Assembly (NCBI GenBank): GCA_016207825.1 | Contig: JACQZI010000027.1 | Coordinates: 66,929 to 130,928 of the forward strand | Direction: 5' to 3' | From: Planctomycetota bacterium | GTDB lineage: Bacteria > Planctomycetota > MHYJ01 > JACQXL01 > JACQZI01 | Length of the DNA: 64,000 bases | Program-made: the position numbers and the translations under genes | Shown: piece after piece, positions 1-64,000 of the stretch | Position numbering within the stretch: position 1 is the stretch's first letter | Layout: each line of letters begins with the position of its first letter | The notes under the pieces: generated by a model | Seen by the model: the letters and a program-made list of their open reading frames with translations, nothing else | Database searches by the model: none | What the model was told of the DNA's origin: nothing

Positions 1-7
1 GAGCATA

Positions 8-907
8 TTGGTTAACAAAAATACGAAGGTGGTTGTCCAGGGAATAACCGGCGGCGCGGGAAGTTTCCATACGCACCACATGATGGAATACGGGACGCAA
101 ATCGTCGCCGGAGTCACGCCCAAAAAAGGCGGGACTAAGTTTTCCGCCAAAGGCGGACCCCGACAACCGTCGGGGGAGATTCAAATACCCGTTTTTGATA
201 CCGTCAAGCAGGCGGTGGATGCTACCGGAGCGGATACAAGCATCATCTTTGTGCCGGCGGCATTCTGCGCGGATGCTTTATACGAAGCAGCGGATAGTGG
301 GGTTAAACTGGTCGTTTGCATTACCGAAGGGATTCCGACGCTTGACATGGTCAAGGTCTTTAAGTTTTATAAAGATAAAGGCATCCGCTTAATCGGGCCG
401 AACTGTCCCGGCGTGATTACTCCGGGCGAGTGTAAACTGGGAATTATGCCCGGCTATATACATAAGAAAGGCTCGGTTGGCATCGTTTCCCGTAGCGGAA
501 CGCTGACATACGAAGCGGTCTGGCAGGTGACACAGCTCGGGATGGGGCAATCCACCTGTCTGGGTATCGGCGGTGACCCGATTATCGGGACGAATTTCAT
601 CGATGCGCTGGAGCTCTTCCAGAAGGATAGCGAAACCAAGTCGATTATCATGATTGGCGAAATCGGTGGGACAATGGAAGAAGAGGCCGCGGATTATATC
701 AAAAAGAGTGTCACCAAGCCCGTCGTGGCGTTTATCGCCGGGAAAACCGCTCCCAAGGGGAAACGGATGGGACACGCCGGCGCGATTATCTCCGGCGGCA
801 AAGGGACCGCCCAGGAAAAGGTGGAAAAGCTCATCAGTTGCGGAATCGCCGTGGTCCCCAACCCGGCGGAAATAGGAAAAACACTCGCTCAAGTCTTAAA
901 AGTCTAA
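8..907 (+). CDS. sucD: succinyl-CoA synthetase alpha subunit (5' partial)
   Basis: Translation matches the SucD CoA-binding/ligase fold throughout (GITGxxGxFH, [25 protein letters not shown], MGHAGAII). The ORF runs off the window start. There is a ~12-aa insertion ([12 protein letters not shown]) relative to E. coli SucD. Confidence 0.9.
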
Positions 908-952
908 GCAGTTCATAGAGTTTTTGGGGTTTGGAGAGTTTTTAGAGTCAAT

Positions 953-1321
953 ATGGGATCAATTCAACGGTTTGAAGATATTAAAGCATGGCAAAAAGCG
1001 CGTGAATTAGTCAACGAGATTTATAAAAGCACATCAACAGGATTGTTCGCCAAAGATTTTGGGTTAAGAGATCAGATACGCAGGGCATCCGTTTCCGTAA
1101 TGCTTAATATTGCCGAAGGATTTGCCCGCAAGACCAATAAAGAATTTGCCCGGTTTCTTGTCCAGGCGCACGGCTCATGCGCGGAGGTCCAATCCGCTTT
1201 GTACATTGCTTTAGATCAGGGGTATATTACAAAAGATAAATTTTCCGGATTATATGATAGGGCGGATGAAATATCTAAGATGCTTACATCCTTTGGACGG
1301 TATCTTATAAAGACCCAATAA
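953..1321 (+). CDS. four-helix-bundle protein (23S rRNA intervening-sequence protein family)
   Basis: 122 aa that resembles TIGR02436-type four-helix bundle proteins (AWQKARELVxEIY...NIAEGF...AxGSxxEVQSxLxxA). RBS-like GGAG upstream. Confidence 0.6.
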   Translation: MGSIQRFEDIKAWQKARELVNEIYKSTSTGLFAKDFGLRDQIRRASVSVMLNIAEGFARKTNKEFARFLVQAHGSCAEVQSALYIALDQGYITKDKFSGLYDRADEISKMLTSFGRYLIKTQ

Positions 1322-1325
1322 CTCT

Positions 1326-2159
1326 ATGAACTCTAAAAACACTATAAACTTAATCAAACTTGCTCTCAACGAAGATATCGGCAAGGGGGATATTACAAGC
1401 AAATCTGTCATCCCAGCTGGCAAGAAAGTAAAAGCGTTTATCATCGCCAGGGAAGATTGTATCATATGCGGACTGCCTTTGATTAATAAGATATATAAAA
1501 AGATATCCGGTAATATAAAGATTTCCCTGAAAACACAGGATGGAAAACTGGCAAAAAAGGGGAAAGTCTTAGCAGCGCTAAAAGGACCTGCCCGGCCAAT
1601 TCTGACCGGTGAACGCACGGTTCTTAATTTCCTCCAGCGGCTTTCCGGTATTGCCACGCTGACCGATAAATTTGTTAATAAGGCTAATAAATATAAGGTG
1701 AAAATACTGGATACCAGGAAAACCGTTCCGGGCTGGCGCATGCTGGATAAATATGCGGTGAAAACAGGCGGTGGAATCAACCACCGCAAGGGATTATATG
1801 ATGCCATATTGATAAAGAATAACCATATTGATATCGCGGGCGGGATAAATAAGATTAGGCTGCCGAAAATGAAATCAGTTCCGGTCGAGATAGAAGCGAG
1901 GAACCTGGGAGAATTCAGTTTGGCGATTAAATTAAAGCCTGATATTATTATGCTCGATAATATGAAAACGGGTAATATAAAGCAGGCGGTGAAGTTACGG
2001 AATAAGTTTAATCGTAACGTCAAATTGGAAATTTCCGGCGGAGTCAACTTGGATAATGTGGAAAGCTTTGCCCGGACAGGTGTTGATTTTATTTCAGTGG
2101 GCGCCTTGACGCATTCCGCGCCGGCCGTGGATATATCGATGAAGATTTTAGCTGATTAA
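1326..2159 (+). CDS. nadC: nicotinate-nucleotide pyrophosphorylase (quinolinate phosphoribosyltransferase)
   Basis: 277 aa with NadC motifs (LTGERTVLNFLQRLSGIAT, DTRKTxPG, GGxxNHRxGLxD, ISVGALTHSA). Confidence 0.9.
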   Translation: MNSKNTINLIKLALNEDIGKGDITSKSVIPAGKKVKAFIIAREDCIICGLPLINKIYKKISGNIKISLKTQDGKLAKKGKVLAALKGPARPILTGERTVLNFLQRLSGIATLTDKFVNKANKYKVKILDTRKTVPGWRMLDKYAVKTGGGINHRKGLYDAILIKNNHIDIAGGINKIRLPKMKSVPVEIEARNLGEFSLAIKLKPDIIMLDNMKTGNIKQAVKLRNKFNRNVKLEISGGVNLDNVESFARTGVDFISVGALTHSAPAVDISMKILAD

Positions 2160-2163
2160 ATAT

Positions 2164-2189
2164 TAGCCACAAAGGCACTAAGGCACAAA
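2164..2189 (+). repeat. TTAGCCAC-(NAAGRCAC)x3 repeat, left copy flanking the GxxExxY pseudogene
   Basis: ttagccacaaaggcactaaggcacaaa. The inverted partner is at 2587-2612. Confidence 0.6.
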
Positions 2190-2578
2190 TGAATTTTAAG
2201 TCATTATCTGATAAAGAAGAGGAAATCGGAAAGAAAATTGTCGATGCCGCTTATGTGCTGCATAAAAATCTTGGGCCTGGATTGTTAGAAAAGGTTTATG
2301 AAACCTGTTTCTGTTGTGAACTCTCAAAAGAGGACTTTCATATAAAAGACAGGTGGATTTGCCCATTGTTTATGATGGAGTGACTTTTGATGAAGGATTG
2401 CGGTTAGATGTTTTGTTGAAGATTCAGTGATTTGTGAGCTTAAAGCGGTGGACATTGTGAATCCGGTTTGGGAAGCGCAATTATTAAGTTACTTAAAACT
2501 TACAGGTAAAAGGCTGGAATTTATTATTAATTTTAATGTGCCTGTTATTAAAGACGGAATTAATCGGATTATTCTATA
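2189..2578 (+). pseudogene. GxxExxY family protein, disrupted by frameshifts and an internal stop
   Basis: The N-terminal 64 aa ORF (KIVDAAYxxHxxLGPGLLExVYE) ends prematurely. The rest of the family sequence (PIVYDGVTFDEGLRLDVLL..., then ICELKAVDIVNPVWEAQLLSYLKLTGKRLEFIINFN) continues downstream in two other frames. Confidence 0.6.
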
Positions 2579-2586
2579 AAAGGTTT

Positions 2587-2612
2587 TCTTGGTGTCTTTG
2601 TGTCTTAGTGGC
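2587..2612 (-). repeat. TTAGCCAC-(NAAGRCAC)x3 repeat, right (inverted) copy
   Basis: The reverse complement reads cgccactaagacacaaagacaccaagaa. Confidence 0.6.
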
Positions 2613-2631
2613 GTAAAAGGAGAATTATATT

Positions 2632-3567
2632 ATGAAAATGGCGGTTATCGGTGCCGGGCCAATCGGTTCGATTCTGGGCGGGTATCTGGCAAAGGGCGGA
2701 CACGAAATCGCCTTTGTCGATATTCTTAAGGATCACCTTGATGCCGTTAAAGCAAAAGGACTTGTTATTTCCGGCGTGACGGAAATTAAAGCCAAAATAG
2801 CCGGGACTTACCTCAAAGCAGGCGAGCTGAAATCATTCAAACCGGAAATTATATTTATCTGCCTGAAAGCGCCGGTCGTGAAAATCATTGCTTCGGAACT
2901 ACGAACTCTTAATTCAGAACTCCAAACTATTACCTGGGTAAGCTTCCAGAACGGGCTTGAAGTGGAAAAAGACCTGGCTGATATCGCCGGAGGAGATAAA
3001 GTAATACGCGTGGTGATTAACTATGCGGGGAATCTCATCGCGCCGGGCGAGGTCAAGATGTCTTTCTTTAATAAGCCCAATTATATCGGTTCATTTAATT
3101 CTAGGGGTGAGGGCAAGGCAAAGGAAATTGCCGGTCTTATGACAAAGGCGAATTTGGATACGGAATTTGTCAGCGATATAAAGAAATACGAATGGGAAAA
3201 GGTGATTTTGAACGCCGCGTTAAGTCCGCTTTGCGCGATTACCGGAATGACCATGAAGCAGGCGATGGATTTCCCGGGAACCTACCGCCTGGTCGAAGAG
3301 GTTCTGAAGGAAGGGATTGTTGTCGCCAAAGCATTGAGCTATGATTACGGGGAGAAGTTCTTTGAGCATTGCATCGGATATCTAAAAAACGCCGGGCATC
3401 ACAAGACCTCGATGCATATCGATATAGAGGCCAAGCGCGCGACGGAGATAGATTTTATCAATAAGAAAATCGTGGATTACGGGCAGGTTAAAGGCATTAA
3501 AACGCCCTATAACGAAACGATTACGAATATCATCAAAGGAATGGAAGTCAGAAACCTCGGCAAGTAA
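2632..3567 (+). CDS. panE: 2-dehydropantoate 2-reductase (ketopantoate reductase)
   Basis: N-terminal Rossmann motif MKxAVIGAGxIGS. ApbA/PanE-like length and C-terminal domain. Confidence 0.75.
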   Translation: MKMAVIGAGPIGSILGGYLAKGGHEIAFVDILKDHLDAVKAKGLVISGVTEIKAKIAGTYLKAGELKSFKPEIIFICLKAPVVKIIASELRTLNSELQTITWVSFQNGLEVEKDLADIAGGDKVIRVVINYAGNLIAPGEVKMSFFNKPNYIGSFNSRGEGKAKEIAGLMTKANLDTEFVSDIKKYEWEKVILNAALSPLCAITGMTMKQAMDFPGTYRLVEEVLKEGIVVAKALSYDYGEKFFEHCIGYLKNAGHHKTSMHIDIEAKRATEIDFINKKIVDYGQVKGIKTPYNETITNIIKGMEVRNLGK

Positions 3568-3572
3568 TCCGC

Positions 3573-3779
3573 TTAGGCCTTTTCCGCTTTTCCGTTCTTG
3601 ATAATCAATCCGTTCTCGCCGATATCGTTATTTTCTTCCGCGGGGTCTTCCTTTGAACCGGCGCTTTTGCCGCAGGAAGGACAGGTGTAATGTTTGCTCG
3701 GTAATTCTTTGCCATCTTTAATAACCGTAATGGCAAAAGGCGGCAGGCTTACTCCGCAACGCATACAGAAAGTGACCAT
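3573..3779 (-). CDS. small zinc-ribbon protein
   Basis: 68 aa with CxxC...CxxC (CMRCG...CPSCG). Confidence 0.4.
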   Translation of the reverse strand: MVTFCMRCGVSLPPFAITVIKDGKELPSKHYTCPSCGKSAGSKEDPAEENNDIGENGLIIKNGKAEKA

Positions 3780-3790
3780 ATTTTTTTCTC

Positions 3791-4648
3791 CTATATTAAG
3801 TTAACAATCAATGTTTTTAAAGCAAGATCGTCTGGCATCACGCTGGTTTTGATTACCTTATCCGTTTGAATGAGCTTTGCGATTTTATCCTTCTGGTTCT
3901 TACTGGGATTTGTTTTATAGTGCCATCCGAGGAAACCGATAATCCTTTCGGATGATTCACCCAGAGCTAAAAGCCTGTCCAGCTCCGCCAGGGCAGATTC
4001 CGTTTGCCCGTTTCTGATGTGAGAGACGAGTTTTTTAATATCACCTTCTATCCCGGAATCCACTAAGCCCAGGATATCGTTTTCTTCGATAGTTGCGCGG
4101 GTGCCGGCAAAGAGAATTATTTTTTTAAGAGTATCGTCGATGAGCGTAAGATTGTTTCCGGTATATTCGGAAATTAATTTTGCGGTTGAACGCGCCATTG
4201 ATTTGCCGTAACCGGATACTTGTAAAATAATCCATTTAGGCAGTTCATAATCCGGGATAGATTGGCATTCTATTTGCAAAACCGTTTTTTCCGGCAGATT
4301 CAAAGCCGTATTGGTTTTGATAATCAAGATAATATAACCAGACGGTTGTTTGAGGTATGTGTCCAGGGTGGTTTTTACCTCCTCACGGAATTTGGGGTCG
4401 CCGGACAGCTCAAGCACGACCAGCTTCTTTTTAGCGAAGAAAGGCAGTGCGCAGAGTTCGGTGAGTAGATTAGCTGATGTATAATTTTCCTGCCTGAAAA
4501 ACGATGCGATGTCCATATCAGGATAAAGAGATTTTATGGCCTCAATTCCTTTATCTTTCAGGAAATCTTCCGTTCCGCTGAACATGAATACGGGCCGCGC
4601 CGGTAATTTGCCCCGCGCAATAGAGGAAAGAAAATCATAGTAGTTCAT
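3791..4648 (-). CDS. holA: DNA polymerase III delta subunit-like
   Basis: 285 aa. The N-terminus (PVFMFSGTEDFLKDKGIEAIK) and overall architecture resemble HolA. Confidence 0.55.
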   Translation of the reverse strand: MNYYDFLSSIARGKLPARPVFMFSGTEDFLKDKGIEAIKSLYPDMDIASFFRQENYTSANLLTELCALPFFAKKKLVVLELSGDPKFREEVKTTLDTYLKQPSGYIILIIKTNTALNLPEKTVLQIECQSIPDYELPKWIILQVSGYGKSMARSTAKLISEYTGNNLTLIDDTLKKIILFAGTRATIEENDILGLVDSGIEGDIKKLVSHIRNGQTESALAELDRLLALGESSERIIGFLGWHYKTNPSKNQKDKIAKLIQTDKVIKTSVMPDDLALKTLIVNLI

Positions 4649-4731
4649 ACGCCAATATTTTACCAGAAATTACCGGAGTGTCCAGAGAAATTTATAGAAT
4701 TACTTTGAGTTTCTGATATATTAATGATTAA

Positions 4732-5373
4732 TTGAAAATAATGCAATCAGATTACAATGATTTCTGGCAAAAGCATATTGGAGTAAAAGGCAAGCGTTTC
4801 GGCTGGTTCCGCCGCAAGCGCTATGCGGTGCTGGCGAAATTATTTCCGCGTTTCATGCTTAAACGGTTCCCGGCGCGTAAATACCATCTGGGCGTGGCAT
4901 CCATATCAGAAGGCGATTTTTGCGATATCGGCTCCGGGCTGGGGGGCGCTACCGCGTTGTATAATGCTTTAAGTAATAAACCGGCTGTAGGAATTGATAT
5001 ATCTGTTGAGGCGGTTTCATTTGCCCAAAGCGAAAAGAAACGGCTTGGGTTTAAGAAAGTCCGGTTTGCGGTAAGCGATGTGTTTCGCACGCCTTTTAAG
5101 GATAATTCGTTTGATACGGTTTATCTCGGCCAGATTTTGGAACATCTGCCGGATGAGCATAAATCTTTGCGCGAGGCCTGTCGGATATTAAAACCAAACG
5201 GTTTATTAGTGATTACGGTTCCCAAAGAAGATATGCTGCCGAGCCCTTATCATGTTAGGGAGTATACTACAGACAGCCTGAAAAACCTGCTTAAGCCTTA
5301 CAGCAATGAAGAAATCGCTTTTTACGACTTTGACAAAACGCGGTTGGCCGCTTCGCTCAGGATTAAAAAATGA
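4732..5373 (+). CDS. class I SAM-dependent methyltransferase
   Basis: Motif I DIGSGLGG plus a Methyltransf_11-like motif II/III (LKPNGLLVITVP). Confidence 0.75.
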   Translation: MKIMQSDYNDFWQKHIGVKGKRFGWFRRKRYAVLAKLFPRFMLKRFPARKYHLGVASISEGDFCDIGSGLGGATALYNALSNKPAVGIDISVEAVSFAQSEKKRLGFKKVRFAVSDVFRTPFKDNSFDTVYLGQILEHLPDEHKSLREACRILKPNGLLVITVPKEDMLPSPYHVREYTTDSLKNLLKPYSNEEIAFYDFDKTRLAASLRIKK

Positions 5374-5458
5374 CTATGTTTATAAGTTATTTTATTTGAC
5401 TTACTATGGGAATAACCTAAAATCTAAACTCAACATTAAATATGTAAAGGAGATTAAT

Positions 5459-6472
5459 ATGGTGAAGAAAAGCGTTATCGGCGGAATAATCGCTGCGTTA
5501 CTAATTTGCGTAACGCAATCCGCGCTTTTTGCCGGAGACGGGTGGCTTACTTCGTTTGATAAAGGCAAGGAAATTGCCAAGAAGGAGAAGAAAGACATCA
5601 TCGTTGATTTTACCGGCTCTGATTGGTGCGGCTGGTGCATCCAGTTGCATGAAGAAGTGTTTTCAACCGATAAGTGGAAAAAAGAAGGTTCCAAAAAATA
5701 TGTTATGGTCAGCCTGGATTTCCCCCGCAACAAGCAAATGCCTGAAGATGAAAAGAAAGCTAATGATAAGTTAATGAAACTGTTCGGTGTAGAAGGCTTC
5801 CCGACTATTTTCCTGGTTGATTCGGATGGCAAACCCTATGCCAAGACCGGTTACCAGAAGGGCGGGCCGGAAAATTATCTCAAGCACTTGGGCGAGCTTT
5901 CCAAGCAAAAAGAAACAAGAGATAATATAATGTCCGAAATAAAGAAAGCAGAAAAAGAAGAAAGCCTTAAATTGCTGGATGAGCTTATAGGCAAGCTTAA
6001 GGAGTGGGGTGTTGATGGGGCTTATGTTGAGACAAAAGAAGAAATTGTCGGCCTGGATTCGGACAATAAAAACGGGATGAAACTTAAATATTCCGTAGAA
6101 CTTACATATTATTACCGCAAAGCAGGGGAACCCGATAAGAGTAATGCGTATCTGAATGAAGTGGAAAAATTAAGCGAAGGTGAAGCCTCTAGTATAAAAA
6201 TGGATTTTAAGATAGAGGAAATAGAAGCGAAATACCTCCAAGGGCAGAAACCTGATTTCGAAGGCGCAAAAAAGGCTTTGAACGAGCTTATTAAAGACAA
6301 CAAAAAAGGGAAAATTGCGCAAAAGGTTTATTTTGAGATTGCCGGAATAGATTATCAGCTTAAGAATAACGAAGCGTGCATTAAGGATTTGGAAAACGCC
6401 TTAAATGCCGCCCCTGATTCAGAGCTTGCCAGCCAGATTAAAGGTATATTAAAGGAAAAGTTTAATAAATAA
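5459..6472 (+). CDS. secreted thioredoxin-like protein (WCGWC active site) with C-terminal helical domain
   Basis: Signal peptide, then DFTGSDWCGWCIQL (CxxC) and FPTIFLVDSDGKP. RBS aaggag 8 nt upstream of ATG 5459. Confidence 0.7.
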   Translation: MVKKSVIGGIIAALLICVTQSALFAGDGWLTSFDKGKEIAKKEKKDIIVDFTGSDWCGWCIQLHEEVFSTDKWKKEGSKKYVMVSLDFPRNKQMPEDEKKANDKLMKLFGVEGFPTIFLVDSDGKPYAKTGYQKGGPENYLKHLGELSKQKETRDNIMSEIKKAEKEESLKLLDELIGKLKEWGVDGAYVETKEEIVGLDSDNKNGMKLKYSVELTYYYRKAGEPDKSNAYLNEVEKLSEGEASSIKMDFKIEEIEAKYLQGQKPDFEGAKKALNELIKDNKKGKIAQKVYFEIAGIDYQLKNNEACIKDLENALNAAPDSELASQIKGILKEKFNK

Positions 6473-6604
6473 ATTCTCAATAGGATATATCCGCATTACC
6501 GATAGTCATTAAAGGTGCGCCTTTAAAGACGCTCCCGCCAGATGCGGGAAATCTTTAAGGGCACCAGCCTCTTTTTAGAAGTTTCCTTTGGCATAAATAA
6601 ATCT

Positions 6605-8827
6605 ATGCTTGATTTATCTGTTGTCATTATAAACCGCAATACCCGGGATTCTGTTTTAGAGTGCTTGTCATCAATCGCAAATAATGTTAAAGAAATTACC
6701 TGTGAAATAATAGTGGTGGATAATAATTCCACGGATGGCAGCGTTCAGGCGATAAAGGAAAAGCATCCGCAGGTAAAAATACTGGAAAATGAATCCAACG
6801 TCGGTTTTGCCTATGCGGTAAATCAGGGTTTGAAGGAGGCAAAAGGACGTTATTACCTGAGCCTTAACAGCGATACGCAGCTTACCCCGGGCGCTTTGGA
6901 GAAAATGGTCCGGTTTATGGATGAAAACCTGTCCGTCGGTATGGCCGGCGCGCAGTTGGTTAAAGAAAACGGAGAGCCGCAAAACTCATTCGATAATTTC
7001 CCCGGAATTATTTCCACCTTGTTCAATAAAAGCGTGTTACGGTTGCTATTCCCATCCAGCTATGCTGGTAAAAATATCGCCCGTGATGAGGGTATCCCTT
7101 TTGAAGTGGAATCGCTGGTCGGCGCCTGCATGATAATCCGGCCTTCGGCGTTGGACAAGACAGGCTGGTTTGACCAGGATTATTTCGTTTTCCTGGAAGA
7201 AACAGATTTATGCCTCAGGATGCGCAAAGCTGGTCTGAAAGTAATGGTTATCCCTCAAGCCAAGGTGTTCCATTTCCAGGGCGAAACTAAAAAACAGACC
7301 CTGATACCGGCAAAAGTGGAATATCTCGTGTCTCTTTACAAATATTTTCGCAAGAATAGTTCTCTTTCTGTTTACCGGATAATCAGGATCACTTATCCTT
7401 TCCGTTTATTATGCCAGTCTGTTTTTACCTTTATAGGGTGTGTCTTTACCATCGGGCTGGTTAAACATGTAAGAATTCAATGCTATACATATTCTTATCT
7501 TTTCCTTTGGCATCTTTTATGGTGCCCTGAAGAGATGAGCCTGAAAGGAATCAGCGAAAAACTTAAGCAAATGCCCAAAACCGTGCCTATTAAGTGGGTT
7601 ATCCAGGATGTCTATCTGGATACGGATGATTTGCCGGTAGAGCTTGATATAAACCGGATGCCTTACAAACAGGGGTTTGAAAGCACATTGCTGAAAGAGA
7701 CCAGGCTAAAAAGGCTGGTAAGATTTAAAACCCCCTTGGGGCGCAGTTACCTTATAAAAATGTATAAGGATATTCATCCTTTCAGTTGGCTGAAAAACAG
7801 GGTAAGCGGAGATAAAGCAATGAGGGATTTGGTTCTTGCCAGGAAGATTTCTTATCTTGGCATTCCCAATGTCGTTCCCGTGGCCGTCGGATTTAACGAC
7901 AAATTGCCATGGACGCCGAAGTATTATATCGCGGTAACGAGAGAACTTGAAAATGCCTGCGGATTAAACAACTACCTTTCGCGCCATCCGCTTGCGGCAT
8001 ACCTGCCGTATAATCAGAACATAAGGAGAAGGGTGGTTAAGGCTTGGGGACAGATGGCAGGCAAGATACATCAGCGTGGAATCCTGCAAGATGATTTTGA
8101 CCCTAACAATATTGTCCTGCAGTTTAAAGGGGGAGACGCAGAGTTCTATCTTTTCCTGGTGGATTTTGAAAGGGTAAAAATACTTAAAAAGCTTTTGCTT
8201 AACCAGCAAATACACAGTCTGGCAAAACTGAGCCGTTTAAGCGTAGGGATTAACAATACGGACCGCCTGACATTTTTAAAGGGCTATCTTAATACGGATA
8301 ATAAAACAATAATCAAAACATGGATAAAACAGATTAAAAAAGAGTATGATAATAACAAGCTAAAAGATTATTTATGGGCGGAAAAAGTAAGCCTTTTGGA
8401 AAGCAGCCGTATCGGAAGGCATAACACCAAAGAGTTCACGGTATTCTACCGTAAGAAATATCCGGAGAATATGAGGCCGGGTTTTAACGAAAGCGAAATT
8501 ATTGCTTTGCTTCGGCGAATAAAAGAGGGGAATACCGTTTTCGGCCCTTTTATGTTTATCAGGGGAAATAAAGAAGTCGTTGGGTTGTCGGCAAAAGCGT
8601 TCCCCCATTACAAAACAGCAAAAAATATATGGCAAAATCTGAATGCTTTATTGAGGATTTATACCGTGCCGGCACTTCCGGTTGCGTTGATAAAGGATAA
8701 AAAGAGTTTTAATAAAGGAATAATCGTCTTCGAGCCGATAAACCTAAATCGCTATGTTTCCGGGTTCTTCGTCAATCCAAAGATTCAAGAAAGATTGACA
8801 GGAATAAATAATATTGGTATAAAGTGA
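6605..8827 (+). CDS. fusion protein: family-2 glycosyltransferase (N-term) + lipopolysaccharide-kinase (Kdo/WaaP)-like domain (C-term)
   Basis: N-term: LSVVIINRNTRD...VVDNNSTDGS...DTQL (GT2 DxD region). A central hydrophobic segment follows. C-term: kinase-like catalytic region QDDFDPNNIVL and FLVDFE (an HRD/DFG-like arrangement typical of the PF06293 LPS kinase family). Confidence 0.6.
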   Translation: MLDLSVVIINRNTRDSVLECLSSIANNVKEITCEIIVVDNNSTDGSVQAIKEKHPQVKILENESNVGFAYAVNQGLKEAKGRYYLSLNSDTQLTPGALEKMVRFMDENLSVGMAGAQLVKENGEPQNSFDNFPGIISTLFNKSVLRLLFPSSYAGKNIARDEGIPFEVESLVGACMIIRPSALDKTGWFDQDYFVFLEETDLCLRMRKAGLKVMVIPQAKVFHFQGETKKQTLIPAKVEYLVSLYKYFRKNSSLSVYRIIRITYPFRLLCQSVFTFIGCVFTIGLVKHVRIQCYTYSYLFLWHLLWCPEEMSLKGISEKLKQMPKTVPIKWVIQDVYLDTDDLPVELDINRMPYKQGFESTLLKETRLKRLVRFKTPLGRSYLIKMYKDIHPFSWLKNRVSGDKAMRDLVLARKISYLGIPNVVPVAVGFNDKLPWTPKYYIAVTRELENACGLNNYLSRHPLAAYLPYNQNIRRRVVKAWGQMAGKIHQRGILQDDFDPNNIVLQFKGGDAEFYLFLVDFERVKILKKLLLNQQIHSLAKLSRLSVGINNTDRLTFLKGYLNTDNKTIIKTWIKQIKKEYDNNKLKDYLWAEKVSLLESSRIGRHNTKEFTVFYRKKYPENMRPGFNESEIIALLRRIKEGNTVFGPFMFIRGNKEVVGLSAKAFPHYKTAKNIWQNLNALLRIYTVPALPVALIKDKKSFNKGIIVFEPINLNRYVSGFFVNPKIQERLTGINNIGIK

Positions 8828-8871
8828 GCTTTTATCCCGTTCCCGTTATTCCGCCAAGACGGGATAACGGG

Positions 8872-8944
8872 GCTGGGATAGCTCAACAGTAGAGCACCGG
8901 TTTTGTAAACCGGTGGTTGCGGGTGCGAATCCCGCTCCCAGCTT
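8872..8944 (+). tRNA. tRNA-Thr (anticodon TGT)
   Basis: Cloverleaf by eye: acceptor GCTGGGA/TCCCAGC, D-arm GCTC/GAGC, anticodon stem CCGGT/ACCGG with loop TTTGTAA, T-arm GCGGG/CCCGC. Confidence 0.85.
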
Positions 8945-9050
8945 TGATAAAGAAGCTGGCAGAAAACAGTAGTCAGTAAACAGTGTGTTTTTCCTTTGGG
9001 GCGGATATAAAGCTGATTACTAATTACTGCTTACTGGTTACTCTTTTAAC

Positions 9051-9132
9051 GGGCAGGTACCCAAGTGGTCAAAGGGGACAGACTGTAAATCTGTTGGCGA
9101 TGCCTTCGGGGGTTCAAATCCCTCCCTGCCCA
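9051..9132 (+). tRNA. tRNA-Tyr (anticodon GTA)
   Basis: Acceptor GGGCAGG/CCTGCCC, anticodon stem ACAGA/TCTGT with loop CTGTAAA, long variable arm, T-loop TTCAAAT. Confidence 0.85.
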
Positions 9133-9203
9133 ATATTTAACTAATAATAAAATAATTCATAACTCGAAACTTTTTTTCCGTTACGAGTTGTCAGGTGAAG
9201 ATT

Positions 9204-9277
9204 GCGGGCGTTGCTTAATGGTAAAGCTCCAGCCTTCCAAGCTGGTCACGTGGGTTCGATTCCCATCGCCCGCTCCA
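9204..9277 (+). tRNA. tRNA-Gly (anticodon TCC), CCA encoded
   Basis: Acceptor GCGGGCG/CGCCCGC, anticodon stem CCAGC/GCTGG with loop CTTCCAA, T-loop TTCGATT, 3' CCA. Confidence 0.85.
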
Positions 9278-9360
9278 GAAGAAATTTATAACTAAATTAT
9301 AATATTTATCTTGACACTTTTGCTTAAAATAAATATACTTCTTAATTCTGTTATTTACAC

Positions 9361-9434
9361 GCTGTTGTAGCTCAGCTGGTAGAGCACGTCCTTGGTAAGG
9401 ACGAGGTCATGGGTTCAAGTCCCATCAACAGCTT
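9361..9434 (+). tRNA. tRNA-Thr (anticodon GGT)
   Basis: Acceptor GCTGTTG/CAACAGC, anticodon stem GTCCT/AGGAC with loop TGGTAAG, T-loop TTCAAGT. Confidence 0.85.
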
Positions 9435-9479
9435 GGTATAAGAGCTAATTGAAAAACAAATTATTAGGAGGATTTAAAA

Positions 9480-10688
9480 ATGGCAAAGGAAAAATTCCAA
9501 CGAACTAAACCGCACCTGAACGTAGGGACTATCGGGCACATTGACCATGGCAAGACGATTTTAACTAGCACGATCACCAATGTTTTAGCCAAAGCCAATA
9601 TGTCAAAGGCAAAAAGCTATGCTGAAATCGCAAAAGGCGGCGAGCAGCGCGGCGAAACCAAAATCCTTACCATCATGGTCGCCCACGTGGAGTACCAGAC
9701 TGAAAAGCGTCATTATGCCCACATCGATTGCCCCGGGCATGCTGATTACATTAAGAACATGATTACCGGCGCCGCCCAGATGGATGGCGCGATTCTCGTT
9801 GTTTCCGCGGCTGACGGCCCGATGCCCCAGACCAAGGAACACGTCCTCTTGGCCCGCCAGGTGCAGGTCCCGGCAATCGTGGTATTCCTTTCCAAGACTG
9901 ATTTAGTGACAGACCCTGAACTCTTGGACCTGGTTGAAGTGGAAATCAGGGAACTCTTGAATAAGTATAATTTCCCGGGCGACCAGACACCGGTTGTCCG
10001 CGGCGCGGCCTTGAAAGCCCTGGAATGCCTCTGCGCCAAGCGCGATTGCCAGTGGTGCGGCCAGATTTGGAAGCTGATGGATGCGCTGGATAGCTATATT
10101 CCGCTGCCCGTCCGCGAAGTCGAGAAGCCGTTCCTTATGCAGATTGAAGACGTCTTCAGCATTAAAGGAAGAGGCACCGTTGGCACCGGCCGTGTCGAAC
10201 GCGGTAAGATTAAAGTCGGCGAAGCGGTTGATATCATCGGCTTTTCCAAGGAAATCAAGAAAAGCGTCGTAACCGGCGTGGAAATGTTCAATAAAGAACT
10301 CGATGAAGGCATCACCGGCGACAATGTCGGTATCCTCCTGCGCGGCGTTGAAAAGGCCGAGCTCGAAAGAGGCATGGTCGTGGCGGCTCCGGGAAGCATT
10401 ACCCCGCATACTAAATTCGAATCGGAAATTTATATTCTTTCCAAGGAAGAAGGCGGACGCCATACCCCATTCTTTGCGGGCTATCGGCCCCAGTTCTATT
10501 TCCGGACGACCGACGTTACCGGCAAGGTTGAATTGCCCCAGGGCGTGGAAATGGTCATGCCGGGCGACAACGTCAAGATGGTAGTGGAGTTGCAGGTGCC
10601 GGTTGCCATGGAAGAAAAACTGCGTTTCGCTATTCGTGAAGGCGGTAAAACGGTTGGTGCAGGCGTGGTGACTAAAGTCCTTGCCTAA
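9480..10688 (+). CDS. tuf: elongation factor Tu
   Basis: Near-complete EF-Tu identity ([16 protein letters not shown], NKxD, SALxA). It carries a Cys-rich insertion, [12 protein letters not shown]. Follows the four-tRNA cluster as in the thrU-tyrU-glyT-thrT-tufB arrangement. Confidence 0.97.
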
Positions 10689-10711
10689 AACAACCAGGAA
10701 CGTTTATAACT

Positions 10712-10861
10712 ATGCGTGAAGGTATTTTTTTGGAATGCACCAAATGCGGAGACCGTTATTACCGGGTCACTAAAAACTCTAAAAAGACGGGCAAGCTGGA
10801 ATTGAAAAAATTCTGCCGAATTTGCCGCAGTCATACCGTGCATAAAGAAAGAAAAAAATAG
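10712..10861 (+). CDS. rpmG: 50S ribosomal protein L33
   Basis: 49 aa: MREGIFLECTKCGDRYYRVTKNSKKTGKLELKKFCRICRSHTVHKERKK. Sits between tuf and tRNA-Trp. Below the size cutoff of the ORF track. Confidence 0.85.
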   Translation: MREGIFLECTKCGDRYYRVTKNSKKTGKLELKKFCRICRSHTVHKERKK

Positions 10862-10914
10862 TTCTGGCTTCATCCGGTAGCAGATTTATTTGTGATTCTC
10901 TTTAATCTTAAAAT

Positions 10915-10988
10915 AGGTCTGTAGCTCCAATTGGTAGAGCGCCGGTCTCCAAAACCGGATGTTGGGGGTTCGAATCCCTCCAGACCTG
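10915..10988 (+). tRNA. tRNA-Trp (anticodon CCA)
   Basis: Acceptor AGGTCTG/CAGACCT, anticodon stem CCGGT/ACCGG with loop CTCCAAA, T-loop TTCGAAT. Canonical position upstream of secE. Confidence 0.88.
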
Positions 10989-11014
10989 AATAAATTAATT
11001 CATATTGAAAAAAT

Positions 11015-11464
11015 ATGGGATTAAAATATTATAAAAAAGAACAGGGTAAGGTTATCCGCATCGTGACCGCTATCTGCTTGTTCCTGATGGTGTGTTACGG
11101 ATATTATTCGCTTTATCGTTTTGTCCCACCCATAAATACCGCAAATGGAAATTATACTTTTTGGGGAACCATTCTTACTAAAATACCGTTCTTCGATTTC
11201 GGGATTAATTACGGTATGATTATTTCCGCTCTTTTATGCCTGGGCACATGCTTCTTTGTGTATCTTGTCGTTTTAAATAAGCCGAAAACCGCTGAATTCC
11301 TGATAGAATCCGAAGCCGAGCTTAAGAAGGTTTCCTGGCCCTCCCGCCAGCAATATACCGGCTCATCGGTTGCCGTAATTATTTCCGTGGTCGTCTTGGG
11401 CCTTTTCCTGGTCTCGGCGGATTGGATATTTTTGCAGTTGATGAAACTCATCAGGATATATTAA
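11015..11464 (+). CDS. secE: preprotein translocase subunit SecE (three-TM form)
   Basis: C-terminal SecE signature FLIESEAELKKVSWPSRQQ plus a TM helix. Sits upstream of nusG. Confidence 0.8.
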   Translation: MGLKYYKKEQGKVIRIVTAICLFLMVCYGYYSLYRFVPPINTANGNYTFWGTILTKIPFFDFGINYGMIISALLCLGTCFFVYLVVLNKPKTAEFLIESEAELKKVSWPSRQQYTGSSVAVIISVVVLGLFLVSADWIFLQLMKLIRIY

Positions 11465-11478
11465 AGGAGAAACGAAGA

Positions 11479-12012
11479 GTGGATAAAAAGTGGTATGTCG
11501 TCAGGGTTCAAACCGGCAGGGAAGAATTCCTTAAAACCATGCTGGAAAAGCAGATCAAGGAAAAAGGATTGGATTCATTCGTTGCTCGCATACTCGTTCC
11601 CGTGGAAAAGGTTTCCGAAATACGCGGCGGCAAGAAAAAAGTCGTCGGTCGTAAGCTTTACCCCGGTTACATCATGGTCGAAATGGAATTGAATGACCAG
11701 ACTAAGGTGGCTATCCGCGAAACCCCGGGAATCGGTGATTTCGTCGGCTCCAAGAACCCGGTACCCTTGCAGAAGCACGAAGTGGAAAAAATGCTCATGC
11801 TCGAACATGCGGTCGAATCAGGCGAAAGCCCCAAGATAAAAATAGCATTTAAGAAGAACGATAACGTCCGCATAAAAGAAGGCGCTTTTGAAAACCTCGA
11901 AGGGGTCGTGGAGGAAGTTATTCCTTCCAAGGGCTTGGTTAAGGTGCTCGTGACTATTTTCGGTCGTTCTACCGAGGTCGAACTGGAATACTGGCAGCTG
12001 GAAGCGATTTAG
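11479..12012 (+). CDS. nusG: transcription termination/antitermination factor NusG
   Basis: KKWYVVRVQTGxE, a KOW region (VRIKEGAFENLEGVV). GTG start 8 nt after AGGAGA, same frame as the longer ORF-track call. Confidence 0.9.
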   Translation: MDKKWYVVRVQTGREEFLKTMLEKQIKEKGLDSFVARILVPVEKVSEIRGGKKKVVGRKLYPGYIMVEMELNDQTKVAIRETPGIGDFVGSKNPVPLQKHEVEKMLMLEHAVESGESPKIKIAFKKNDNVRIKEGAFENLEGVVEEVIPSKGLVKVLVTIFGRSTEVELEYWQLEAI

Positions 12013-12216
12013 GTTCAAATCTTCATTCTTTCACTTATCCTCAAAAGACTGATTTATTCTTAGTATCTTCGCCCCGCTCCGCTACGGGGATACCCCTCTG
12101 ACGAGGACACCCAATTATGTTAAAACCTAGGGGTAGCCGATTATTGGGAGTCCCTGACTAAAGGAATGGGATGGCAACGAATTTTCCTTGACCCCATTCT
12201 AAAATAATATAAGATA

Positions 12217-12603
12217 TTGCGTATGAAGAAAATTATTTCCACGGATTCAGCCCCAAAAGCAATCGGCCCTTATTCACAAGCGGTTGTGGCAGGGCAGTTC
12301 CTCTTTGCCTCCGGGCAGATACCGATTAATCCGTTGACTAACGAATTGGTTAAGGCCGGCATTACCCAGCAGACCGAGCAGGTCATGAATAACCTGAAAG
12401 CCGTCATGGAAAAAGCCGGCGGCAGCATGGATTCCATCGTAAAAACCACCATTTACCTGAAAAACATGGGTGATTTCGCCAAGGTGAATGAAGTCTACGG
12501 AAAATACTTTGTTTCCAATCCACCGGCAAGGGCGACTGTCGAAGTCAGCCGGTTGCCCAAAGACGTGGATGTCGAAATCGATGCCGTTGCTTTTATTGAA
12601 TAA
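12217..12603 (+). CDS. ridA: RidA/YjgF family reactive-intermediate deaminase
   Basis: 128 aa with [12 protein letters not shown]...ASGQIP...[19 protein letters not shown]...[12 protein letters not shown]. Confidence 0.85.
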
Positions 12604-12621
12604 ATAATCTTGTAGGGGCTT

Positions 12622-12731
12622 GCCCCGTTAGAGATTTGGAAAAAAGGATGTTTACTCTCTAAATGGGGGCTGTCTTTGAAAAATAATATATTTTCGGTTT
12701 CCCCGGGTTGAACGGCAATCTCTAACGGGGC
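12622..12731. repeat. 15-bp perfect inverted repeat (gccccgttagagatt / aatctctaacggggc) enclosing ~80 nt
   Basis: Seen directly. The right arm overlaps the 5' end of the tRNA-like fragment. Confidence 0.6.
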
Positions 12732-12790
12732 GTAGCTCAGTTTGATAATGAGCGTCCCGATAGGCATCGGGGAGGTCACTGGGTTTAAAG
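12726..12790 (+). pseudogene. degenerate 5' fragment of tRNA-Pro (tRNA-like remnant)
   Basis: Shares cggggcgtagctcagttt and aggtcactgg with the intact tRNA-Pro 100 nt downstream, but lacks a proper anticodon stem, T-arm and 3' acceptor strand. Confidence 0.4.
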
Positions 12791-12829
12791 AGGTTTAATA
12801 GAAGTAATTGGTTAGTAGTTAATGATAAT

Positions 12830-12905
12830 CGGGGCGTAGCTCAGTTTGGCTTAGAGCGCTGCGTTCGGGACGCAGAGGTCACTGGTTCAAGTCCAGCCGC
12901 CCCGA
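12830..12905 (+). tRNA. tRNA-Pro (anticodon CGG)
   Basis: Acceptor CGGGGCG/CGCCCCG, D-arm GCTC/GAGC, anticodon stem CTGCG/CGCAG with loop TTCGGGA, T-loop TTCAAGT. Confidence 0.8.
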
Positions 12906-12931
12906 TTTTAAATATAAAAGAAGGAGAGTAT

Positions 12932-13900
12932 ATGAAAGCTTGGCAAACCATTTTTATTCTCGCCTTTTTATTCATAACGGTTCTCATGGTAAACGGATGC
13001 GTTTTCATGACCATGGACTTGAAGCCAAAAGAAGATTTAGAAGAGGTCTTCGTTTCCGGCAACCAAAAGGGCAAGGAAAAAATACTTATCATCCCCATCC
13101 ACGGCACCATCCTCGGCGAAGAAGACGACGCCCCGCGCAATTGCGTCACGCCGGTAAAAATTATGGAAATCCTGAACAAAGCCACCAATGACGATAATAT
13201 TAAAGCCATCATACTTTCCGTGGATTCTCCCGGCGGCGGGGTAACGGCCAGCGACCGCATTTACAAATGCCTTAAGGAATTTAAGAAAAGCCATAACAAT
13301 ATCCCCGTTGTTACCCTGATGAAAGATACCGCCGCTTCAGGCGGATATTATATTTCCATGTCTTCGGATTATATCATTGCCCATCCCACGACTATCACCG
13401 GCAGTATCGGAGTCATTTCCATATTCGTTACACTGGAAGACCTCCTGCAATGGGCAAAGACAGAGGTCATCGTGATAAAATCCGGGGAGATGAAAGATTC
13501 CGGTTCGCCTTTCCGCATGATGAAACCGCAGGAAAAGGAATTCTTCATGAATATCATAAAGGAAATGTATGCCGGGTTTGTCAATATCGTAGATGAAAAC
13601 CGCAAAGAGCTTTCGCTTGAAAAGGTGAAAGAACTTGCCGACGGCAGGGTTTATACGGGACGCCAGGCGTTGGATAATAAATTGGTGGATGCTATCGGCT
13701 ACCAGGAAGATGCCGTTACCAAGGCCGAGTCTCTTGCCGGGATTACCGATGCCAAAGTGGTTACCTATAAAAAGCCCAGGGGCGCGTTGGAAAGCGCCTT
13801 CAGCATACAATCAAACAGTGATATCGCCCAGCTCAAGCAGATACTCCTGCAAAATACGACAACACGCTTTATGTATCTCTGGCTTCCGGGTGCAGAATAA
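12932..13900 (+). CDS. sppA: signal peptide peptidase SppA (36K type)
   Basis: Signal/TM N-terminus. ClpP/crotonase-like S49 motifs (DSPGGGVTASD, AASGGYYIS, Ser/Lys dyad region). Confidence 0.85.
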   Translation: MKAWQTIFILAFLFITVLMVNGCVFMTMDLKPKEDLEEVFVSGNQKGKEKILIIPIHGTILGEEDDAPRNCVTPVKIMEILNKATNDDNIKAIILSVDSPGGGVTASDRIYKCLKEFKKSHNNIPVVTLMKDTAASGGYYISMSSDYIIAHPTTITGSIGVISIFVTLEDLLQWAKTEVIVIKSGEMKDSGSPFRMMKPQEKEFFMNIIKEMYAGFVNIVDENRKELSLEKVKELADGRVYTGRQALDNKLVDAIGYQEDAVTKAESLAGITDAKVVTYKKPRGALESAFSIQSNSDIAQLKQILLQNTTTRFMYLWLPGAE

Positions 13901-13945
13901 GATTAGAGTATCAGGTATTCCGCTTATTTTGAAAAGGAGGCGAAT

Positions 13946-14362
13946 ATGCCGTCAAATGGAACCGAACACAGGAAATACAAACGCTATGGGGTTAAGGGCT
14001 CGGCTGTGCAGTATAAGCCGGATAGTTTCTTCAGCCTCTTTCGCTCTCTTTCCCGAAAATACATCGTGCTCGATATGTCGACCGCCGGCATGCAGTTTGT
14101 TACCAAGGAAGAGTTTAAGGAAGGCACCCATCTCCAGCTGCAGATTAGCGCGCCGCATCTCTATGATCAAATTATCCCTGTCAAAGGCGAGGTGGTCTGG
14201 TTAAGGGCCGCCCCGGAACTGCGTATTAATGTGGTCGGCGTGAAGTTTACCTCGCTGGCGCTGCCGGATAAATCCAGATTGAAATCCATCCTTGATGGCG
14301 CCGTTCTGGAAAAGGTCCATTACGCCGAGTCGATACACCTGAAAAAAGCGGATAAGATATAA
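13946..14362 (+). CDS. PilZ domain protein
   Basis: RxxxR-like N-terminus (HRKYKR) and a D/NxSxxG-like core (LDMSTAGMQF). Confidence 0.55.
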   Translation: MPSNGTEHRKYKRYGVKGSAVQYKPDSFFSLFRSLSRKYIVLDMSTAGMQFVTKEEFKEGTHLQLQISAPHLYDQIIPVKGEVVWLRAAPELRINVVGVKFTSLALPDKSRLKSILDGAVLEKVHYAESIHLKKADKI

Positions 14363-14451
14363 TAAAATTAAGAGTAAGGTTCGGATGTTTCCCGGTACAA
14401 TGCAAAATATAATAGGTTTTGCCGTGGAAGCACTTAAAGAAAGGATGGAAA

Positions 14452-15882
14452 ATGAAAATAAATAAATGGAAATTTAACCTGCTGGCTTTAATTGCAGTAA
14501 GCATATCATTAACTATAGGTGGTGTTCACACGATACTGGCGCAGGGAAAAAAGGATAAGGCGGAAGTGATTACCGCGGAGCGAATCATAAAAGACATCAA
14601 AATATACCAGAAAGAAGTGGAAGATATTAGGGGTAAGAAATTCAAGGCCGATACTACGGTAAAAAACCAGTCCATGGATGAATTTAAGCAATTCGTTAAG
14701 GCGGGATTGGATGAGGAGCTCCCGAAAGAAAAGGCGCAGTTAATCCAGGCCGCCTGGTCAAAATTGGGGCTGATCCCTAAAGATTATGATTTACGAAAAG
14801 GATTAGAAAATCTTGTGGTCAGCCAGGCCGGTGCGTATTATGATAATAAAACCAAAACGGTTTATCTGATTAAAACGGATGCCCTCCCGCCTTCTATCGT
14901 TAAAATGGCGATAGTCCATGAGCTTTGCCATGCACTGCAGGACCAGTATTTTGACCTTACGAAAATCATGAAAGATTCCATGGGAGACTACGATTATTCG
15001 GCAGCCATGCGATTCCTTTATGAAGGCGAGGCAAGCTATGTGGGGAATTTTTATGCGGCCAAAGAAATGCTTTCCGGCATGGGAATGGATATGAAATCGG
15101 ATGACCCGATGATACTCCAGCAGTTTATGCTTTTAAAATCCATGAGCCGGGAGGCCGTGTTAAAACAGAACGATGCAGAGATGGGCCAGTTAAGCGGGGA
15201 CTATCCGGCAATAAAAGCAAGCCTGGATGGCGCCAAAACCGCTCCTCCTTTTCTTTATTGGGAACTTAGCGCCCCGTATGTTTCCGGCGTGGCAAACATC
15301 GCGGAAATCATCGGCCTTAAACTCAAAAACCAGAAACAAGATTATACCGGAGGTTGGCAAAATGTGGATATTGCTTATAGCGCAAAATTAGTTTCTACCG
15401 AGCAGATCTTTCATCCGGCTAAACTGTTAACGGAAAAAGACGAACCGACAGCGGTTACTCAGCCGGAATTGCCTGAATCTTGGGAAGTGGCGTATTCCGA
15501 TAATCTCGGCGAATTCGGCTTCTGGACGCTTTATGATGTTTATGGGATTAAAGACCCAGCCAAAGCCGCCGATGGATGGGACGGAGACAAGTATTTCCTG
15601 CTCAAAAACAAGGAGAGTGATAATTACGCGCTGTATTTTTCCACGGTTTGGGACACCAATAACGACGCCGCGGATTCTTTTGAAGCGTATCAAAAAATCG
15701 TGGTTGAGAAAAATCCTGACTGGAAGAAAAGCGATGATTCAACCAAACAATCCGTGACATGGAACAGCCCGGACGGCAAGTTTACGGTTATTATGGCATT
15801 GGAAAACAATAAATGGATATCCATGGAAAACATACCGTCCGAAACGGTAAAGTTATGGAAAACCCCTCTGAAGAAAGATTAA
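14452..15882 (+). CDS. secreted putative zinc metallopeptidase (HExxH gluzincin-like)
   Basis: Signal peptide. HELCHALQD (HExxH) with a downstream Glu (YEGEASY). RBS aaagga before ATG 14452. Confidence 0.5.
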   Translation: MKINKWKFNLLALIAVSISLTIGGVHTILAQGKKDKAEVITAERIIKDIKIYQKEVEDIRGKKFKADTTVKNQSMDEFKQFVKAGLDEELPKEKAQLIQAAWSKLGLIPKDYDLRKGLENLVVSQAGAYYDNKTKTVYLIKTDALPPSIVKMAIVHELCHALQDQYFDLTKIMKDSMGDYDYSAAMRFLYEGEASYVGNFYAAKEMLSGMGMDMKSDDPMILQQFMLLKSMSREAVLKQNDAEMGQLSGDYPAIKASLDGAKTAPPFLYWELSAPYVSGVANIAEIIGLKLKNQKQDYTGGWQNVDIAYSAKLVSTEQIFHPAKLLTEKDEPTAVTQPELPESWEVAYSDNLGEFGFWTLYDVYGIKDPAKAADGWDGDKYFLLKNKESDNYALYFSTVWDTNNDAADSFEAYQKIVVEKNPDWKKSDDSTKQSVTWNSPDGKFTVIMALENNKWISMENIPSETVKLWKTPLKKD

Positions 15883-15964
15883 AGGGAATAAAAACCGTTC
15901 GGGAATACAAAGTTGATTGGTGGATTAAGCGCGAAATAAACAATCAAATCGTAAAGGATGCAAC

Positions 15965-17602
15965 ATGATGACAAGGCTTTTTAAGATGCTACCGGTGTTT
16001 TTGCTGGTTTTGGCAATGGCGGCTGACGCAATCGGACAGGAAAAAATCACCAAAGAGGAAAACGACAGATGCGTCGTGATTATAATGGTCTATGACGGGG
16101 AAGACACCTTTATCGGCAAAGGGACCGGCTTTATCGTGAAAGAGGACGGCCTGGTCGCGACTAATTTCCATGTGATAAGCGAGGCAAAATCCATAAAAGC
16201 CAAGGCAATCGACGGCAGCGTATATAAAGCCAAAGGTGTCGTCTTTGCCGATGCTACCAAGGATTTGGCTGTCCTGAAAATAGACGCCCAAAATCTGCCC
16301 TGCGTGGTATTGGGCGATTCGGATAAGCTGGGCAAAGATGACGAAGTCTACGTCATCGGCTCGCCCGGCATGGAAGAAAAACATGTATTTTCCAAGGGGA
16401 AGATAATCCGCATAAATGACCCTTCCCGGATGTCCAATTGCATCCAGATAAACGCCGGGGCTTCATTCGGGAGCAGCGGTTCCCCGCTCTTTGACAGGGA
16501 AGGGCGGGTCGTCGGCATCGTTTCCGAGGCTTCGGATGTCGTCCAAAGCCGTAATTTTGCCATACCGATAAACCTTATCAAGGATAAAATAAACAATGAT
16601 AAAGTAAAAACTTTGGATGAAGTGCTGACCGGCGATTACCCGGAATACTGGTTTTGGAAAGGCGAGGCTTATGAGCTGCAGGAGGATTACCCGCAGGCGA
16701 TGGAGTGTTACAATAAGGCGCTTGGCTTGCGGAAAGATTACGCAGAGGCATATTTCCATCTCGGGTTGGTGTATGACGCATTGGGTAAAGAAGAAGATGC
16801 CTTTAAACATTTCAGCCGGGCCGTGGAATTGCGCCGGGATGATACCCTGATGATAATGAATTTAGCCGCCTCTTATGATACCTCCGGCAACGCCCAAAAG
16901 GCGATTGAACTCCTGGAAGGCGCGATTAAGCTCGAACCGGAATTTTCCGGCTTGTATTACACCCTGGGCGTTATTTACGGCAAGATGAAAAAGACGGATA
17001 TGGCGCTTAAGTATTACAAGGAAGCGCTCGAGTTATACCCGGATTATTCAGACGCGCTCTGTAATCTCGGCGTCATTTACAAGGACGCCGGCAATATCAA
17101 GGAAGCGGCGGATTGCTTCAAGCGGACAATAGAAATAAACCCAAAAGACGATATCGCCTGCTATCATTTGGGGGTGATATATTATGATTCCAGGCAATAC
17201 AAGCAGGCGCGCGACCTTTTCAAAGTGGCGGTTGTTGCCGATAAAAACAACCATGAATATTACCGCTACCTGGCGTTATCCTACGGCAGGCTGGGCGCGT
17301 TCAAGGAATCTATCCAAGGGTTTGAAAACGCCATCCGCCTTAAGCCGGATTTCACTTCGGCCTATTGCGGGCTGGGCGCGGTCTATAGCGTCATGGGCAA
17401 ATATGACGAAGCAATCGCGGTCTTCCAAAAGGCCGTGAAGCTGGACCCAAAGATGGATTCGCTCCATATGAACCTGGGGAGCATTTACCTGGCCAAAAAC
17501 GATATTGAATCAGCGGAAAAGGAATATGAGGCGCTCGAAAAGCTGAATAAAGAAATGGCGAACAGCCTGCTGGAGATGATAAATAAGAAAAGAAAGGAAT
17601 GA
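15965..17602 (+). CDS. trypsin-like (S1C/DegP-type) serine protease fused to C-terminal TPR repeats
   Basis: Signal peptide. Catalytic-triad context (TNFHVI; DLAVLKID; GSSGSPLFD). About 9 TPR-like repeats in the C-terminal half (AxxYxxLGxxY pattern). Confidence 0.75.
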   Translation: MMTRLFKMLPVFLLVLAMAADAIGQEKITKEENDRCVVIIMVYDGEDTFIGKGTGFIVKEDGLVATNFHVISEAKSIKAKAIDGSVYKAKGVVFADATKDLAVLKIDAQNLPCVVLGDSDKLGKDDEVYVIGSPGMEEKHVFSKGKIIRINDPSRMSNCIQINAGASFGSSGSPLFDREGRVVGIVSEASDVVQSRNFAIPINLIKDKINNDKVKTLDEVLTGDYPEYWFWKGEAYELQEDYPQAMECYNKALGLRKDYAEAYFHLGLVYDALGKEEDAFKHFSRAVELRRDDTLMIMNLAASYDTSGNAQKAIELLEGAIKLEPEFSGLYYTLGVIYGKMKKTDMALKYYKEALELYPDYSDALCNLGVIYKDAGNIKEAADCFKRTIEINPKDDIACYHLGVIYYDSRQYKQARDLFKVAVVADKNNHEYYRYLALSYGRLGAFKESIQGFENAIRLKPDFTSAYCGLGAVYSVMGKYDEAIAVFQKAVKLDPKMDSLHMNLGSIYLAKNDIESAEKEYEALEKLNKEMANSLLEMINKKRKE

Positions 17603-17770
17603 GCCCTGCGGGGCGATTAGTTGTCGGCAATCAGTTATTAGCGTCTGCCGAATAAAAGGAGATAAAGTGTGAAGAAACTGATATTCCTGGCTCTTCTCTT
17701 GAGCATCCTCGGAATTACACGTCTAATCAACTTATCAACGTATGAACTTATGGGTTTTTAGCAAACTTTC

Positions 17771-18541
17771 TTATTTAATCACGAAATAGATTTCCGGGAC
17801 GGGATTAGCTTTCGGCCAGGCCGCCCGTTCGGCTTCCGCCGGGAACTTGAAAGAAGGAAAACGTTTCAGGATTAAGACCTCACAATCCGCGCAGAGCGGT
17901 GTAATGCGGCTCCGCGGGTCCATCACGCATTTCTTAACCGGCTTATCCGGCTGTCCCTTGTAAGGATACTCGTCCGGCAGGTGGAACATGGAGTGGTTAA
18001 ACTCGTGGAGGATTCCCGCGCCAAAAACTCTTAGCCCGATATCGGGTGATTTATCCCCGCCGATATCCAAAAGGTTCACGCCGACGGTAATCAGCCCGCC
18101 GAAATAGGCATGCCCGCCCTGATTCTGCGCCATCTTTTCGAGTGTTAGATATGCCTTGTCGCCGTTATTCAGGAGAATCACTTTCTTTATGAACATATTA
18201 CCGTAGGTATCGTTCCAGATAAGCTGGGAAAACCTCTGCAGTCCTTTCTTGAGCTTATCAATATCTTCCGGGGTGGCGTCGTATTTTATGGCCGCGTTCA
18301 TGCAGAGTCCCACCGGCGCGGCTTGGGAGTAGAAAATCTTGGGAACCCCGTTTTCATCCAGCTTAAAGCCTTTTAACTCTTCATCCGCCATCCATTCGCC
18401 GTCTATCATTTGGAAACCCCGCGCCTGCATGGCGTGCATCATGTAATCTTCCGAAGTCAGGCCGGGTGCGGTGGGTTTACTCTGGCAGGCGTTAAGGATA
18501 ATCAATCCGCTTAATAAAGCGGGCAGCATAACCTTTTTCAT
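17771..18541 (-). CDS. lipoprotein, peptidase M64 (IgA-peptidase)-like zinc metalloprotease
   Basis: Lipobox LLSGLIILNAC. HEFNHSMFHLPDEY matches the M64 HExxH...DEY signature. Confidence 0.55.
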   Translation of the reverse strand: MKKVMLPALLSGLIILNACQSKPTAPGLTSEDYMMHAMQARGFQMIDGEWMADEELKGFKLDENGVPKIFYSQAAPVGLCMNAAIKYDATPEDIDKLKKGLQRFSQLIWNDTYGNMFIKKVILLNNGDKAYLTLEKMAQNQGGHAYFGGLITVGVNLLDIGGDKSPDIGLRVFGAGILHEFNHSMFHLPDEYPYKGQPDKPVKKCVMDPRSRITPLCADCEVLILKRFPSFKFPAEAERAAWPKANPVPEIYFVIK

Positions 18542-18699
18542 ATAACGAATCCTTTCAATTATTAAATGAATGGAAGTTTAATATAGAAGCTGGGTATCGT
18601 TCTGTCAACAGAAATGCTTGAGTTTGTCGAAGATGACAACATTGTAATGTTTTATCCTTCCACTTATTCTTAATCTTATTTTGCTTCTTACTTAAATCG

Positions 18700-18960
18700 T
18701 TTTTCCGGCAGGGGGAGGTGGGCTTTTCGTGAGAGGGGAACAAGCCGTTTGGGAGAGGGGTCTGGCCATTCGCAATGGGGAATTAAGCCTGCCAAAGAGA
18801 CGGGAATAAATCTTTTAATAGGGGAGTCTGGCTGATTTGGGGGAGGGAAATAGCCGGCACGGGAGGGGGTTCTGGCTGGCAAGAGACGCCGGTTTATGCC
18901 GTTTGAGAGGGGAGTCTCGCCTGGCTAAAACGGGGATTAGGCGATTTTAGTAGGGGGGTA
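18700..18960. repeat. G-rich degenerate direct-repeat array (GAGAGGGGTCTGGCC-like units)
   Basis: Units: gagaggggaacaagcc, gagaggggtctggcc, aggggagtctggctg, gagggggttctggctgg, gagaggggagtctcgcctggc. gccgtttgg+gagagggg recurs ~135 bp apart. Ends in the palindrome aggggggta(N11)tacccccct. Confidence 0.55.
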
Positions 18961-19046
18961 TATACCCTACCTACCCCCCTATCACAGCCTTTTTTCCCGA
19001 AAATTATAGTTGACATGTTTCCGCTGATTTGATAAAGTAAACAACT

Positions 19047-19523
19047 ATGCCGAAACTAAAAATATATTTGGATTCATCCGTTCCAAGCGCTTATTATGAT
19101 AAGCAAAAACCGGCGCGTCAAAAGATTACTCAAAAATGGTGGGACGAAGTGATGAAGCGGGATTATACGGTTTATATATCACAGGTAACGGAAACCGAGT
19201 TAAATGCGACTAAAAATTTGCATTTACGCGAAAACCTGCGTAATTTAGTCGGAAATCTGCCTGTTTTGGAAATACCTGACAACGCAAAAGGGTTAGCCGA
19301 ATTGTATATTGAAAATGATATTATACCGGACGAGTACTTTAACGATGCGCTTCATATTGCCGTTGCCACATTAAACGGGATAAATATTCTGGCAAGTTGG
19401 AACTTTGTCCACCTGGTTAATCTTGAAACCAGGAGGAAAGTTAAGGGGATAAACCTGGTAAAAGGATATAACGAAATTGATATTGCCAGTCCGGAAGAAT
19501 TAGGAGGAGGAAAATATGTCTAA
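19047..19523 (+). CDS. PIN domain protein (PIN_3/TIGR00305-like putative toxin)
   Basis: N-terminal IYLDSSV, and a C-terminal PDEYFNDALHIAVATLNGINILASWNFVHL that resembles the PIN_3 acidic-residue pattern. Sits in the low-GC region. Confidence 0.45.
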   Translation: MPKLKIYLDSSVPSAYYDKQKPARQKITQKWWDEVMKRDYTVYISQVTETELNATKNLHLRENLRNLVGNLPVLEIPDNAKGLAELYIENDIIPDEYFNDALHIAVATLNGINILASWNFVHLVNLETRRKVKGINLVKGYNEIDIASPEELGGGKYV

Positions 19524-19686
19524 AACACTTCAAAAAGTAAACCCGGCAGTTGAGTTTGCAAACGACCCGATGCTTCAGGAATTACATAAAACCAGAATTA
19601 AAATCTATTCGGAAATAAAAAACACGGATGAGCAGTCGCTGAAGAAATATTTCCAGAAGAAATCTAATGAATTCCGGAAGAAATAA
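19516..19686 (+). CDS. small hypothetical protein (56 aa) overlapping the PIN gene stop by 8 nt
   Basis: MSKTLQKVNPAVEFANDPMLQELHKTRIKIYSEIKNTDEQSLKKYFQKKSNEFRKK, with GGAGGAGG RBS upstream. Possible partner of the PIN protein. Confidence 0.35.
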   Translation: MSKTLQKVNPAVEFANDPMLQELHKTRIKIYSEIKNTDEQSLKKYFQKKSNEFRKK

Positions 19687-19843
19687 AGGTGGAATACGAT
19701 AATTGAAATGGACACTCCGAACCACACCGGTATTCCTTAAACTGTATACCCCCTATTCCTACCTAATTCTGTATTTTCAGCCATAGGCTAATTCCAGCCT
19801 ATAGATGTGCAATTTGTTATAAAATAGTTATATCTGCTTGATT

Positions 19844-20194
19844 TTACCACTCAAATTTAGCCGCTATTTCTCCATCAACCATAACCATACAAACCATTCC
19901 TGATTGTCCTAACAACGATGTGGTTTTAGTTAAAACCGCTGTGACTTTATGTCCATCATGAGTTCCTTCCAATGTTTTCGAACTAGAGAAAGCCCCTACA
20001 GCACTTTTAATAACTTCTGTTCCATTTATCGTAATTGTTACTACTCCGGTTGTTTTATTCCAATTTCCGTTAATTTGCCATGCTGCGGAAGTACTCCCAG
20101 CAGGGCGATAACTGGATGAGCTTGACGCACTACACCCGTTAAATAAAAAGAATAAAACCGCAATGCTGACGAATACAACTATTAGTTTTTTCAT
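19844..20194 (-). CDS. small lipoprotein, hypothetical
   Basis: MKKLIVVFVSIAVLFFLFNGC lipobox. 116 aa, no recognised domain. Confidence 0.4.
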   Translation of the reverse strand: MKKLIVVFVSIAVLFFLFNGCSASSSSSYRPAGSTSAAWQINGNWNKTTGVVTITINGTEVIKSAVGAFSSSKTLEGTHDGHKVTAVLTKTTSLLGQSGMVCMVMVDGEIAAKFEW

Positions 20195-20291
20195 ACCATT
20201 TCCTTTCATTAAATACTTAATTTAAAGCAACCGTGGTTAGCAAGAAGGCCGCATTTCCCTATGCGACCCTCTTGCTTTATTTGCCCATAAA

Positions 20292-20699
20292 CTATTTCTG
20301 AGCTTTTTCCTTTTCAATTGTTTCCCAAACAAGAGGCGATATTTCATTTTTAGCAACCTTACTTTCGTTCAAACAGCCATTAATCACCTCAACTTTGTAG
20401 CAACCATCGTTACGCACGACATAACAAGGGGTATTCCCTGACGCATAATCTTTAAGGTCTTGTTCCAAACCGCTTCCGTACCCTGATTTTCTCGCATAAA
20501 TCGCACCATCCGCGAAATCAATAATTAACCAAAGACCGCCGCTAGTCAGTAGGTCAAGGACAACATAACCAAATTGAACATTTCCTCTTTCGTGAGGTTT
20601 TTTGGTGCCATCTAGAATAGTTGCACAATTTATATTTGCTATTAAAAGCATCGCAATTACAAGCAATATCAGCGAAACAACCAATCGGTTTTTTGACAT
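20292..20699 (-). CDS. small lipoprotein, hypothetical
   Basis: MSKNRLVVSLILLVIAMLLIANINC lipobox. 135 aa. Confidence 0.4.
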   Translation of the reverse strand: MSKNRLVVSLILLVIAMLLIANINCATILDGTKKPHERGNVQFGYVVLDLLTSGGLWLIIDFADGAIYARKSGYGSGLEQDLKDYASGNTPCYVVRNDGCYKVEVINGCLNESKVAKNEISPLVWETIEKEKAQK

Positions 20700-20976
20700 A
20701 CCTATTTCTCCTTTACTTGTTTGGTTTTCTTGAATTAAAATGTGTTGAGCTTTCAAGAGGTTTCAACACTTAACCCCTCAAACGGACAGGCCTTACAGAG
20801 ATATTATGTTAATTAATACCACCTCCTTTCGCCTGATGAATTGGGTAAACTGATAGAAATAAGTTTAATAGAGAGGAAAAGAATAGGGAGGGAATTATAG
20901 TAATTTGTCTCATAAACTCTGCCCGCCTTTTAGCCCAATAAAAAAGGGCAAGGAACCACTGCTGGATTTTACCGCT

Positions 20977-21076
20977 TTCCATCCGCCAAGACTTCCAGAC
21001 GGACCAGCATGAGTGGCACCCCGCCCCAAAGGGCAGAGTCCCCGTCTGGAATTCACAAATTGTTGGCGGATGGAAA
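20977..21076. repeat. imperfect ~26-bp inverted repeat (ttccatccgccaagacttccagacgg / ccgtctggaattcacaaattgttggcggatggaa) with ~40-nt GC-rich spacer
   Basis: Seen directly. Lies in the divergent intergenic region upstream of the 21172 gene. Confidence 0.55.
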
Positions 21077-21171
21077 TACTTTTTCTTTTGCCTTTAATGG
21101 TATTAACTAAGGCAAGAAAAGTCAAGATAAAAATTGTTTTTATACAGTATTTTGGTATACTTAAAATCTAT

Positions 21172-22353
21172 ATGACTGATTATGTAACCGCCGACACCAT
21201 ACGGGGAGATTTACAGGGATATGCGCCCATTGCCAATACTCTAATACAAATAGGCGATAATGCATTTAGCGACCTTGACCGATTTTTTAAGGGAATCACA
21301 ATAGAACCTTATATTTGGATTGATAAGAAATCGGGCTTTACCGAAAATGATATTTATGACTTAACATATAAGCTATATAATTTCAATGTTACACTTATAC
21401 AATTGCTTTGGAATTTATCCAGTGTAAACAATTTAACGGCGTTTCCTGATATTAATTCAATAATTGGTGCTTTAGATGATTGCATAAAGCAAGGCGCTCA
21501 ATTTCAGGGGAGAATAAGTATATTACATAATAAAGTCAGCCCTGATAAAGAGAGAGAAAAAATAGGAGGGTGTGTACAAGGCGGAACAGAGGAACATAAA
21601 AAATTAGACTATCTTCATAGAATATTCCAATTAAAGACTATTTTTGACAGACGAATAGATATTATTAATAAACAATTCCCAAACATTATTGACCGTTTGA
21701 ATGAAATAATAAATGTAAGTTATGCGAAAAAAGATATAATGGCTCAAGAAACAAAAACACCGCCAGTGGGTTCGCGAATTACTATCCGTCTTGTTGAAAA
21801 AGGGCATAAATTAACTGTAAATGGTGATAAATTAGAAAGTACTCCAAAACTTCTTTCCAATATCATTTGCGCACGGGCTTATGGAGTGCAAACCGCTGAA
21901 GCCTTAGTAAAGGCATCCGCCAAGTTTATGCGTAATGTCTTTCGTCCTAATTGTAAAGTTGGACGGACTAAATGGGACATCAAAAACCAGAAGAAAAATT
22001 TAGGGCGGGAAATAAAACGGATAAACAGCCTATTTCCTCAGCCAATAATAAAGTGGGATAAAAAGAATGCAGAGTGGATACAAGCAGGCGAACAATATAT
22101 TAATTTTCAGAAAGAAAGCAGTAATAAATTGTTATCTCCGAATGAACTGAGAGATTTTATTCAGCCATACCTTTCCAGCGTCAGACGTACCAGCGAAGAA
22201 GTCAGGAAAAGCAAGACTGTTTCACCCAAGAGTAAAACCTTTACGACGTCCCCTGATAAAATAGATTATGCGGCTAATCCTTCCAAAGAGAGTATTCAAA
22301 AACGTAGAGAAGGCAAGAAAGCTTACGAAGAATCAGACGACGATAACAATTAA
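21172..22353 (+). CDS. hypothetical protein (393 aa), low-GC, no recognised domain
   Basis: Long ORF with AT-rich codon usage, unlike its neighbours. Lys-rich C-terminus. The ORF-track N-terminal extension from 21013 overlaps the inverted repeat and is probably not coding. Confidence 0.45.
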   Translation: MTDYVTADTIRGDLQGYAPIANTLIQIGDNAFSDLDRFFKGITIEPYIWIDKKSGFTENDIYDLTYKLYNFNVTLIQLLWNLSSVNNLTAFPDINSIIGALDDCIKQGAQFQGRISILHNKVSPDKEREKIGGCVQGGTEEHKKLDYLHRIFQLKTIFDRRIDIINKQFPNIIDRLNEIINVSYAKKDIMAQETKTPPVGSRITIRLVEKGHKLTVNGDKLESTPKLLSNIICARAYGVQTAEALVKASAKFMRNVFRPNCKVGRTKWDIKNQKKNLGREIKRINSLFPQPIIKWDKKNAEWIQAGEQYINFQKESSNKLLSPNELRDFIQPYLSSVRRTSEEVRKSKTVSPKSKTFTTSPDKIDYAANPSKESIQKRREGKKAYEESDDDNN

Positions 22354-22592
22354 CCTCCTACTGATAATATTATATTAACCGTCTCAAGGTAATACATATT
22401 ACCCCCGGTGTAAACTGCTTTACACCGTTTTCCCATCCTATCGAGCTTTAAAACATATTCATAACTCCTTATTACATCTTAAGATAAAAATTCGCATGTT
22501 TTTTTCAGCTTCTATACATTTTTTCTCCGTTACCCCCTTTTTTACGCCTATATAACTGAGGAGAGATATAACTCTCCCAGAAAGGAGTTCCT

Positions 22593-22838
22593 ATGATGAA
22601 CTATATAGGTTCACGGATATTAGCCAAGGCGGTGGAAAAGGGAATCATCAGCGAAATTGAGGCGGAGATAGTAGTAAAGAATGCCTGCTATGAGCGGTCT
22701 TTTATTTACATCTCTTTGGAATTGAGTATGCCCACTAAAGTAGCAGAACGGCTTTATAATGGAGCAATCCCGAAACTAAGAAAGTGGCTCCATAAAGAAG
22801 TTATAATAATGCCAAGAGGGAAGATTATCTGCGATTAA
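22593..22838 (+). CDS. hypothetical protein (81 aa)
   Basis: ORF with an upstream GGAG. No recognised motif. Confidence 0.3.
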   Translation: MMNYIGSRILAKAVEKGIISEIEAEIVVKNACYERSFIYISLELSMPTKVAERLYNGAIPKLRKWLHKEVIIMPRGKIICD

Positions 22839-23136
22839 GAGTTCTGCCGGGGAGAGCCGGGATAGAAGGCGCTCTCCTTTCTGTCCCGCCCGGCTGACTA
22901 CTTTTGAATGGCTACCTGTTAATGCCTGTTACGGGCAAAGTCATGGAAACTAAACAGGCGAAAACTATTATGAAAAAGAGTTTTTGGAAGCGAATCATAA
23001 GAGCGGTTTTAGAAATCGTTCTTACCGTGGTTCGTAACAGGGCTAAAAAGTAATTAGCCAAAAGCGCAAAGTAAAAAGCCCTGAACCATGCCCCCGCTAA
23101 AGACGTGGTCAGGTATCAGGGCGGGAGGATATTACG

Positions 23137-23934
23137 ATGAGTATAATAAAAATGCATCTGATTTTAGCCATTAACCCATTGACCCAGGCAGTCGCCAAAA
23201 TCGGCAAGATATGGGCAGACGGCTTGAGTAACAATGCGGAGAAAATGGATGACCGCATCAAAACAAGTATCCCGGATGAAATGACCTATCTTTCCAAGCT
23301 GGCGGATACTTCCGAACTGGAATTCCGCCGGGTGATTGACCCATCCTTTACCAACCGTAAAGGCGAGGATAAGAATAAGATTAATGCCACACAGGCATAT
23401 AAAATCAGGAAGTCTTATCCAAAATACCAGCGGAACCGGACCCATATGTTCGAGACCGTTGACGGCGTTACTGCCAAGCGGTTTAAGGACAGGGTTCAGG
23501 CATCACAGGATACCTATGCGGAAAGGGTAAGCGAAACGACCCTCGCCTTTACCGGCATAAAGAGCCTGGAATCAGGCCCGGCAAGGATTGTGATATTCTG
23601 GCTGACCGGCGACCCCAAGGCGCGCGGGTTAATCAGGCCTGCCGACCGGATTATGGCGCCGAGCGAGCCTTTCAGCGTTACCACGCCGGAGAAAAGGAAC
23701 CTTTTAAGGCAGGCGCTTTCCACCCGCTTAATCCAGAGCGGGATGCGGATTGTCCATTCGGCTCTGTCTGGCTCCATCATCACGGAGATGAATAATGTGG
23801 GCAATTCGGTAGTCCAGGGATATCTTGACCCATCTTTAGGGCTGGAGTCCTTTACTCCGGGCGGGGCGAGCCATCTTGACTTTATCAAGGAGAATGGGCA
23901 GTTGTTCCTTTCTGTTAAGGTTAGTCAGGTGTAA
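23137..23934 (+). CDS. hypothetical protein (265 aa)
   Basis: ORF with no recognised domain. Followed by the hairpin ccccccgacatccgtcggggg. Confidence 0.4.
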   Translation: MSIIKMHLILAINPLTQAVAKIGKIWADGLSNNAEKMDDRIKTSIPDEMTYLSKLADTSELEFRRVIDPSFTNRKGEDKNKINATQAYKIRKSYPKYQRNRTHMFETVDGVTAKRFKDRVQASQDTYAERVSETTLAFTGIKSLESGPARIVIFWLTGDPKARGLIRPADRIMAPSEPFSVTTPEKRNLLRQALSTRLIQSGMRIVHSALSGSIITEMNNVGNSVVQGYLDPSLGLESFTPGGASHLDFIKENGQLFLSVKVSQV

Positions 23935-24305
23935 ACCAGTAGCGAGTAGCGAGACGGCCCCCCGACATCCGTCGGGGGACGCCTGATAAATGTTAAACGG
24001 GTAGAGGCGGGTTGATAAGAGAGGGCGGGGTTTATCCCGCCCTCTTTCTTTATAGGATTTGGACCAAATATATGCCATCTTTCACTTGACAAATAAGCGT
24101 TATTTTGAGATTATACGCAATAATTTTAACACTAAAACACGAAACTGGAATATGAAACACGGAAGAATTATTTCGTGCCCCATTCTGGGACTCCCTATTA
24201 CGGTACGCCCCACGTGCGGGGCTGACCGCCGAGGGGTCGGGTGTCCCCGAAGCAAAGCGGAGTGGGGCTTTCGTGATAGCTTCTGTGTTTTCGTGTAGAA
24301 GCCCT

Positions 24306-26687
24306 ATGAAATATAATATGCTTAAATGGTTTTGGGTCTGCTTTTTCCTGGTTGCCTTAGCCCTGCCTTTTTCCCGGGCGGAGGAAAAGGATGAGGGTAA
24401 AATAATCAGGAAAGTGGAAGTCATCGGCCTGGAGCGCCATGCCCAATCCGAAATCGCCACCCATATCCAGTCCGCGGAAAACGCCCCCTTTTCCTATAAG
24501 ACCTTCCAGGAAGATATCCAGCGCCTGAATGACACCGGCATCTTCAGTTCCATCAACTGGGAAATCATGCCCATGGATGACGGCGTAAAGATTATCATCT
24601 ACGTCAAGGAAAACGAAATAGTCGAGAATATTTATTACGACGGCTTTGCCCACGTGAACGTCAAAACACTGGTGAATGATTTAAAGCTTAAGACAGACGG
24701 CCCTTTCAACGAGTATTATCTCCTGAGCGATAAGAAGCTCCTGGAAGAGGAATACCGGAAGAAAGGCTACCATTTCGCCGAGGTGACCGTTAAAAAATCC
24801 AAGGGCCTGCGCGGCGTCCTTATCATCTATTCCGTGCGCGAAGGGCCGGCCGTCCGGGTCAACCGGATAACCATCACCGGCAACAAGTCTTTCCCCAAAA
24901 GGCGCGTCCTGCTCATTTTCCCCAAGCACCCGATTATGGGCAAGATGCGGACCAAGGAAAGCCACTGGTATGGAAGCCATTATTTTGTGGAATCCGAGGT
25001 ATTCGTCGACCTTTCGCTCATCGAGAATTTTTACCGCGACGAAGGCTGGCTGGATGCCGCCGCTTTTGTCGGCGATATGGTATTTACGGAAAAGAAGGAC
25101 AGGGTGAATATCAATATTAATATCGTGGAAGGCGCCCGCTATTTTATCCGGAAAATAGACGTGGTCGGGAACGCGAGCATCCCGACCGGGGAGCTTTTAA
25201 AGGATTTGACGATGAAAGAAGGCTCGGCTTACCGGATGGAAGAGGTGGTCAGGGCAATCAAGGTGATGCGCCGCCGTTACGGGAAGCTGGGGATGATAGA
25301 TTGCATGATAGAGCCGCGCATGCATTACCCGCAGGAAGGCACGCTGGATTTGACTTTCCATATTGACGAATGCGGCAAGAAATACCTGGGCAAACTTAAT
25401 ATTACCGGCAACCATAAAACCAAAGATAAGGTAATCCGCCGCGAGTTTACCATTCATCCGGGAGAGCTTTTGGATTATGAGAAGGTGGAAGCGAGCCTCG
25501 ACCGGGTGGGCGCGACGATGTTTTTCCAGCAGGTAAAGCCGCCGGAGTTCGATGACGGTTACGGGGAAAACGTTAAAGACATGAACCTGGAAATAGAAGA
25601 GGGCCCCACGGGCAGCCTCAATATCGGCGGCGGTTTCAGCTCGAACAGCGGCTTCGGCGGGATGCTTTCCATTACGCAGAATAATTTCGATATTGCCCGG
25701 ACGCCGGAAAGTGTCGGCCAGTTTTTCACGGGCGGCTCGTTTGCCGGGGGCGGTCAGCGGTTTGCGATTACCCTGCGCCCGGGAGTGAAGCTGACCCAAT
25801 TCAGCATACAGTTTGTGGAACCGTACTTATTCGATAAGCCCCTGATGCTGGGCGCTAACTATTCGATATGGGACCGCAACTGGATAGATTATTCCGAAAC
25901 GCGCTCGACGACCGGGCTGTCGCTCGACCGGCGCTTTAAAGGCGGGCTGATAATCGGGTGCGACATGAATTTCCAGTATATCGATATTTCCCAGGTGGAT
26001 GACGATGCCTCTTCCATCATACAGGATTTGGAAGGGACGGACCGCGCGAATGCAATCATTCCTGCAATCACTTTTGACAGGCGTAATTTCCGGCTCCTGC
26101 CGACCAAGGGCTACCGCTTGCACCTGGAAAACTCTTTTACCGGCGGGTTTATGGGCGGTGATTTCGACTTCATGAAAACCGTCTTCCGGGCGGAAAGCTA
26201 CTTCCCGATTATCGAGGAGCAGAATAAGCTTATCTGTAATATGATATTCAGGTTAGGGCGCGTTGTGAATACGTCCGATACGGAAGAAGTTCCGTTTTAC
26301 GAAAAGTTCTATGCCGGCGGCACGGATACGGTCAGGGGTTTTGATTACCGGACCATCAGTCCCAAGGACCCCGGTGATAACGATTTATCGATTGGCGGGC
26401 TGGTTTATAACGTGGTAAACTTGGAGGTGACTTATCCTTTATACCGGGGTGATGAAACCACCAAGCCTTTTGAAATACCGCGCTTCGTGATGTTTGTCGA
26501 TGCGGGCAATGTCGCCGATAAGATACAAGACCTGACCGCGGATACATACCGTGTTTCCTGGGGCTTTGGTTTCAGGATGTACCTGGGCGGTTCGGTCCCG
26601 ATAAACCTTTTTGCCGGATTCCCCTTGAAGATGGAAGACGGCGACGATCGCGATACGATACAGTTTGATATCGGATTTATGTATTAA
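24306..26687 (+). CDS. bamA: outer membrane protein assembly factor BamA (Omp85)
   Basis: Signal peptide, POTRA-like repeats, and a C-terminal 16-strand beta-barrel (GxxGGxxxxxGxG..., terminal F-rich motif IGFMY). Confidence 0.88.
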   Translation: MKYNMLKWFWVCFFLVALALPFSRAEEKDEGKIIRKVEVIGLERHAQSEIATHIQSAENAPFSYKTFQEDIQRLNDTGIFSSINWEIMPMDDGVKIIIYVKENEIVENIYYDGFAHVNVKTLVNDLKLKTDGPFNEYYLLSDKKLLEEEYRKKGYHFAEVTVKKSKGLRGVLIIYSVREGPAVRVNRITITGNKSFPKRRVLLIFPKHPIMGKMRTKESHWYGSHYFVESEVFVDLSLIENFYRDEGWLDAAAFVGDMVFTEKKDRVNININIVEGARYFIRKIDVVGNASIPTGELLKDLTMKEGSAYRMEEVVRAIKVMRRRYGKLGMIDCMIEPRMHYPQEGTLDLTFHIDECGKKYLGKLNITGNHKTKDKVIRREFTIHPGELLDYEKVEASLDRVGATMFFQQVKPPEFDDGYGENVKDMNLEIEEGPTGSLNIGGGFSSNSGFGGMLSITQNNFDIARTPESVGQFFTGGSFAGGGQRFAITLRPGVKLTQFSIQFVEPYLFDKPLMLGANYSIWDRNWIDYSETRSTTGLSLDRRFKGGLIIGCDMNFQYIDISQVDDDASSIIQDLEGTDRANAIIPAITFDRRNFRLLPTKGYRLHLENSFTGGFMGGDFDFMKTVFRAESYFPIIEEQNKLICNMIFRLGRVVNTSDTEEVPFYEKFYAGGTDTVRGFDYRTISPKDPGDNDLSIGGLVYNVVNLEVTYPLYRGDETTKPFEIPRFVMFVDAGNVADKIQDLTADTYRVSWGFGFRMYLGGSVPINLFAGFPLKMEDGDDRDTIQFDIGFMY

Positions 26688-26793
26688 TGATTAGTTAATG
26701 AAAATCCCAGCCAAACTGCGGTTGGGATAAGACGCTGTAACAGTCTTTGGCTACTTCGTATCCAAAGCCTTAACAGCCTCTAAGGAGGAGAAT

Positions 26794-27429
26794 ATGAAAA
26801 AGCTATTAGCAATGGCGTTGATAACCCTGGTGATAGTGGCAGCCGGTAAACTGACTTGGTTAAGCGGACAGGCAGCGGAAACCCCGCCGGTTCCGCCCGT
26901 GCCGCCGGTTCCCGCGCCAGCCCCGGCCGGGATTAAAATCGGGGTGGTTAATATTTTCGATGTGTTCAGCAAGTTCAAAAAACGCGATGCTTACCAGAAA
27001 GAACTAAGCAAGGAAGAAGCCGAAGAATACAGGAGCTGGAAAAAGGATTACGATGATGTCATAATGGAAAACCAGAAGTTGATGGAAGAAAACAACGACC
27101 CGAACAGCGATTTATGGGCGACCCTTTCCAGCCGCATAGAAACGCTCAGGATGCAGAAGGAACAGCGCATTAAGTTGTGGCGTAAACGGATGAACAAGAA
27201 AATCAATACCCAGATGGCGCAGCTTTATAATGAAGTCCGTGAAACCATAGATGCTTACGGCAAGGAAAAAGGTTTTGCGCTGATACTTAAAACAGAACCG
27301 GACCGCATCGTGAATTCCAATAACCAGGATGAAGACGCCCAGATGGGGATTAATTTCCGGACGGTTCTTTTCAGCCAGGGCGCCGTTGATATTACCGCCG
27401 ATATCATTAAGAAACTTAACGGAGAATGA
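26794..27429 (+). CDS. skp: OmpH/Skp periplasmic chaperone
   Basis: Signal peptide. A (PPVP)x3 linker. IGVVNIxxVFSKF and a coiled-coil Skp-like body. Canonical position between bamA and lpxD. Confidence 0.75.
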   Translation: MKKLLAMALITLVIVAAGKLTWLSGQAAETPPVPPVPPVPAPAPAGIKIGVVNIFDVFSKFKKRDAYQKELSKEEAEEYRSWKKDYDDVIMENQKLMEENNDPNSDLWATLSSRIETLRMQKEQRIKLWRKRMNKKINTQMAQLYNEVRETIDAYGKEKGFALILKTEPDRIVNSNNQDEDAQMGINFRTVLFSQGAVDITADIIKKLNGE

Positions 27430-27432
27430 TTT

Positions 27433-28434
27433 GTGCAGGTTAATGTTTCGCAATTAGCCCGTTTGGTTAACGGGAAGGTTTCCGGGAACGGGAATGCGGC
27501 GATAAGCGGGTTTGCCGGCATAAACGAAGCGCGCAAGGGCGATGTCACTTTTATCGCCAACGATAAATATATCGGATGCCTTAAAGCGACGAGGGCTTCG
27601 GCCGTGGTCGTTTCCGCCAAGCTTAAAGCCAAGACGAATATTCCTTTAATCCGCACGAAGAACCCGGATTTTGCATTTATTAAGATTGCGGAATATTTTA
27701 GTTTAAACCGGGCGGCCTTTAAGCCCGGCATCCACCGGACGGTGATTGTCGGGGCGAATGCCCGGATAAGCCCTTCGGCGGCCGTGCAGGCGTATGTCAC
27801 AATCGGGGAAGGAACGAGAATCGGCAGCCGGACAGAAATATATCCGAATGTTTATATCGGCAAAAACGTAACCATCGGGGATAATTGCCTGGTTTACGCG
27901 AACGTATCCATACGGGAAGGAACCGTCATCGGCAACAATGTGATTATCCATAGCGGGACGGTCATCGGTTCGGACGGATTCGGTTACGCGCAAATCGGTC
28001 GGAGACGCTATAAAATTCCGCAGACGGGAATCGTGGTGATAGAAGACGACGTGGAAATCGGGGCGAATGTCACCATTGACCGGGCGCGGTTTGATAAAAC
28101 AGTTATCGGGAAAGGAACCAAGATTGATAACCTGGTGCATATCGCACATAATGTGGTTATCGGAGAGGATTCCGTCTTGGTCGCCCAGGTGGGGATTTCC
28201 GGCAGTGCCCGCTTGGGAAAGAACGTTACCATGGCGGGTCAGTCGGCAACGGTCGGCCATATTTCCATCGGGGATAATGTGATGGTTGCCGGGCGGTCGG
28301 TGGTGACCAAGAATATTCCTTCGGGGGCGGTTATTTCCGGCTTCCCTGCGCAATTGCACAAGAAGCAATTGAAGCAGGAGGCGTTAATCAGAAGACTGCC
28401 CGAATTATATAAGTCCTTGAAAAACAGGAAGTAA
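27433..28434 (+). CDS. lpxD: UDP-3-O-(3-hydroxyacyl)glucosamine N-acyltransferase
   Basis: LpxD N-terminal domain plus extensive left-handed beta-helix hexapeptide repeats. Confidence 0.9.
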
Positions 28435-28444
28435 TTTAGTTTAT

Positions 28445-29743
28445 ATGATGCAGTCAACAATCGGAAAAGCGGTTTCGTTCGAAGGAGTGGGCGTATTTTC
28501 CGGGAACAAGGTCAAGATAACCCTTGCGCCGGCCGCTCCGGATACGGGCGTTGTTTTTATCCGAAGCGACCTGAAAGACAGCCCGCGCATCCCGGCGACG
28601 GTTGATTTTGCCCAGACCAGATATCGCCATACCTGCCTGGTAAACAATGACGCATCGGTTGAGACGGTCGAGCATTTACTTGCATCCTTGCACGGATTCG
28701 GGATTGATAATTTGGAAATAACCATAGACGCGCCTGAATTGCCGGTGGGCGACGGCAGTGCGAATGAATTCATTAAGCTCCTTCAATCGGCGGGTAAGGT
28801 CATGCAGGATTCTGCCAGGAAGGAATTTGCCCTTAAAGCGCCCGTGGCGATAGAAAAGAACGGGGTTTCTTTGGTGGCACTGCCTTCGGATGATAAGCTG
28901 ACCGTTGATTATACTTTAAAATACGATGCGCCGATAATCGGGACGCAGAACATGAGGGTTTCTGTCAACCAGGACGAGTTCTTGAGGGAAATCGCGCCGG
29001 CAAGGACTTTTTGCCTGGCGGAAGAAATAGAACAGTTTAACAAAATGGGGCTGGGCAAGGGCGGCTCATATAAAAATACGTTGGTGGTGGATAAAGACAA
29101 GGTCGTGGATAACGAACTGCGTTTCCCCAACGAGTTTGTTCGCCATAAGATACTTGATTTAATCGGCGATTTATTTTTACTGAATGTTTCCCTTAAAGCG
29201 CACATCATTGCTTTGAAGACCGGGCATGAGGATAATCTTAACCTGGTAAAGGCGCTGCACGGCGTGATAAATTCAATCCAGCCCGCGTATCCGGCGAAAA
29301 GGGAAACGCTTTTGGACGTAAGGGAAATACAAAATATCTTGCCGCACCGCTATCCTTTTTTATTGATAGACAAAGTAATCAAGATGGAAGGATATTCGCG
29401 GGTGGTTGGCTTGAAGAACGCGACGGCAAACGAGCATTTTTTCCAGGGGCATTTCCCGGGGCAGCCGGTAATGCCGGCGGTTTTGCAGTTGGAGGCGATG
29501 GCGCAGCTTGCCGGGGTGCTTTTATTGCGCCGGGCGGGAAATGAGAAGAAACTCGGGATTCTGATGGCGATAGATGGCGCAAAACTGAGGAAATCGGTCG
29601 TTCCGGGTGACCAGCTGTTTATCGAGGCTGAAACTATCCGTTATAAGACAAGAACGGCGGAAGTCCACGGGAAAATATTGGTTGATGGCGAGCTCGTTTC
29701 CGAGGCTGATTTTAAGTTTATGCTGGTAGATAAGGAAAACTAA
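28445..29743 (+). CDS. lpxC/fabZ: bifunctional UDP-3-O-acyl-GlcNAc deacetylase / 3-hydroxyacyl-ACP dehydratase (LpxC-FabZ fusion)
   Basis: N-terminal LpxC (TVEHLLASL, HKILDLIGDL). C-terminal FabZ hot-dog (LPHRYPFLLIDKV...HFFQGHFPGQPVMPAVLQLEAMAQ). Confidence 0.9.
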   Translation: MMQSTIGKAVSFEGVGVFSGNKVKITLAPAAPDTGVVFIRSDLKDSPRIPATVDFAQTRYRHTCLVNNDASVETVEHLLASLHGFGIDNLEITIDAPELPVGDGSANEFIKLLQSAGKVMQDSARKEFALKAPVAIEKNGVSLVALPSDDKLTVDYTLKYDAPIIGTQNMRVSVNQDEFLREIAPARTFCLAEEIEQFNKMGLGKGGSYKNTLVVDKDKVVDNELRFPNEFVRHKILDLIGDLFLLNVSLKAHIIALKTGHEDNLNLVKALHGVINSIQPAYPAKRETLLDVREIQNILPHRYPFLLIDKVIKMEGYSRVVGLKNATANEHFFQGHFPGQPVMPAVLQLEAMAQLAGVLLLRRAGNEKKLGILMAIDGAKLRKSVVPGDQLFIEAETIRYKTRTAEVHGKILVDGELVSEADFKFMLVDKEN

Positions 29744-29746
29744 AGT

Positions 29747-30556
29747 ATGGCTAATATTCATTCTACCGCGGTTGTTTCTCCCAAGGCGCAACTGGATCCG
29801 GATGTGGAAATAGGCGCTTATGCCTTTATCGGGGACGATGTTATTATCGGAGCGGGTACGAAAATATGGAATCACGTAACCATTACCGGCCACACCACGA
29901 TAGGCAAAAATAACAAGATTCTTCCTTACGCGGCAATCGGGCTGGCGCCGCAGGATTTGACTTATAAAGACGAGCCGACTCAGGTTATTATCGGGGACAA
30001 CAATACCATCAGGGAATTCGTCACGGTTAATCTGGGGGCGGTAAAGGGGGAAAGCAAAACGGTTATCGGTAATAATAATCTTATCATGGCGTACAGTCAT
30101 ATCGCGCATGATTGCATTTTGGAAGACAATATCGTGATGGCCAATTCCGTCCAGCTGGCCGGGCATGTCAAGGTGGAGAAATGCGTTTCTTTCAGCGGGC
30201 TGGCCGGGGTGCATCATTTTACCACCATCGGGGAATATTCATTCGTCGGCGGGGTCAGCCGGATTGTGCAGGATGTCCCGCCTTTTATGATGGTGCACGG
30301 AAATCCGGCAAGGGTCCGGGCGGTGAATATTATCGGGCTGGAGCGGCGCGGCTTTTCCGCGGAAGCCGTTAAGGCAATCAAGAGTGCTTACAAGCTTATC
30401 TGGCATTCCAAAAATACGCCGATGCAGGCGATAAGAATGCTGGAAAAGCAGAAGGATAACCTGCCGGAAGTTAATACTTTGATTCAATTCGTGAAGAGCG
30501 CGCAAAAAGGGGTGGAAGGAAGAGCCAAGGAGCTGCTTCGTAAAAAAGGTTTTTAA
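29747..30556 (+). CDS. lpxA: acyl-ACP--UDP-N-acetylglucosamine O-acyltransferase
   Basis: IHSTAVVSPKAQL, hexapeptide repeats, and an LpxA C-terminal helical domain. Confidence 0.9.
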   Translation: MANIHSTAVVSPKAQLDPDVEIGAYAFIGDDVIIGAGTKIWNHVTITGHTTIGKNNKILPYAAIGLAPQDLTYKDEPTQVIIGDNNTIREFVTVNLGAVKGESKTVIGNNNLIMAYSHIAHDCILEDNIVMANSVQLAGHVKVEKCVSFSGLAGVHHFTTIGEYSFVGGVSRIVQDVPPFMMVHGNPARVRAVNIIGLERRGFSAEAVKAIKSAYKLIWHSKNTPMQAIRMLEKQKDNLPEVNTLIQFVKSAQKGVEGRAKELLRKKGF

Positions 30557-30605
30557 ACACAGATATTTGTTTTCCGTATTTTGATTTAGCGCGATAAGGA
30601 GTTTT

Positions 30606-31595
30606 ATGAATTGGAAAAACAAGAAAGTCTTGGTCACGGGCGCCGGAGGGTTTATCGGCAGCCACCTGGTTGAAGAGCTGGTTAAAATGGGTGCCGATGT
30701 CAGGTGCTTTATCCGTTATAATTCGCGCGGCGATTGGGGCCAGATAGAGTTTTTACCGGAAAGAATAAAAGACCACCTGGAAATTATCATGGGGGATTTG
30801 AAGGACAGCGATGCGGTCAGGAAAACCGCCAAGAAGTGTGATACGATTTTTCACCTGGGCGCGTTGATTGCCATTCCTTATTCATACATACATCCGCTGG
30901 ATTTTGTACAGACCAATATAACAGGGACGGTAAATCTTTTGAACGCCGCGTTGGAAAATAAAGTGGAAAAGTTTATCCACACTTCAACCAGCGAAGTTTA
31001 CGGGACGGCGCAATACGTGCCGATTGATGAAGCGCATCCTTTGCGGGGGCAATCCCCTTATTCGGCGAGCAAAATCGGCGCGGACAAGATGGCGGAAAGT
31101 TATTACCGGGCGTTTGGCTTAAAGGTGGCGGTTATCAGGCCGTTTAACGCCTACGGACCGAGACAGTCTGCCCGGGCGATTATCCCGACGATTATCACGC
31201 AAGCTTTGACAAAAGGTATGATTCACCTTGGTTCTTTATCCCCGAAAAGGGATTTTACTTATGTGGGCGATACGGTAAATGGTTTTATCAAGATTGCCGA
31301 ATCGGAAAAATCCGTGGGTGAGGTGATTAATATCGGTTCAGGGAAGGAAATAAGCATCGGCGAACTGGCTGATTTGATAGCTAAATTAAGTGTCCGGAAG
31401 ATAAAAGTGGTTTTCGATGATAAACGGATAAGACCGCCTAAAAGCGAGGTCGAAAGGCTTTTAGCGGATAATAATAAAGCGCATGATTTGATTAACTGGG
31501 AACCGACCGTTTCTTTGGAAGAGGGGTTAAAGAAAACAATAAGCTGGGTCAGGCAAAATATTAAGCGTTATAAATGTGATCTTTATAACGTGTAA
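30606..31595 (+). CDS. NAD-dependent epimerase/dehydratase (sugar-nucleotide 4,6-dehydratase/decarboxylase-like SDR)
   Basis: VTGAGGFIGSHL, catalytic YSASK, TSTSEVYG. Confidence 0.8.
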   Translation: MNWKNKKVLVTGAGGFIGSHLVEELVKMGADVRCFIRYNSRGDWGQIEFLPERIKDHLEIIMGDLKDSDAVRKTAKKCDTIFHLGALIAIPYSYIHPLDFVQTNITGTVNLLNAALENKVEKFIHTSTSEVYGTAQYVPIDEAHPLRGQSPYSASKIGADKMAESYYRAFGLKVAVIRPFNAYGPRQSARAIIPTIITQALTKGMIHLGSLSPKRDFTYVGDTVNGFIKIAESEKSVGEVINIGSGKEISIGELADLIAKLSVRKIKVVFDDKRIRPPKSEVERLLADNNKAHDLINWEPTVSLEEGLKKTISWVRQNIKRYKCDLYNV

Positions 31596-31610
31596 GTAGG
31601 GACGTTTGAT

Positions 31611-32321
31611 ATGAAAAGAGCCGTAATTTTAGCCGGAGGAAAAGGCGCCAGGCTTGCGCCGTATTCCACCGTCCTTCCCAAGCCTTTGATGCCGATAGAC
31701 AGCATGCCTATATTGGAAGTGGTTATCAGGCAACTTAAGTTTTACGGGTTTACCCAATTGACGATTGCCGTCGGGCATCTGGCCGAATTGATAGAATCAT
31801 TTTTCGGAGACGGAAGAAAATGGGGTGTGAAGATCGATTATTCCAGGGAAGATAAGCCCCTGGGAACAGCCGGGCCTTTATCCTTGGTTAAGAATTTAAA
31901 GACGCCGTTTCTGGTGATGAACGGTGATTTGCTTACCACGCTAAGTTACAGGGATTTTATGAATTGCCATACCAAATCCAAGGCGATTGCCACACTAGGG
32001 GTTTTTCAGAGAGCGGTTAAGATAGATTTGGGGGTAATAAAAAGCGACAGCAAAAATATTATCAGGGAATATATAGAAAAGCCGTCCTTGGAATATGATG
32101 TCAGTTCTGGAATTTATGCCTTCAATCCGTCCGTCCTGAAGCACATCCCAAAAAACAGGCGATTGGATTTGCCGGATTTGGTTCGTAATCTGATCGCAAA
32201 TAAAGAAACTGTGATGGCGTATAAATTCAAGGGGTATTGGCTGGATATCGGGCGCCATGATGATTACGCGCAGGCCGCGGAAGAATTCAGCAGGAACCGG
32301 CGCAAGTTTTTAAGACAATGA
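31611..32321 (+). CDS. sugar-phosphate nucleotidyltransferase
   Basis: AVILAGGKGARLAPYSTVLPKPLMPI (NTP_transferase G-loop). Confidence 0.8.
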   Translation: MKRAVILAGGKGARLAPYSTVLPKPLMPIDSMPILEVVIRQLKFYGFTQLTIAVGHLAELIESFFGDGRKWGVKIDYSREDKPLGTAGPLSLVKNLKTPFLVMNGDLLTTLSYRDFMNCHTKSKAIATLGVFQRAVKIDLGVIKSDSKNIIREYIEKPSLEYDVSSGIYAFNPSVLKHIPKNRRLDLPDLVRNLIANKETVMAYKFKGYWLDIGRHDDYAQAAEEFSRNRRKFLRQ

Positions 32322-33241
32322 AAAAAGCTTTAATCACAGGGGTAAACGGATTCAGCGGCATTCATCTGGCGGAGTTTCTTCTGGGTCAAAAGGTAAGTGT
32401 TTGCGGGATAGATATCTCTCCGAAGATTTCCCATCACTATAAAATCAGGACGGATATTAAATACATAAAGCTTGATATCCTTGATGCGAAGGCGGTATCA
32501 AAGGTAATCCGGGATATAAAACCGGATTATATTTTTCACTTGGCTGGTTTATTAAAGGGTGATAACCTTGCCGAGTTTTTAAAGGTGAACGTCCAAGGCA
32601 CGCAAAATATCCTTGAAGCGGCATATGTCGTAAAATCAAAAGTCCTTATCAGCGGCTCGGCCGCTGAATACGGAATAGTTTCAAGCAAAGAGCTGCCTAT
32701 TAATGAAGAAACGCCGCCGCGGCCCATCGGTTTTTACGGCATCAGCAAGCTGGCGCAGACGATGCTGGGATACCAGTATTTTATAACCAGAGGAATGCCG
32801 GTTTGTTTAACCAGGGTGTTTAATATGACCGGGCCTGGGGAAAAGCAATCGATGTTTTGCTCTTCCGTCGCACAACAGATTAAGCGCATTGCGGAGCGCA
32901 CAGCAAAGCCGGTTATTTATGTCGGCAATATTACCCCGAAACGAGATTTTATTGATGTTCGTGATGTGGTTCGCGCGTATTGGGCGATTATTAACAAGGG
33001 AAAAATAGGCAGGATATATAATATTTGTTCAGGGAAAGCATACGCGATGAAAGATATTATAAAAATGATGGGGAAAATCGCCCGCGTGAAAAAGCTGGTT
33101 ATAAAACCTGATCCGCGAAAGGTTCGCGCGATAGATATCCCGGTCCACAAGGGCGATTATTCGGCGCTCCGTAAAGATACCGGATGGAAGCCGGCAATCA
33201 AGCTTGAACAGACATTAAAAGATATTTTACAATTCGTATAA
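32318..33241 (+). CDS. NAD-dependent epimerase/dehydratase (GDP-sugar reductase/epimerase-like)
   Basis: ITGVNGFSGIHL, YGISK catalytic dyad. Start overlaps the upstream stop. Confidence 0.75.
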   Translation: MKKALITGVNGFSGIHLAEFLLGQKVSVCGIDISPKISHHYKIRTDIKYIKLDILDAKAVSKVIRDIKPDYIFHLAGLLKGDNLAEFLKVNVQGTQNILEAAYVVKSKVLISGSAAEYGIVSSKELPINEETPPRPIGFYGISKLAQTMLGYQYFITRGMPVCLTRVFNMTGPGEKQSMFCSSVAQQIKRIAERTAKPVIYVGNITPKRDFIDVRDVVRAYWAIINKGKIGRIYNICSGKAYAMKDIIKMMGKIARVKKLVIKPDPRKVRAIDIPVHKGDYSALRKDTGWKPAIKLEQTLKDILQFV

Positions 33242-33245
33242 GGAG

Positions 33246-34235
33246 TTGCTCTCCATGAAAGCGCTTTATCTGGTAGCGGCTCTCCCCACCGCAAATAACC
33301 CCCGCACCGGCGTTTTTGTCAGAGAGCAGATTGATTCGCTTAGGGTTAAAGGCGTTGAGATAGATACGCTGGTCGTTAACGACAGAAAAGAGGATAAATA
33401 CGGCGCTTATTTGAAGGCAATTGTCAAACTAAACAAAAAGATAAGGCAAAACAGATACGACTTTATACATGCGCATTATGGCTCTCTTGGTTTGATTGCC
33501 TGTTGCCAAGCCAAGTTGCCCTTCGCGATAACTTTCTGGGGGGATGATGTTTTAGGTACCCCGGATAAAACAGGACGTTATAAAACAAGAACGAGTTTGC
33601 TGGTTGCCTTAAACAAGATTAATGCCAATAAAGCATTCATGGTTATTGTCCAGTCTGAAGAGATGAAAAAACGCCTGGGGAAACCTGACGCGTTTATCAT
33701 TCCGTTCGGGGTTGATTTAAACCTGTTCAATCTTACTAATAAAGACGATGTTTGCGCAGCCTTAAAGATAAATTCCGGTAAGAAACGGATTTTGTTTGCC
33801 AACGATTCCTCTATTCCGGTAAAACAATTTAACTTGGCCAGGAAAGTATTTGATGTGGTAAAAGAAAAACGTCCCAATACAGATTTGGTTGTTACAAATA
33901 AATATCCGCGCGAGGCGATGCCTTTATACATGAACGCCTGCGACGCGCTGATTCTTACGTCTTTACACGAAGGCTCCCCGAATGTAATTAAGGAGGCGAT
34001 GGCCTGTAACCTTCCGATAGTTTCGGTTGATGTAGGTGATGTCCGCGAGGTAATCAAGGATACGAAAAACTGTTTCATCACTTCACGAGATCCGAAAGAA
34101 ATGGCGGAGCGAATTATACAGATTTTTGATTCGGGCGAACGCAGCGACGGTCGAGAACATATCGGTCATTTAGATATAAATAATATCGCCCAGCAAATTA
34201 TAGAAGCATATAAAAAAGCATGCAAAAAGTCTTAA
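33246..34235 (+). CDS. glycosyltransferase family 4 (group 1)
   Basis: GT-B fold. C-terminal EGSPNVIKEAMACNLPIVSVDVGD (EX7E-like motif). Confidence 0.8.
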   Translation: MLSMKALYLVAALPTANNPRTGVFVREQIDSLRVKGVEIDTLVVNDRKEDKYGAYLKAIVKLNKKIRQNRYDFIHAHYGSLGLIACCQAKLPFAITFWGDDVLGTPDKTGRYKTRTSLLVALNKINANKAFMVIVQSEEMKKRLGKPDAFIIPFGVDLNLFNLTNKDDVCAALKINSGKKRILFANDSSIPVKQFNLARKVFDVVKEKRPNTDLVVTNKYPREAMPLYMNACDALILTSLHEGSPNVIKEAMACNLPIVSVDVGDVREVIKDTKNCFITSRDPKEMAERIIQIFDSGERSDGREHIGHLDINNIAQQIIEAYKKACKKS

Positions 34236-35395
34236 TGGTTGTTCACTCGTATTACCCTTCGGACCCGCGCGTAAAACGCGAAGCGGTTGCGCTGCATGAT
34301 AAAGGGTTTGAGGTTGATGTCGTTTGTTTGCGGGAGAATAACGAGCGGCGGTATGAAACCGTAAACGGAATAGGCGTTCACCGCCTGCCTGTTAAAAGGC
34401 ATAGGGGAAGCGGTTTTTTTATCTATTTGACCGAGTATTTGACTTTTTTCTTCTTAGCCTTATTAAAAACCTCTTCACTATTTATCGAAAAGCGCTACAA
34501 AATAATCCAAATACATACCTTGCCGGATTTTCTGGTATTTTGTTCTTTGGTTCCAAAATTATTCGGAGCCAGAGTTATACTGGATATGCATGAGGTCATG
34601 CCGGAATTCTTTTCCTACCGTTATGGCATTCCGAAAGAACACCCGGCAAATCGTATTATTCAGCTATCCGAGAAGTTGTCAATCATGTTTGCCGACCATG
34701 TGATTACGGTAAGCGATACGCTCAAAGAAATACTGGTTTTGCGCGGCGTCCCCGCTCATAAAATAACGATAATAATGAATGTCGCGGATGAAAAACTATT
34801 TAAGCCGCGTGTAACGACACAGGTTAAGCAAAAAGTTTTTACATTGGCTTATCACGGATTGTTATCGGGTATATATGACCTTAACGTTGTTTTTACCGCT
34901 TTAAAAATACTTAGGGGGAAGATTCCAAATCTAAGGTTTATAGTTATCGGTAAAGGCCCGCAAGGCCCGGAATATAAAAATGCCGTTTGTAAGTTAGGTC
35001 TGGAATCTGTCGTATCTTTTGAAGGGCATATGCCTCAGGAGAAAGTTATTCCATTGCTTAATAATGTTGATATCGGAATTGTCCCGTTGGATAAAAGCGA
35101 GTTTACTCAGATTGCTTTTCCGACAAAAGTGGTTGAATACATTGCCATGGGAATACCGGTGATAACCGCTAACCGAAAAACCGTTAAACAATATTTTAAT
35201 GATAATACAATTGCCTTTTATGAGGCGGGCGACCCGCAATCTCTGGCGGATAGAATTATTGAATTATACCGGCATCCGGAAAGATTGAATAATCTGGTAA
35301 AAACCGCTTCGGATTGTTATAAAGAAATAAGCTGGGATAAAATGAAGAATCGGTATTATCAACTGATGGATAATATTGTGGGAGGAACGAGATAA
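34220..35395 (+). CDS. glycosyltransferase family 4 (group 1)
   Basis: N-terminal HSYYPSDPRVKREAVAL. C-terminal GT1 domain (FPTKVVEYIAMGIPVI). Confidence 0.8.
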   Translation: MQKVLMVVHSYYPSDPRVKREAVALHDKGFEVDVVCLRENNERRYETVNGIGVHRLPVKRHRGSGFFIYLTEYLTFFFLALLKTSSLFIEKRYKIIQIHTLPDFLVFCSLVPKLFGARVILDMHEVMPEFFSYRYGIPKEHPANRIIQLSEKLSIMFADHVITVSDTLKEILVLRGVPAHKITIIMNVADEKLFKPRVTTQVKQKVFTLAYHGLLSGIYDLNVVFTALKILRGKIPNLRFIVIGKGPQGPEYKNAVCKLGLESVVSFEGHMPQEKVIPLLNNVDIGIVPLDKSEFTQIAFPTKVVEYIAMGIPVITANRKTVKQYFNDNTIAFYEAGDPQSLADRIIELYRHPERLNNLVKTASDCYKEISWDKMKNRYYQLMDNIVGGTR

Positions 35396-36318
35396 TGTAT
35401 TTGGTTACGGGCGGCGCCGGTTTTATCGGTTCGCATATTGCGGAAGCTCTTGTTAAGCAGGGCAAGAAGGTGCGGATTCTGGATAATTTCTCTAAAGGCC
35501 GCATGGAAAACCTCAAAGGAATTCTCGATAAAATACAGTTGATAAAGGGTGATATCCGCAGTAAACCCGATGTAAGGCATGCGGTTAAGGGCGTTAAATA
35601 TATCTTCCATGAAGCCGCATTATGCTCTGTTCCTAAATCACTGGATAATCCTGGAGAGTTTAATGAAGTAAATGTTACCGGCACTTTAAATCTTCTTATG
35701 GCGGCACGTGAATACGATATTAAGCGGTTTGTCTTTGCTTCTTCAAGCTCAGTCTACGGCAATGATAAAACCTTTCCGAAAAAAGAATTCTTTTTCCCTC
35801 AGCCCATTTCCCCATATGCTGCCAATAAACTGACCGGAGAATATTATTGCCGTGTTTTCTGGGAATCTTACAGGTTGCCTACGGTTGTATTGCGTTATTT
35901 CAACGTTTTCGGCCCCAGGCAGAGGTTGGATGACCAGTATGCTGTGGTTATCCCAAAGTTCATTTCGTCATTGTTAAATAATCAAAAGCCTCCTGTTCAT
36001 GGTGATGGCAGGCAATCCCGTGATTTTACTTATGTTGTTAATGTGGTTCGAGCCAATCTTATTGCTATAAAAGCCAGGCCGCATTCCTTTGGTAAGGTTT
36101 TTAATGTCGCTTGTAATAATGCGTACACCATATTAGATTTAATAAAGATTCTTAATAAGCTTATGGGAAAAAATATAAAACCGGCTTTTTTGCCTTCCCG
36201 TAAAGGGGATATTAAACACAGCTGGGCTGATATTTCGCTTGCCAATAAACATTTGGGTTATAAACCGCTGGTCGGATTTGAAGAAGGGTTAAAACAAACC
36301 ATAGAATATTTCAAGTAA
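35395..36318 (+). CDS. NAD-dependent epimerase/dehydratase (UDP-sugar 4-epimerase, WbpP/TviC-like)
   Basis: VTGGAGFIGSHI, YAANK, and the overall SDR fold. Confidence 0.8.
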   Translation: MYLVTGGAGFIGSHIAEALVKQGKKVRILDNFSKGRMENLKGILDKIQLIKGDIRSKPDVRHAVKGVKYIFHEAALCSVPKSLDNPGEFNEVNVTGTLNLLMAAREYDIKRFVFASSSSVYGNDKTFPKKEFFFPQPISPYAANKLTGEYYCRVFWESYRLPTVVLRYFNVFGPRQRLDDQYAVVIPKFISSLLNNQKPPVHGDGRQSRDFTYVVNVVRANLIAIKARPHSFGKVFNVACNNAYTILDLIKILNKLMGKNIKPAFLPSRKGDIKHSWADISLANKHLGYKPLVGFEEGLKQTIEYFK

Positions 36319-36337
36319 CTACAACAGGAGATATATA

Positions 36338-36658
36338 ATGATAACCATTGATGACTTCAGGAAAATAGAATTGAAAACCGGTAAAATAATATCCGTGGAA
36401 AACCACTCCAACGCCGATAAATTATATGTGCTGAAGGTTGATATCGGCGGGGAAATCAGGCAGATTGTCGCTGGATTAAAACCGTATTTAAAACCCGAGG
36501 AATTGCTTAATAAGAATGTCGCGGTTGTAGTGAACCTTCAGCCGGCAATACTGCGCGGAGTAGAAAGCCAGGGGATGGTGCTGGCGGCTTCGGCAGAAGG
36601 ATTGGTTACAATTTTAACCCCTGATAAAGAAGTGCCTCCCGGCTCCCGGGTATCTTAA
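36338..36658 (+). CDS. tRNA-binding domain protein (CsaA/YgjH-like, EMAP fold)
   Basis: DFRKIELKTGKIISVENHSNADKLYVLKVDIGGEIRQIVAGL is a typical OB-fold tRNA-binding domain. Confidence 0.75.
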   Translation: MITIDDFRKIELKTGKIISVENHSNADKLYVLKVDIGGEIRQIVAGLKPYLKPEELLNKNVAVVVNLQPAILRGVESQGMVLAASAEGLVTILTPDKEVPPGSRVS

Positions 36659-37281
36659 TAAGGTTTCTTGGTTAAGCCGGTAACGCATCTCAGGTCTTTT
36701 ATATTCCGCCGTGCTTTTGCCGGATTACCGTAAGCAACCGCCCGCGCCGGAATATCCTTTGTCACGACCGAGCCCGCCCCGATTAAAGCGTATTCGCCTA
36801 TTTTCACGAATGGCAGTATGGTCGAACCCGCCCCGATTTGCGCGCCTTTTCCGATGGTCGGCCCTTTCATGCATTCCCTGGAAAACTTGCATCCCGGATG
36901 CATATCATTGGCGATGGTCACTCCGGGCGCCATAAACGCGCCGTCCCCGATACTGGTAAACTGCGCCACGTAACAATTGGAATGGATTTTGACGTCATTC
37001 CCGATTTTGCAACCGTAATCAATCACCGAATTATTCCATATCTTAAAATCGTTCCCGATAGAGTTTTCTTCCCTGATGATGACGTTATGTCCGGTCTCCA
37101 GGTTATCGCCTATTTTCGAGCCCAGATATACGATGCTCCCGCGCCTGACCTTGGCGTTTTTCCCGATAACCAGCGAACTATCCGCAATCTTCCTTTGCGG
37201 TTGGTAGCCGACTTCGGTATTCTTTTCGAATTTATATCCTCTACCTAACAAAATCTTTTTTCTTATCATTTGAGAATCCAA
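36655..37281 (-). CDS. hexapeptide-repeat (LbH) acetyltransferase, sugar O-/N-acetyltransferase-like
   Basis: Multiple [LIV]GxxxxI hexapeptide repeats and a C-terminal GNPAKxxR. The start may be the internal Met at 37269. Confidence 0.7.
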   Translation of the reverse strand: MDSQMIRKKILLGRGYKFEKNTEVGYQPQRKIADSSLVIGKNAKVRRGSIVYLGSKIGDNLETGHNVIIREENSIGNDFKIWNNSVIDYGCKIGNDVKIHSNCYVAQFTSIGDGAFMAPGVTIANDMHPGCKFSRECMKGPTIGKGAQIGAGSTILPFVKIGEYALIGAGSVVTKDIPARAVAYGNPAKARRNIKDLRCVTGLTKKPY

Positions 37282-38269
37282 TCAAAAGATTGTCCCCTTC
37301 TTTTTTATAATCCAAATCCGAATAAATATAAGTCCCGTTTTCCGGTTTAACCAGAGCTCTTTTAAGGTTGTCGGCAGAGGTTATGATGACCTTTCCGTCC
37401 ACCTGTTCGAGGTACATTATCGCTGCTTTCACTTTCGGTCCCATGCTTCCGCTCCCGAAATGCCCTTCCTTTAAATATGCCTTTGCTTCGGTTAAAGACA
37501 TCTTGTCAATCGCTTTCTGGTTTGGTTTTCCGTAATTTAGATATACTTTCGGAATCGTGGTTAATATTAAAAGCGTTTGCGCCTTCATCTCGCTTGCCAG
37601 TATTGCCGAGGCAACATCTTTGTCAATTACCGCTTCGATGCCTTCATAATCATTATCCGCTTTTTTCCAGATGGGGATTCCGCCGCCGCCTAAGGCAATG
37701 ACCACGTGCCCGTCCACGGCGAGGTCGTGTATCATCGGGCGCTGGATTATCTTTACCGGCATCGGGGATGCCACCACACGGCGGTATCCGCGGCCGCTGT
37801 CTTCTTTCATCTGCCACTTGCGCTCTTTTTCCAGGATGCCCGCTTTTTCCTTGTCAAAGAAGGGGCCGATTGGCTTGGTTGGATTCTTAAATGCCGGGTC
37901 GTCTTTATTGACCACCACCTGCGTAATCATCGTGACGACATAGCGTTTTATTTTATGCCGCCTCAGTTCATTAAGTATTGCCTGCTGCAAAATATAGCCG
38001 ATGCTCCCTTCGGACTTGGCGACGCAGACATCTATGGGCATTGACGGAACCTGCTCACTGGCGGATTCATTTTGTATTAGGATATTGCCAACCTGCGGGC
38101 CGTTGCCGTGCGTGATAACCAGGTCGTAATCTGCCTTAAGTAAAGGAAATAGCTCCTTGGCAGTGCGCGCGGCGTTGGCTTCCTGCTCGCTGATAGTCCC
38201 TTTTTCCTTCTCGGTCAGGAGCGCATTCCCGCCCAATGCTAATACCAATAGCGGTCTTGTTTTGTTCAT
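37241..38269 (-). CDS. arcC: carbamate kinase-like
   Basis: Amino-acid-kinase fold: LVLALGGNAL...VITHGNGPQVG...the C-terminus matches carbamate kinases. No arcA/arcB/otc is adjacent. Confidence 0.75.
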   Translation of the reverse strand: MNKTRPLLVLALGGNALLTEKEKGTISEQEANAARTAKELFPLLKADYDLVITHGNGPQVGNILIQNESASEQVPSMPIDVCVAKSEGSIGYILQQAILNELRRHKIKRYVVTMITQVVVNKDDPAFKNPTKPIGPFFDKEKAGILEKERKWQMKEDSGRGYRRVVASPMPVKIIQRPMIHDLAVDGHVVIALGGGGIPIWKKADNDYEGIEAVIDKDVASAILASEMKAQTLLILTTIPKVYLNYGKPNQKAIDKMSLTEAKAYLKEGHFGSGSMGPKVKAAIMYLEQVDGKVIITSADNLKRALVKPENGTYIYSDLDYKKEGDNLLIGFSNDKKKDFVR

Positions 38270-38357
38270 AGTTTTTATTAAGGATACCGGGTAAATGTTA
38301 AAACTGAATTATAGTAACTTTTGCCTTTGGGTCAATCAAAATAAGATTTAATCAATT

Positions 38358-38434
38358 CTGCCACTAAGACACAAAGGCACAAATAGGAAAAACTAATAAT
38401 TTAATTCTTAGTGTCTTGGTGCCTTCGTGGCTAA
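38358..38434. repeat. palindromic element: ctgccactaagacacaaaggcacaaat - 20-nt AT spacer - inverted copy (rc ttagccacgaaggcaccaagacactaag)
   Basis: Same TTAGCCAC+(NAAGRCAC)x3 family as at 2164/2587 and 39799/39850. Confidence 0.6.
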
Positions 38435-39781
38435 TTTTTGGAATAATGCGAATTGAAGACCTGCTTGGTTAATAAACATCTCCAGCCCGCTTATGATGCG
38501 GCATACTTTTGCCCGCGCCTGGCGCAGCAATTTAGTTTCAGGCGGACGGTATATTGTATCCATAACCGCTAATCCTTTATGCAGGAGCTTTGCCGGGATT
38601 GGAGCGGCGTTTGGTTTCGGCATCATCCCGACAGGCGTGGCATTGATTAAAATATCAGTTTGCTTCATTGTTTCTTTTATCTTATGCCATTGAATAGCCT
38701 TGCATCCCAAGTCACGGGCCGCTTTTACGGCTTTGTCATAATGGCGATTGGCAATGGTAACCCTTGCTCCGTTATTTATAAGTTCATGGGCGATTGCCCG
38801 CCCCGCCCCGCCCGCTCCGAGGATTAAAATCTGCTTATCTTGCACTGAGCCTGTCGAAGCGCCTAAAGCCAGAATTGCGCCCCTGCCGTCCGTATTCGTA
38901 CAGATAAAACCGCCTTTCTTGTCGCGGTAAATAGTGTTAACTACGGAATTCCTTATCACTTTCTCTTTGAATGGCATCGTCACGCTAAGCGCGCGGATAT
39001 CCAGCGCACGCATCAGTTCAGGCAGAACCTTTATATTATGTATAAGGAACGGCAGATAAACCGCATTCATTTTGTATCTCTTGAATAATCCGTTGAATAA
39101 TACCGGGCTTAGGGAATACTTTACGGGATTACCGATTAGGCCGAAAACACGTGTTTTATTGTTTATCTTATCTGCCTGGTAATTATATTTCATCTCGTGG
39201 TAATCCAGTTGCCCCTCTGCGGTCCCTTCGGCGTTGTTAAGCGAGGCGTAAGACATCCATCCCCCGAACCGGCGGTAGAGCACACGGCTTGATAATCCTG
39301 CCTCTCCCATACAAAAGGCTGTGGTTGGTATAGTATCTTTGGTGTGTTTCAGTAAATTGAATATTTTAAGGTTATCCAATATATCATTAGCATAAGTGAC
39401 TATCTTAATAACATCCGACCTGGTTTCAGCCATTTGCTTATGGAGCCGTTTAAGGAAAGCCAACGAGGGCGTTTCCTTGAAATCATGGTAAGAAGCGATT
39501 ATCTTAGGCAGTCCTCGCTTGATATGGGGCATGTCTTCAAACGCTACATCCACATAGTCAAAGCGTCCGGAATCAATGGCGGATTGGAGGAGGCGGATAT
39601 TGTTCTTGGAGCGGCAAGTGAATATTAACCTGGTCCGGCCGGTTTTGGGAATGCGCTTTATATCGAAATCAGGAATCCCATCCGCGCGGAGCTCGATAAA
39701 ATCCGGCTTTTCCTTGAGAGCCAGTTGGAGTTTCTCCATCAGGCCACTGAACGATGTCGCTTTAATCGATATACACAACAT
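38408..39781 (-). CDS. aroDE: bifunctional 3-dehydroquinate dehydratase (type I) / shikimate 5-dehydrogenase
   Basis: N-terminal type I DHQase TIM-barrel region. C-terminal AroE (SLSPVLFNGLF..., Rossmann GAGGAGRAIA). Confidence 0.8.
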   Translation of the reverse strand: MLCISIKATSFSGLMEKLQLALKEKPDFIELRADGIPDFDIKRIPKTGRTRLIFTCRSKNNIRLLQSAIDSGRFDYVDVAFEDMPHIKRGLPKIIASYHDFKETPSLAFLKRLHKQMAETRSDVIKIVTYANDILDNLKIFNLLKHTKDTIPTTAFCMGEAGLSSRVLYRRFGGWMSYASLNNAEGTAEGQLDYHEMKYNYQADKINNKTRVFGLIGNPVKYSLSPVLFNGLFKRYKMNAVYLPFLIHNIKVLPELMRALDIRALSVTMPFKEKVIRNSVVNTIYRDKKGGFICTNTDGRGAILALGASTGSVQDKQILILGAGGAGRAIAHELINNGARVTIANRHYDKAVKAARDLGCKAIQWHKIKETMKQTDILINATPVGMMPKPNAAPIPAKLLHKGLAVMDTIYRPPETKLLRQARAKVCRIISGLEMFINQAGLQFALFQKLATKAPRH

Positions 39782-39798
39782 AATAAATCTTTTAAATC

Positions 39799-39879
39799 AG
39801 CCACAGAGGCTCAGAGAACACGGAGACCAAACATTTTATTTACAATTTCCTCTGTGCCCTCTGTGCCTCCGTGGCTAAT
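39799..39879. repeat. palindromic element: tcagccacagaggctcagagaacacggagacc - 20-nt AT spacer - cctctgtgccctctgtgcctccgtggctaa
   Basis: Third member pair of the same family. Sits in the divergent aroDE/nifU-like promoter region. Confidence 0.6.
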
Positions 39880-39967
39880 TTGCCACCATAATTACCTTGC
39901 TAAAACCGAAATTTATGTTATAATAATACTCTTATAAGTTAAAGTAAATATAAAAGAAAGGATAGTT

Positions 39968-40240
39968 ATGGCAGAAAAGAAAGAGGCTTGCGGATGCCAA
40001 GGAACCTGCGGCGGACTGATGACCAAGGTGGAAGCAGCGTTAAATAAAATCCGTCCGATGTTAGCTGCGGACGGCGGTAACGTGGACCTTGTTTCCGTGG
40101 ATGCGGCGAGCGGCGTGGTAAAGGTAAAGCTGGTCGGCGCCTGCGGATGCTGCCCGATGAGCCAGATGACCCTGAAAAACGGGATTGAACAGGCATTGAA
40201 AAAAGCCATTCCGGAAATCAAGAAAGTCGAATCGGTTTAA
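39968..40240 (+). CDS. NifU-like (Nfu-type) Fe-S cluster scaffold domain protein
   Basis: IRPMLAADGGNVDLVSVDAASGVVKVKLVGACGCCPMSQMTLKNGIE carries the CxxC Nfu motif. Cys-rich N-terminus. Confidence 0.8.
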   Translation: MAEKKEACGCQGTCGGLMTKVEAALNKIRPMLAADGGNVDLVSVDAASGVVKVKLVGACGCCPMSQMTLKNGIEQALKKAIPEIKKVESV

Positions 40241-40268
40241 GCCGCATTTCCTATCCAATAGAAGATAA

Positions 40269-40302
40269 GGCGTCCCGACGATTGCGTCGGGACGCCTTTT
40301 TT
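40269..40302 (+). terminator. Rho-independent terminator after nifU-like gene
   Basis: GGCGTCCCGACG-attg-CGTCGGGACGCC followed by TTTTTT. Confidence 0.75.
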
Positions 40303-40499
40303 ATTCCACCCGTCTTCGTATATTTCAGGGCTGTCATACTTAATTCCATTGTCTTTTTTTCCGCAAGGGGTGGATAAATTTCTGGGGGCTGTAGTACGCC
40401 TAACTCCATATTTACAAGGGTGTTATGAACTCTGCAGGCTGTATCTCCTTGTTTTATAAGAAATTGGGGCGATTTTCCACCTCTCTGACCACTACCCCC

Positions 40500-40815
40500 C
40501 CATCCCCACCCTCCCTATGGGGTATTTCTACGGTAGGGAGGGGCGGTCTGTATGGTGGGGATGGTTATTCCGGACGGCAGGGTAGGATGTTCTGTAGGAC
40601 GGGGTAGAATATTCTGTACGGTTGGGAGGGGTGTTCTGCACGGACGGGTAGTGCCCTCCGTACGGACGGGATGGTTATTCCGCAGGGTGGGGAGCAGTGT
40701 TCCGTACGGCAGGGAGTAATCCTCTATTGGGTGGGGATGGATGGTTTATACGGTATGGATATACCCTTCATACGGCAGGTAGGGAGCCTTTGTAGGGAGG
40801 GGCGGGGGTTTTAAA
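40500..40815. repeat. degenerate ~22-bp tandem array (about 13 units; GGG[AT]RG-N3-TNTTCTGTACGG-like), preceded by a C-rich tract
   Basis: Units such as ggtaggatgttctgtaggacgg, ggtagaatattctgtacgg, gaggggtgttctgcacggacgg, gatggttattccgcagggtgg. ggatggttattccg occurs twice. No conserved repeat/unique spacer structure. Confidence 0.6.
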
Positions 40816-40861
40816 AAGTTATAAATAGTCGATTAAACGGCATGATAGCTAATGTTTCGCT

Positions 40862-41923
40862 CTACTTCTTTTCCGTTCCTCCATTGGGATTTGCCTCGCT
40901 TGCTTTCTTTGGAATAGGCGGACCGGTTTTGATACTCTCAAAGAAAAACTCGTCTTCATTTCCATTAGCGGGTTTTATTATTAAAGTTCCATATATGTAG
41001 TTGGAACCAGAGGCACGGCCGCGCCAAGTTGACGTGTCACCATTTTTGTTCTTCTGAACGGCTTCCCATTTAGTTTCATTACGATATTTTACATTTGAAT
41101 AATCTGTCGGAGCGTATCCTTGGGATGCAAACACCTTGGAACTCATCTTAGTTTCTGTAAATGTTAGCTGGTCTTTATATGAATTTTCTGTCGTCCAATG
41201 GTGAGCCGCAACACAAACTTTAATTACCCAAACACCATCCGGATATGATTCCCGGACAGGAGGAGTAATCTTTCTCCATTTGTTTTCATTATAGCTCCCA
41301 CATTCCCACTCAGTCGCCAAAGAATATTCATCAGGCCATCGTGTTACAGGTTTTCCCCCTGTATCTTTTCTCCAAAAACCCAGATGATAACTCCCTATAA
41401 ATGTCATCTTCCCGTCTTTTCCATAGTCAGCAGGGAAGGCGCAGAATCCGAACTTGTTTAGATTTGTGTAATCTTTACCGTCGTTATCGTAATCCTGCCT
41501 GTAAGGAACCCCATTTTCATCCAGAGTTATGGCCATATAATAGTAACCTTGTTTTGGAATCGGTTTCTCTGGCGGCACCCATGAATATGCTTCTCTGAGC
41601 GGTGCAAAATCAGCCTGCGCTAATTCGATATCAATATATCCATTCCTTATCGCATAATATCCTGCTACATCCGCCGTCCAAAAGTCTAATTGACCGGTAC
41701 CGCTACTCGACGTACATCTAAAAGGTAAAACACTAGAAATAAACGCTTGGAATTGTTTCAGCACCGCGGCTTCGTTTCTCTCCAAAGCGGTTGGTGTAAA
41801 TAACAAGATTACAATTAGCGTAGTTATAATCAATAAAGACAACAGAACCCAAAGCCGTTTTCTCCTCGGCTTAGCCGAAGTCTGTTCTGCTTGTGTATTT
41901 TTTTCTGGCAGTTCAGATACCAT
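40862..41923 (-). CDS. hypothetical membrane-anchored protein (353 aa)
   Basis: N-terminal TM helix (LWVLLSLLIITTLIVILLF). No recognised domain. Confidence 0.45.
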   Translation of the reverse strand: MVSELPEKNTQAEQTSAKPRRKRLWVLLSLLIITTLIVILLFTPTALERNEAAVLKQFQAFISSVLPFRCTSSSGTGQLDFWTADVAGYYAIRNGYIDIELAQADFAPLREAYSWVPPEKPIPKQGYYYMAITLDENGVPYRQDYDNDGKDYTNLNKFGFCAFPADYGKDGKMTFIGSYHLGFWRKDTGGKPVTRWPDEYSLATEWECGSYNENKWRKITPPVRESYPDGVWVIKVCVAAHHWTTENSYKDQLTFTETKMSSKVFASQGYAPTDYSNVKYRNETKWEAVQKNKNGDTSTWRGRASGSNYIYGTLIIKPANGNEDEFFFESIKTGPPIPKKASEANPNGGTEKK

Positions 41924-41937
41924 ATTAAACTTGCTTC

Positions 41938-42462
41938 TTATTCCTCGCTTATTTCGGTAAGGATGCCGTTGGTGAAAACCACCTTAGTCGTTTGATAGGG
42001 GCTCCTTTGATAGGTCCATTCCTCGGTCGAGCCGTATTTGCTTAAGTCCGTCTTGGTGCTTACCGGCACGCCCCACGCCATCTTTACCTCAACCGGTTTC
42101 ATGGTGAGAACCAGTTTTTCATTGATGATGTTTTCCACCTTCTCGTCAATATTGCGCCGGTATATCGGGTCGCGTTCGGCAAAGAGCACCCATTCCCTGA
42201 CCGTTTCCCAGATATTGTCCGAAGGGCTGTATTTGCGGCGTTCGATTACTTTTTCGCCTTTGATAAAAACGATATTATCAATATAGTTATTAACATAGAG
42301 CCAGATTTCGTATTTGGTGTACCGGATTTTCATGGTCTCCTTAGGCCTTTCCCAGCCTTTCATAATCCGGAGCTCTTCGGTCAGCATTCCGGGACGGATT
42401 TCCTGGCAGCCGATGGCAAAGAGTAAATAAGTTGATAAGAGGATAAGAAAGAAATATTTCAT
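41938..42462 (-). CDS. hypothetical lipoprotein
   Basis: MKYFFLILLSTYLLFAIGC lipobox. 174 aa. Confidence 0.45.
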   Translation of the reverse strand: MKYFFLILLSTYLLFAIGCQEIRPGMLTEELRIMKGWERPKETMKIRYTKYEIWLYVNNYIDNIVFIKGEKVIERRKYSPSDNIWETVREWVLFAERDPIYRRNIDEKVENIINEKLVLTMKPVEVKMAWGVPVSTKTDLSKYGSTEEWTYQRSPYQTTKVVFTNGILTEISEE

Positions 42463-42687
42463 AAAATATAAATCTTTAGTAAGCGGATTAAGCCGATTCA
42501 GCCCCACTCTTCCCGCTTCGCGGGATTCGGGGACGCCCGATTAACAATTATTACTTGAATGGGCGCAGATTTTTCTATATCTATTATCAGTTCAATCCAT
42601 TTACTTTACTGATTCTATCATTCCCCCAGTAAAAGGCAACAAATTTTAATAGACAATCGATCCGAATAAAAGTAAAATGACTTCTCT

Positions 42688-43755
42688 ATGATAAAACGCC
42701 ATAAAACAAGAGCAGTCTGGATTGGCAAGGTCAAAGTCGGCGGCGGCGTCCCGGTCTCCGTCCAGTCCATGACCAAGACCAAAACCGAGGATATAAAATC
42801 CACGGTCCGCCAAATCCGCGAACTCGAGGATTTGGGATGCCAGATTATACGCCTGGCAATCCCGCGGATGAGCTCGGCGCAGGCGATTTCCAAGATAAAG
42901 AAACAAATTCATATACCGATAGAGGCGGATATACATTTTAATCCGGAACTGGCTTTGGAAGTAATAAAGCAGGGGGTGAATTCCGTCCGCCTGAATCCGG
43001 GAAATACCACAAACAAAGATGCGATAAGGGAAGTGGTGGCTCAAGCCAAGAAGCGGGAAATACCGATTCGGGTAGGGCTTAATTCCGGTTCGGTGTGGGG
43101 TTATAAGGGTAAAACGGGTAACACGATGGAGCAAAAACTGGTAGCCTGCGCGATAGAATTCAGCCGGTTCCTGGAATCGCTCAAGTTCCGTGATATCATG
43201 GTATCATTAAAGGCGTCCGATGTCGTTTCCACGATTAACGCCTATAGATTAATCGCCCAGAAAACTGATTATCCCTTACATCTTGGCGTGACCGCGGCCG
43301 GGCCGTTAAACAGTTCGATAATAAAATCCGCAATCGGAATCGGCTCGCTCCTGGCGGACGGCATCGGAGATACGATAAGGGTTTCGATAACCGGCACGCC
43401 GCATGACGAGGTGCGCATTGGCCATGAGATTTTGGAATCGCTCGGGTTAGCCAAAAGGCGTAAACCGGAAATAATCGCCTGCCCGACCTGCGGCAGATGC
43501 GAGATTGATATTGTGAAAATTGTGAAGCAAGTGGAATCACTAATCAAAAATCCGAAATCCGAAATCCGAAATCCGAAATTAAAGATTGCGATAATGGGAT
43601 GTGTGGTAAACGGTCCGGGCGAGGCCAGGGAGGCGGATATCGGAATCGCCGGAGGAAAGGATTTCGCTTTCCTCTTCAAGCATGGCAAGAGAATACGCAA
43701 AGTCCCAAGCGGAAAAATCGTCCCGGAATTTATAAAAGAAATAAAGAAATTATAA
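42688..43755 (+). CDS. ispG: 4-hydroxy-3-methylbut-2-enyl diphosphate synthase
   Basis: GcpE motifs (VQSMTKTKTED, RLNPGN, CPTCGRC, MGCVVNGPGE). Contains an internal (TCCGAAA)x4 heptamer repeat encoding KNPKSEIRNPK. Confidence 0.92.
   Translation: MIKRHKTRAVWIGKVKVGGGVPVSVQSMTKTKTEDIKSTVRQIRELEDLGCQIIRLAIPRMSSAQAISKIKKQIHIPIEADIHFNPELALEVIKQGVNSVRLNPGNTTNKDAIREVVAQAKKREIPIRVGLNSGSVWGYKGKTGNTMEQKLVACAIEFSRFLESLKFRDIMVSLKASDVVSTINAYRLIAQKTDYPLHLGVTAAGPLNSSIIKSAIGIGSLLADGIGDTIRVSITGTPHDEVRIGHEILESLGLAKRRKPEIIACPTCGRCEIDIVKIVKQVESLIKNPKSEIRNPKLKIAIMGCVVNGPGEAREADIGIAGGKDFAFLFKHGKRIRKVPSGKIVPEFIKEIKKL
43551..43578 (+). repeat. heptanucleotide tandem repeat (TCCGAAA)x4 inside ispG coding sequence
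   Basis: Seen directly: tccgaaatccgaaatccgaaatccgaaa. Confidence 0.9.
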
Positions 43756-43798
43756 CTCTTAAACTTTTAAACCCTTGAACTTTTAAACCAAGGAGCTT

Positions 43799-45772
43799 AT
43801 GTCCCAGCGCAGAATTACTGCCATACTAATTGTCATCTTCCTGCTTTTCGGCTTACTGGAGGTGAAATTGTTTTCTCTCCAAATACTTAACGGTTCGTAT
43901 TACAAGGTGGAAGCGCAGAAACGGAGCATGCGGATAGAATTGATTCCGGCATTACGCGGAAAGATTCTTGACCGTAATGGCAAAATATTAGCAGAGGATA
44001 AAACCGCTTTTGATATGTATATTGTCCCGGCGCAGATTAATAAGAAGCCGGATACGATTCCGGCGTTGGCAAAAGTGCTGGGGGTGAAGAAAGAGGATGT
44101 AGAAAAGAAGTTCAAAGATATCATAAACCAGATTAACCGTAAGGCGGAAGGCAAAACCGAACGCGAAGCCAAGAAAATCATCACGCGAGAGATGCGCGGT
44201 TCTTATAAAATCTGGGTGAATGTCAGCCTGGATACGGTGGTGGAGATAGAAGCCAATCCAACGCGCTATCCGGGAGTCTTTGTCGAGGAAAAAGTCAAGC
44301 GAGCTTATCTTTATGACGACCTGGCATGCCATATCATCGGCTATATGGGGCAGATTTCCTCAGAAGAGTACCAGTATCTGAAGAAAAAGGATTATTTCGT
44401 CCAGCACATGAACCCGATGGTGGATGATACCACCTGCCAGATACTGGAGGATAAGGGCGAGTTTATTGCCAAGCAGTTCGGCAGGTTCGGAGTGGAGAAA
44501 AGCTTTCAGGAAGAGCTTACCGGTGTAGACGGCGTGCGCACGGTGGAGATGGATTTTATCAACCGGGTGGAAAAAGAACTCAGCCGTTTCCCTCCGACCG
44601 ATGGGAAGGATATTTACCTGACGATAGATGCAGGCTTGCAGAAACAGATAGAAACGCTTCTTAAGGATAAAGTGGGCAATACCAAAGCCGGCTCAGTTAT
44701 CGTGATGGACGTTACCAACGGAGAAATCCTGGCAATGGCGAGTGCGCCCGGATTTAATCCGAATCTTTTGCAGAGCCCGGTTTCCAAGGAAACAGTCGAT
44801 TATATTTTCCACCATCCCAAACAGCCGCTTTTTAACCGGGTGATTGCCGGGCAATACGCGCCGGGCTCGCTTTTTAAGATTGTCACGGCGACGGCTGGGT
44901 TGCAGGAAAACAAGATAAGCAGTTCCACTTATTTTAATTGTGACGGGTATTATTCGAGAAGCTCCAAACACTTCAAGTGCTGGATAGCCGAGCATAACCG
45001 TGAGCACGGTTCTATGAATGTGGTAAGCGGGCTCCAGCATTCCTGCAACGTGTTTTTCTTTAATACGGGCAGGGTTACCGGAGAGGAAAACATCCTCGGC
45101 TGGGCGGCCCGTTACGGCTACGGCAAGAAGAGCGGCATTGACCTTAAAGGCGAGGTGGAAGGATTGCTCCCTTCTCCGGAACAAAAACTGCATCGATATA
45201 AGCAAAAATGGGCCGTAGCCGATACACTTAATATATCCATTGGACAGGGTGATTTAATGGTAACGCCGATACAGGTCGTGCGGATGATGGCGGCGGTTGC
45301 CAACGATGGGCTTCTTTTGACTCCGCGTATCATAAAGAATGATGTTAAATCGTTATTCCTATCCGAGCCATCCGGCGAAATAACCCAGCAGAGGGGGGAA
45401 GAGCTTAATATTTCAAACGAAGCGCTTTCTTTGATAAGGCGGGGTTTATATGAAGTGGTCCATTCACCAGGCGGAACGGCAAACGGCCTGGGATTGAATG
45501 CGTTTCCGGTTGCCGGAAAGACAAGCACCGCGGAAACAGGGACCGCGACGATAGAGCGTTTGCCGCACGCCTGGTTTACCGGTTTTGCGCCCTACGACCC
45601 TTCAGATTCCTCAGGACGAACCGGCAAGCCGCGCTTTGCCTTTGTGGTAATGATTGAACAGGGCGGAAAAGGAAGCGCGACCTCGGTGCCCATTACCGCC
45701 GGTTTTATGGAGACCGCTTTGAACGTTGTCGGAGTGGAAACTTCCTCCGAAAAAGAGAAGGATGAGGAATAG
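43799..45772 (+). CDS. mrdA: penicillin-binding protein 2 (peptidoglycan D,D-transpeptidase)
   Basis: N-terminal TM anchor, PBP dimerisation domain, and transpeptidase motifs SxxK (SLFK), SxN, KTG(T) (AGKTSTA). Followed by rodA. Confidence 0.88.
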   Translation: MSQRRITAILIVIFLLFGLLEVKLFSLQILNGSYYKVEAQKRSMRIELIPALRGKILDRNGKILAEDKTAFDMYIVPAQINKKPDTIPALAKVLGVKKEDVEKKFKDIINQINRKAEGKTEREAKKIITREMRGSYKIWVNVSLDTVVEIEANPTRYPGVFVEEKVKRAYLYDDLACHIIGYMGQISSEEYQYLKKKDYFVQHMNPMVDDTTCQILEDKGEFIAKQFGRFGVEKSFQEELTGVDGVRTVEMDFINRVEKELSRFPPTDGKDIYLTIDAGLQKQIETLLKDKVGNTKAGSVIVMDVTNGEILAMASAPGFNPNLLQSPVSKETVDYIFHHPKQPLFNRVIAGQYAPGSLFKIVTATAGLQENKISSSTYFNCDGYYSRSSKHFKCWIAEHNREHGSMNVVSGLQHSCNVFFFNTGRVTGEENILGWAARYGYGKKSGIDLKGEVEGLLPSPEQKLHRYKQKWAVADTLNISIGQGDLMVTPIQVVRMMAAVANDGLLLTPRIIKNDVKSLFLSEPSGEITQQRGEELNISNEALSLIRRGLYEVVHSPGGTANGLGLNAFPVAGKTSTAETGTATIERLPHAWFTGFAPYDPSDSSGRTGKPRFAFVVMIEQGGKGSATSVPITAGFMETALNVVGVETSSEKEKDEE

Positions 45773-45857
45773 AATACTAGATAACCGGGGGATCCCGACC
45801 GAAGTCGGGATAATCTGGTATTCTGATTCTCTGATGTTCTGATATACTGTAAAACAT

Positions 45858-46979
45858 ATGCCGCGCAGTTTAAATTCAGTCGTAATCATCCCGATGCTTC
45901 TACTTACATTAATAGGCATCATCGCCATCTGGAGCGCCGCGCCGGATGTTTCTGATAAGTTAACCGGCCTGTCCAGAATATTTGCCAATCAGGCGGTTAA
46001 GCAGATTGCTTTTACGCTCGTTGCGCTTCTAGCTTTCGGGATAATACTTCTGGTCAACTATTATAAACTGAAGGATTATACTTATGCGTTATACATCGGA
46101 CTTTTGGTTTTGATTTTATTGCTGATAGCCTGGGGCCGGGTATCGCACGGAGCCCGTCGCTGGTTCCAGCTGGGGCCTTTTGCTTTGCAGCCATCAGAAT
46201 TTATGAAAATCGTGCTGGTTCTTATGCTTGCCCGGATAATGATGCATAAGCGCAATGTCGAACGCTTCAGGGATTTATTTGTCCCTTTGATTGTTACGCT
46301 CATTCCTTTCGGACTGGTTTTTCTCCAGCCCAGTTTAGGGACGGCCCTTTTGTTTCTGCCTACATTTGTCGTGATGGTTTTTGTTTCAGGAACGCCTGCC
46401 AGGAATATTATTATTATGTTTGTCGTTATCGCAATTATTGCCCCGATAGGGTATTTCTTTGTGCTTAAGGATTACCAGCGTTACCGTTTGCTCGGATTTC
46501 TTACCCCATCAACGATACCTTCGAGCGAAGGTTTCCAGTTGATTCAATCCAAAGTGGCAGTTGGCTCGGGAAGCATCATCGGGCGCGGATGGGGAGAAGG
46601 TGATTCTTCCGGTTCACTCTTCGTTCCGGAACGGCATAATGATTTTATCTTTACCACCATAAGCGAGGAATGGGGCTTCGTCGGGAGCTCGCTGGTGATT
46701 GTTTTATACCTGATAATGTATCTGGGGGCGGTTTTTATCGCTTATAATACCAGGGAGCCTTTCGGGCGGCTTGCTATACTCGGTTTGGTCACCTATTTAA
46801 CGGCGCAGACTTTTATCAATATCGGAATGACGATAGGGTTTGCGCCGATTACGGGCTTGCCCATGCCTTTCGTCAGTTACGGAGGTTCTTCGCTTCTTTC
46901 TTCTTATATTGCCATGGGATTGATTGTCAATATCGGGGTGAACCAGCTTCCTTCATTTGCCTCAAGGGATTTTGAATAA
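45858..46979 (+). CDS. rodA: rod shape-determining protein RodA (SEDS family)
   Basis: Ten-TM FtsW/RodA/SpoVE signature (QPSEFMK, ...PFVSYGGSS). Confidence 0.9.
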   Translation: MPRSLNSVVIIPMLLLTLIGIIAIWSAAPDVSDKLTGLSRIFANQAVKQIAFTLVALLAFGIILLVNYYKLKDYTYALYIGLLVLILLLIAWGRVSHGARRWFQLGPFALQPSEFMKIVLVLMLARIMMHKRNVERFRDLFVPLIVTLIPFGLVFLQPSLGTALLFLPTFVVMVFVSGTPARNIIIMFVVIAIIAPIGYFFVLKDYQRYRLLGFLTPSTIPSSEGFQLIQSKVAVGSGSIIGRGWGEGDSSGSLFVPERHNDFIFTTISEEWGFVGSSLVIVLYLIMYLGAVFIAYNTREPFGRLAILGLVTYLTAQTFINIGMTIGFAPITGLPMPFVSYGGSSLLSSYIAMGLIVNIGVNQLPSFASRDFE

Positions 46980-46990
46980 AGCCGGGTTGG

Positions 46991-48214
46991 TTACTCGTAT
47001 CTTAAAGCTTCTATAGGATTAAGCCGGGATGCCCTCCATGCCGGGAAAAAACCGAAGAATATCCCGACTGCTGCAGAGAAAACAAAAGCCAGGACAGCCG
47101 ATTGCGCCGAAACCAGGACGGGCCAGCCGTTGGAATTAGCGATGATTTGCGCTGCAGTGCCGCCAAGGATTATCCCGAAAATGCCCCCAATTCCGGCCAG
47201 GACCATGGCTTCCACCAGGAATTGTAATAAGATATCCTTGCTGCGTGCGCCGACTGCCATGCGCAGCCCGATTTCGCGCGTCCGTTCCGTAACCGAGACG
47301 AGCATGATATTCATGATGCCGATTCCGCCGACAATCAGTGAAATAGAGGCGATTACCGCCAAAAGGAGTGTCATCAGGGTTGAAGTGCTGGTGATAGCCT
47401 CGGTTATTTCTGCCGTATCAACGATGCTGAAATCGTCGTCGGTTCCTTCTCCCAGTTTGTGGCGTTGCCGTAAAATGGATGTAATATCGGCTTTAGCAGG
47501 CTCGATTGTTTTTATCGAGGTGGCGCTGACCAGGAGCTGGTTGACGCTGTTAAAAGAACCTCTCTGTAGAAAGCGGCTGACCGATGACCAGGGGGCGATG
47601 ATTACATCATCCTGGTCCTGCCCGAAAGCGGCGCTTCCTTTCTTTTCCATCAAGCCTATTATCCTGAAAGGCATATTTCTGATGCGGATTGTTTTTCCGA
47701 CAGGCGATTCCGTATTGAATAATTCCTTGGCGACCGTCGCGCCGACAACGCATACTTTAGAAGCGGCTTTGACATCCGAATCGGTAAAAAAGGCGCCTTC
47801 TTTTACCTGCCAATTCCTTACTTCCAGATAACTCGGAGAGACGCCGCTCACGCTGACGCCCCAGTTTTTATCCTGATAAATTGCCTGGCCGCCTGCCCGG
47901 ACCATGGGAGAGACCGCTTTGACGTAAGGGCATTCATTCATAATCGCATCGGCATCCTGCGCTGTCAGCGTGGAGCGGGTGCCGGCGCCGAAGTGGAATC
48001 CTCCGGAAGAGGCGCTGCCCGGAAATATCATCAGGATGTTATCGCCCATGCTGCTGATTTGTTCTTCTATCATCACGGTGGCTCCCTGGCCGACCGCCAC
48101 CACTGCAATTACCGCGGCAATGCCGATGATGATGCCCAGCATGGTCAGGATAGAGCGGACTTTGTTCCTTATCAGCGCCCGCAGGGCGACTTTTAATGTA
48201 AGAAATAAGCTCAT
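46991..48214 (-). CDS. ABC transporter permease (MacB/FtsX-like)
   Basis: N-terminal TM, a large periplasmic domain, and a C-terminal FtsX 3-TM bundle. Confidence 0.85.
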   Translation of the reverse strand: MSLFLTLKVALRALIRNKVRSILTMLGIIIGIAAVIAVVAVGQGATVMIEEQISSMGDNILMIFPGSASSGGFHFGAGTRSTLTAQDADAIMNECPYVKAVSPMVRAGGQAIYQDKNWGVSVSGVSPSYLEVRNWQVKEGAFFTDSDVKAASKVCVVGATVAKELFNTESPVGKTIRIRNMPFRIIGLMEKKGSAAFGQDQDDVIIAPWSSVSRFLQRGSFNSVNQLLVSATSIKTIEPAKADITSILRQRHKLGEGTDDDFSIVDTAEITEAITSTSTLMTLLLAVIASISLIVGGIGIMNIMLVSVTERTREIGLRMAVGARSKDILLQFLVEAMVLAGIGGIFGIILGGTAAQIIANSNGWPVLVSAQSAVLAFVFSAAVGIFFGFFPAWRASRLNPIEALRYE

Positions 48215-48218
48215 ATTG

Positions 48219-48905
48219 TTAATTTGGGACGATTTGCCCGTCCCTTATATGTATCAGCCTTTTAGCGTATTTGGCAATATCGTGTTCGTGGGTAATAAGA
48301 ATTATCGTGATGCCTTCCTTGTTAAACTGGTTAAAGACATCCATTATTTCTTCGCTTGATTTGGTATCGAGGTTTCCTGTCGGCTCGTCAGCCAGGATAA
48401 TCGGCGGTTGGTTAATCAAGGCGCGGGCGATTGCCACCCTTTGCTGCTGCCCCCCGGAAAGCTGGCTGGGGTGATGGTATATTCTATCGCTGAGGCCTAA
48501 GCGCTTCAGCATATTTATGGCTTTCTCTTTTTTCTGTCGCCCGGAAAGGGCGTCACCATTTTCTCCCAGGCTGTAAAACAAAGGCAATTCCACATTTTCC
48601 AGGGCGGTGGTGCGCGGCAGGAGATTAAAGCTCTGGAAGACAAAGCCGATTTTCTTATTACGTATTTGAGCCAGGGCGTTGCGGTTTAAGCCGGTCACTT
48701 CTTTATCTTCCAGTAAATACTGCCCGTCGGTGGGCTGGTCCAGGAATCCGATAATATTCATAAGTGTGGTTTTCCCTGAACCGGAAGCGCCCATGACAGC
48801 GACGAATTCACCTTTATCAATATTAAGCGAAACGCCCCTTAAAGCGGGGATTTCTATCTCGCCAACCTTGTAAGTTTTAGTTATACGGTTAAGAGTAATA
48901 AGCAT
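48219..48905 (-). CDS. ABC transporter ATP-binding protein (MacB/LolD-type)
   Basis: Walker [10 protein letters not shown], signature [15 protein letters not shown], Walker [12 protein letters not shown]. Confidence 0.9.
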
Positions 48906-48908
48906 AAT

Positions 48909-50267
48909 TTAACGCCTGCGCCCCGGACTGGGCATAAAAGGGTTGGTTTTTGTCGTTGTTTCCGTCGTGTCTGTAATTCCGGTGACGATTTCCATCCCGT
49001 CAGAGACCTCCCCTTTTATTATTTCCGTGAAAGAGCCGTCTGAAATACCGGTTATTATGGGGATGGATTTTAGGAGCTTTTTGTCTGTCAGGACCCAGAG
49101 CTTGCTTTTTTGCATTCCTGTTTTTGACATGGAACTTCTTCTGCCAGGGCCGTGGTCGCTTGAGAAGCCCGGCCTTTCGCGCCTCATGGAAGATCTTGTC
49201 CTTGAAGAATCCGTTCCAGATATGCTTGAAGGTCCCCGTTCTCCCGGAAGGGCCGGAAATTCAGCTTCAGCGGTTTTGGAGATTGAATCCGTTTCCGCAA
49301 CAAGGCTTTCATCCGGAATAAAGCGCAGGGCGGAGTTGGGGACTTTGAATACATCCATGCGGCGTTCTACTTCAATGGTGAGGTTGGCGGTCATGCCAGG
49401 AAATAATTTTTCATCCGGGTTTTCGGCGCTGATAATAACCGTATAGGTTACCACGTTGGAAACCGATGTGGCGGAAAGCCTTACCTGGGTTACCACACCG
49501 AAAAACTCTATGTCCGGGTAAGCGTCTACGGTGAATTTTACCGGCTGCCTTTCTTTTATTTGCCCGATATCGGATTCGGGAATGTTTGCCTGTATTTGTA
49601 TTTGTTTTAAATCCGTGGCGATAATGAAAATCATCTGGGCAGACGTGCTACCTACCACCATTTGTCCTTCATCCACATTGCGTGATATGACTATCCCGTC
49701 CACCGGGGATTTTATCGTTGTATATGCCAGGTCTACTTCCGAAGATTGCAAAGCTGATCTGCTTTGGTCGACCGAAGCCAGAGAGACTTTAAGCTGTGCG
49801 GAAATGGAATCGTAATTTGCAATCGCCGCGTCTAATTCAGATGTGGAAATCAAATCGCGCTCGGCGAGTTTTTTGGAGCGGGTAAGTTCGTTTTGCGCCT
49901 GCAATAAGCTGGCACGGACGCGTTCCACATCGGCTTCACTGCGGATTAAATTAGCTTTGCTTTGGGCGACCTTTGTTTCATAAACCGCCGGGTCTATCTG
50001 GGCGACGATTTGCCCTTCGGTTACCTTGGAATTATAATCGGCATATAGTTTGAGAATCGGGCCTGTTACCTGGGTGCCGACCTGGACCTGTTTTAAGGGT
50101 TTTACTTCGCCCGTAGCACCGACAGTTTGAATGACGTTCCCTTTTTCAACCGTGGCGGTTCGGAAGCTTGTCGAGCCGGCGTCTTTTCTGAAGAGTTTCA
50201 ATCCTGCCCAGCTCAAGAAGGCGATTACAACGATGATAATAAGAAGCTTAAGTTTTTTCATGATCAT
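48909..50267 (-). CDS. efflux periplasmic adaptor subunit (HlyD/MacA family)
   Basis: Signal anchor, coiled-coil hairpin, beta-barrel, and a C-terminal extension. Confidence 0.8.
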   Translation of the reverse strand: MIMKKLKLLIIIVVIAFLSWAGLKLFRKDAGSTSFRTATVEKGNVIQTVGATGEVKPLKQVQVGTQVTGPILKLYADYNSKVTEGQIVAQIDPAVYETKVAQSKANLIRSEADVERVRASLLQAQNELTRSKKLAERDLISTSELDAAIANYDSISAQLKVSLASVDQSRSALQSSEVDLAYTTIKSPVDGIVISRNVDEGQMVVGSTSAQMIFIIATDLKQIQIQANIPESDIGQIKERQPVKFTVDAYPDIEFFGVVTQVRLSATSVSNVVTYTVIISAENPDEKLFPGMTANLTIEVERRMDVFKVPNSALRFIPDESLVAETDSISKTAEAEFPALPGERGPSSISGTDSSRTRSSMRRERPGFSSDHGPGRRSSMSKTGMQKSKLWVLTDKKLLKSIPIITGISDGSFTEIIKGEVSDGMEIVTGITDTTETTTKTNPFMPSPGRRR

Positions 50268-51649
50268 TTTTCTCCTATGGTGCTTTTGATAAGTGCGATG
50301 GCTGTCTGGTAATCGAACTGGGCCTGGATTTTATCTACCTGTGCTTTGGTTAAAGAAACCTGGGCATCGGTTACTTCCACGGCGGACGCCTTGCCGATTT
50401 TGTAACGTTCGGTAATCAAGTTCAGTGTTTCCGCCGCCTGCTTGACCGTTAAATCCGCCAGGGTCAGGCGTTCTTGGGCGGATTCCAGTTGTGCTACCGC
50501 GCGGGTCAGGTCAAGGTAAATTTTCTGTTCCAAAGAAGCCTTTGCCGCCCTGGTGGATCTCAGATTTGCCACAGCCTGGTCGATTTGGCTGGTATTCTGG
50601 AATCCATTGAAGAGATTTAAACCCAAAGAGCTGCTTAATGACCAGTTCCAGACCAGGGGGAATTCGCTGCCGCTCCACCGGTAACTGCCGCTTAAGGAAA
50701 GCGAAGGAAATAGATTGGCGATTGCCTTGTCAACCGATGCCGAGGCCGCGCGCTCGCGGGATTGCTGGGCCAGAAATTCAGGCTGTTGTTCCTTGGCGGT
50801 TTTAAGAAGGCTCTCGAAAGAATAATCTTTCATCTCCGCTGGTTTTGATTCCTCAATCGTATATTCCGGGTCTTCGGCCAGGCCGAGCGTGTTATTAAGA
50901 ACCGCCCGAGCTGTGCGCAAGTCATTGCGGCTGTTGACCAGGCTGATGCGCGCGTTGCTTAAATCCACTTCTGCCTTGGTGATATCGTATTTAATCTTTC
51001 CGCCGACCTCTACCTGGATTTTAGTTTGTTCCAGGTGTATTTCATACTGTTTTACGGTTTCCTCGGCCACTTTAAGCAATGCCTGTTGTTTTGATAAATC
51101 GTAATACGCCTGCTTGACGTTATAGGCAAGAGAATTTTCCGCTGCTTTCAATGATGATTCCGCGGTAAGCTTGTTTTCATAAGCCTGGCGGATATTGGCG
51201 GGTGTTTCGCCGAAATCATAAATCAACTGGCTCAAAGAAACGCCGGTTGAATAAGAAGAGTCCCCTAATGTATTATCAGCCGTCTTGGTTGATGTGTTTG
51301 AAGTGGATTTAGAAACGCTGGCGTTTGCGCTGACCGTGGGAAGGTATCCGGCAATCGCGTCACCGTATTGTTTTTCCGAACTTATAAGGGATTGCCTTGA
51401 CTGGACCATGGAAGGATGGTATTGCAGGGCGATTTCCAGCGATTTATCCAAAGTCAATACGGAATCCTTGGTTAATCCTATTTCCGAAGCCGTAACGGTC
51501 CGTTCTCCCGCAGGTATATTATCCGTATCCTGCGCCTTGCGCGCCTCGCGGACGGATGAGCACCCTGTTACCAGCCAAGCAGCCGCCAATACAAAAATTA
51601 AAAGTTGTCTAAGGCTCATAATTTTTTTCTCTCTCTTTCTAATAAGCAC
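50264..51649 (-). CDS. TolC-family outer membrane efflux protein
   Basis: Lipoprotein-type signal (LVTGCSS). Two-repeat OEP architecture with coiled coils. Confidence 0.8.
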   Translation of the reverse strand: MLIRKREKKIMSLRQLLIFVLAAAWLVTGCSSVREARKAQDTDNIPAGERTVTASEIGLTKDSVLTLDKSLEIALQYHPSMVQSRQSLISSEKQYGDAIAGYLPTVSANASVSKSTSNTSTKTADNTLGDSSYSTGVSLSQLIYDFGETPANIRQAYENKLTAESSLKAAENSLAYNVKQAYYDLSKQQALLKVAEETVKQYEIHLEQTKIQVEVGGKIKYDITKAEVDLSNARISLVNSRNDLRTARAVLNNTLGLAEDPEYTIEESKPAEMKDYSFESLLKTAKEQQPEFLAQQSRERAASASVDKAIANLFPSLSLSGSYRWSGSEFPLVWNWSLSSSLGLNLFNGFQNTSQIDQAVANLRSTRAAKASLEQKIYLDLTRAVAQLESAQERLTLADLTVKQAAETLNLITERYKIGKASAVEVTDAQVSLTKAQVDKIQAQFDYQTAIALIKSTIGEK

Positions 51650-52071
51650 TATTTTTTATCTTCTTTCGGGTTGTCGAATGATTTCCTGCGCCTTTCGGCC
51701 ATTTCTTTGTCGAATTTTACAATCTGCTCGTTATTAAGAACGGCGCGTATTTCCGAATCCATTCCGTCAAAAGTAGTGCGCATGGCATTTGATAATGCGG
51801 TAAATCTTTCTTTGACGATGGTGTATATCTGTTTTGCCTGTTCCTCGGTCAAATCGTAATTTCTACGCATATGCGAAACGACTGCATTTGTCCGCTCTTC
51901 TAAATTCCCGTGTCCCGGCCTGTGATGGAAGAGAATCGTTTGGGCTAAAATGCCCCCGATAAAGATTCCGCAAACCAAAAAGCTAAGGCACAGGATAATC
52001 AAGCGCCACTTCTTGCGGTGCGGTGCAGGAGGCGGCAATGGGCTTTTTTCTGCTAACAAGTCCGTATTCAT
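51649..52071 (-). CDS. periplasmic LTxxQ-motif (CpxP/Spy/ZraP-like) protein
   Basis: TM anchor, then DLTEEQAKQI (LTxxQ motif). Start chosen at the Met that abuts the upstream gene's stop. Confidence 0.45.
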   Translation of the reverse strand: MNTDLLAEKSPLPPPAPHRKKWRLIILCLSFLVCGIFIGGILAQTILFHHRPGHGNLEERTNAVVSHMRRNYDLTEEQAKQIYTIVKERFTALSNAMRTTFDGMDSEIRAVLNNEQIVKFDKEMAERRRKSFDNPKEDKK

Positions 52072-52316
52072 AATAGCACGTTCCTTATTGATTCGAAAAA
52101 CGCGGTTAAGGGATCCTGCGGGACGAGGCATATCTGCCAAAACAGGATGAAAGAACTGACCGTTGCCAGGCTGCTTGTAATAAGGAGCCAGGAACTGACA
52201 ACAGGCTCTTCCTTCGCCAGGATGCTTTGGATGACCGATTGGGTTACATCCAAAGAAGGGGTTTGTTCTTCCCTGGCGCTTTCGGCTAATTTTTCAATGA
52301 TATCAAATTCTTTCAT
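52068..52316 (-). CDS. putative anti-sigma factor (small, membrane-anchored)
   Basis: 82 aa with a C-terminal TM. Translationally coupled to the ECF sigma gene. Confidence 0.35.
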   Translation of the reverse strand: MKEFDIIEKLAESAREEQTPSLDVTQSVIQSILAKEEPVVSSWLLITSSLATVSSFILFWQICLVPQDPLTAFFESIRNVLL

Positions 52317-52960
52317 ATAGACATCTTTTCGGTAATAAGTTTTTTAAGCTTTCCGCGCGCCCGATGCAGCCGGACTTTTGTCATAATAAGGCTCCATCCG
52401 GTAAGTTCTGCAACCTCTTTAACGGAACATTCTTCGAAATAAGTAAGCGTCAGCGCCAGTCTATCCTTGGGAGGAAGGGTATCCAGCATGGAATGAATAA
52501 TTTCCGCGGCGCGGTCAGGCTTTATTTTATCTTTACTTATTATAATTTCATCAAGCCCTTCCAGAGACCGTTGGTCTTTCAAAGTCCTGGCCGTCTTTTT
52601 CCAGTAGCGGTAGCCTGTCCTTACGGCGATTTTCATGAGCCAGGGGAGGAAAGGTGAACCTTGCTTAAAACTTCTTAAAGAGCCGTATGCTTCCACAAAG
52701 ACATCCTGGACGAGTTCTTCAAGGCGTGTCCGGTCGCGCGTAAAACGCCACATCTTTGCCGTGACCTGGTTCTGATAGCGTTTGATTAATTCCGTAAAAG
52801 CATCACGGTTTCCGTTAAGAATCTCGGTTATATCCCGGCTATCGACTTGCTCAGGCGGGTTATCCAGGGCATAATCAACGTCCGTGGCGTTTTGCAAGAA
52901 GAGCGCCAGCCTGCTGGTGATAAATACAGGCTTAGGTAGTTTTAATTCTGCAGTCAGCAT
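52313..52960 (-). CDS. ECF-type RNA polymerase sigma-70 factor
   Basis: Sigma70 region 2 (FTELIKRYQNQV...DLVQDVFVEAY) and region 4 (LPPKDRLALTLTYFEECSVKEVAELTGWSLIMTKVRLHRAR). Confidence 0.85.
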   Translation of the reverse strand: MLTAELKLPKPVFITSRLALFLQNATDVDYALDNPPEQVDSRDITEILNGNRDAFTELIKRYQNQVTAKMWRFTRDRTRLEELVQDVFVEAYGSLRSFKQGSPFLPWLMKIAVRTGYRYWKKTARTLKDQRSLEGLDEIIISKDKIKPDRAAEIIHSMLDTLPPKDRLALTLTYFEECSVKEVAELTGWSLIMTKVRLHRARGKLKKLITEKMSI

Positions 52961-53123
52961 AATTCGTCCTTCTTTATAGTATATTGGTAAGATATTTTTA
53001 AAAGGTTACATGAAAATATTATTTTAGTGCATTTTGTGGTGCGGCCTGTCTTTGGAGTCGTTCACCGCCGATTAACCTTTTCATCAGCCTGCCAATCTTA
53101 TAATAACCCCGGACGATACAAAA

Positions 53124-53153
53124 AGTTCCGGTAAAACAATAAAGACCGGAACT
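53124..53153. promoter_or_regulatory. inverted pair of ECF-type -35-like motifs (AGTTCCGGT ... ACCGGAACT; GGAACTT on each strand)
   Basis: 9-bp inverted repeat with a 12-nt spacer between the divergent ECF sigma gene and the 53253 gene. GGAACTT is the canonical ECF -35 core. Confidence 0.3.
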
Positions 53154-53252
53154 TTCACGCCATTAAAGTGTTATTAATAAAGTATAGCCTACATAATTTA
53201 TTGCATGATTTCCAGATAAAAAGATAATATAACGTCAGGAGGAGTGAAAGAT

Positions 53253-54113
53253 ATGAAAAACATATTGACTTATGCAAATTCAGCGGTGCTGGTGGTCTTG
53301 GTTGTTGGCCTGGCATGGGGGGTTATGGAGTTTTATGACTATAAAGAAGAAATAGATGCGCTCAAGCAGTCCTTGAATAAAGCGGCGCCTGTTGTTCCGG
53401 GCGGTTCCGAAGGCGCGGCTTCCGAGCTGGAGGCGCGGCTTTCTTTGCTGGAAGATTTCGTGGATAGGCTGACCGAGCAATCCGTCAGGGATAATACGGA
53501 TGATAAAGAGAAAATACAGGCCTTGCAGAACCAGATGGCGGACGACCTTTTCGGCACCATCGGGAATAATTTTAACAGGGAAGACGGCTCTGCCCCGGCC
53601 ACCATAGATGATGTGAAAAAGATTGTCCAGGAAGAGCTCCAGAAAAGCCGTTCCCAGCGCAATAATTTCAGGCCTCCGGAAAGGAAGACCGTTACCATCG
53701 ATGAGCTTGCCGAGGAACTGAAACTTACTTACGACCAGAAAATAAAGCTCCAGCAGGTGCTGTTTGCACAGGAGCAGAAATTGGTGGAAGCCGCCTTCGG
53801 GATTAAAGACCAGGTGCAGATGCAGGCTTTCAAGACAAAGTTAATCTTGAGCGCGAATGATGAGAATATCAAAAAAGAGCTTACCCAGCAGGTCAGGGAT
53901 AACCGCCGCAGTATTTTCCCCGTATTCGGCGGGACTATTACGCAGATCAGGGAAGTTGTCGGCAATGAAAAGCTTCCCGAATATTTCAATTACGAGGTGG
54001 ATACCAAAAGTGAATTTGCCCCGGCCCTGAAAATCATCCAGGATTCTTTCGGCAGTAACTTCGGCCCGCAAAGGAACCGGGGAGGCCAGAGCCAGCCTAA
54101 TCCGCAAAGATAA
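53253..54113 (+). CDS. hypothetical membrane-anchored coiled-coil protein
   Basis: AGGAGG RBS 10 nt upstream of the ATG. N-terminal TM, then a Gln/Glu-rich helical body. Confidence 0.45.
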   Translation: MKNILTYANSAVLVVLVVGLAWGVMEFYDYKEEIDALKQSLNKAAPVVPGGSEGAASELEARLSLLEDFVDRLTEQSVRDNTDDKEKIQALQNQMADDLFGTIGNNFNREDGSAPATIDDVKKIVQEELQKSRSQRNNFRPPERKTVTIDELAEELKLTYDQKIKLQQVLFAQEQKLVEAAFGIKDQVQMQAFKTKLILSANDENIKKELTQQVRDNRRSIFPVFGGTITQIREVVGNEKLPEYFNYEVDTKSEFAPALKIIQDSFGSNFGPQRNRGGQSQPNPQR

Positions 54114-54156
54114 GATTGATTGTTCATTTCGGCGGGTTGTTTGTCCGGAAAAATTC

Positions 54157-54471
54157 TTATTGTTTCTCCCGGAAAGAGTAGCCGCATTTGGTTCCGGGAA
54201 ATACGATATTACGGTCTTTGATGTCTCTTTTATCTATCGGGAAATAGCGGCACACTTTGGAGCGGGAATCATAAAGCTTGCATGCAGCCGCTTGGGTATG
54301 GTTGGTTAAAAAAGGGCATTCAAAATTTATCTTGCAGCAGGCGCCGCAGCGCTGGCATTCGCCTTCCCTTTGCGAAAGCATTTCTTGGGTCCGGCGGGGC
54401 GTCAGGTAAATTATGCACATCCGCCTGATTTTTCCCCACATAAGGACCGTATGGTTTATAATCTGTTTCAT
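54157..54471 (-). CDS. YkgJ-family (UPF0153) Cys-cluster protein
   Basis: CQRCGACC...C...C spacing typical of the putative Fe-S/zinc-binding YkgJ domain. Confidence 0.55.
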   Translation of the reverse strand: MKQIINHTVLMWGKIRRMCIIYLTPRRTQEMLSQREGECQRCGACCKINFECPFLTNHTQAAACKLYDSRSKVCRYFPIDKRDIKDRNIVFPGTKCGYSFREKQ

Positions 54472-54673
54472 CTTTCGCTTAAATAAACGGCAATCGTTTA
54501 TTACACTTTAGCTAAAAAAGGCGATTTAGTCAAGAAAGATATTAATTTAATCGGTTGTTTCGCATTAAATGAAAATAAAAATTTAGTAGGTTTTCTTGAC
54601 CTTTTTGATTACATGCTTTTATAATAGGGCTCACTGCATAGATAATATACATTAGAGAAAATAAGGAGAAATC

Positions 54674-55837
54674 GTGATGAGTAATGTAATTGCGACTAAA
54701 AGCGTTCCGGGAATGGAAATGTTTAAGGAATGGTATGAGGCGCGCCATGAATACGCCAAGGAATGGAAGAAGAACCATCCCAAGGGAAAAGTGATGGGTT
54801 ATTTCTGCACCTACGTTCCTGAGGAAATTCTTTATGCGGCTGATGTCCTGCCTGTCAGGATTTTAGGCTCGCATGAACCGCAGGATGTGACCGAGCCGCA
54901 TATCTTCGCGATGTATTGCCCTTTCTGCCGGGATTGCCTGGCCCAGGGTTTGAAGAATCGTTACGATTACCTTGACGGCATCATGATTGCCCAATCGTGC
55001 CTCCATATCCGGCAGGCGTTTACCTCGTGGCAGTTGCATATCCCGGTGCCTTACAGTTATTATCTCCCGATGCCGAATAATCTCCAGACTCCTCACGCGA
55101 CTCCTTATCTTGCCGGTGAACTGGCCGCATTCAAGAAATCCGTGGAAGAATGGACCGGCAAGAAACTTACGGACAAGGATTTGGACAAAGGCATCGAGAT
55201 AATGAACAGGAACAGGAAATTGCTTAAGCAGATTTATGAGACCAGGAAATTAGAAAATTCTCCGGTTACCGGTTTGGATGCGATGTATCTGGCGGTTTCC
55301 GCGCAGATGGTTGATAAAAACGAGCATTCCCGCGCGATGGAAACGGCATTAAAGAAATTAGCATCTGCCAAAACCGAACGCCCGACCGGGACACGGCTGA
55401 TGATTCTGGGAAGCGAAGATGACGACACGGAATTCGTCAATATGGCTGAATCCTGCGGGGCAACCTTTGTGATAGACGACCACTGCACCGGCTCGCGGTA
55501 TTTCTGGAACGAAGTCACTCCCGGCAGCGACCGTTTGGCGGCAATCGCCAAGCGCTATGTGGAACGTCCGGCATGCCCAAGCAAGGACTGGCCCCAGCGG
55601 ACCCGCCTGGCGCATATAATGAAACTGGCAAAAGACTATAGGGTGCAGGGGGTGATTGTGATACAGCAGAAATTCTGCGACCCGCACGAGCTGGATATCC
55701 CGGCGATACAAAAGATGTTTAAGCAAAGCAATATCCCCACGCTATTCCTGGAATTCGACGTAAGCGTTCCGGTGGGCCAGTTCAAGACGCGCGTAGAGGC
55801 ATTCCTGGAAATGATTCAGCAGGAAGATTTATTCTAA
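54674..55837 (+). CDS. 2-hydroxyacyl-CoA dehydratase family protein (HgdB/BcrC/BadD-like subunit)
   Basis: Conserved Cys positions (YFCTY..., CPFCRDCL) and HgdB-like length and composition. Confidence 0.6.
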   Translation: MMSNVIATKSVPGMEMFKEWYEARHEYAKEWKKNHPKGKVMGYFCTYVPEEILYAADVLPVRILGSHEPQDVTEPHIFAMYCPFCRDCLAQGLKNRYDYLDGIMIAQSCLHIRQAFTSWQLHIPVPYSYYLPMPNNLQTPHATPYLAGELAAFKKSVEEWTGKKLTDKDLDKGIEIMNRNRKLLKQIYETRKLENSPVTGLDAMYLAVSAQMVDKNEHSRAMETALKKLASAKTERPTGTRLMILGSEDDDTEFVNMAESCGATFVIDDHCTGSRYFWNEVTPGSDRLAAIAKRYVERPACPSKDWPQRTRLAHIMKLAKDYRVQGVIVIQQKFCDPHELDIPAIQKMFKQSNIPTLFLEFDVSVPVGQFKTRVEAFLEMIQQEDLF

Positions 55838-55850
55838 TAAAGCGGGAGTT

Positions 55851-56032
55851 CCCCGCCTGTGAAGGCGGGGGTGAAAGCCGTTTCCAGCAACAAAGTTGCT
55901 GGACAAGCGAAGCTTGAACCCGTAAGAACCACGCCTGTAAAGGCGTGGGAATCTATGCGCCGGAAAAGGTCTTGACAACCACTCCGTTTTACTGTGGAGC
56001 CGCAGCGACATCCCGACACAAAGTGTCGGGAT
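55851..56032 (+). other. cluster of four strong hairpins in the hgdB/sigma54-activator intergenic region
   Basis: CCCCGCC-tgtgaa-GGCGGGG, CCAGCAAC-aaag-GTTGCTGG, CCACGCC-tgtaaa-GGCGTGG, ATCCCGACAC-aaa-GTGTCGGGAT. Confidence 0.6.
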
Positions 56033-56066
56033 ATAAATACATCCATCTTGTAGTGAGAAACGAACG

Positions 56067-58079
56067 ATGCCAAAACTAAAGCCATTAGCCGACCAGCCCG
56101 ACACCCGTCCGACCGAGTCATCCGGGCGGAGGACACCCGGTCTGGCGGGTTACCCGCCTGAACGAAGCATTCGGGCAGGTCTGGAAGAAATCAAATCCGC
56201 CCATAATAAAGAAAATTGGTTTACGGTAAAACGCCTGGGCGAAAAGACAATAAAATCATTATCTTTTAACTCCCTTCCGCCTTCAGATAAATACCAGCTA
56301 TATTGCTATTTAGGCGATGCTTATCGCTTTCTTGGAGAATTTTCACGTTCACTGGATATTTATTATAAAGCATCTTTACTTGCTTCTAAACGCCTCAAAC
56401 CTCCTTATAACGCCATGATATTCAGTGTTCTGGGGCTTAATTTCCTGAATATTGGAAACATCAATCAGGCATTAAACCAATTCAAGAAAGTCGAGCAATA
56501 TTATCAGGAATGCGGCGATAAATTATACCCGATGGATACATCAAGGCGTTTCTATAATCTTTTAGGGCTTGGTTATGTATATCTCCATAAAGACGAACTG
56601 GATGAAGTGAAAGAAACCATTGAAAGAAAACTGCCCGCATACTTGTCATTATTATCTGACAAGGATATTGTTATGGAGTATTACCATCTAAAAGGAGAAT
56701 ATTTGATAGCGATAAAAAACTATAAGGATGCCCGCGTATCTTTTTGGGAATCTATTAAAATCGGCGAGCAAATCAATTTACCCGCTGGTGTTATTACCGC
56801 AAAAATACATCTCGCCATAATTGACCTTATAGAAAACCAAAAGCGCTTCGCTATTCAGAATCTGCAAACTATTCTGAAGGATGCACAACGGCTAAAACTC
56901 AATGATATTGTTTGTGAAGTCGGGCTTCTTTTAAGTAAATGTTACAGCCTTAGCGGCTTCCCTGATAAAGCAATAATAATAGAAAACCGCATTAAGCCTA
57001 TTCTGTCCAAGCTTGATACGGTTTGGCTCTATGAAAAAACCCGGGAATTCGATAGGCTCTATCAACAATTACAGGGTAAACCCAAACATATATCCAAATT
57101 TATCCCGAAGATACTGGTTCAAACCCTTGATGGCCGTTATGAAAAGTCGGCTGATAAGTATACCATTGTTGGTAATCATCCCGCAATGCAAGAAATTTAT
57201 CATCTTATAGAAAAGATTGCTCCGACAGACTTACCGGTGTTGATTCAAGGCGAAACCGGCACGGGAAAGGAACTTATTGCCAGTGCCATACATAATAATA
57301 GCCGGCGTGTAAGCAAAACCTATTTCCCCTTTAACTGCGGGGCGCTTCCGGAAACGCTTATTGAAAGCAGTTTATTCGGCCATACCAAAGGCGCTTTCAC
57401 CGGTGCAATCGAAGAGAAAAAAGGTTATATTGAGCTCGCTTCAGGCGGCACGCTATTTATAGATGAAATCGCCAATATGTCTCCGTCTATGCAGCAGAAG
57501 TTACTACGAGTTCTTGAAGAAAAACTTCTCTGGCGTGTTGGTGCCTCAAAACCAATTCAGATAGATACCCGCTTTATCTTTGCCAGCAATCAGGATATTG
57601 AACAACTGGTTAAGCGAAAACTCTTCAGGGAAGACCTGTTTTACCGCATCAATACGATAGTGATAAATCTTCCTCCCCTCCGCGACCGAAAGGATGACAT
57701 TCCGTTATTGGCCCAGCATTTTCTACGAAAATATGGTCGTCCCTCGTCTCTCGTCTCTCCTTCCGCCCTTTCCCTTTTTACCGCCTACCCCTGGCCCGGC
57801 AATATCCGTGAACTGGAAAACGAAATAAAACGCATCTGCGCCTTATATCCCGATGTCAAAGTTATAGAAGAATCAATGTTATCTGATACCATCCGTAATT
57901 ACCAACCACCTGCCCATCCGCCGAAAAGCAAATCCCTTAAAGAGTCAACTCTATCATATCAACGAAAATTTATTAAAGATGTTTTAGACAGTTGTAATGG
58001 AAATATCACCCAGGCGGCCCATTTATTAGCATGCGCCCCGGCTAATCTCTGCCGGAAAATGAAGTCGTTAAAACTTTAA
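56067..58079 (+). CDS. sigma-54-dependent transcriptional activator with N-terminal TPR-like sensor domain
   Basis: AAA+ sigma54-interaction domain (GETGTGKELIASAIH, GAFTGA, ESSLFGH) and a C-terminal HTH. The N-terminal ~330 aa are TPR-like. No receiver domain. Confidence 0.85.
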   Translation: MPKLKPLADQPDTRPTESSGRRTPGLAGYPPERSIRAGLEEIKSAHNKENWFTVKRLGEKTIKSLSFNSLPPSDKYQLYCYLGDAYRFLGEFSRSLDIYYKASLLASKRLKPPYNAMIFSVLGLNFLNIGNINQALNQFKKVEQYYQECGDKLYPMDTSRRFYNLLGLGYVYLHKDELDEVKETIERKLPAYLSLLSDKDIVMEYYHLKGEYLIAIKNYKDARVSFWESIKIGEQINLPAGVITAKIHLAIIDLIENQKRFAIQNLQTILKDAQRLKLNDIVCEVGLLLSKCYSLSGFPDKAIIIENRIKPILSKLDTVWLYEKTREFDRLYQQLQGKPKHISKFIPKILVQTLDGRYEKSADKYTIVGNHPAMQEIYHLIEKIAPTDLPVLIQGETGTGKELIASAIHNNSRRVSKTYFPFNCGALPETLIESSLFGHTKGAFTGAIEEKKGYIELASGGTLFIDEIANMSPSMQQKLLRVLEEKLLWRVGASKPIQIDTRFIFASNQDIEQLVKRKLFREDLFYRINTIVINLPPLRDRKDDIPLLAQHFLRKYGRPSSLVSPSALSLFTAYPWPGNIRELENEIKRICALYPDVKVIEESMLSDTIRNYQPPAHPPKSKSLKESTLSYQRKFIKDVLDSCNGNITQAAHLLACAPANLCRKMKSLKL

Positions 58080-58378
58080 TCTTTCGGAACAAAGCCGGAT
58101 TAAATCGCCTAAAAGATAACACGTAGAAGCACGCTTGTTACCAAAAAGTAACTAAATTACCGAAGGTATTATCATTTTGATAATACTTATTGCGGGGCTC
58201 ATTTTACTATCCGCGCGGTTGTTATCCTAACTCCTTGTTTATAAAGCATTAGGTAATTTGTGCGTTTCCTTTAATTTCCCTGAGACTTGGCACGATATTT
58301 GCTCTAAAATGAAGCATATATTCGCACGAACCTGAAAATAAGTCTCTGGTTGCTCCGGCGAATAGAGAGGAAAATGAC

Positions 58379-59290
58379 ATGAAAAAGCATAGTTTTCTGG
58401 TGTTGATTTTATTAGGCCTGTTAGCGGCGGTCGTAGTGGCGGATAATGAAAGAGGTAAAGCTAAAATCACATGGGAAAAGAATTACGATGTGGCATTGAA
58501 AAACGCTCAAACTACGGGTAAACTCGTCCTGGTATTTTCCACCTGCGACTGCTGAGCGGTTCAGCGGGCAGAAGCAAGCCGTGTGCTTGCGGATGAAACG
58601 TTCATAGAGCTTACCCGGCAATTCCACATGGTTAACGGCACCGCCAAAGAAGCGGATAAATTCAAGATGGACGAATATACTAAAAAAGGCGGAATGGTGA
58701 TTGTTGATCCCGATGAGAATGAAATCATCCGCGGGTCTTTTCTCTACCGGAGCCAGGGGCAAGCCGCTCCCGAAAAAGCGCTGGAAATAATAAATGGCGC
58801 CTTAAAAATATATGCTCCCAAAGAAATTGACTGGTTAGATTCGCTTGAAAAAGGAGTAGAACTCGCGAAGGATGGTAAAAAACTGTTATTTATCGCCTTT
58901 GCCGACGACCAGCAAGATTCGCTGAAAACCCTGAAGGCGCTGGAAAACCCGTTCCTGGTTAAAACCAATGAAAAATTCGTATTTGTTAAGGTAAAAACGG
59001 CAAAAAAACCGGATAAACCTTCCGCTAAAAAGGAAACGGATGAGGAAAAGAAAAAACGTGAAGCCGAGATAGCGGTATCGCTGGCACAAATGGATAAGTG
59101 GAAAGTTTCCTCCGCGCCGGTTATTTTCATCGTTGACCCGGGCGAGCCTGAACCGGAAAAGAAACCATTGCAAAAAATAACCGGCCTGCGTGATACGGTG
59201 TATCTGAAGAAAAATATGAACAAGGCTTTGGATGATTACCGTAAGTCGCAGGAAGAAAAGAAACAAAAAGAGGAAAAAGAAAAGAAATAA
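58379..59290 (+). CDS. candidate selenoprotein: secreted tandem thioredoxin-like protein with in-frame UGA (CxxU) at 58553-58555
   Basis: Signal peptide. VLVFSTCDC-TGA-AVQ aligns with the WCGWC active site of the 5459 paralogue. The frame stays open through the TGA into the 58583..59290 ORF. GCAAGC-CGUGU-GCUUGC hairpin 19 nt downstream. The alternative is a 58-aa product or a pseudogene. Confidence 0.5.
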
Positions 59291-59312
59291 CGATTATCGA
59301 GGTGATGTGTTT

Positions 59313-59570
59313 ATGAGTAAAACTGCGGCCAGAAACCTGAATTCCGAATTCGCAATTCGCAATTCAGTTTGCCCCCCTTTAACCACGGACGATATCTTCA
59401 CCCTGCGCGGTAAACCAATGGTTAAATGTATTGAACCGGCTAAAAACTTGAATTTACCAGTTGAGCGGCGCAATCAGAAATGGGTTTATGTGTCTCTTCA
59501 TACAAACAATGAAGAGCATTATTTCTTTAAAGATGGCTATTTAGTAGGCTGGAAACGAATGAGTCTGTAA
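59313..59570 (+). CDS. hypothetical protein (85 aa) containing an (AATTCGC)n heptamer tract
   Basis: ORF with an AGGTGATG-like RBS region. Internal aattcgcaattcgcaattcag. Confidence 0.35.
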   Translation: MSKTAARNLNSEFAIRNSVCPPLTTDDIFTLRGKPMVKCIEPAKNLNLPVERRNQKWVYVSLHTNNEEHYFFKDGYLVGWKRMSL

Positions 59571-59587
59571 GGACAAAAGGAGATAGT

Positions 59588-62119
59588 ATGAAAAAATCGT
59601 TATTATTAATCTGTATACTTGGTGTCCTTTGTGCCTTTGTGGTGTCGCAGGCCGTCTATGCCGGTTCCTGGCCGGATTTCTCCAATCCCGGCGGCGGCTC
59701 GTGGTATACCGGCTACTACCGTCCTGTCTCCATCAACAACACCGCCGGCGCGCAAACCGATTACCAAGTCGCCATTACCCCTTTTACCGATTCTAACTTT
59801 ATTAATAATTCAGGACTGGTCGGCTCGTGGCACTTCTCGGAAGGTTCGGGCACCACCACCGCCGATATGTCCGGTAACAGGAATAACGCAACGCTTAACG
59901 TTGGTGGAACTCTGGTTGATAACTGTGATGCCACCGCCGGCTGGACCGCTTCCGCCGCCGGTTCAGTAAGCCTTAATAATAGCCTTTACCGGGAAGGCGC
60001 TGGCGCGGTAAACTGTATAAAAACAGGGTTAACTACCACTCAAGTATTTTTTTACAAGACCATTGCCGTAACTAATATGCAGAATAAATGGCTTAATGTA
60101 TGGGTATATATCAACAACCAGGCTACCCTTAACAAAATTGGCCTGATGGAAGTGTTTGCGCTGAAGTCTGATTATTCCTGGTATATCTATAAAAGCCCTA
60201 TTTTGCCTGCTTCTCTACAGGTGGGTTGGAACCTCTTATCGCTTGATACCGCTAATCCCAGCGGGACATTCGGAACGCCGGATTTAACACAGGTAAACCA
60301 AATAAGGCTTGATGTTGACACCAATACTATCGATAAGACTTACGCCGCGGGCGATATTATTATGGACTATTGGTTCCTGTCTAATACCCAACCGACCTTT
60401 CCCGCCTGGACAGACGGCAAATTCGGCAAGGCGTTATCCTTTGACGGAGTGGATGATTATTTGGAAATCCCATCTTCTTCCTCGCTAAATAATTTAATTA
60501 CTGCAACATGGGAAACCTGGGTATACCCAACGCTTTCTGTTAGAGGGGATGGTCACCAACAAAAAATAATCTGGAGAAATGGCCCTTCGGCAAGTAATGC
60601 ATCTATACAGATGTATTGGGCAGGCGATACTTTTACAGTTGGAGCGTATGTAAATGCTTGGAATACGGCATCAAAAGGGGGATACAATATAAATCAATGG
60701 TATCATGTGATTGGAACTTTAGACGGTTCAAATATTAAACTCTATATTAATGGAGTTAATGTAGCAACTACGCCATGCGGGTCACTTGGAACAGGTTCAA
60801 CAGTATGGAGATTAGCAACATGGGATTCTACCGGCTATGATTTCAAAGGCATCATAGACGAAGTCCGCATTTATAACCGGGCGCTTACGTCCGCCGAAAT
60901 TTCCACCCGCTATAACTACTATACCACTAAACTCAAAGGCGATTATTCGGATATCCGCTTCACCGCCTCAACCGCCACCGGCAGCGCCGAACTTTCTTAC
61001 TGGCAGGAAACTGATAATAAATTCTGGGTCAAAGTCCCCAATCTGCCCGCCAATAATTCTTATATCTATATGTATTACGGCAATCCCTCGGCAACCTCGG
61101 TTTCCAATATCAATACCGCCTTTATCTTTGGGGATGATTTCTCGGTCGGCGGCCTTAATCCGGCTTGGGCGACTTATCAAAACGGCGGCGGAACAATTAC
61201 CGTAACTAATGGCGCCGCCGTCCTGGATTGCAATAGTTTCGCCGGTTGTGTCCGCCTCGAAAAAGCGGGATTGGCCGCGCCGTATATTATTGATGCCATC
61301 GCTAAAATAGAGTACCCCTATGGAGCTCATCGTTTCCGATTCTGTTCCCAAAACGCAGGATTTGATATCGGTATCTTTGATAGCAACAACATTTATTTCA
61401 ATGCTTGGACGGGCGTGGTTGTGGCAAATACTGCCTATGTAAGGTTAAAACAGATACATCAGTCTAACCGGGTTGACTGGCAGATATTTAATCTGGACGG
61501 CTCGCAGGTTTATAATAATAACTATGTCCCGGGAGGAGCGCCGAGTGGTATCTATTATTATCTTGGAGACGACCCCAACGGGGGCTGTAAAGTTACCCTG
61601 GATACCGTCTTCGTCCGCAAATATGCTTCGCCCGAACCGACTGTCGCCGCGCCGGGTGCGGAGTCTTATGGCTCATCCAAACGTGTGGAAACCGCGAACT
61701 GGGCAAGTTTGTGTCCGGCCGGAAAAGCTATCGTAATGGGACAGTCTATCGCCCAGGTCTCCTTTACCGCCTCGGTTACAGGCACGAATATTGCACGCTG
61801 GAAGAAGTTCCGCATAGATAAAAACATTACCGGCGTTGCTACTCCCGTTCCCGACAACAAAATAGAAATCCAAATCTGGATGGAAAATAATAATAACGGC
61901 TTCTGGGATACCGGCGATACCTTTATCTCTAAAGGCAATTTTACCAACGGCATCTGCTACCTTAATATGAAACAATGGCAGGTAACGACTACAACTAAGA
62001 CTTATTATATTGTATATAAATTAGCGGGAGATATTGGGGGAGGACAGAGAGCTGGCGTGAAAATAGTGGACAGTAGTTATTTGGAATTCGAGAATGCGAC
62101 ATGTGTAGGTGTTCCATAA
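59588..62119 (+). CDS. large secreted protein with LamG-like (concanavalin A-type) jelly-roll and DUF2341-like domains
   Basis: Signal peptide. LamG-like block (QWYHVIGTLDGSNIKLYINGV...GIIDEVRIYNRALTSAEI). DUF2341-like block (DYSDIRFTAS...WQETDNKFWVKVPNLPANNSYIYMYYGNP). Confidence 0.65.
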   Translation: MKKSLLLICILGVLCAFVVSQAVYAGSWPDFSNPGGGSWYTGYYRPVSINNTAGAQTDYQVAITPFTDSNFINNSGLVGSWHFSEGSGTTTADMSGNRNNATLNVGGTLVDNCDATAGWTASAAGSVSLNNSLYREGAGAVNCIKTGLTTTQVFFYKTIAVTNMQNKWLNVWVYINNQATLNKIGLMEVFALKSDYSWYIYKSPILPASLQVGWNLLSLDTANPSGTFGTPDLTQVNQIRLDVDTNTIDKTYAAGDIIMDYWFLSNTQPTFPAWTDGKFGKALSFDGVDDYLEIPSSSSLNNLITATWETWVYPTLSVRGDGHQQKIIWRNGPSASNASIQMYWAGDTFTVGAYVNAWNTASKGGYNINQWYHVIGTLDGSNIKLYINGVNVATTPCGSLGTGSTVWRLATWDSTGYDFKGIIDEVRIYNRALTSAEISTRYNYYTTKLKGDYSDIRFTASTATGSAELSYWQETDNKFWVKVPNLPANNSYIYMYYGNPSATSVSNINTAFIFGDDFSVGGLNPAWATYQNGGGTITVTNGAAVLDCNSFAGCVRLEKAGLAAPYIIDAIAKIEYPYGAHRFRFCSQNAGFDIGIFDSNNIYFNAWTGVVVANTAYVRLKQIHQSNRVDWQIFNLDGSQVYNNNYVPGGAPSGIYYYLGDDPNGGCKVTLDTVFVRKYASPEPTVAAPGAESYGSSKRVETANWASLCPAGKAIVMGQSIAQVSFTASVTGTNIARWKKFRIDKNITGVATPVPDNKIEIQIWMENNNNGFWDTGDTFISKGNFTNGICYLNMKQWQVTTTTKTYYIVYKLAGDIGGGQRAGVKIVDSSYLEFENATCVGVP

Positions 62120-62303
62120 CACACCCCTTCCTGCCCGACTGCGGTCAGGCGGGTATCCCCTCTCCGCCCGGACGAGCCGTTCGGACGGGTTTTTAGAGGG
62201 GATGGAACACCGCCCCCCTACGGGGACTCCCGATTATTCGGGGTGTCCCGCCATGCCATAGGCAGGTCCGCCTTTGGCGGAAAACGAAGTGGAGCGGGGG
62301 AAT

Positions 62304-62328
62304 CCCGACCCCGCCTTGCGGGGTCGGG
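62304..62328 (+). other. strong hairpin CCCGACCCCGC-ctt-GCGGGGTCGGG within a GC-rich multi-hairpin intergenic region (62120-62386)
   Basis: Seen directly. Member of the CCCGAC...GTCGGG hairpin family. Confidence 0.6.
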
Positions 62329-62386
62329 GCGTAGGCGTTCCCGAATAAATTCGGGACGACGGAATCCCGTAGGTTTTAGATAGTTT

Positions 62387-62608
62387 CTAAAGAAGATTAT
62401 TAAATTCTTCAGTGGTGAGATTAACTGTTCGGAGGATAGATTTCAATGTGCCTCTATCAAGTTCTTTATGGTCAGGAACCGTTACCGGTAAGCGGTTGGG
62501 GTGGTAGAGCCTTATATGACTGCCTCTTTGCTTGCGGATATAATACCCGATTCGCTGGAGAGCGGTTACTACCTCCCGGCCCGAGACCACCGGTAAAGGC
62601 AGACTCAT
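62387..62608 (-). CDS. hicA: type II toxin HicA (YcfA-like mRNA interferase)
   Basis: 73 aa with GREVVTALQRIGYYIRKQRGSHIRLYHP, typical HicA. Confidence 0.7.
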   Translation of the reverse strand: MSLPLPVVSGREVVTALQRIGYYIRKQRGSHIRLYHPNRLPVTVPDHKELDRGTLKSILRTVNLTTEEFNNLL

Positions 62609-62814
62609 ACGGCAATTTCCTCTACCTTGGTGTGGTCTTCAGGGATTGGTTTCCCTTCTTCTTTATAACACTCCAGCGCCAGTTCAATGGCTTCCTTAAT
62701 ATTCTTAAGCGCCTCCGGGAGTGTTTTGCCCTGGGAGATACAACCGGAAATAGCCGGACACTCGGCCACGAGGTACCCGTCTTCACCTTCGGTAAGAATA
62801 ATTTTATAGACCAT
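62605..62814 (-). CDS. hicB: type II antitoxin HicB-like (UPF0150)
   Basis: 69 aa: YKIILTEGEDGYLVAECPAISGCISQGKTLPEALKNIKEAIELALE (RNase H-like HicB N-domain). Overlaps the hicA start by 4 nt. Confidence 0.7.
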   Translation of the reverse strand: MVYKIILTEGEDGYLVAECPAISGCISQGKTLPEALKNIKEAIELALECYKEEGKPIPEDHTKVEEIAV

Positions 62815-62902
62815 TTTATTCCCCCTTGTTTTTTATCTAAAATAAGTATAACAAGTAATCCGTATAAAAGCAAGGAAAATTATTAAAGGAGAGGGAAATT
62901 AT

Positions 62903-64000
62903 ATGAAAAACAGGAGTTTAGTAATTTGGATTTGTTTGATCATTGTTTGGTCATTGGTCATTGGTAATTTGTGTAATTTCGCCTACGGCGACAGCTGGTC
63001 CGAAACCGTCTTTACCAATACAGGCAGTTCCTTCTCCAATACCGTCACCACCACCGGCTCGGCCGAAGTTAATTTATTATCCACCAGCCTTAATGCCGTA
63101 ACAATTACCGCCGGAGTATCTTCAAATTATACATTAGGCGTTTTTTCTGATAATAAACTCCGGTCATGGGGACATAATATGACCGGGCAATTGGGCTTGG
63201 GCGATGCCATCCAGCGCAACTCACCCGTTCAGGTCGGCGCAGATAGCTGGAAAGCAATCGCGAGCTCAGGTGACCCATATCTTTTGGGACAAATTTATGG
63301 GCATAGCGCCGGGATTAAAACTGATAATACACTTTGGACATGGGGATGTAATATGTATGGCCAATTAGGCTTGGGCGATACTAACCAGCGTAATTCTCCC
63401 GTTCAGGTCGGCGCCAATACATGGAAAGCAGTTGCTTGCGGCAATCACTATACCTTAGCTATCCGTTCTGACGATACCTTATGGGCTTGGGGGTATAATG
63501 GATTTGGTAATTTAGGCGATGGAACCACCACCCAGCGCAATTCACCTGTCCAGATAGGGGCAAGCACATGGAAAGCAATTGCCTGTGGAGGTTATCATAC
63601 ATTAGGGATTAGGTCTGATAATACCCTTTGGGCATGGGGTGCTAACGATTACGGGCAACTGGGGCTGAATGATACCACCCCGCGCAGTTCTCCTGTCCAG
63701 GTTGGGGCAAGCACATGGCAAATAATTTCTGCCGGCGGCACACACAGTTTGGCTATCCGTTCTGACAATACCTTATGGGCTTGGGGGTATAATGGCTTTG
63801 GTGAGGTAGGTGATGGGACAACTACCCAACGCAATTCTCCTGTTCAGGTGGGGGCAAGCACATGGAAAACGGTTTCTGCCGGAGGTCATAGGGGAACTTT
63901 TTATGTTGGATATTCAATAGGAATCCGTTCTGACGATACTCTCTGGTCATGGGGATCTAATAACAACGGGCAATTGGGCTTGGGCGATACTACAAACCGT
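62903..64000 (+). CDS. secreted RCC1-repeat (beta-propeller) protein, 3' partial
   Basis: Signal peptide, then at least 6 tandem RCC1-like repeats (WGxNxxGQLGLGDTxxRNSPVQVGAxxWKAIAxGxxHTLAIRSDxTLWAW). The ORF runs off the window end. Confidence 0.75.
   Translation, partial: MKNRSLVIWICLIIVWSLVIGNLCNFAYGDSWSETVFTNTGSSFSNTVTTTGSAEVNLLSTSLNAVTITAGVSSNYTLGVFSDNKLRSWGHNMTGQLGLGDAIQRNSPVQVGADSWKAIASSGDPYLLGQIYGHSAGIKTDNTLWTWGCNMYGQLGLGDTNQRNSPVQVGANTWKAVACGNHYTLAIRSDDTLWAWGYNGFGNLGDGTTTQRNSPVQIGASTWKAIACGGYHTLGIRSDNTLWAWGANDYGQLGLNDTTPRSSPVQVGASTWQIISAGGTHSLAIRSDNTLWAWGYNGFGEVGDGTTTQRNSPVQVGASTWKTVSAGGHRGTFYVGYSIGIRSDDTLWSWGSNNNGQLGLGDTTNR

Follow-up and report, generated by a model that had tools for sequence, protein, structure and literature searches.

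We lean toward the reading that the inverted repeats described here are the terminal inverted repeats of a single-gene mobile DNA cassette of ~0.45–0.5 kb, the open reading frame (ORF) of which encodes a GxxExxY PD-(D/E)XK nuclease of ~130 aa. The window, the whole stretch of 64,000 nucleotides that was analyzed, comes from a Planctomycetota MAG, and the underlying data are mostly from MAGs. Within the window there is one decayed full cassette (2164–2612) and there are two doublets without an ORF (38358–38434 and 39799–39879). Their arms come from two subfamilies.

Inspection of the window finds six arms arranged as three inverted pairs. The arms consist of (T)TAGCCAC followed by two or three eight-base words of the form CAC-N-AAG-R. 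When the window is searched with the pattern GCCACNRAGRCNCNRAGRNAC, allowing up to two mismatches, there are seven matches compared with 0.05 expected, and every match falls within the six arms. None of 100 shuffles reaches seven matches. A repeat search of the window ties arms of different loci together, and the eight-base word arrays are also called independently by TRF. Many further short tandem arrays are called by TRF in the same genome. The first-pass annotation described the arms as six copies of one repeat. The six arms, their pairing and their coordinates hold, and pair 3 belongs to a different word subtype, CAC-R-GAG-R. A seventh, looser match had been proposed at 59620–59645; it is an unpaired, solo resemblance with indels, located where a signal peptide is encoded, and its membership in the family is not supported. 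The repeat is not confined to these three loci, as further arm copies lie just upstream of the window. An upstream extension of the sequence added only 0.8 kb. In the flanks of the three window pairs, neither a convincing target duplication nor an outer repeat is detectable.

The first pair bounds a unit of 449 nt (2164–2612) as terminal inverted repeats. The left terminal arm (2164–2189, plus strand) reads TTAGCCAC, followed by the words AAAGGCAC and TAAGGCAC and then AA, and it directly adjoins the ATG at 2189. Compared with the family norm, this arm is ~9 nt short, and the last word, which bears the Shine-Dalgarno site, has therefore been lost. The right terminal arm (2587–2612, minus strand) reads GCCAC TAAGACAC AAAGACAC CAAG on the minus strand and is 7 nt from the stop codon. 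Between the arms is a GxxExxY pseudogene (PF13366/TIGR04256, PD-(D/E)XK; 2189–2579, plus strand) that is spread over three frames (2189–2383, 2353–2430 and 2427–2579) by two frameshifts, near 2345–2368 and 2412–2445. The D...ExK motif and the catalytic residues are readable, and the ORF is broken. After repair, the 130-aa translation matches TIGR04256 over its full length (E=5e-38, 129.9 bits, cut-off 35) and PF13366 (E=5e-36, 123.9 bits, cut-off 22), which agrees with the initial description of a frame-broken GxxExxY gene flanked by the first pair. Assembly error is excluded by the presence of identical frame breaks in three independent assemblies.

The protein model has a pLDDT of 93.5. Its top structural matches, including the best-ranked ones, are mostly PD-(D/E)XK nucleases, and these matches are hydrolytic enzymes. 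The residues D74, E84 and K86 are invariant. PD-(D/E)XK nucleases are not known to catalyze strand transfer by themselves. A search by sequence found no solved structure for a GxxExxY protein. PADLOC gives only a marginal match to Cas4. The PD-(D/E)XK homing endonucleases I-Bth0305I and I-Ssp6803I and the Rpn/YhgA-like proteins are, like GxxExxY, small selfish nuclease genes with the same fold, and I-Bth0305I is among the structural matches of the model. Membership of GxxExxY in either group was not found at the sequence level. Homing endonuclease genes, in contrast to the cassettes, lack both inverted terminal repeats and target duplications, and they spread when an empty allele that has been cut is repaired, while Rpn proteins are ~300 aa long and belong to another Pfam family. 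GxxExxY is listed as 'Unknown' in PMC3424549, and PDDEXK_2 is given there as a putative transposase.

The association between the arms and the gene extends well beyond the window. In most of 80 loci, which represent more than 15 phyla, the same arms bracket an intact GxxExxY gene at a constant distance, so that GxxExxY genes elsewhere are also flanked by the repeat, a point on which the first-pass annotation had staked its interpretation. The carriers include Ignavibacteriales, Planctomycetota, Cloacimonadota, Desulfobacterales, Nitrospirota, Bacteroidota, WOR-3, Dehalococcoidia, and others. The ATG follows the G of GCCAC at a distance of 32 nt, and the end of the right arm is 26 nt past the stop codon; the spacing between arms and ORF is fixed to a single nucleotide in all subfamilies. 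The arm core has 245 matches in 416 kb of GxxExxY loci versus one in 359 kb of control loci, the control set being metagenome loci retrieved with the window nadC. The best match in that metagenome scan, in which an empty site in a close relative was sought, is only 54% identical and is therefore useless as an empty-site comparison. Some miscalled proteins contain the translated arm, for example as PQRHEDTK or HKGTKAQR.

Other GxxExxY subfamilies are flanked by other words, namely CACAGAA, CACRGAGG (the pair 3 type) and CGCGAAGG. In subfamily 2, CACAGAA words with a ~10-bp period are present at five of five loci. By organism, the words are CACAGAGGA in Bacteroides, CACAGAGA in Bernardetia and CGCGAAGG in Sphingomonas. 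A profile search places the size of the GxxExxY family at 36,348 clusters at 50% identity. In scans of viral contigs for subfamily 1, subfamily 2 and the four-helix-bundle protein, relatives are absent or only distant.

Evidence for mobility comes from relatives of the window cassette. An extra outer repeat, GTAACT..TCA, is carried by only about 12 of 61 elements. Clean 8-bp duplications are located directly outside the outer repeat at L080, L042, L040, and L016, and seven of eight positions match in the duplications at L026 and L066. Flanking direct repeats with a longest common substring of at least 7 are observed 15 times, compared with 6.0 expected (0 of 300 shuffles); for a substring of at least 9, the counts are 4 and 0.56. 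In a different GxxExxY subfamily, Sphingomonas parapaucimobilis has a cassette between fabD and fabG, whereas these genes are adjacent in S. paeninsulae; the two species are too diverged to give the exact junctions of this filled and empty site. Nine other listed fabD–fabG records span ~1.7 kb versus 2.16 kb, which is consistent with no cassette, the sequence having been inspected for S. paeninsulae alone. Together, the target duplications and the filled/empty site indicate insertion at the DNA level.

Near-identical copies also occur at different loci. L054 and L066 share 97% nucleotide identity at different loci of one genome, and L017 and L024, which come from different phyla and have unrelated flanks, are 92% identical. 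Non-orthologous relatives are closer for copies that carry the outer repeat (p = 2e-6; 61 elements). Copies at orthologous sites have diverged about as much as the genes beside them and persist across species with the ORF intact. In a look-up for recent multi-site copies, proteins identical to P0076 and to P0048 were each found at a single locus across samples. These last two observations indicate that movement is rare. The ORF may owe its retention to some function besides transposition.

The initial proposal of a MITE-like or insertion cassette with a selfish gene is thus supported by the unit of arms and gene, the target duplications, the filled/empty site, and the gene remnants in doublets described below. 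Terminal repeats are present in the window unit, target duplications are present in relatives only, and orthologous presence/absence is found at the Sphingomonas fabD–fabG site. No recognized transposase (DDE, HUH, serine/tyrosine recombinase or Cas1) is found in the unit, in which the only ORF is PF13366. Literature on GxxExxY, PDDEXK_3/PF13366, 23S_rRNA_IVP and the arm sequences contains nothing that describes these repeats, and the cassette is a real variant of the TIR/TSD mini-elements, apparently without earlier description in the literature searched. Literal matches to the arm sequences in the literature are from unrelated eukaryotic studies.

A second cassette, with a four-helix-bundle gene, is found next to the GxxExxY cassette. 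It occupies 442 nt (911–1352, plus strand) and contains a PF05635/TIGR02436 gene at 953–1321 between inverted arrays of nine-base words, with 3.7 copies of TAGAGTTTT at 916–948 and 3.4 copies of AACTCTATA at 1320–1350. The start codon and first eight codons of nadC are inside the right array. The same inverted word-array layout is also found with four-helix-bundle genes beyond the window. This shared architecture agrees with the early suggestion that the four-helix-bundle gene is a second gene of selfish type. Four-helix-bundle cassettes encode a non-enzyme, which suggests that the ORF product need not be a mobilizing enzyme.

The two doublets in the window have no gene. In doublet 2, the plus-strand arm (38358–38384) is of the NAAGR word type, as in pair 1. 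The aroDE ORF (38408–39781, minus strand) ends inside the minus-strand partner arm (38405–38434), which takes in its last eight sense codons and its stop codon. In doublet 3, the plus-strand arm (39799–39829) is of the RGAG word type and reads GCCAC AGAGGCTC AGAGAACAC GGAG; its partner is at 39850–39879 on the minus strand. The hairpin of doublet 2 has a predicted energy of -24.9 kcal/mol (z = -4.95) and that of doublet 3 has -38.4 kcal/mol on the plus strand and -46.8 kcal/mol on the minus strand (z about -8). The settings are as originally described: pair 2 separates two minus-strand genes, carbamate kinase and aroDE, and pair 3 is in the region between the divergent aroDE and a NifU-like gene. 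Gene remnants are not detectable in the window doublets (70–76 nt), which share their ends with gene-bearing cassettes.

Elsewhere, 6 of 21 doublets keep significant 5′ and 3′ gene remnants, and some doublets in related loci are thus MITE-like. No convincing target duplications are found at doublets generally. Doublets form tandem arrays at L081, L037 and L044. Across the 80 GxxExxY loci, 128 arms flank a gene and 42 are doublet arms. The RGAG arm type flanks a Bacteroides GxxExxY gene and also forms doublets in 27 IMG/VR loci; none of these 27 viral-contig loci adjoins a GxxExxY gene. At the gathering score, Rfam finds only tRNAs in the whole window, and at an E-value threshold it gives only sub-threshold, miRNA-like hairpin matches at the doublets (38200–40000). 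A terminator or attenuator role had been raised for the palindromic units. A terminator and promoter scan found no terminator-like site at the doublets, and the terminator role is rejected; an attenuator role is not supported either.

The intact unit consists of GCCAC, three CAC-N-AAG-R words, a Shine-Dalgarno site, a 393-nt ORF, TAA and a mirror-image arm. In young copies, the outer repeat GTAACT..TCA is added outside the arms. Between co-directional neighbors, 44 cassettes are in the sense orientation and none is antisense. From this nearly constant orientation, the cassette is probably a promoterless gene that is transcribed through from the host operon. The ribosome-binding site of the cassette gene would lie within the last word of the left arm. 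Identity at codon positions 1, 2 and 3 is 76%, 90% and 44.5%, and the GxxExxY ORF is under strong purifying selection.

The evidence shows that the cassette is inserted as DNA into spacers between the genes of housekeeping operons, with 8-bp duplications at the best-preserved copies. A long period of vertical inheritance follows, with the ORF under purifying selection, broken by occasional moves inside a genome or from one phylum to another. Among the doublets in related loci, some are internal-deletion derivatives. The invariant CAC and AAG triplets, which have free positions between them, may be sequence-specific recognition modules for a protein that binds each end of the unit as double-stranded DNA. 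Of the possible binders, an oligomer of the cassette's own nuclease would be the likeliest, since the word type changes with the protein subfamily; the two are, however, physically linked, and common descent alone could produce this co-variation. The nuclease may make the end cuts, staggered cuts in the target, or both, with joining left to host repair. The outer repeat would be needed for movement and would decay after fixation, while the words and the ORF would be retained for expression or maintenance. A further proposal, that GxxExxY cassettes are autonomous transposons with the word-bound oligomer of the 130-aa nuclease as transposase, and that the same vehicle carrying four-helix-bundle genes seeded the ORF-bearing rRNA IVSs, appears rather doubtful to us.

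The cassettes resemble IS elements and MITEs in their terminal inverted repeats, in the 8-bp duplications and filled/empty site of relatives, in their amplification within genomes, and in having internal-deletion derivatives with common ends. They differ from IS elements in that 0.45 kb is far below the size of any autonomous IS and a recognizable transposase is absent. They also differ in their two-layered inverted repeat (outer repeat and word arrays), their extreme sense bias, and the persistence of ORF-intact copies at orthologous sites across species. In a less favored, tentative alternative, the cassettes are non-autonomous passengers and a transposase encoded elsewhere recognizes the outer repeat GTAACT..TCA. 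The nuclease and the four-helix-bundle protein would then be cargo, with roles in, for example, defense, anti-defense or addiction, and the words would serve the cargo gene through autoregulation, expression or insulation. Such a division of labor is in line with the occurrence of two unrelated small-protein families in one architecture and with the lack of a transposase in the cassette itself. It also fits the restriction of the outer repeat to a recently spread lineage, while old copies that no longer move still have the words. DDE enzymes typically leave a duplication of fixed length, and the 8-bp duplications here fit such an enzyme. The outer repeat may resemble IS66 or IS6 ends, a likeness that is not used as evidence. 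However, no transposase gene is seen near the 80 loci, except for an unrelated DDE_Tnp_1 located 2.4 kb away in L221. In about 1 Mb of loci there is no carrier of the outer repeat that lacks GxxExxY arms. The abutment of arms and ORF at single-nucleotide-fixed spacing in all subfamilies likewise speaks against this alternative.

The cassettes share several properties with the 23S IVSs of Coxiella and Leptospira. Both are ~0.45 kb long, with one ORF of ~120–130 aa that fills the space between terminal repeats, and both are regarded as selfish and vertically inherited. Both have short tandem words between the repeat and the ATG, which in Coxiella are GACAGAT heptamers (PMC4990558). In the Coxiella IVS, which is 428–444 nt long, RNase III cleaves a 28-bp stem, and the tandem heptamers precede the ATG of an S23p ORF (PMC4990558). 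The 449-nt and 442-nt window units agree with the size and layout of these IVSs (~0.4–0.75 kb), and the neighboring window cassette encodes their protein family, PF05635. In contrast, 23S IVSs are found in rRNA helices and the cassettes in intergenic spacers of mRNA; the window contains no rRNA, and its cassettes are between protein-coding genes. The GxxExxY cassettes also differ in their PD-(D/E)XK nuclease ORF, sequence-conserved arms, and target duplications. GxxExxY genes may also occur inside rRNA IVSs, a point that is not used as evidence. The supplement of the CPR rRNA-insertion paper lists PF05635 and does not list PDDEXK_3.

An RNA-level element of this kind, in which the arms pair in the transcript, RNase III cuts the stem to free the ORF RNA or split the flanking messages, and the doublets act as processing or stability hairpins, is improbable. 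The arms can pair (mean duplex -31 kcal/mol, 87% of positions pairable), the folding energies of the window doublets range from -25 to -47 kcal/mol (z from -5 to -8), and the strict sense orientation within operons and the match to the Coxiella IVS in size and layout (PMC4990558) would suit it. However, the variable positions of left and right arms are uncorrelated (28.6% vs 32.9% identical; 49.5% vs 50.1% pairable when G-U is allowed), and cognate arms pair no better than non-cognate arms (-31.2 and -31.5 kcal/mol). The lack of covariation indicates that sequence is conserved rather than pairing. What is conserved across phyla is a set of specific triplets, which a stem does not need. In addition, doublet 3 is in a divergent promoter region, no Rfam family is matched, and the target duplications and filled/empty site point to DNA-level insertion, whatever the RNA does.

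The cassettes are similar to REP/REPIN/BIME sequences and their RAYT genes in having a bracketed gene, dispersed intergenic doublets without a gene, tandem doublet arrays, and long vertical inheritance. A host-serving system of this type, with doublets useful as mRNA stabilizers or protein-binding sites and GxxExxY as a domesticated RAYT-like enzyme, is nevertheless very improbable. It would account for the inverted doublets, for the BIME-like arrays at the three loci above, for a gene flanked by inverted repeat units as in RAYTs (the REPIN concept, PMC3116915), and for purifying selection on a vertically inherited ORF. It does not account for the arms, which are arrays of 8–10-bp words and not individual hairpins; a single arm is not a palindrome, and only arm pairs are palindromic. 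The enzyme is a PF13366 PD-(D/E)XK nuclease and not an HUH Y1 protein, genomes carry the gene in multiple copies, each between arms of its own, and there are target duplications. Most arms in the 80 loci are gene-bound (128 vs 42 doublet arms), and the host benefit is putative. Finally, chance similarity, simple-sequence slippage or assembly artefact can be set aside as practically negligible despite the richness of the genome in other short tandem arrays, being already refuted by the excess of matches in the window, the same sequence in three assemblies, and the same arms at hundreds of loci elsewhere.

With the reading of a single-gene mobile cassette, a very large family that PGAP names GxxExxY, and that has been unexplained, becomes a testable mobile-element system in which the arms are defined DNA substrates for testing the nuclease. 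The cassettes explain several annotation artefacts, including N-terminal 'PQRHKDTK' or 'TEDTE' extensions, C-terminal 'NSKNSINS' tails and two-domain run-on fusions. They also explain why the ends of some housekeeping genes are altered, as with the start of nadC and the tail of aroDE in the window, and account for one class of the hairpin repeats that lie between genes in bacteria and in phage contigs. The architecture held in common with four-helix-bundle 'IVS protein' genes also gives a concrete starting point for explaining how rRNA IVSs arose and move. If the cassettes were autonomous, their nuclease would be a transposase of a new mechanistic class, and no smaller autonomous DNA transposon would be known.

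The inverted repeats of the window are probably the ends of a mobile single-gene cassette, of which the window holds one dead copy and two gene-less pairs of arms. The first-pass annotation placed six copies as three inverted pairs, and all six are borne out by inspection of the sequence. Read inward from its outer end, each arm opens with (T)(T/C)A-GCCAC and continues in two or three 8-base words. The arms of pair 1, which brackets the GxxExxY gene (cassette 2164-2612), are TTAGCCAC AAAGGCAC TAAGGCAC AA (2164, + strand) and ACGCCAC TAAGACAC AAAGACAC CAAG (2612, - strand). Those of the gene-less doublet 2 are TCTGCCAC TAAGACAC AAAGGCAC AAA (38358, +) and TTAGCCAC GAAGGCAC CAAGACAC TAAG (38434, -), and those of doublet 3 are TCAGCCAC AGAGGCTC AGAGAACAC GGAG (39799, +) and TTAGCCAC GGAGGCAC AGAGGGCAC AGAGG (39879, -). 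The word type differs, with CAC-R-GAG-R in pair 3 and CAC-N-AAG-R in pairs 1 and 2. A repeat search and TRF find the arms independently, and a degenerate arm pattern has seven matches in the window, every one inside the six arms (0.05 expected by chance). With an indel and no partner arm, the proposed seventh copy at 59620-59645 (CTTGGTGTCCTTTGTGCCTTTGTGG) is not counted as an arm. Its translation forms the hydrophobic core of a signal peptide, that of a LamG/DUF2341 protein; an old arm co-opted into the signal peptide is conceivable, and chance is also possible.

The GxxExxY gene (2189-2579) has two frameshifts that spread its coding sequence over three frames, and identical breaks are found in three independent Logan assemblies. 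Its repaired translation is a full-length match to both TIGR04256 (E=5e-38) and PF13366 (E=5e-36). The cassette has nadC on one side and a panE-like gene on the other, all three on the + strand; the window proteins are MBI48351xx on the NCBI record, a Planctomycetota MAG. Doublet 2 separates carbamate kinase from aroDE, and doublet 3 occupies the space between the divergent aroDE and NifU-like genes. The minus-strand aroDE ORF terminates within the right arm of doublet 2 (38408-38434), which encodes its final residues, LATKAPRH, and the stop codon.

The arms accompany the gene across phyla. A search with the repaired protein yields at least 7,977 relatives, and the best 120 listed are 72-78% identical to it and carry names from very different phyla. 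In a scan of one genome per species there are 533 confirmed GxxExxY loci, and most of the best 80 have the same inverted-arm bracket around the gene. The left consensus is (T)(T/C)A GCCAC N AAG R CAC N AAG R CAC N AAG GA, about 5 nt before the ATG, and the right consensus, after a 393-nt ORF, is TAA TCTT N GTG Y CTT N GTG Y CTT N GTGGC T(A/G)A. In these 80 loci, the commonest distance from the G of GCCAC to the ATG is 32 nt, and that from the stop to the end of the right arm is 26 nt. The consensus reappears in an alignment without any arm anchoring. In the final left-arm word, AAGGA has the position of a Shine-Dalgarno site, 5 nt ahead of the ATG. The 416 kb of GxxExxY loci contain the arm core 245 times, vs once in 359 kb of unrelated metagenomic loci. 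Confinement of the repeat to the three window loci, a possibility raised in the first-pass annotation, does not hold because this genome carries two more copies, a short way upstream of the window on the same contig (locus L184). The first, 4.5 kb upstream, is P0126 (L184:889-1325), an intact GxxExxY gene from a second subfamily, with its own arms of TTAGCCAC and CACAGAA-type words, and the TAG stop of the gene upstream falls inside TTAGCCAC. The other is a solo arm of the subfamily 1 type (L184:2396-2430), directly 3' of an unrelated gene.

P0126 is approximately 41-50% identical over the aligned region and has at least 8,000 relatives in WOR-3, Chloroflexota, Verrucomicrobia and others. The arms of subfamily 2 consist of AGCCAC plus CACAGAA words with a period of about 10 bp (5 of 5 loci). 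Other GxxExxY genes have further words: TTCACCAC AGAGGACGC AGAGGACAC GGAGGAG and its mirror image in Bacteroides finegoldii, of the RGAG type seen in pair 3, CACAGAGA in Bernardetia and CGCGAAGG in the high-GC Sphingomonas. Proteins with miscalled starts contain the translated left arm (MPQRHEDTK..., SHEGTKAQR..., RHKGTKALR...), and subfamily 2 run-on peptides include PQKHTEIHGNE. Translated right arms elsewhere give Cys/Leu/Val-rich peptides (VSWCLCG in P0022) similar to that encoded at 59620-59645. A profile search with both subfamilies yields 36,348 clusters at 50% identity. Many matches (e.g., P0366 and P0368; 250-295 aa) are two GxxExxY domains linked by a translated arm; these two-domain "proteins" are run-on calls over tandem cassettes.

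The function of the GxxExxY family is given as unknown in a published survey (PMC3424549). The structure model is confident (pLDDT 93.5, from a 108-sequence alignment). Its best PDB matches are weak (E >= 0.01), and the majority, including the top-ranked, are PD-(D/E)XK nucleases (lambda exonuclease, Cas4, tRNA-splicing endonuclease, DrdV, I-Bth0305I and Hjc). Residues E34, D74, E84 and K86 are invariant in both subfamilies. In 57 intact genes, codon positions 1, 2 and 3 are 76%, 90% and 44.5% identical; the protein is under strong purifying selection, with silent sites near saturation.

The CAC and AAG triplets are approximately 90-100% conserved in arm-anchored alignments, a figure that includes some positions set by the anchoring pattern itself, and the N and R positions of the words vary freely. 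The arms are able to pair (87% of positions pairable), and the window doublets have fold energies of -25 to -47 kcal/mol (z -5 to -8). The variable positions of the left and right arms of one element are uncorrelated, with 28.6% identical vs 32.9 +/- 2.8% in shuffles, or 49.5% vs 50.1% pairable when G-U is allowed. Duplex energies are -31.2 kcal/mol for cognate and -31.5 kcal/mol for non-cognate arms. Selection thus acts on the sequence of the arms and not on their complementarity, which suggests that both ends are recognised sequence-specifically as double-stranded DNA and not as an RNA stem.

Insertion and movement at the DNA level are supported by target duplications, by a filled and an empty site, and by closely similar copies at different loci. 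Direct repeats are enriched in the flanks. The longest common substring is at least 7 in 15 loci vs 6.0 expected (0/300 shuffles) and at least 9 in four loci vs 0.56 expected. A subset of elements has an outer inverted repeat, GTAACT(N2-3)TCA(G), ahead of GCCAC. Immediately outside it are clean 8-bp duplications in L080 (TAAAAATG), L042 (CTCCAAAG), L040 (TTAGCTTT) and L016 (AAACCTGA), and imperfect ones, matching at 7/8 positions, occur in L026 and L066. A cassette separates fabD and fabG in Sphingomonas parapaucimobilis; the two genes are adjacent in S. paeninsulae, the sole record inspected, and nine other listed records are consistent with no cassette by span (~1.7 kb vs 2.16 kb). Amplification and transfer are indicated by the resemblance among copies: those of one genome resemble each other more than the family average, two copies at different loci, L054 and L066, are 97% identical, and a pair with unrelated flanks, L017 (Dehalococcoidia) and L024 (Elusimicrobia), shares 92% identity. 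Nucleotide identity between closest non-orthologous relatives is 0.88-0.92 with the outer repeat vs 0.78 (p = 2e-6, with lineages that are not phylogenetically independent). This is only suggestive of an outer repeat that marks the recently mobile lineage and later decays.

Between co-directional neighbours, 44 cassettes are in sense orientation and none are antisense. The host operons are housekeeping operons: fumarase-malic enzyme, nuoA-nuoE, fabD-fabG and, in the window, nadC-panE. In L164, the upstream fumarase ORF extends to the start of the GxxExxY gene. Across samples, identical proteins occupy one locus each, and cassettes at orthologous sites of different species have diverged at the pace of the genes beside them and are still intact. 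The cassettes thus move rarely and reside long. This lifestyle is nearer to that of RAYTs or the Coxiella IVS than to that of a typical IS.

The best 80 loci also contain 21 gene-less inverted doublets (69-129 nt), 72 further arms, left-left and right-right arm tandems, and right arms with attached 5'-truncated gene remnants. Tandem doublet arrays of up to six or more units, with linkers of approximately 16-20 nt (L081:1687-3900, L037:1789-3546 and L044:3405-3875), resemble BIMEs and could at first sight be taken for CRISPR arrays. Some arms in L081 have a small embedded hairpin (TCCCGATAGCTATCGGGA). Six doublets (~108 nt each) keep significant 5' and 3' gene remnants and are thus internal-deletion derivatives. 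Gene remnants were not found in the short doublets, including the two in the window, nor were target duplications seen around doublets. The window doublets have no Rfam family match and no terminator pattern. RGAG-type doublets are intergenic in 27 IMG/VR contigs classed as viral (L185-L211), several per contig (three in L203), none with an adjacent GxxExxY gene. Other short intergenic word arrays recur in these contigs (CGAAACG, GTGACGA and TTTGTCC).

The four-helix-bundle gene of the window (PF05635/TIGR02436; 953-1321) is flanked by inverted 9-base word arrays, TAGAGTTTT x3.7 on the left (916-948) and AACTCTATA x3.4 on the right (1320-1350). Two further such genes in the fetched loci share this layout with other words, GGTTCARAG in L013 and TTTNATTNG in L076. 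Many miscalled proteins among 4,526 four-helix-bundle homologues run on into NSKNSINSTNSK, QTLRTLKTLQTLKT, PIDPIDPIDSID or QQTQQTQKTQ tails and others begin EFIEFFEFF; these tails and starts are translated 9-base word arrays. The Coxiella 23S IVS is built on the same plan as the word-array cassettes: its terminal stem measures 28 bp, and tandem heptamers precede the ATG of its S23p ORF (PMC4990558). The architecture is thus common to two unrelated small-protein families, one of them the classic IVS protein. The right array (1320-1352) encodes the ATG (1326) and first 8 codons (MNSKNTIN) of nadC, and nadC homologues align only from about residue 8-13 onward. Insertion of the four-helix-bundle cassette seems to have given this housekeeping gene a new N-terminus and start codon.

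Adjacent cassettes and other repeats are also seen. In L013:3001-3995, a GxxExxY cassette is followed approximately 50 nt on by a four-helix-bundle cassette, and nadC in the window is flanked by one cassette of each type. A common insertion preference of the two families, or co-operation between them, is possible. A perfect heptamer array (AAATCCG x4.6; 43548-43579), which reads KNPKSEIRNPK, looks like an in-frame word-array insertion in the essential GcpE/IspG gene (42688-43755). An 8-base array (AACTCTTA x4.4; 43754-43789), similar to four-helix-bundle right-arm words (AACTCTAAA), fills the gap from the GcpE stop to the PBP Shine-Dalgarno site and may be a solo arm. A G-rich stretch of approximately 340 nt that repeats every 22 nt (TACGG.AGGG.GGGG...; 40470-40810) occupies part of the 560-nt non-coding gap separating two convergent genes, just past a strong hairpin and T-run (40270-40305). 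Coding repeats with a 147-nt period and the RCC1-like motif WGxNxxGQLGLGD (63128-63988) run off the window end.

The element is a TIR/TSD mini-element, akin in form to IVSs, MITEs and REPINs. The favoured mechanism, less secure than cassette mobility itself, is that the cassette's own nuclease would recognise the word arrays and make the cuts, and host repair would complete insertion. It is favoured because the arms are conserved as sequence, are subfamily-specific and abut the ORF at fixed spacing, and because the cassette carries no other enzyme. Mobilisation in trans via the outer repeat, with the ORFs as cargo, is the main rival and keeps substantial weight because the four-helix-bundle cassettes encode no enzyme and strand transfer is not a known activity of PD-(D/E)XK nucleases. 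An RNase III or IVS-type RNA role, which may coexist with a DNA-level role, leaves both the conservation pattern and the target duplications unexplained. Neither these repeats nor the mobility of GxxExxY genes is described in the searchable literature or in Rfam, and an unindexed source is possible. If the nuclease is indeed the transposase, the cassette would be categorically new.

Follow-up and report, generated by a model that had tools for sequence, protein, structure and literature searches.

Three kinds of described system come closest to the locus considered here: ECF sigma/anti-sigma modules with an associated membrane protease (e.g. sigmaE-RseA-DegS), VapBC type II toxin-antitoxin pairs, in whose canonical form the antitoxin gene comes first, and genomic islands and islets. 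The locus lies in a 64,000-nucleotide stretch, 'the window', which is part of a Planctomycetes MAG. A first-pass annotation had read it as a single low-GC, horizontally acquired cassette occupying positions 19047-23934. Instead of one cassette there are at least three units, and the locus is in all likelihood a mosaic accessory islet: a VapC-type PIN gene with an overlapping 56-aa ORF (unit 1, + strand), two small lipoprotein-like genes (unit 2, - strand) and a cassette encoding proteins of 393, 81 and 265 aa (unit 3, + strand). The cassette recurs in the same gene order, with different flanking genes (tblastn, BLASTP), in L004 and L008, two other metagenomic contigs that carry it at different chromosomal sites. 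To the full reading, the three-unit mosaic together with the functions proposed below, we assign a probability of roughly 0.45. The features are as follows.

18700-18975, + strand: degenerate G-rich tandem array, 22-nt period, ~12 units, found by identity autocorrelation
19010-19038, + strand: promoter-like site TTGACA-17-TAAAGT with extended TG, 9 nt 5' of the PIN start codon
19047-19523, + strand: 158-aa PIN-domain protein of VapC type (Pfam PF01850), putative RNase toxin
19516-19686, + strand: 56-aa ORF sharing 8 nt with the end of the PIN gene; putative antitoxin or translationally coupled partner
19844-20194, - strand: 116-aa small lipoprotein-like protein with LFNGC after a signal peptide; ORF to 20209
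20292-20699, - strand: 135-aa small envelope/lipoprotein-like protein; ORF to 20756
20976-21076, no strand assigned: nested GC-rich hairpin, ~100 nt, in the divergent spacer between a lipoprotein gene and the 393-aa gene
21172-22353, + strand: 393-aa modular protein with homologues P0002, P0003 and in L004 and L008
22407-22426, + strand: palindrome GGTGTAAA-CTGC-TTTACACC followed by a T-rich run, conserved in L004 and L008
22593-22838, + strand: 81-aa small protein, conserved cassette member with same-position homologues in L004 and L008
22846-22894, + strand: structured element 5' of the 265-aa gene, present in three cassette copies
22904-23053, + strand: 49-aa ORF from the ORF list, of uncertain reality
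23137-23934, + strand: 265-aa protein of an undescribed family, conserved anchor gene of the cassette, native in composition

Like genomic islands, the segment is atypical in GC, GC3 and codon usage. GC falls to 0.32-0.40 between ~19.0 and 22.6 kb, and gene GC3 is 0.29-0.45 across 19.0-22.9 kb, as against 0.53 +/- 0.07. The PIN gene, the 56-aa ORF, both lipoprotein genes and the 393-aa gene lie 2-3.5 SD under the window's 42 other genes in GC/GC3, and the last three of these have a low codon-adaptation score as well. In the gene-by-gene comparison the 81-aa gene is a borderline case and the 265-aa gene is host-typical (GC 0.506; GC3 0.62; z = +1.1 to +1.3). The low-GC island first proposed thus holds for 19.0-22.9 kb, and its drop in codon usage for the lipoprotein and 393-aa genes, but neither extends to the 265-aa gene. 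Also island-like are the orphan genes, the toxin-antitoxin pair and the pieces homologous to other genomic contexts. The segment is supported as accessory-like by its atypical composition, its near-orphan genes and the occurrence of homologous pieces elsewhere in different chromosomal contexts, and to this extent horizontal acquisition finds backing. Unlike islands, the segment has no tRNA (or Rfam) match within 18.4-24.4 kb, no recombinase or integrase domain among the window proteins (Pfam) and no flanking direct repeats above chance-level matches. Unlike islands, too, its 265-aa gene is both native in composition and multi-copy, and the step in composition falls inside a cassette kept across genomes: the L004 and L008 copies show the GC3 step too, with the 393-like gene again low (0.30 / 0.44 / 0.56). 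The low GC3 thus belongs to the cassette over the long term and does not mark one recent transfer; its recurrence weakens the inference of such a transfer. Among GTDB representatives, a BamA scan turned up no close relative of this genome; one contig alone shares the flanks, and it matches the window at 100% identity.

Unit 1 is most readily compared with VapBC. The PIN domain noted earlier is genuine, although the family is PF01850 PIN (27 bits, cutoff 23.6; E = 7e-6) and not PIN_3. As in VapBC systems, the PIN protein is of VapC size with conserved acidic residues (D/E9, E51 and D100 in the alignment with VapC-annotated homologues, where W118-N119 is invariant), its plasmid homologues, 29-33% identical, are annotated as VapC-family toxins, and a small, apparently translationally coupled ORF is paired with it in an accessory region. 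The closest annotated homologue adjoins a plasmid replication gene. Exactly as first described, the end of the PIN gene, stop included, runs 8 nt into the 56-aa ORF (ATGTCTAA), and GGAGGAGG lies directly 5' of the ORF, within the end of the PIN coding sequence. The 8-nt overlap, the toxin-first order and a similar ORF size are found also in Leptospira pLiSL47 (63 aa) and Thiodictyon pTs485 (68 aa, unannotated), and hence in three phyla in all. Similarity of the 56-aa ORF to these partners is weak (25-29%), and BLASTP returns no alignment with that of Leptospira. The sequences support a conserved bicistron of toxin-antitoxin type, in which the gene for a PIN RNase, toxin first, would be translationally coupled to its 56-aa partner; most likely the two act as a toxin-antitoxin or addiction pair. 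Differences from VapBC are the order of the genes, the partner, which lacks a Pfam match above cutoff, an AbrB, RHH, PHD/YefM or HTH domain and any detectable homology with described antitoxins, and the invariant Asn (N119) at the fourth acidic position of the PIN protein. The site ahead of the gene is a predicted promoter by consensus match alone (10/12 in a consensus scan).

Between the left flanking gene and this promoter runs the 22-nt array. Autocorrelation peaks at lags of 22, 44, 66, 88 and 110 reach 0.41-0.44, compared with a shuffled maximum of 0.34 +/- 0.014. Its best motif, GGGGAGTCTGGC, occurs at 18755, 18821, 18865 and 18909, so that four of the seven matches window-wide fall inside 165 nt. 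TRF does not report the array in this region, and it is absent from the other loci compared.

Unit 2 would supply two small envelope proteins or lipoproteins, encoded on the opposite strand. Their lipoboxes were read by eye: for the 116-aa product (LFNGC) the earlier assignment as a lipoprotein is plausible, whereas the motif of the 135-aa product (ANINC) is non-canonical. The 116-aa gene (GC3 0.29) appears in the ORF list and also as a gene call in L001, and its product matches no family in Pfam, NCBIfam, PHROGs or PADLOC. The 135-aa protein (gene GC3 0.33) is 58% identical to an ORF of L002, which lies divergently upstream of a homologue of the 393-aa N-terminal domain. In the corresponding spacer of the window, the inverted repeat reported ahead of the 393-aa gene is real: its 19-nt arms are 89% complementary, there is an inner 8-bp stem besides, and fold z-scores are -4.1 (+ strand) and -5.65 (- strand). 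The right arm overlaps a promoter-like -35 element. The other loci compared have no counterpart of this hairpin.

None of the three cassette proteins matches Pfam, NCBIfam, PHROGs or PADLOC, which bears out their initial description as domain-less. The start of the 393-aa protein at 21172 is backed by alignment with P0002; the NCBI gene call is 427 aa. The N-terminal half consists of long helices and is 69% identical to P0002. The C-terminal ~200 aa form a conserved domain with an acidic tail, related instead to P0003 (45%), to a 428-aa protein of L004 (38%) and to L008 (31%). This family comprises 6 clusters among 5.8 billion proteins. The AlphaFold (AF2) model is poor overall (pLDDT 56.5) and reaches 66-82 in the C-terminal domain, where the order is hairpin, three helices, hairpin; the domain is possibly winged-helix-like on this model. 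Top Foldseek matches are helical-bundle noise, the winged helix of OxyR appearing only at E = 1.9. A putative DNA-binding role for the 393- and 81-aa proteins draws on the pLDDT 56.5 model and on reading the sequence by eye.

Compared with its 87-aa homologues, the 81-aa protein shows identities of 65% (L004) and 68% (L008); it matches no family and no PDB entry. No similarity to sigma region 4 was detected: hhalign against a set of sigma factors, with a profile of three sequences, gives a probability of 0.3%, and there is no Pfam match.

The non-coding DNA of the cassette is conserved as well. The spacer between the 393- and 81-aa genes is 72-74% identical to those of L004 and L008, a level equal to that of coding DNA, and contains promoter-like conserved blocks from the palindrome up to the 81-aa gene. 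The palindrome stem covaries (T..A in the window, C..G in L008, U.G in L004); the palindrome may serve as terminator for the 393-aa gene, as an operator, or as both. The element at 22846-22894 hardly varies among the three cassette copies, while their flanking genes share only 68-71% DNA identity. It has an outer 6-bp stem, a 6-nt bulge (GAGAGC), a 12-bp stem, and a loop (CGCUCUC) complementary to the bulge. The fold is identical in all three copies (z -3.3 to -4.4), and G.U pairs fit the + strand only. In the alignment, 98% of cells are paired, compared with 35-56% in slid controls, and three pairs are changed on both sides; this covariation comes from three sequences, and 78 of 500 shuffles were equally good. 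A covariance model found no further copies. Considered as an intrinsic terminator, the element combines a stable, conserved stem with a T-run that is short (4 nt) and starts ~8 nt past the stem; the consensus scan did not report it.

The 265-aa family is, by the searches made, previously undescribed and rare. It includes 17 clusters at 36-66% identity, among them at least five paralogues in the same MAG, so that this genome has at least six copies; a profile search found 243 clusters among 1.84 billion. The AF2 model is confident (pLDDT 89.6), and Foldseek of this model against PDB and BFVD gives no match (best E ~1). Comparison of the family with phage capsid or structural proteins was negative: the best BFVD match has E = 1.2, PHROGs returns nothing for the core domain, and IMG/VR and INPHARED contain no match. 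Only one motif, SHxD, is a candidate for catalysis, and its His varies across the family; for this reason the protein is read as probably non-enzymatic.

Family members elsewhere have informative neighbours. Of 28 loci with sufficient upstream sequence, 11 have a gene for a trypsin-like protease (Trypsin_2, E = 3e-19) immediately before the family gene, and in three diverged proteins the protease runs in frame into the family domain. The associated proteases are membrane-anchored, by an N-terminal anchor or signal, and have no PDZ domains. Divergently transcribed in an extended cluster are genes for a Sigma70_r2 sigma factor, an anti-sigma factor (zf-HC2 plus a DUF2582 winged helix) and an SNase nuclease, and a tail-fibre-like gene (phrog_892, E = 6e-30) lies downstream; sigma-like genes occur likewise in L005 and L047. 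The family proteins P0099 and P0119 have C-terminal extensions. On its 3' side the family gene is in every case followed by unrelated housekeeping genes.

These surroundings recall sigmaE-RseA-DegS and its kind. Distant family members cluster with an ECF-like sigma factor and a zf-HC2 anti-sigma factor, their clusters include a membrane-anchored HtrA/DegS-like trypsin-fold protease, and in the in-frame fusions the family domain sits C-terminally, where PDZ domains sit in HtrA proteases. The differences are that the window cassette has neither sigma nor anti-sigma factor, its 81-aa protein not being detectably sigma-like, that the associated proteases lack PDZ domains, and that no sigma-regulation pathway is known to include an equivalent of the 265-aa family. 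An ECF classification paper (PMC7826278) was found to contain no context of this kind. Neither a protease nor a fibre gene adjoins the cassette in the window; 5.5 kb separate it from the closest gene for a trypsin-like protease (15965-17602), which may be unrelated.

Our functional reading of the cassette is tentative, and on balance doubtful. Unit 3 is most likely a self-contained 393 -> 81 -> 265 cassette, and it recurs at unrelated chromosomal sites in other genomes. Its own regulators would be the 393-aa protein, a shuffled N-terminal module joined to the possibly winged-helix-like C-terminal domain with acidic tail, and the 81-aa protein, a pair holding the place of the ECF sigma/anti-sigma and sigma-like proteins found beside distant family members. 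The hairpins at 22407-22426 and 22846-22894 may end or insulate upstream transcription, or act as operators, in which case a separate, controlled promoter would drive the 265-aa gene. The 265-aa product itself would be a non-enzymatic, mostly helical scaffold or adaptor. Given that its family is coupled elsewhere, by adjacency and fusion, to membrane-anchored trypsin-like proteases and to fibre-like proteins, the output of the cassette is most likely a protease-linked envelope or surface function, and not a toxin. Free-standing family proteins have no signal peptide and the proteases are anchored or signal-bearing; protease and family protein would then be kept in separate compartments, except if the in-frame fusions do not exist as proteins. 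Generalized to the whole family, the proposal becomes rather unlikely: a previously unrecognized module, seen so far in Planctomycetota, of a new-fold scaffold, a PDZ-less anchored protease and fibre-like proteins under dedicated sigma/anti-sigma control, exercised in this clade by the 393/81 pair and a conserved RNA/DNA hairpin. If true, this would represent a new class of system, either for proteolysis-coupled envelope signalling or for surface appendages.

The alternative that survives best, and that we nonetheless consider improbable, is that the whole block, or the cassette plus the PIN pair, constitutes a novel system of defence against phages or of abortive infection, with the 393-aa protein as modular sensor and the 265-aa protein as effector. 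Something of this kind had been guessed at the outset, and the toxin-antitoxin-type bicistron of unit 1 goes some way to meet it. Toxin-antitoxin-type genes adjoin the family gene repeatedly (PIN here, HicAB in L004, an AbiEii-like nucleotidyltransferase in L007), the 393-aa family shuffles domains, the left-hand genes are AT-rich, and the extended cluster includes both its SNase nuclease and a protease with a weak resemblance to the protease portions of the LmuA and RT-protease models. But PADLOC matches in that cluster are to generic protease and nuclease domains only, and the defence models of PADLOC-DB v2 match no window protein except for a spurious DpdE (E = 0.008). Six diverged paralogues per genome, of native composition and with no conserved catalytic motif, would be unusual for a defence gene, and the flanks are ordinary housekeeping genes, not a defence island.

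Less probable still is a decayed mobile element, whether prophage, satellite or integrated plasmid, with the array as iterons or centromere, the PIN pair for stabilization and the 265-aa protein as a former virion or structural protein. The array does adjoin a toxin-antitoxin-like pair whose closest annotated relative neighbours a plasmid replication gene, and fibre-like and protease genes accompany the family, as do sigma factors, which are common in phages. Against this, relatives of the 265-, 393- and 81-aa proteins are absent from IMG/VR and INPHARED, the core family matches neither PHROGs nor any BFVD fold, no Rep or Par domain was found any more than an integrase, tRNA or flanking direct repeats, the array is peculiar to this locus among those compared, and the family copies are old, diverged paralogues between core genes. 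That nothing but the PIN gene is functional, the rest being spurious or decaying ORFs in AT-rich DNA, is scarcely credible: domain matches are lacking, and the 393-aa protein has very few homologues and a poor model, but conservation speaks strongly against it, the 81- and 265-aa proteins being 62-68% identical, in the same order, in independent contigs, the 265-aa family having a confident model and 243 clusters, the lipoprotein and 393-aa N-terminal domain being kept together in L002, and the non-coding elements being conserved and covarying.

A last observation concerns the 49-aa ORF just ahead of the 265-aa gene. In L008 and L047 the family gene is preceded by a small membrane protein or lipoprotein gene (90 and 87 aa, respectively), and the ORF may be a remnant of such a gene: by eye, it resembles both in its W-K/hydrophobic/R-K tail.

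A mosaic of three units is a better description of the low-GC region that begins at about 19.0 kb than the single acquired cassette (19047-23934) proposed in the first-pass annotation, although that interpretation is in part supported and most of the underlying observation holds. The compositional dip is real: GC content is 0.32-0.40 over approximately 19.0-22.6 kb, and ~0.46-0.51 on both sides. The anomaly ends near 22.9 kb, however, and not at 23934, because gene-by-gene GC3 returns to host level at the 265-aa gene. The genes are listed here with their GC3 values; the reference is the window's other long ORFs, 42 in number (GC 0.466 ± 0.036; GC3 0.532 ± 0.069).

Genes of the low-GC region and their composition
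19047-19523, plus strand: PIN-domain gene; GC3 0.38, GC and GC3 2-3.5 SD below the reference
19516-19686, plus strand: 56-aa ORF; GC3 0.44, GC low (z = -3.2)
Minus strand: 116-aa lipoprotein gene; GC3 0.29, codon-adaptation score also low
Minus strand: 135-aa lipoprotein gene; GC3 0.33, codon-adaptation score also low
21172-22353, plus strand: 393-aa protein gene; GC3 0.30, codon-adaptation score also low
22593-22838, plus strand: 81-aa protein gene; GC3 0.45, borderline
23137-23934, plus strand: 265-aa protein gene; GC3 0.62, host-typical

NCBI entries HY811_10150 and HY811_10160, from a Planctomycetes MAG, match the 393- and 265-aa proteins exactly. Positions 17019-30238 recur at 100% identity in Logan contig L001, which is the same sequence as the window and so offers no independent comparison; a BamA-based synteny search of GTDB genomes found no relatives. 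Two other metagenomic contigs, L004 and L008, carry the last three genes in the same order: a 393-like gene, then genes for an 87-aa protein (65-68% identity to the 81-aa protein) and a 264-aa protein (62-63% identity to the 265-aa protein). What flanks this cassette differs between copies; in L004 the cassette has HicAB as its neighbour at one end and a deacetylase, gyrA and recA at the opposite end. All three copies share the same step in GC3 (0.30, then 0.43-0.45, then 0.56-0.62). Low GC is thus a lasting trait of the left-hand genes rather than the mark of one recent transfer, and is not by itself proof of recent horizontal transfer.

Leaving the PIN pair aside, the best-supported reading of the rest is a self-regulated cassette whose output would be the 265-aa protein. 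This protein would not be an enzyme but would serve as a scaffold or adaptor; elsewhere its family is associated with a membrane protease, with sigma/anti-sigma control and with fibre-like proteins. The functions of all the units are inferred throughout. Less likely readings, each with specific evidence against it, are a defence system, a remnant of a mobile element and a set of non-functional ORFs. The region holds no tRNA, tmRNA or Rfam family (Rfam was empty even at E ≤ 1), and no convincing direct repeats flank the island. An integron attC reading of its hairpins was ruled out, integrase and R'/R'' core sites being absent. The first-pass annotation recognized no motif in the 393-, 81- and 265-aa proteins, and rightly so: outside the PIN protein, nothing in the island matches Pfam, NCBIfam, PHROGs or PADLOC. 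An accessory islet carrying a PIN pair is nothing unusual; the region gains moderate interest from an undescribed family with no fold match, its conserved partners and the conserved hairpin.

That family comprises the homologues of the 265-aa protein. An initial search turned up 17 clusters sharing 36-66% identity, of which five or more are further paralogues from the same MAG; when the profile was searched exhaustively, 243 clusters emerged from 1.84 billion representatives. Fifty diverse members were scanned against Pfam and PHROG, and the family alignment served as a profile against the PDB; the only matches were to a trypsin-like protease domain fused to some members. The structure model of the 265-aa protein is confident and finds no counterpart among solved or viral structures; IMG/VR and INPHARED contain no relatives. 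A family this rare, lineage-restricted and multi-copy in one genome, with a confident model and no fold match, is beyond the ordinary. Two family genes lie a few kb apart on contig L029 (2044-2859, minus; 7992-8798, plus) and again on contig L015 (1-816, minus; 3705-4532, plus), so the family is multi-copy locally as well as globally.

Neighbourhoods were surveyed in 41 non-redundant loci with a family gene; the MAG's five other paralogue loci (P0005, P0007 and P0018 are among the NCBI-only paralogues) lie outside this set. Of the 28 loci with sufficient upstream sequence, 11 encode a membrane-anchored, trypsin-like protease directly upstream of the family gene, and in three diverged proteins (P0029, P0037 and P0021) protease and family domain are joined in frame, in that order. 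A small Zn-ribbon protein is encoded upstream of the protease, and an ECF-like sigma factor, a zf-HC2/DUF2582 anti-sigma factor and an SNase nuclease are divergently transcribed; contigs L005 and L047 also carry sigma-like genes. A tail-fibre-like gene follows the family gene in three loci (phrog_892, E = 6e-30), and two proteins have long C-terminal extensions beyond the family domain. Genes further downstream are, in every case, unrelated housekeeping genes. PADLOC found only generic protease and nuclease matches in the extended cluster, and a limited literature search found no publication that describes these gene surroundings. Neighbourhoods and fusions together tie the family to particular partners, namely a trypsin-like protease anchored in the membrane, an ECF sigma/anti-sigma pair and fibre-like proteins. 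This allows testable hypotheses on a group of ‘hypothetical proteins’ from a phylum about whose cell-envelope biology little is understood. The protease part of the three fusions begins with a membrane anchor or signal, whereas free-standing family proteins have no signal peptide; this is a conflict of compartments, unless the fusions are artefacts of gene calling or read-through. In the window, a secreted protein with TPR repeats and a trypsin-like domain is encoded at 15965-17602, 5.5 kb ahead of the 265-aa gene. This domain is distantly similar (22% identity, E = 2e-6) to the proteases found beside other family members, and the protein may have a functional connection with the 265-aa gene.

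The spacers of the cassette are conserved as well as, or better than, its coding DNA. The spacer between the 393- and 81-aa genes is 72-74% identical across copies, and contains an 8-bp palindrome with a T-run (22407-22426) in which changes are compensatory, followed by promoter-like blocks. Upstream of the 265-aa gene is a second, near-invariant structured element.

Copies of the ~50-nt structured element upstream of the 265-aa gene
Window: 22846-22894
Contig L004: 4511-4559
Contig L008: 2335-2383

The element adopts the same fold in all three copies (z = -3.3 to -4.4). Pairing is kept at 98%, with three double-sided changes and the 12-bp helix undisrupted; slid controls are 35-56% paired. 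A shuffle control, weak with only three sequences, equalled the pairing in 78 of 500 shuffles. The G.U pairs are compatible with the sense strand only. Since a small lipoprotein gene separates the 87-aa gene from the element in L008, the element goes with the family gene, as part of its upstream region. Its conserved 6-nt bulge, GAGAGC, is complementary to a conserved loop, GCUCUC, which suggests alternative pairings; these are more likely than a pseudoknot because bulge and loop lie at opposite ends of the 12-bp helix. Its candidate roles are those of a regulatory RNA, an insulating terminator and an operator. A covariance model of the hairpin found no further copies. Small lipoproteins or membrane proteins (87-90 aa) are encoded directly upstream of the family gene in L008 (2009-2281) and L047 (1684-1947). 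A 49-aa ORF in the window (22904-23053) has a similar hydrophobic C-terminal tail, and may be a remnant of such a gene.

The 393- and 81-aa proteins might act as regulators, to judge from position, the conserved palindromes and the moderate-confidence C-terminal domain of the former; hhalign, and Foldseek run on the 393-aa AF2 model, did not confirm such a role. The 393-aa protein is a near-orphan, with three clusters by single-sequence search and six by profile search among 5.8 billion proteins, and its sequence is modular. Its N-terminal half shares 69% identity with one homologue, P0002. The C-terminal ~200 aa are 45% identical to another, P0003, 38% to the 428-aa protein of L004 and 31% to that of L008, and in these three the N-terminal module differs and is Cys-rich. 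The AF2 model has a hairpin/three-helix/hairpin C-terminal domain at moderate confidence, and is too poor for fold assignment. For the 81-aa protein, hhalign ruled out a fragment of sigma region 4. The P0002 alignment backs the start of the 393-aa gene at 21172, which would leave the hairpin at 20976-21076 outside the coding sequence. NCBI's version is 427 aa long from 21070, and the frame can be extended to 446 aa (21013-21171).

Both minus-strand products appear, by reading of their sequences, to carry signal-peptide or lipobox-like N-termini. A homologue of the 135-aa product, with 58% identity, is encoded in contig L002, divergently upstream of P0002; these genes therefore travel together. 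The inverted repeat noted earlier ahead of the 393-aa gene is indeed present, in the window's divergent spacer between the lipoprotein and 393-aa genes, as a nested, GC-rich hairpin of ~100 nt that folds far better than shuffles (z = -4.1 and -5.65). Of the two strands the minus gives the stabler fold (-62 kcal/mol, z -5.65), and a promoter-like -35 element overlaps the hairpin. It has no homologue among the fetched loci, or in Rfam.

The PIN gene and its small partner form a conserved toxin-first bicistron. The PIN domain is genuine (Pfam PF01850, above cutoff) but is not PIN_3 as had been supposed, and the claimed 8-nt overlap between its stop and the 56-aa ORF is present. The protein is 29-33% identical to plasmid-borne proteins of Leptospira and Thiodictyon annotated as VapC-family toxins. 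D/E9, E51, D100 and an invariant W118-N119 are common to all three. On Leptospira plasmid pLiSL47 the gene after the toxin gene encodes a 63-aa ‘hypothetical protein’, with an 8-nt overlap at the toxin stop; the corresponding Thiodictyon ORF, of 68 aa and unannotated, begins 8 nt ahead of the PIN stop. The three partners agree in position, size and overlap, and are only 25-29% identical. A Shine-Dalgarno-like GGAGGAGG sits within the C-terminal codons of the window's PIN gene, and a strong promoter-like site lies directly upstream of it. The toxin-antitoxin guess is reasonable for this pair, given its VapC-annotated homologues and conserved bicistron, and its function as such would follow from the PIN family; the other genes are better read otherwise. 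Conserved across three phyla, the arrangement could represent a distinct VapC subtype whose partner ORF databases label hypothetical or overlook entirely.

Between the PIN promoter and the left-flanking gene lies a degenerate, G-rich tandem array (18700-18975) of about 12 units with a 22-nt period, each roughly two helical turns, which can be likened to iterons or phased binding sites; no other fetched locus has a counterpart. The flanking gene itself (17771-18541, minus) encodes a 256-aa, lipoprotein-like product. The first-pass annotation called it an M64 peptidase: it has an HEFNH (HExxH) motif, but matches to M64 and M6 are weak and sub-threshold (E = 0.06 and 0.002), and it is probably a zinc metalloprotease of uncertain family. 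On the right, two stretches of the spacer between the 265-aa gene and bamA, just upstream of the latter (24176-24200 and 24237-24268), are 90-92% identical to a spacer (3492-3606, minus) of L003, a contig from the same sequencing run (SRR12113406), and may be a small dispersed repeat.
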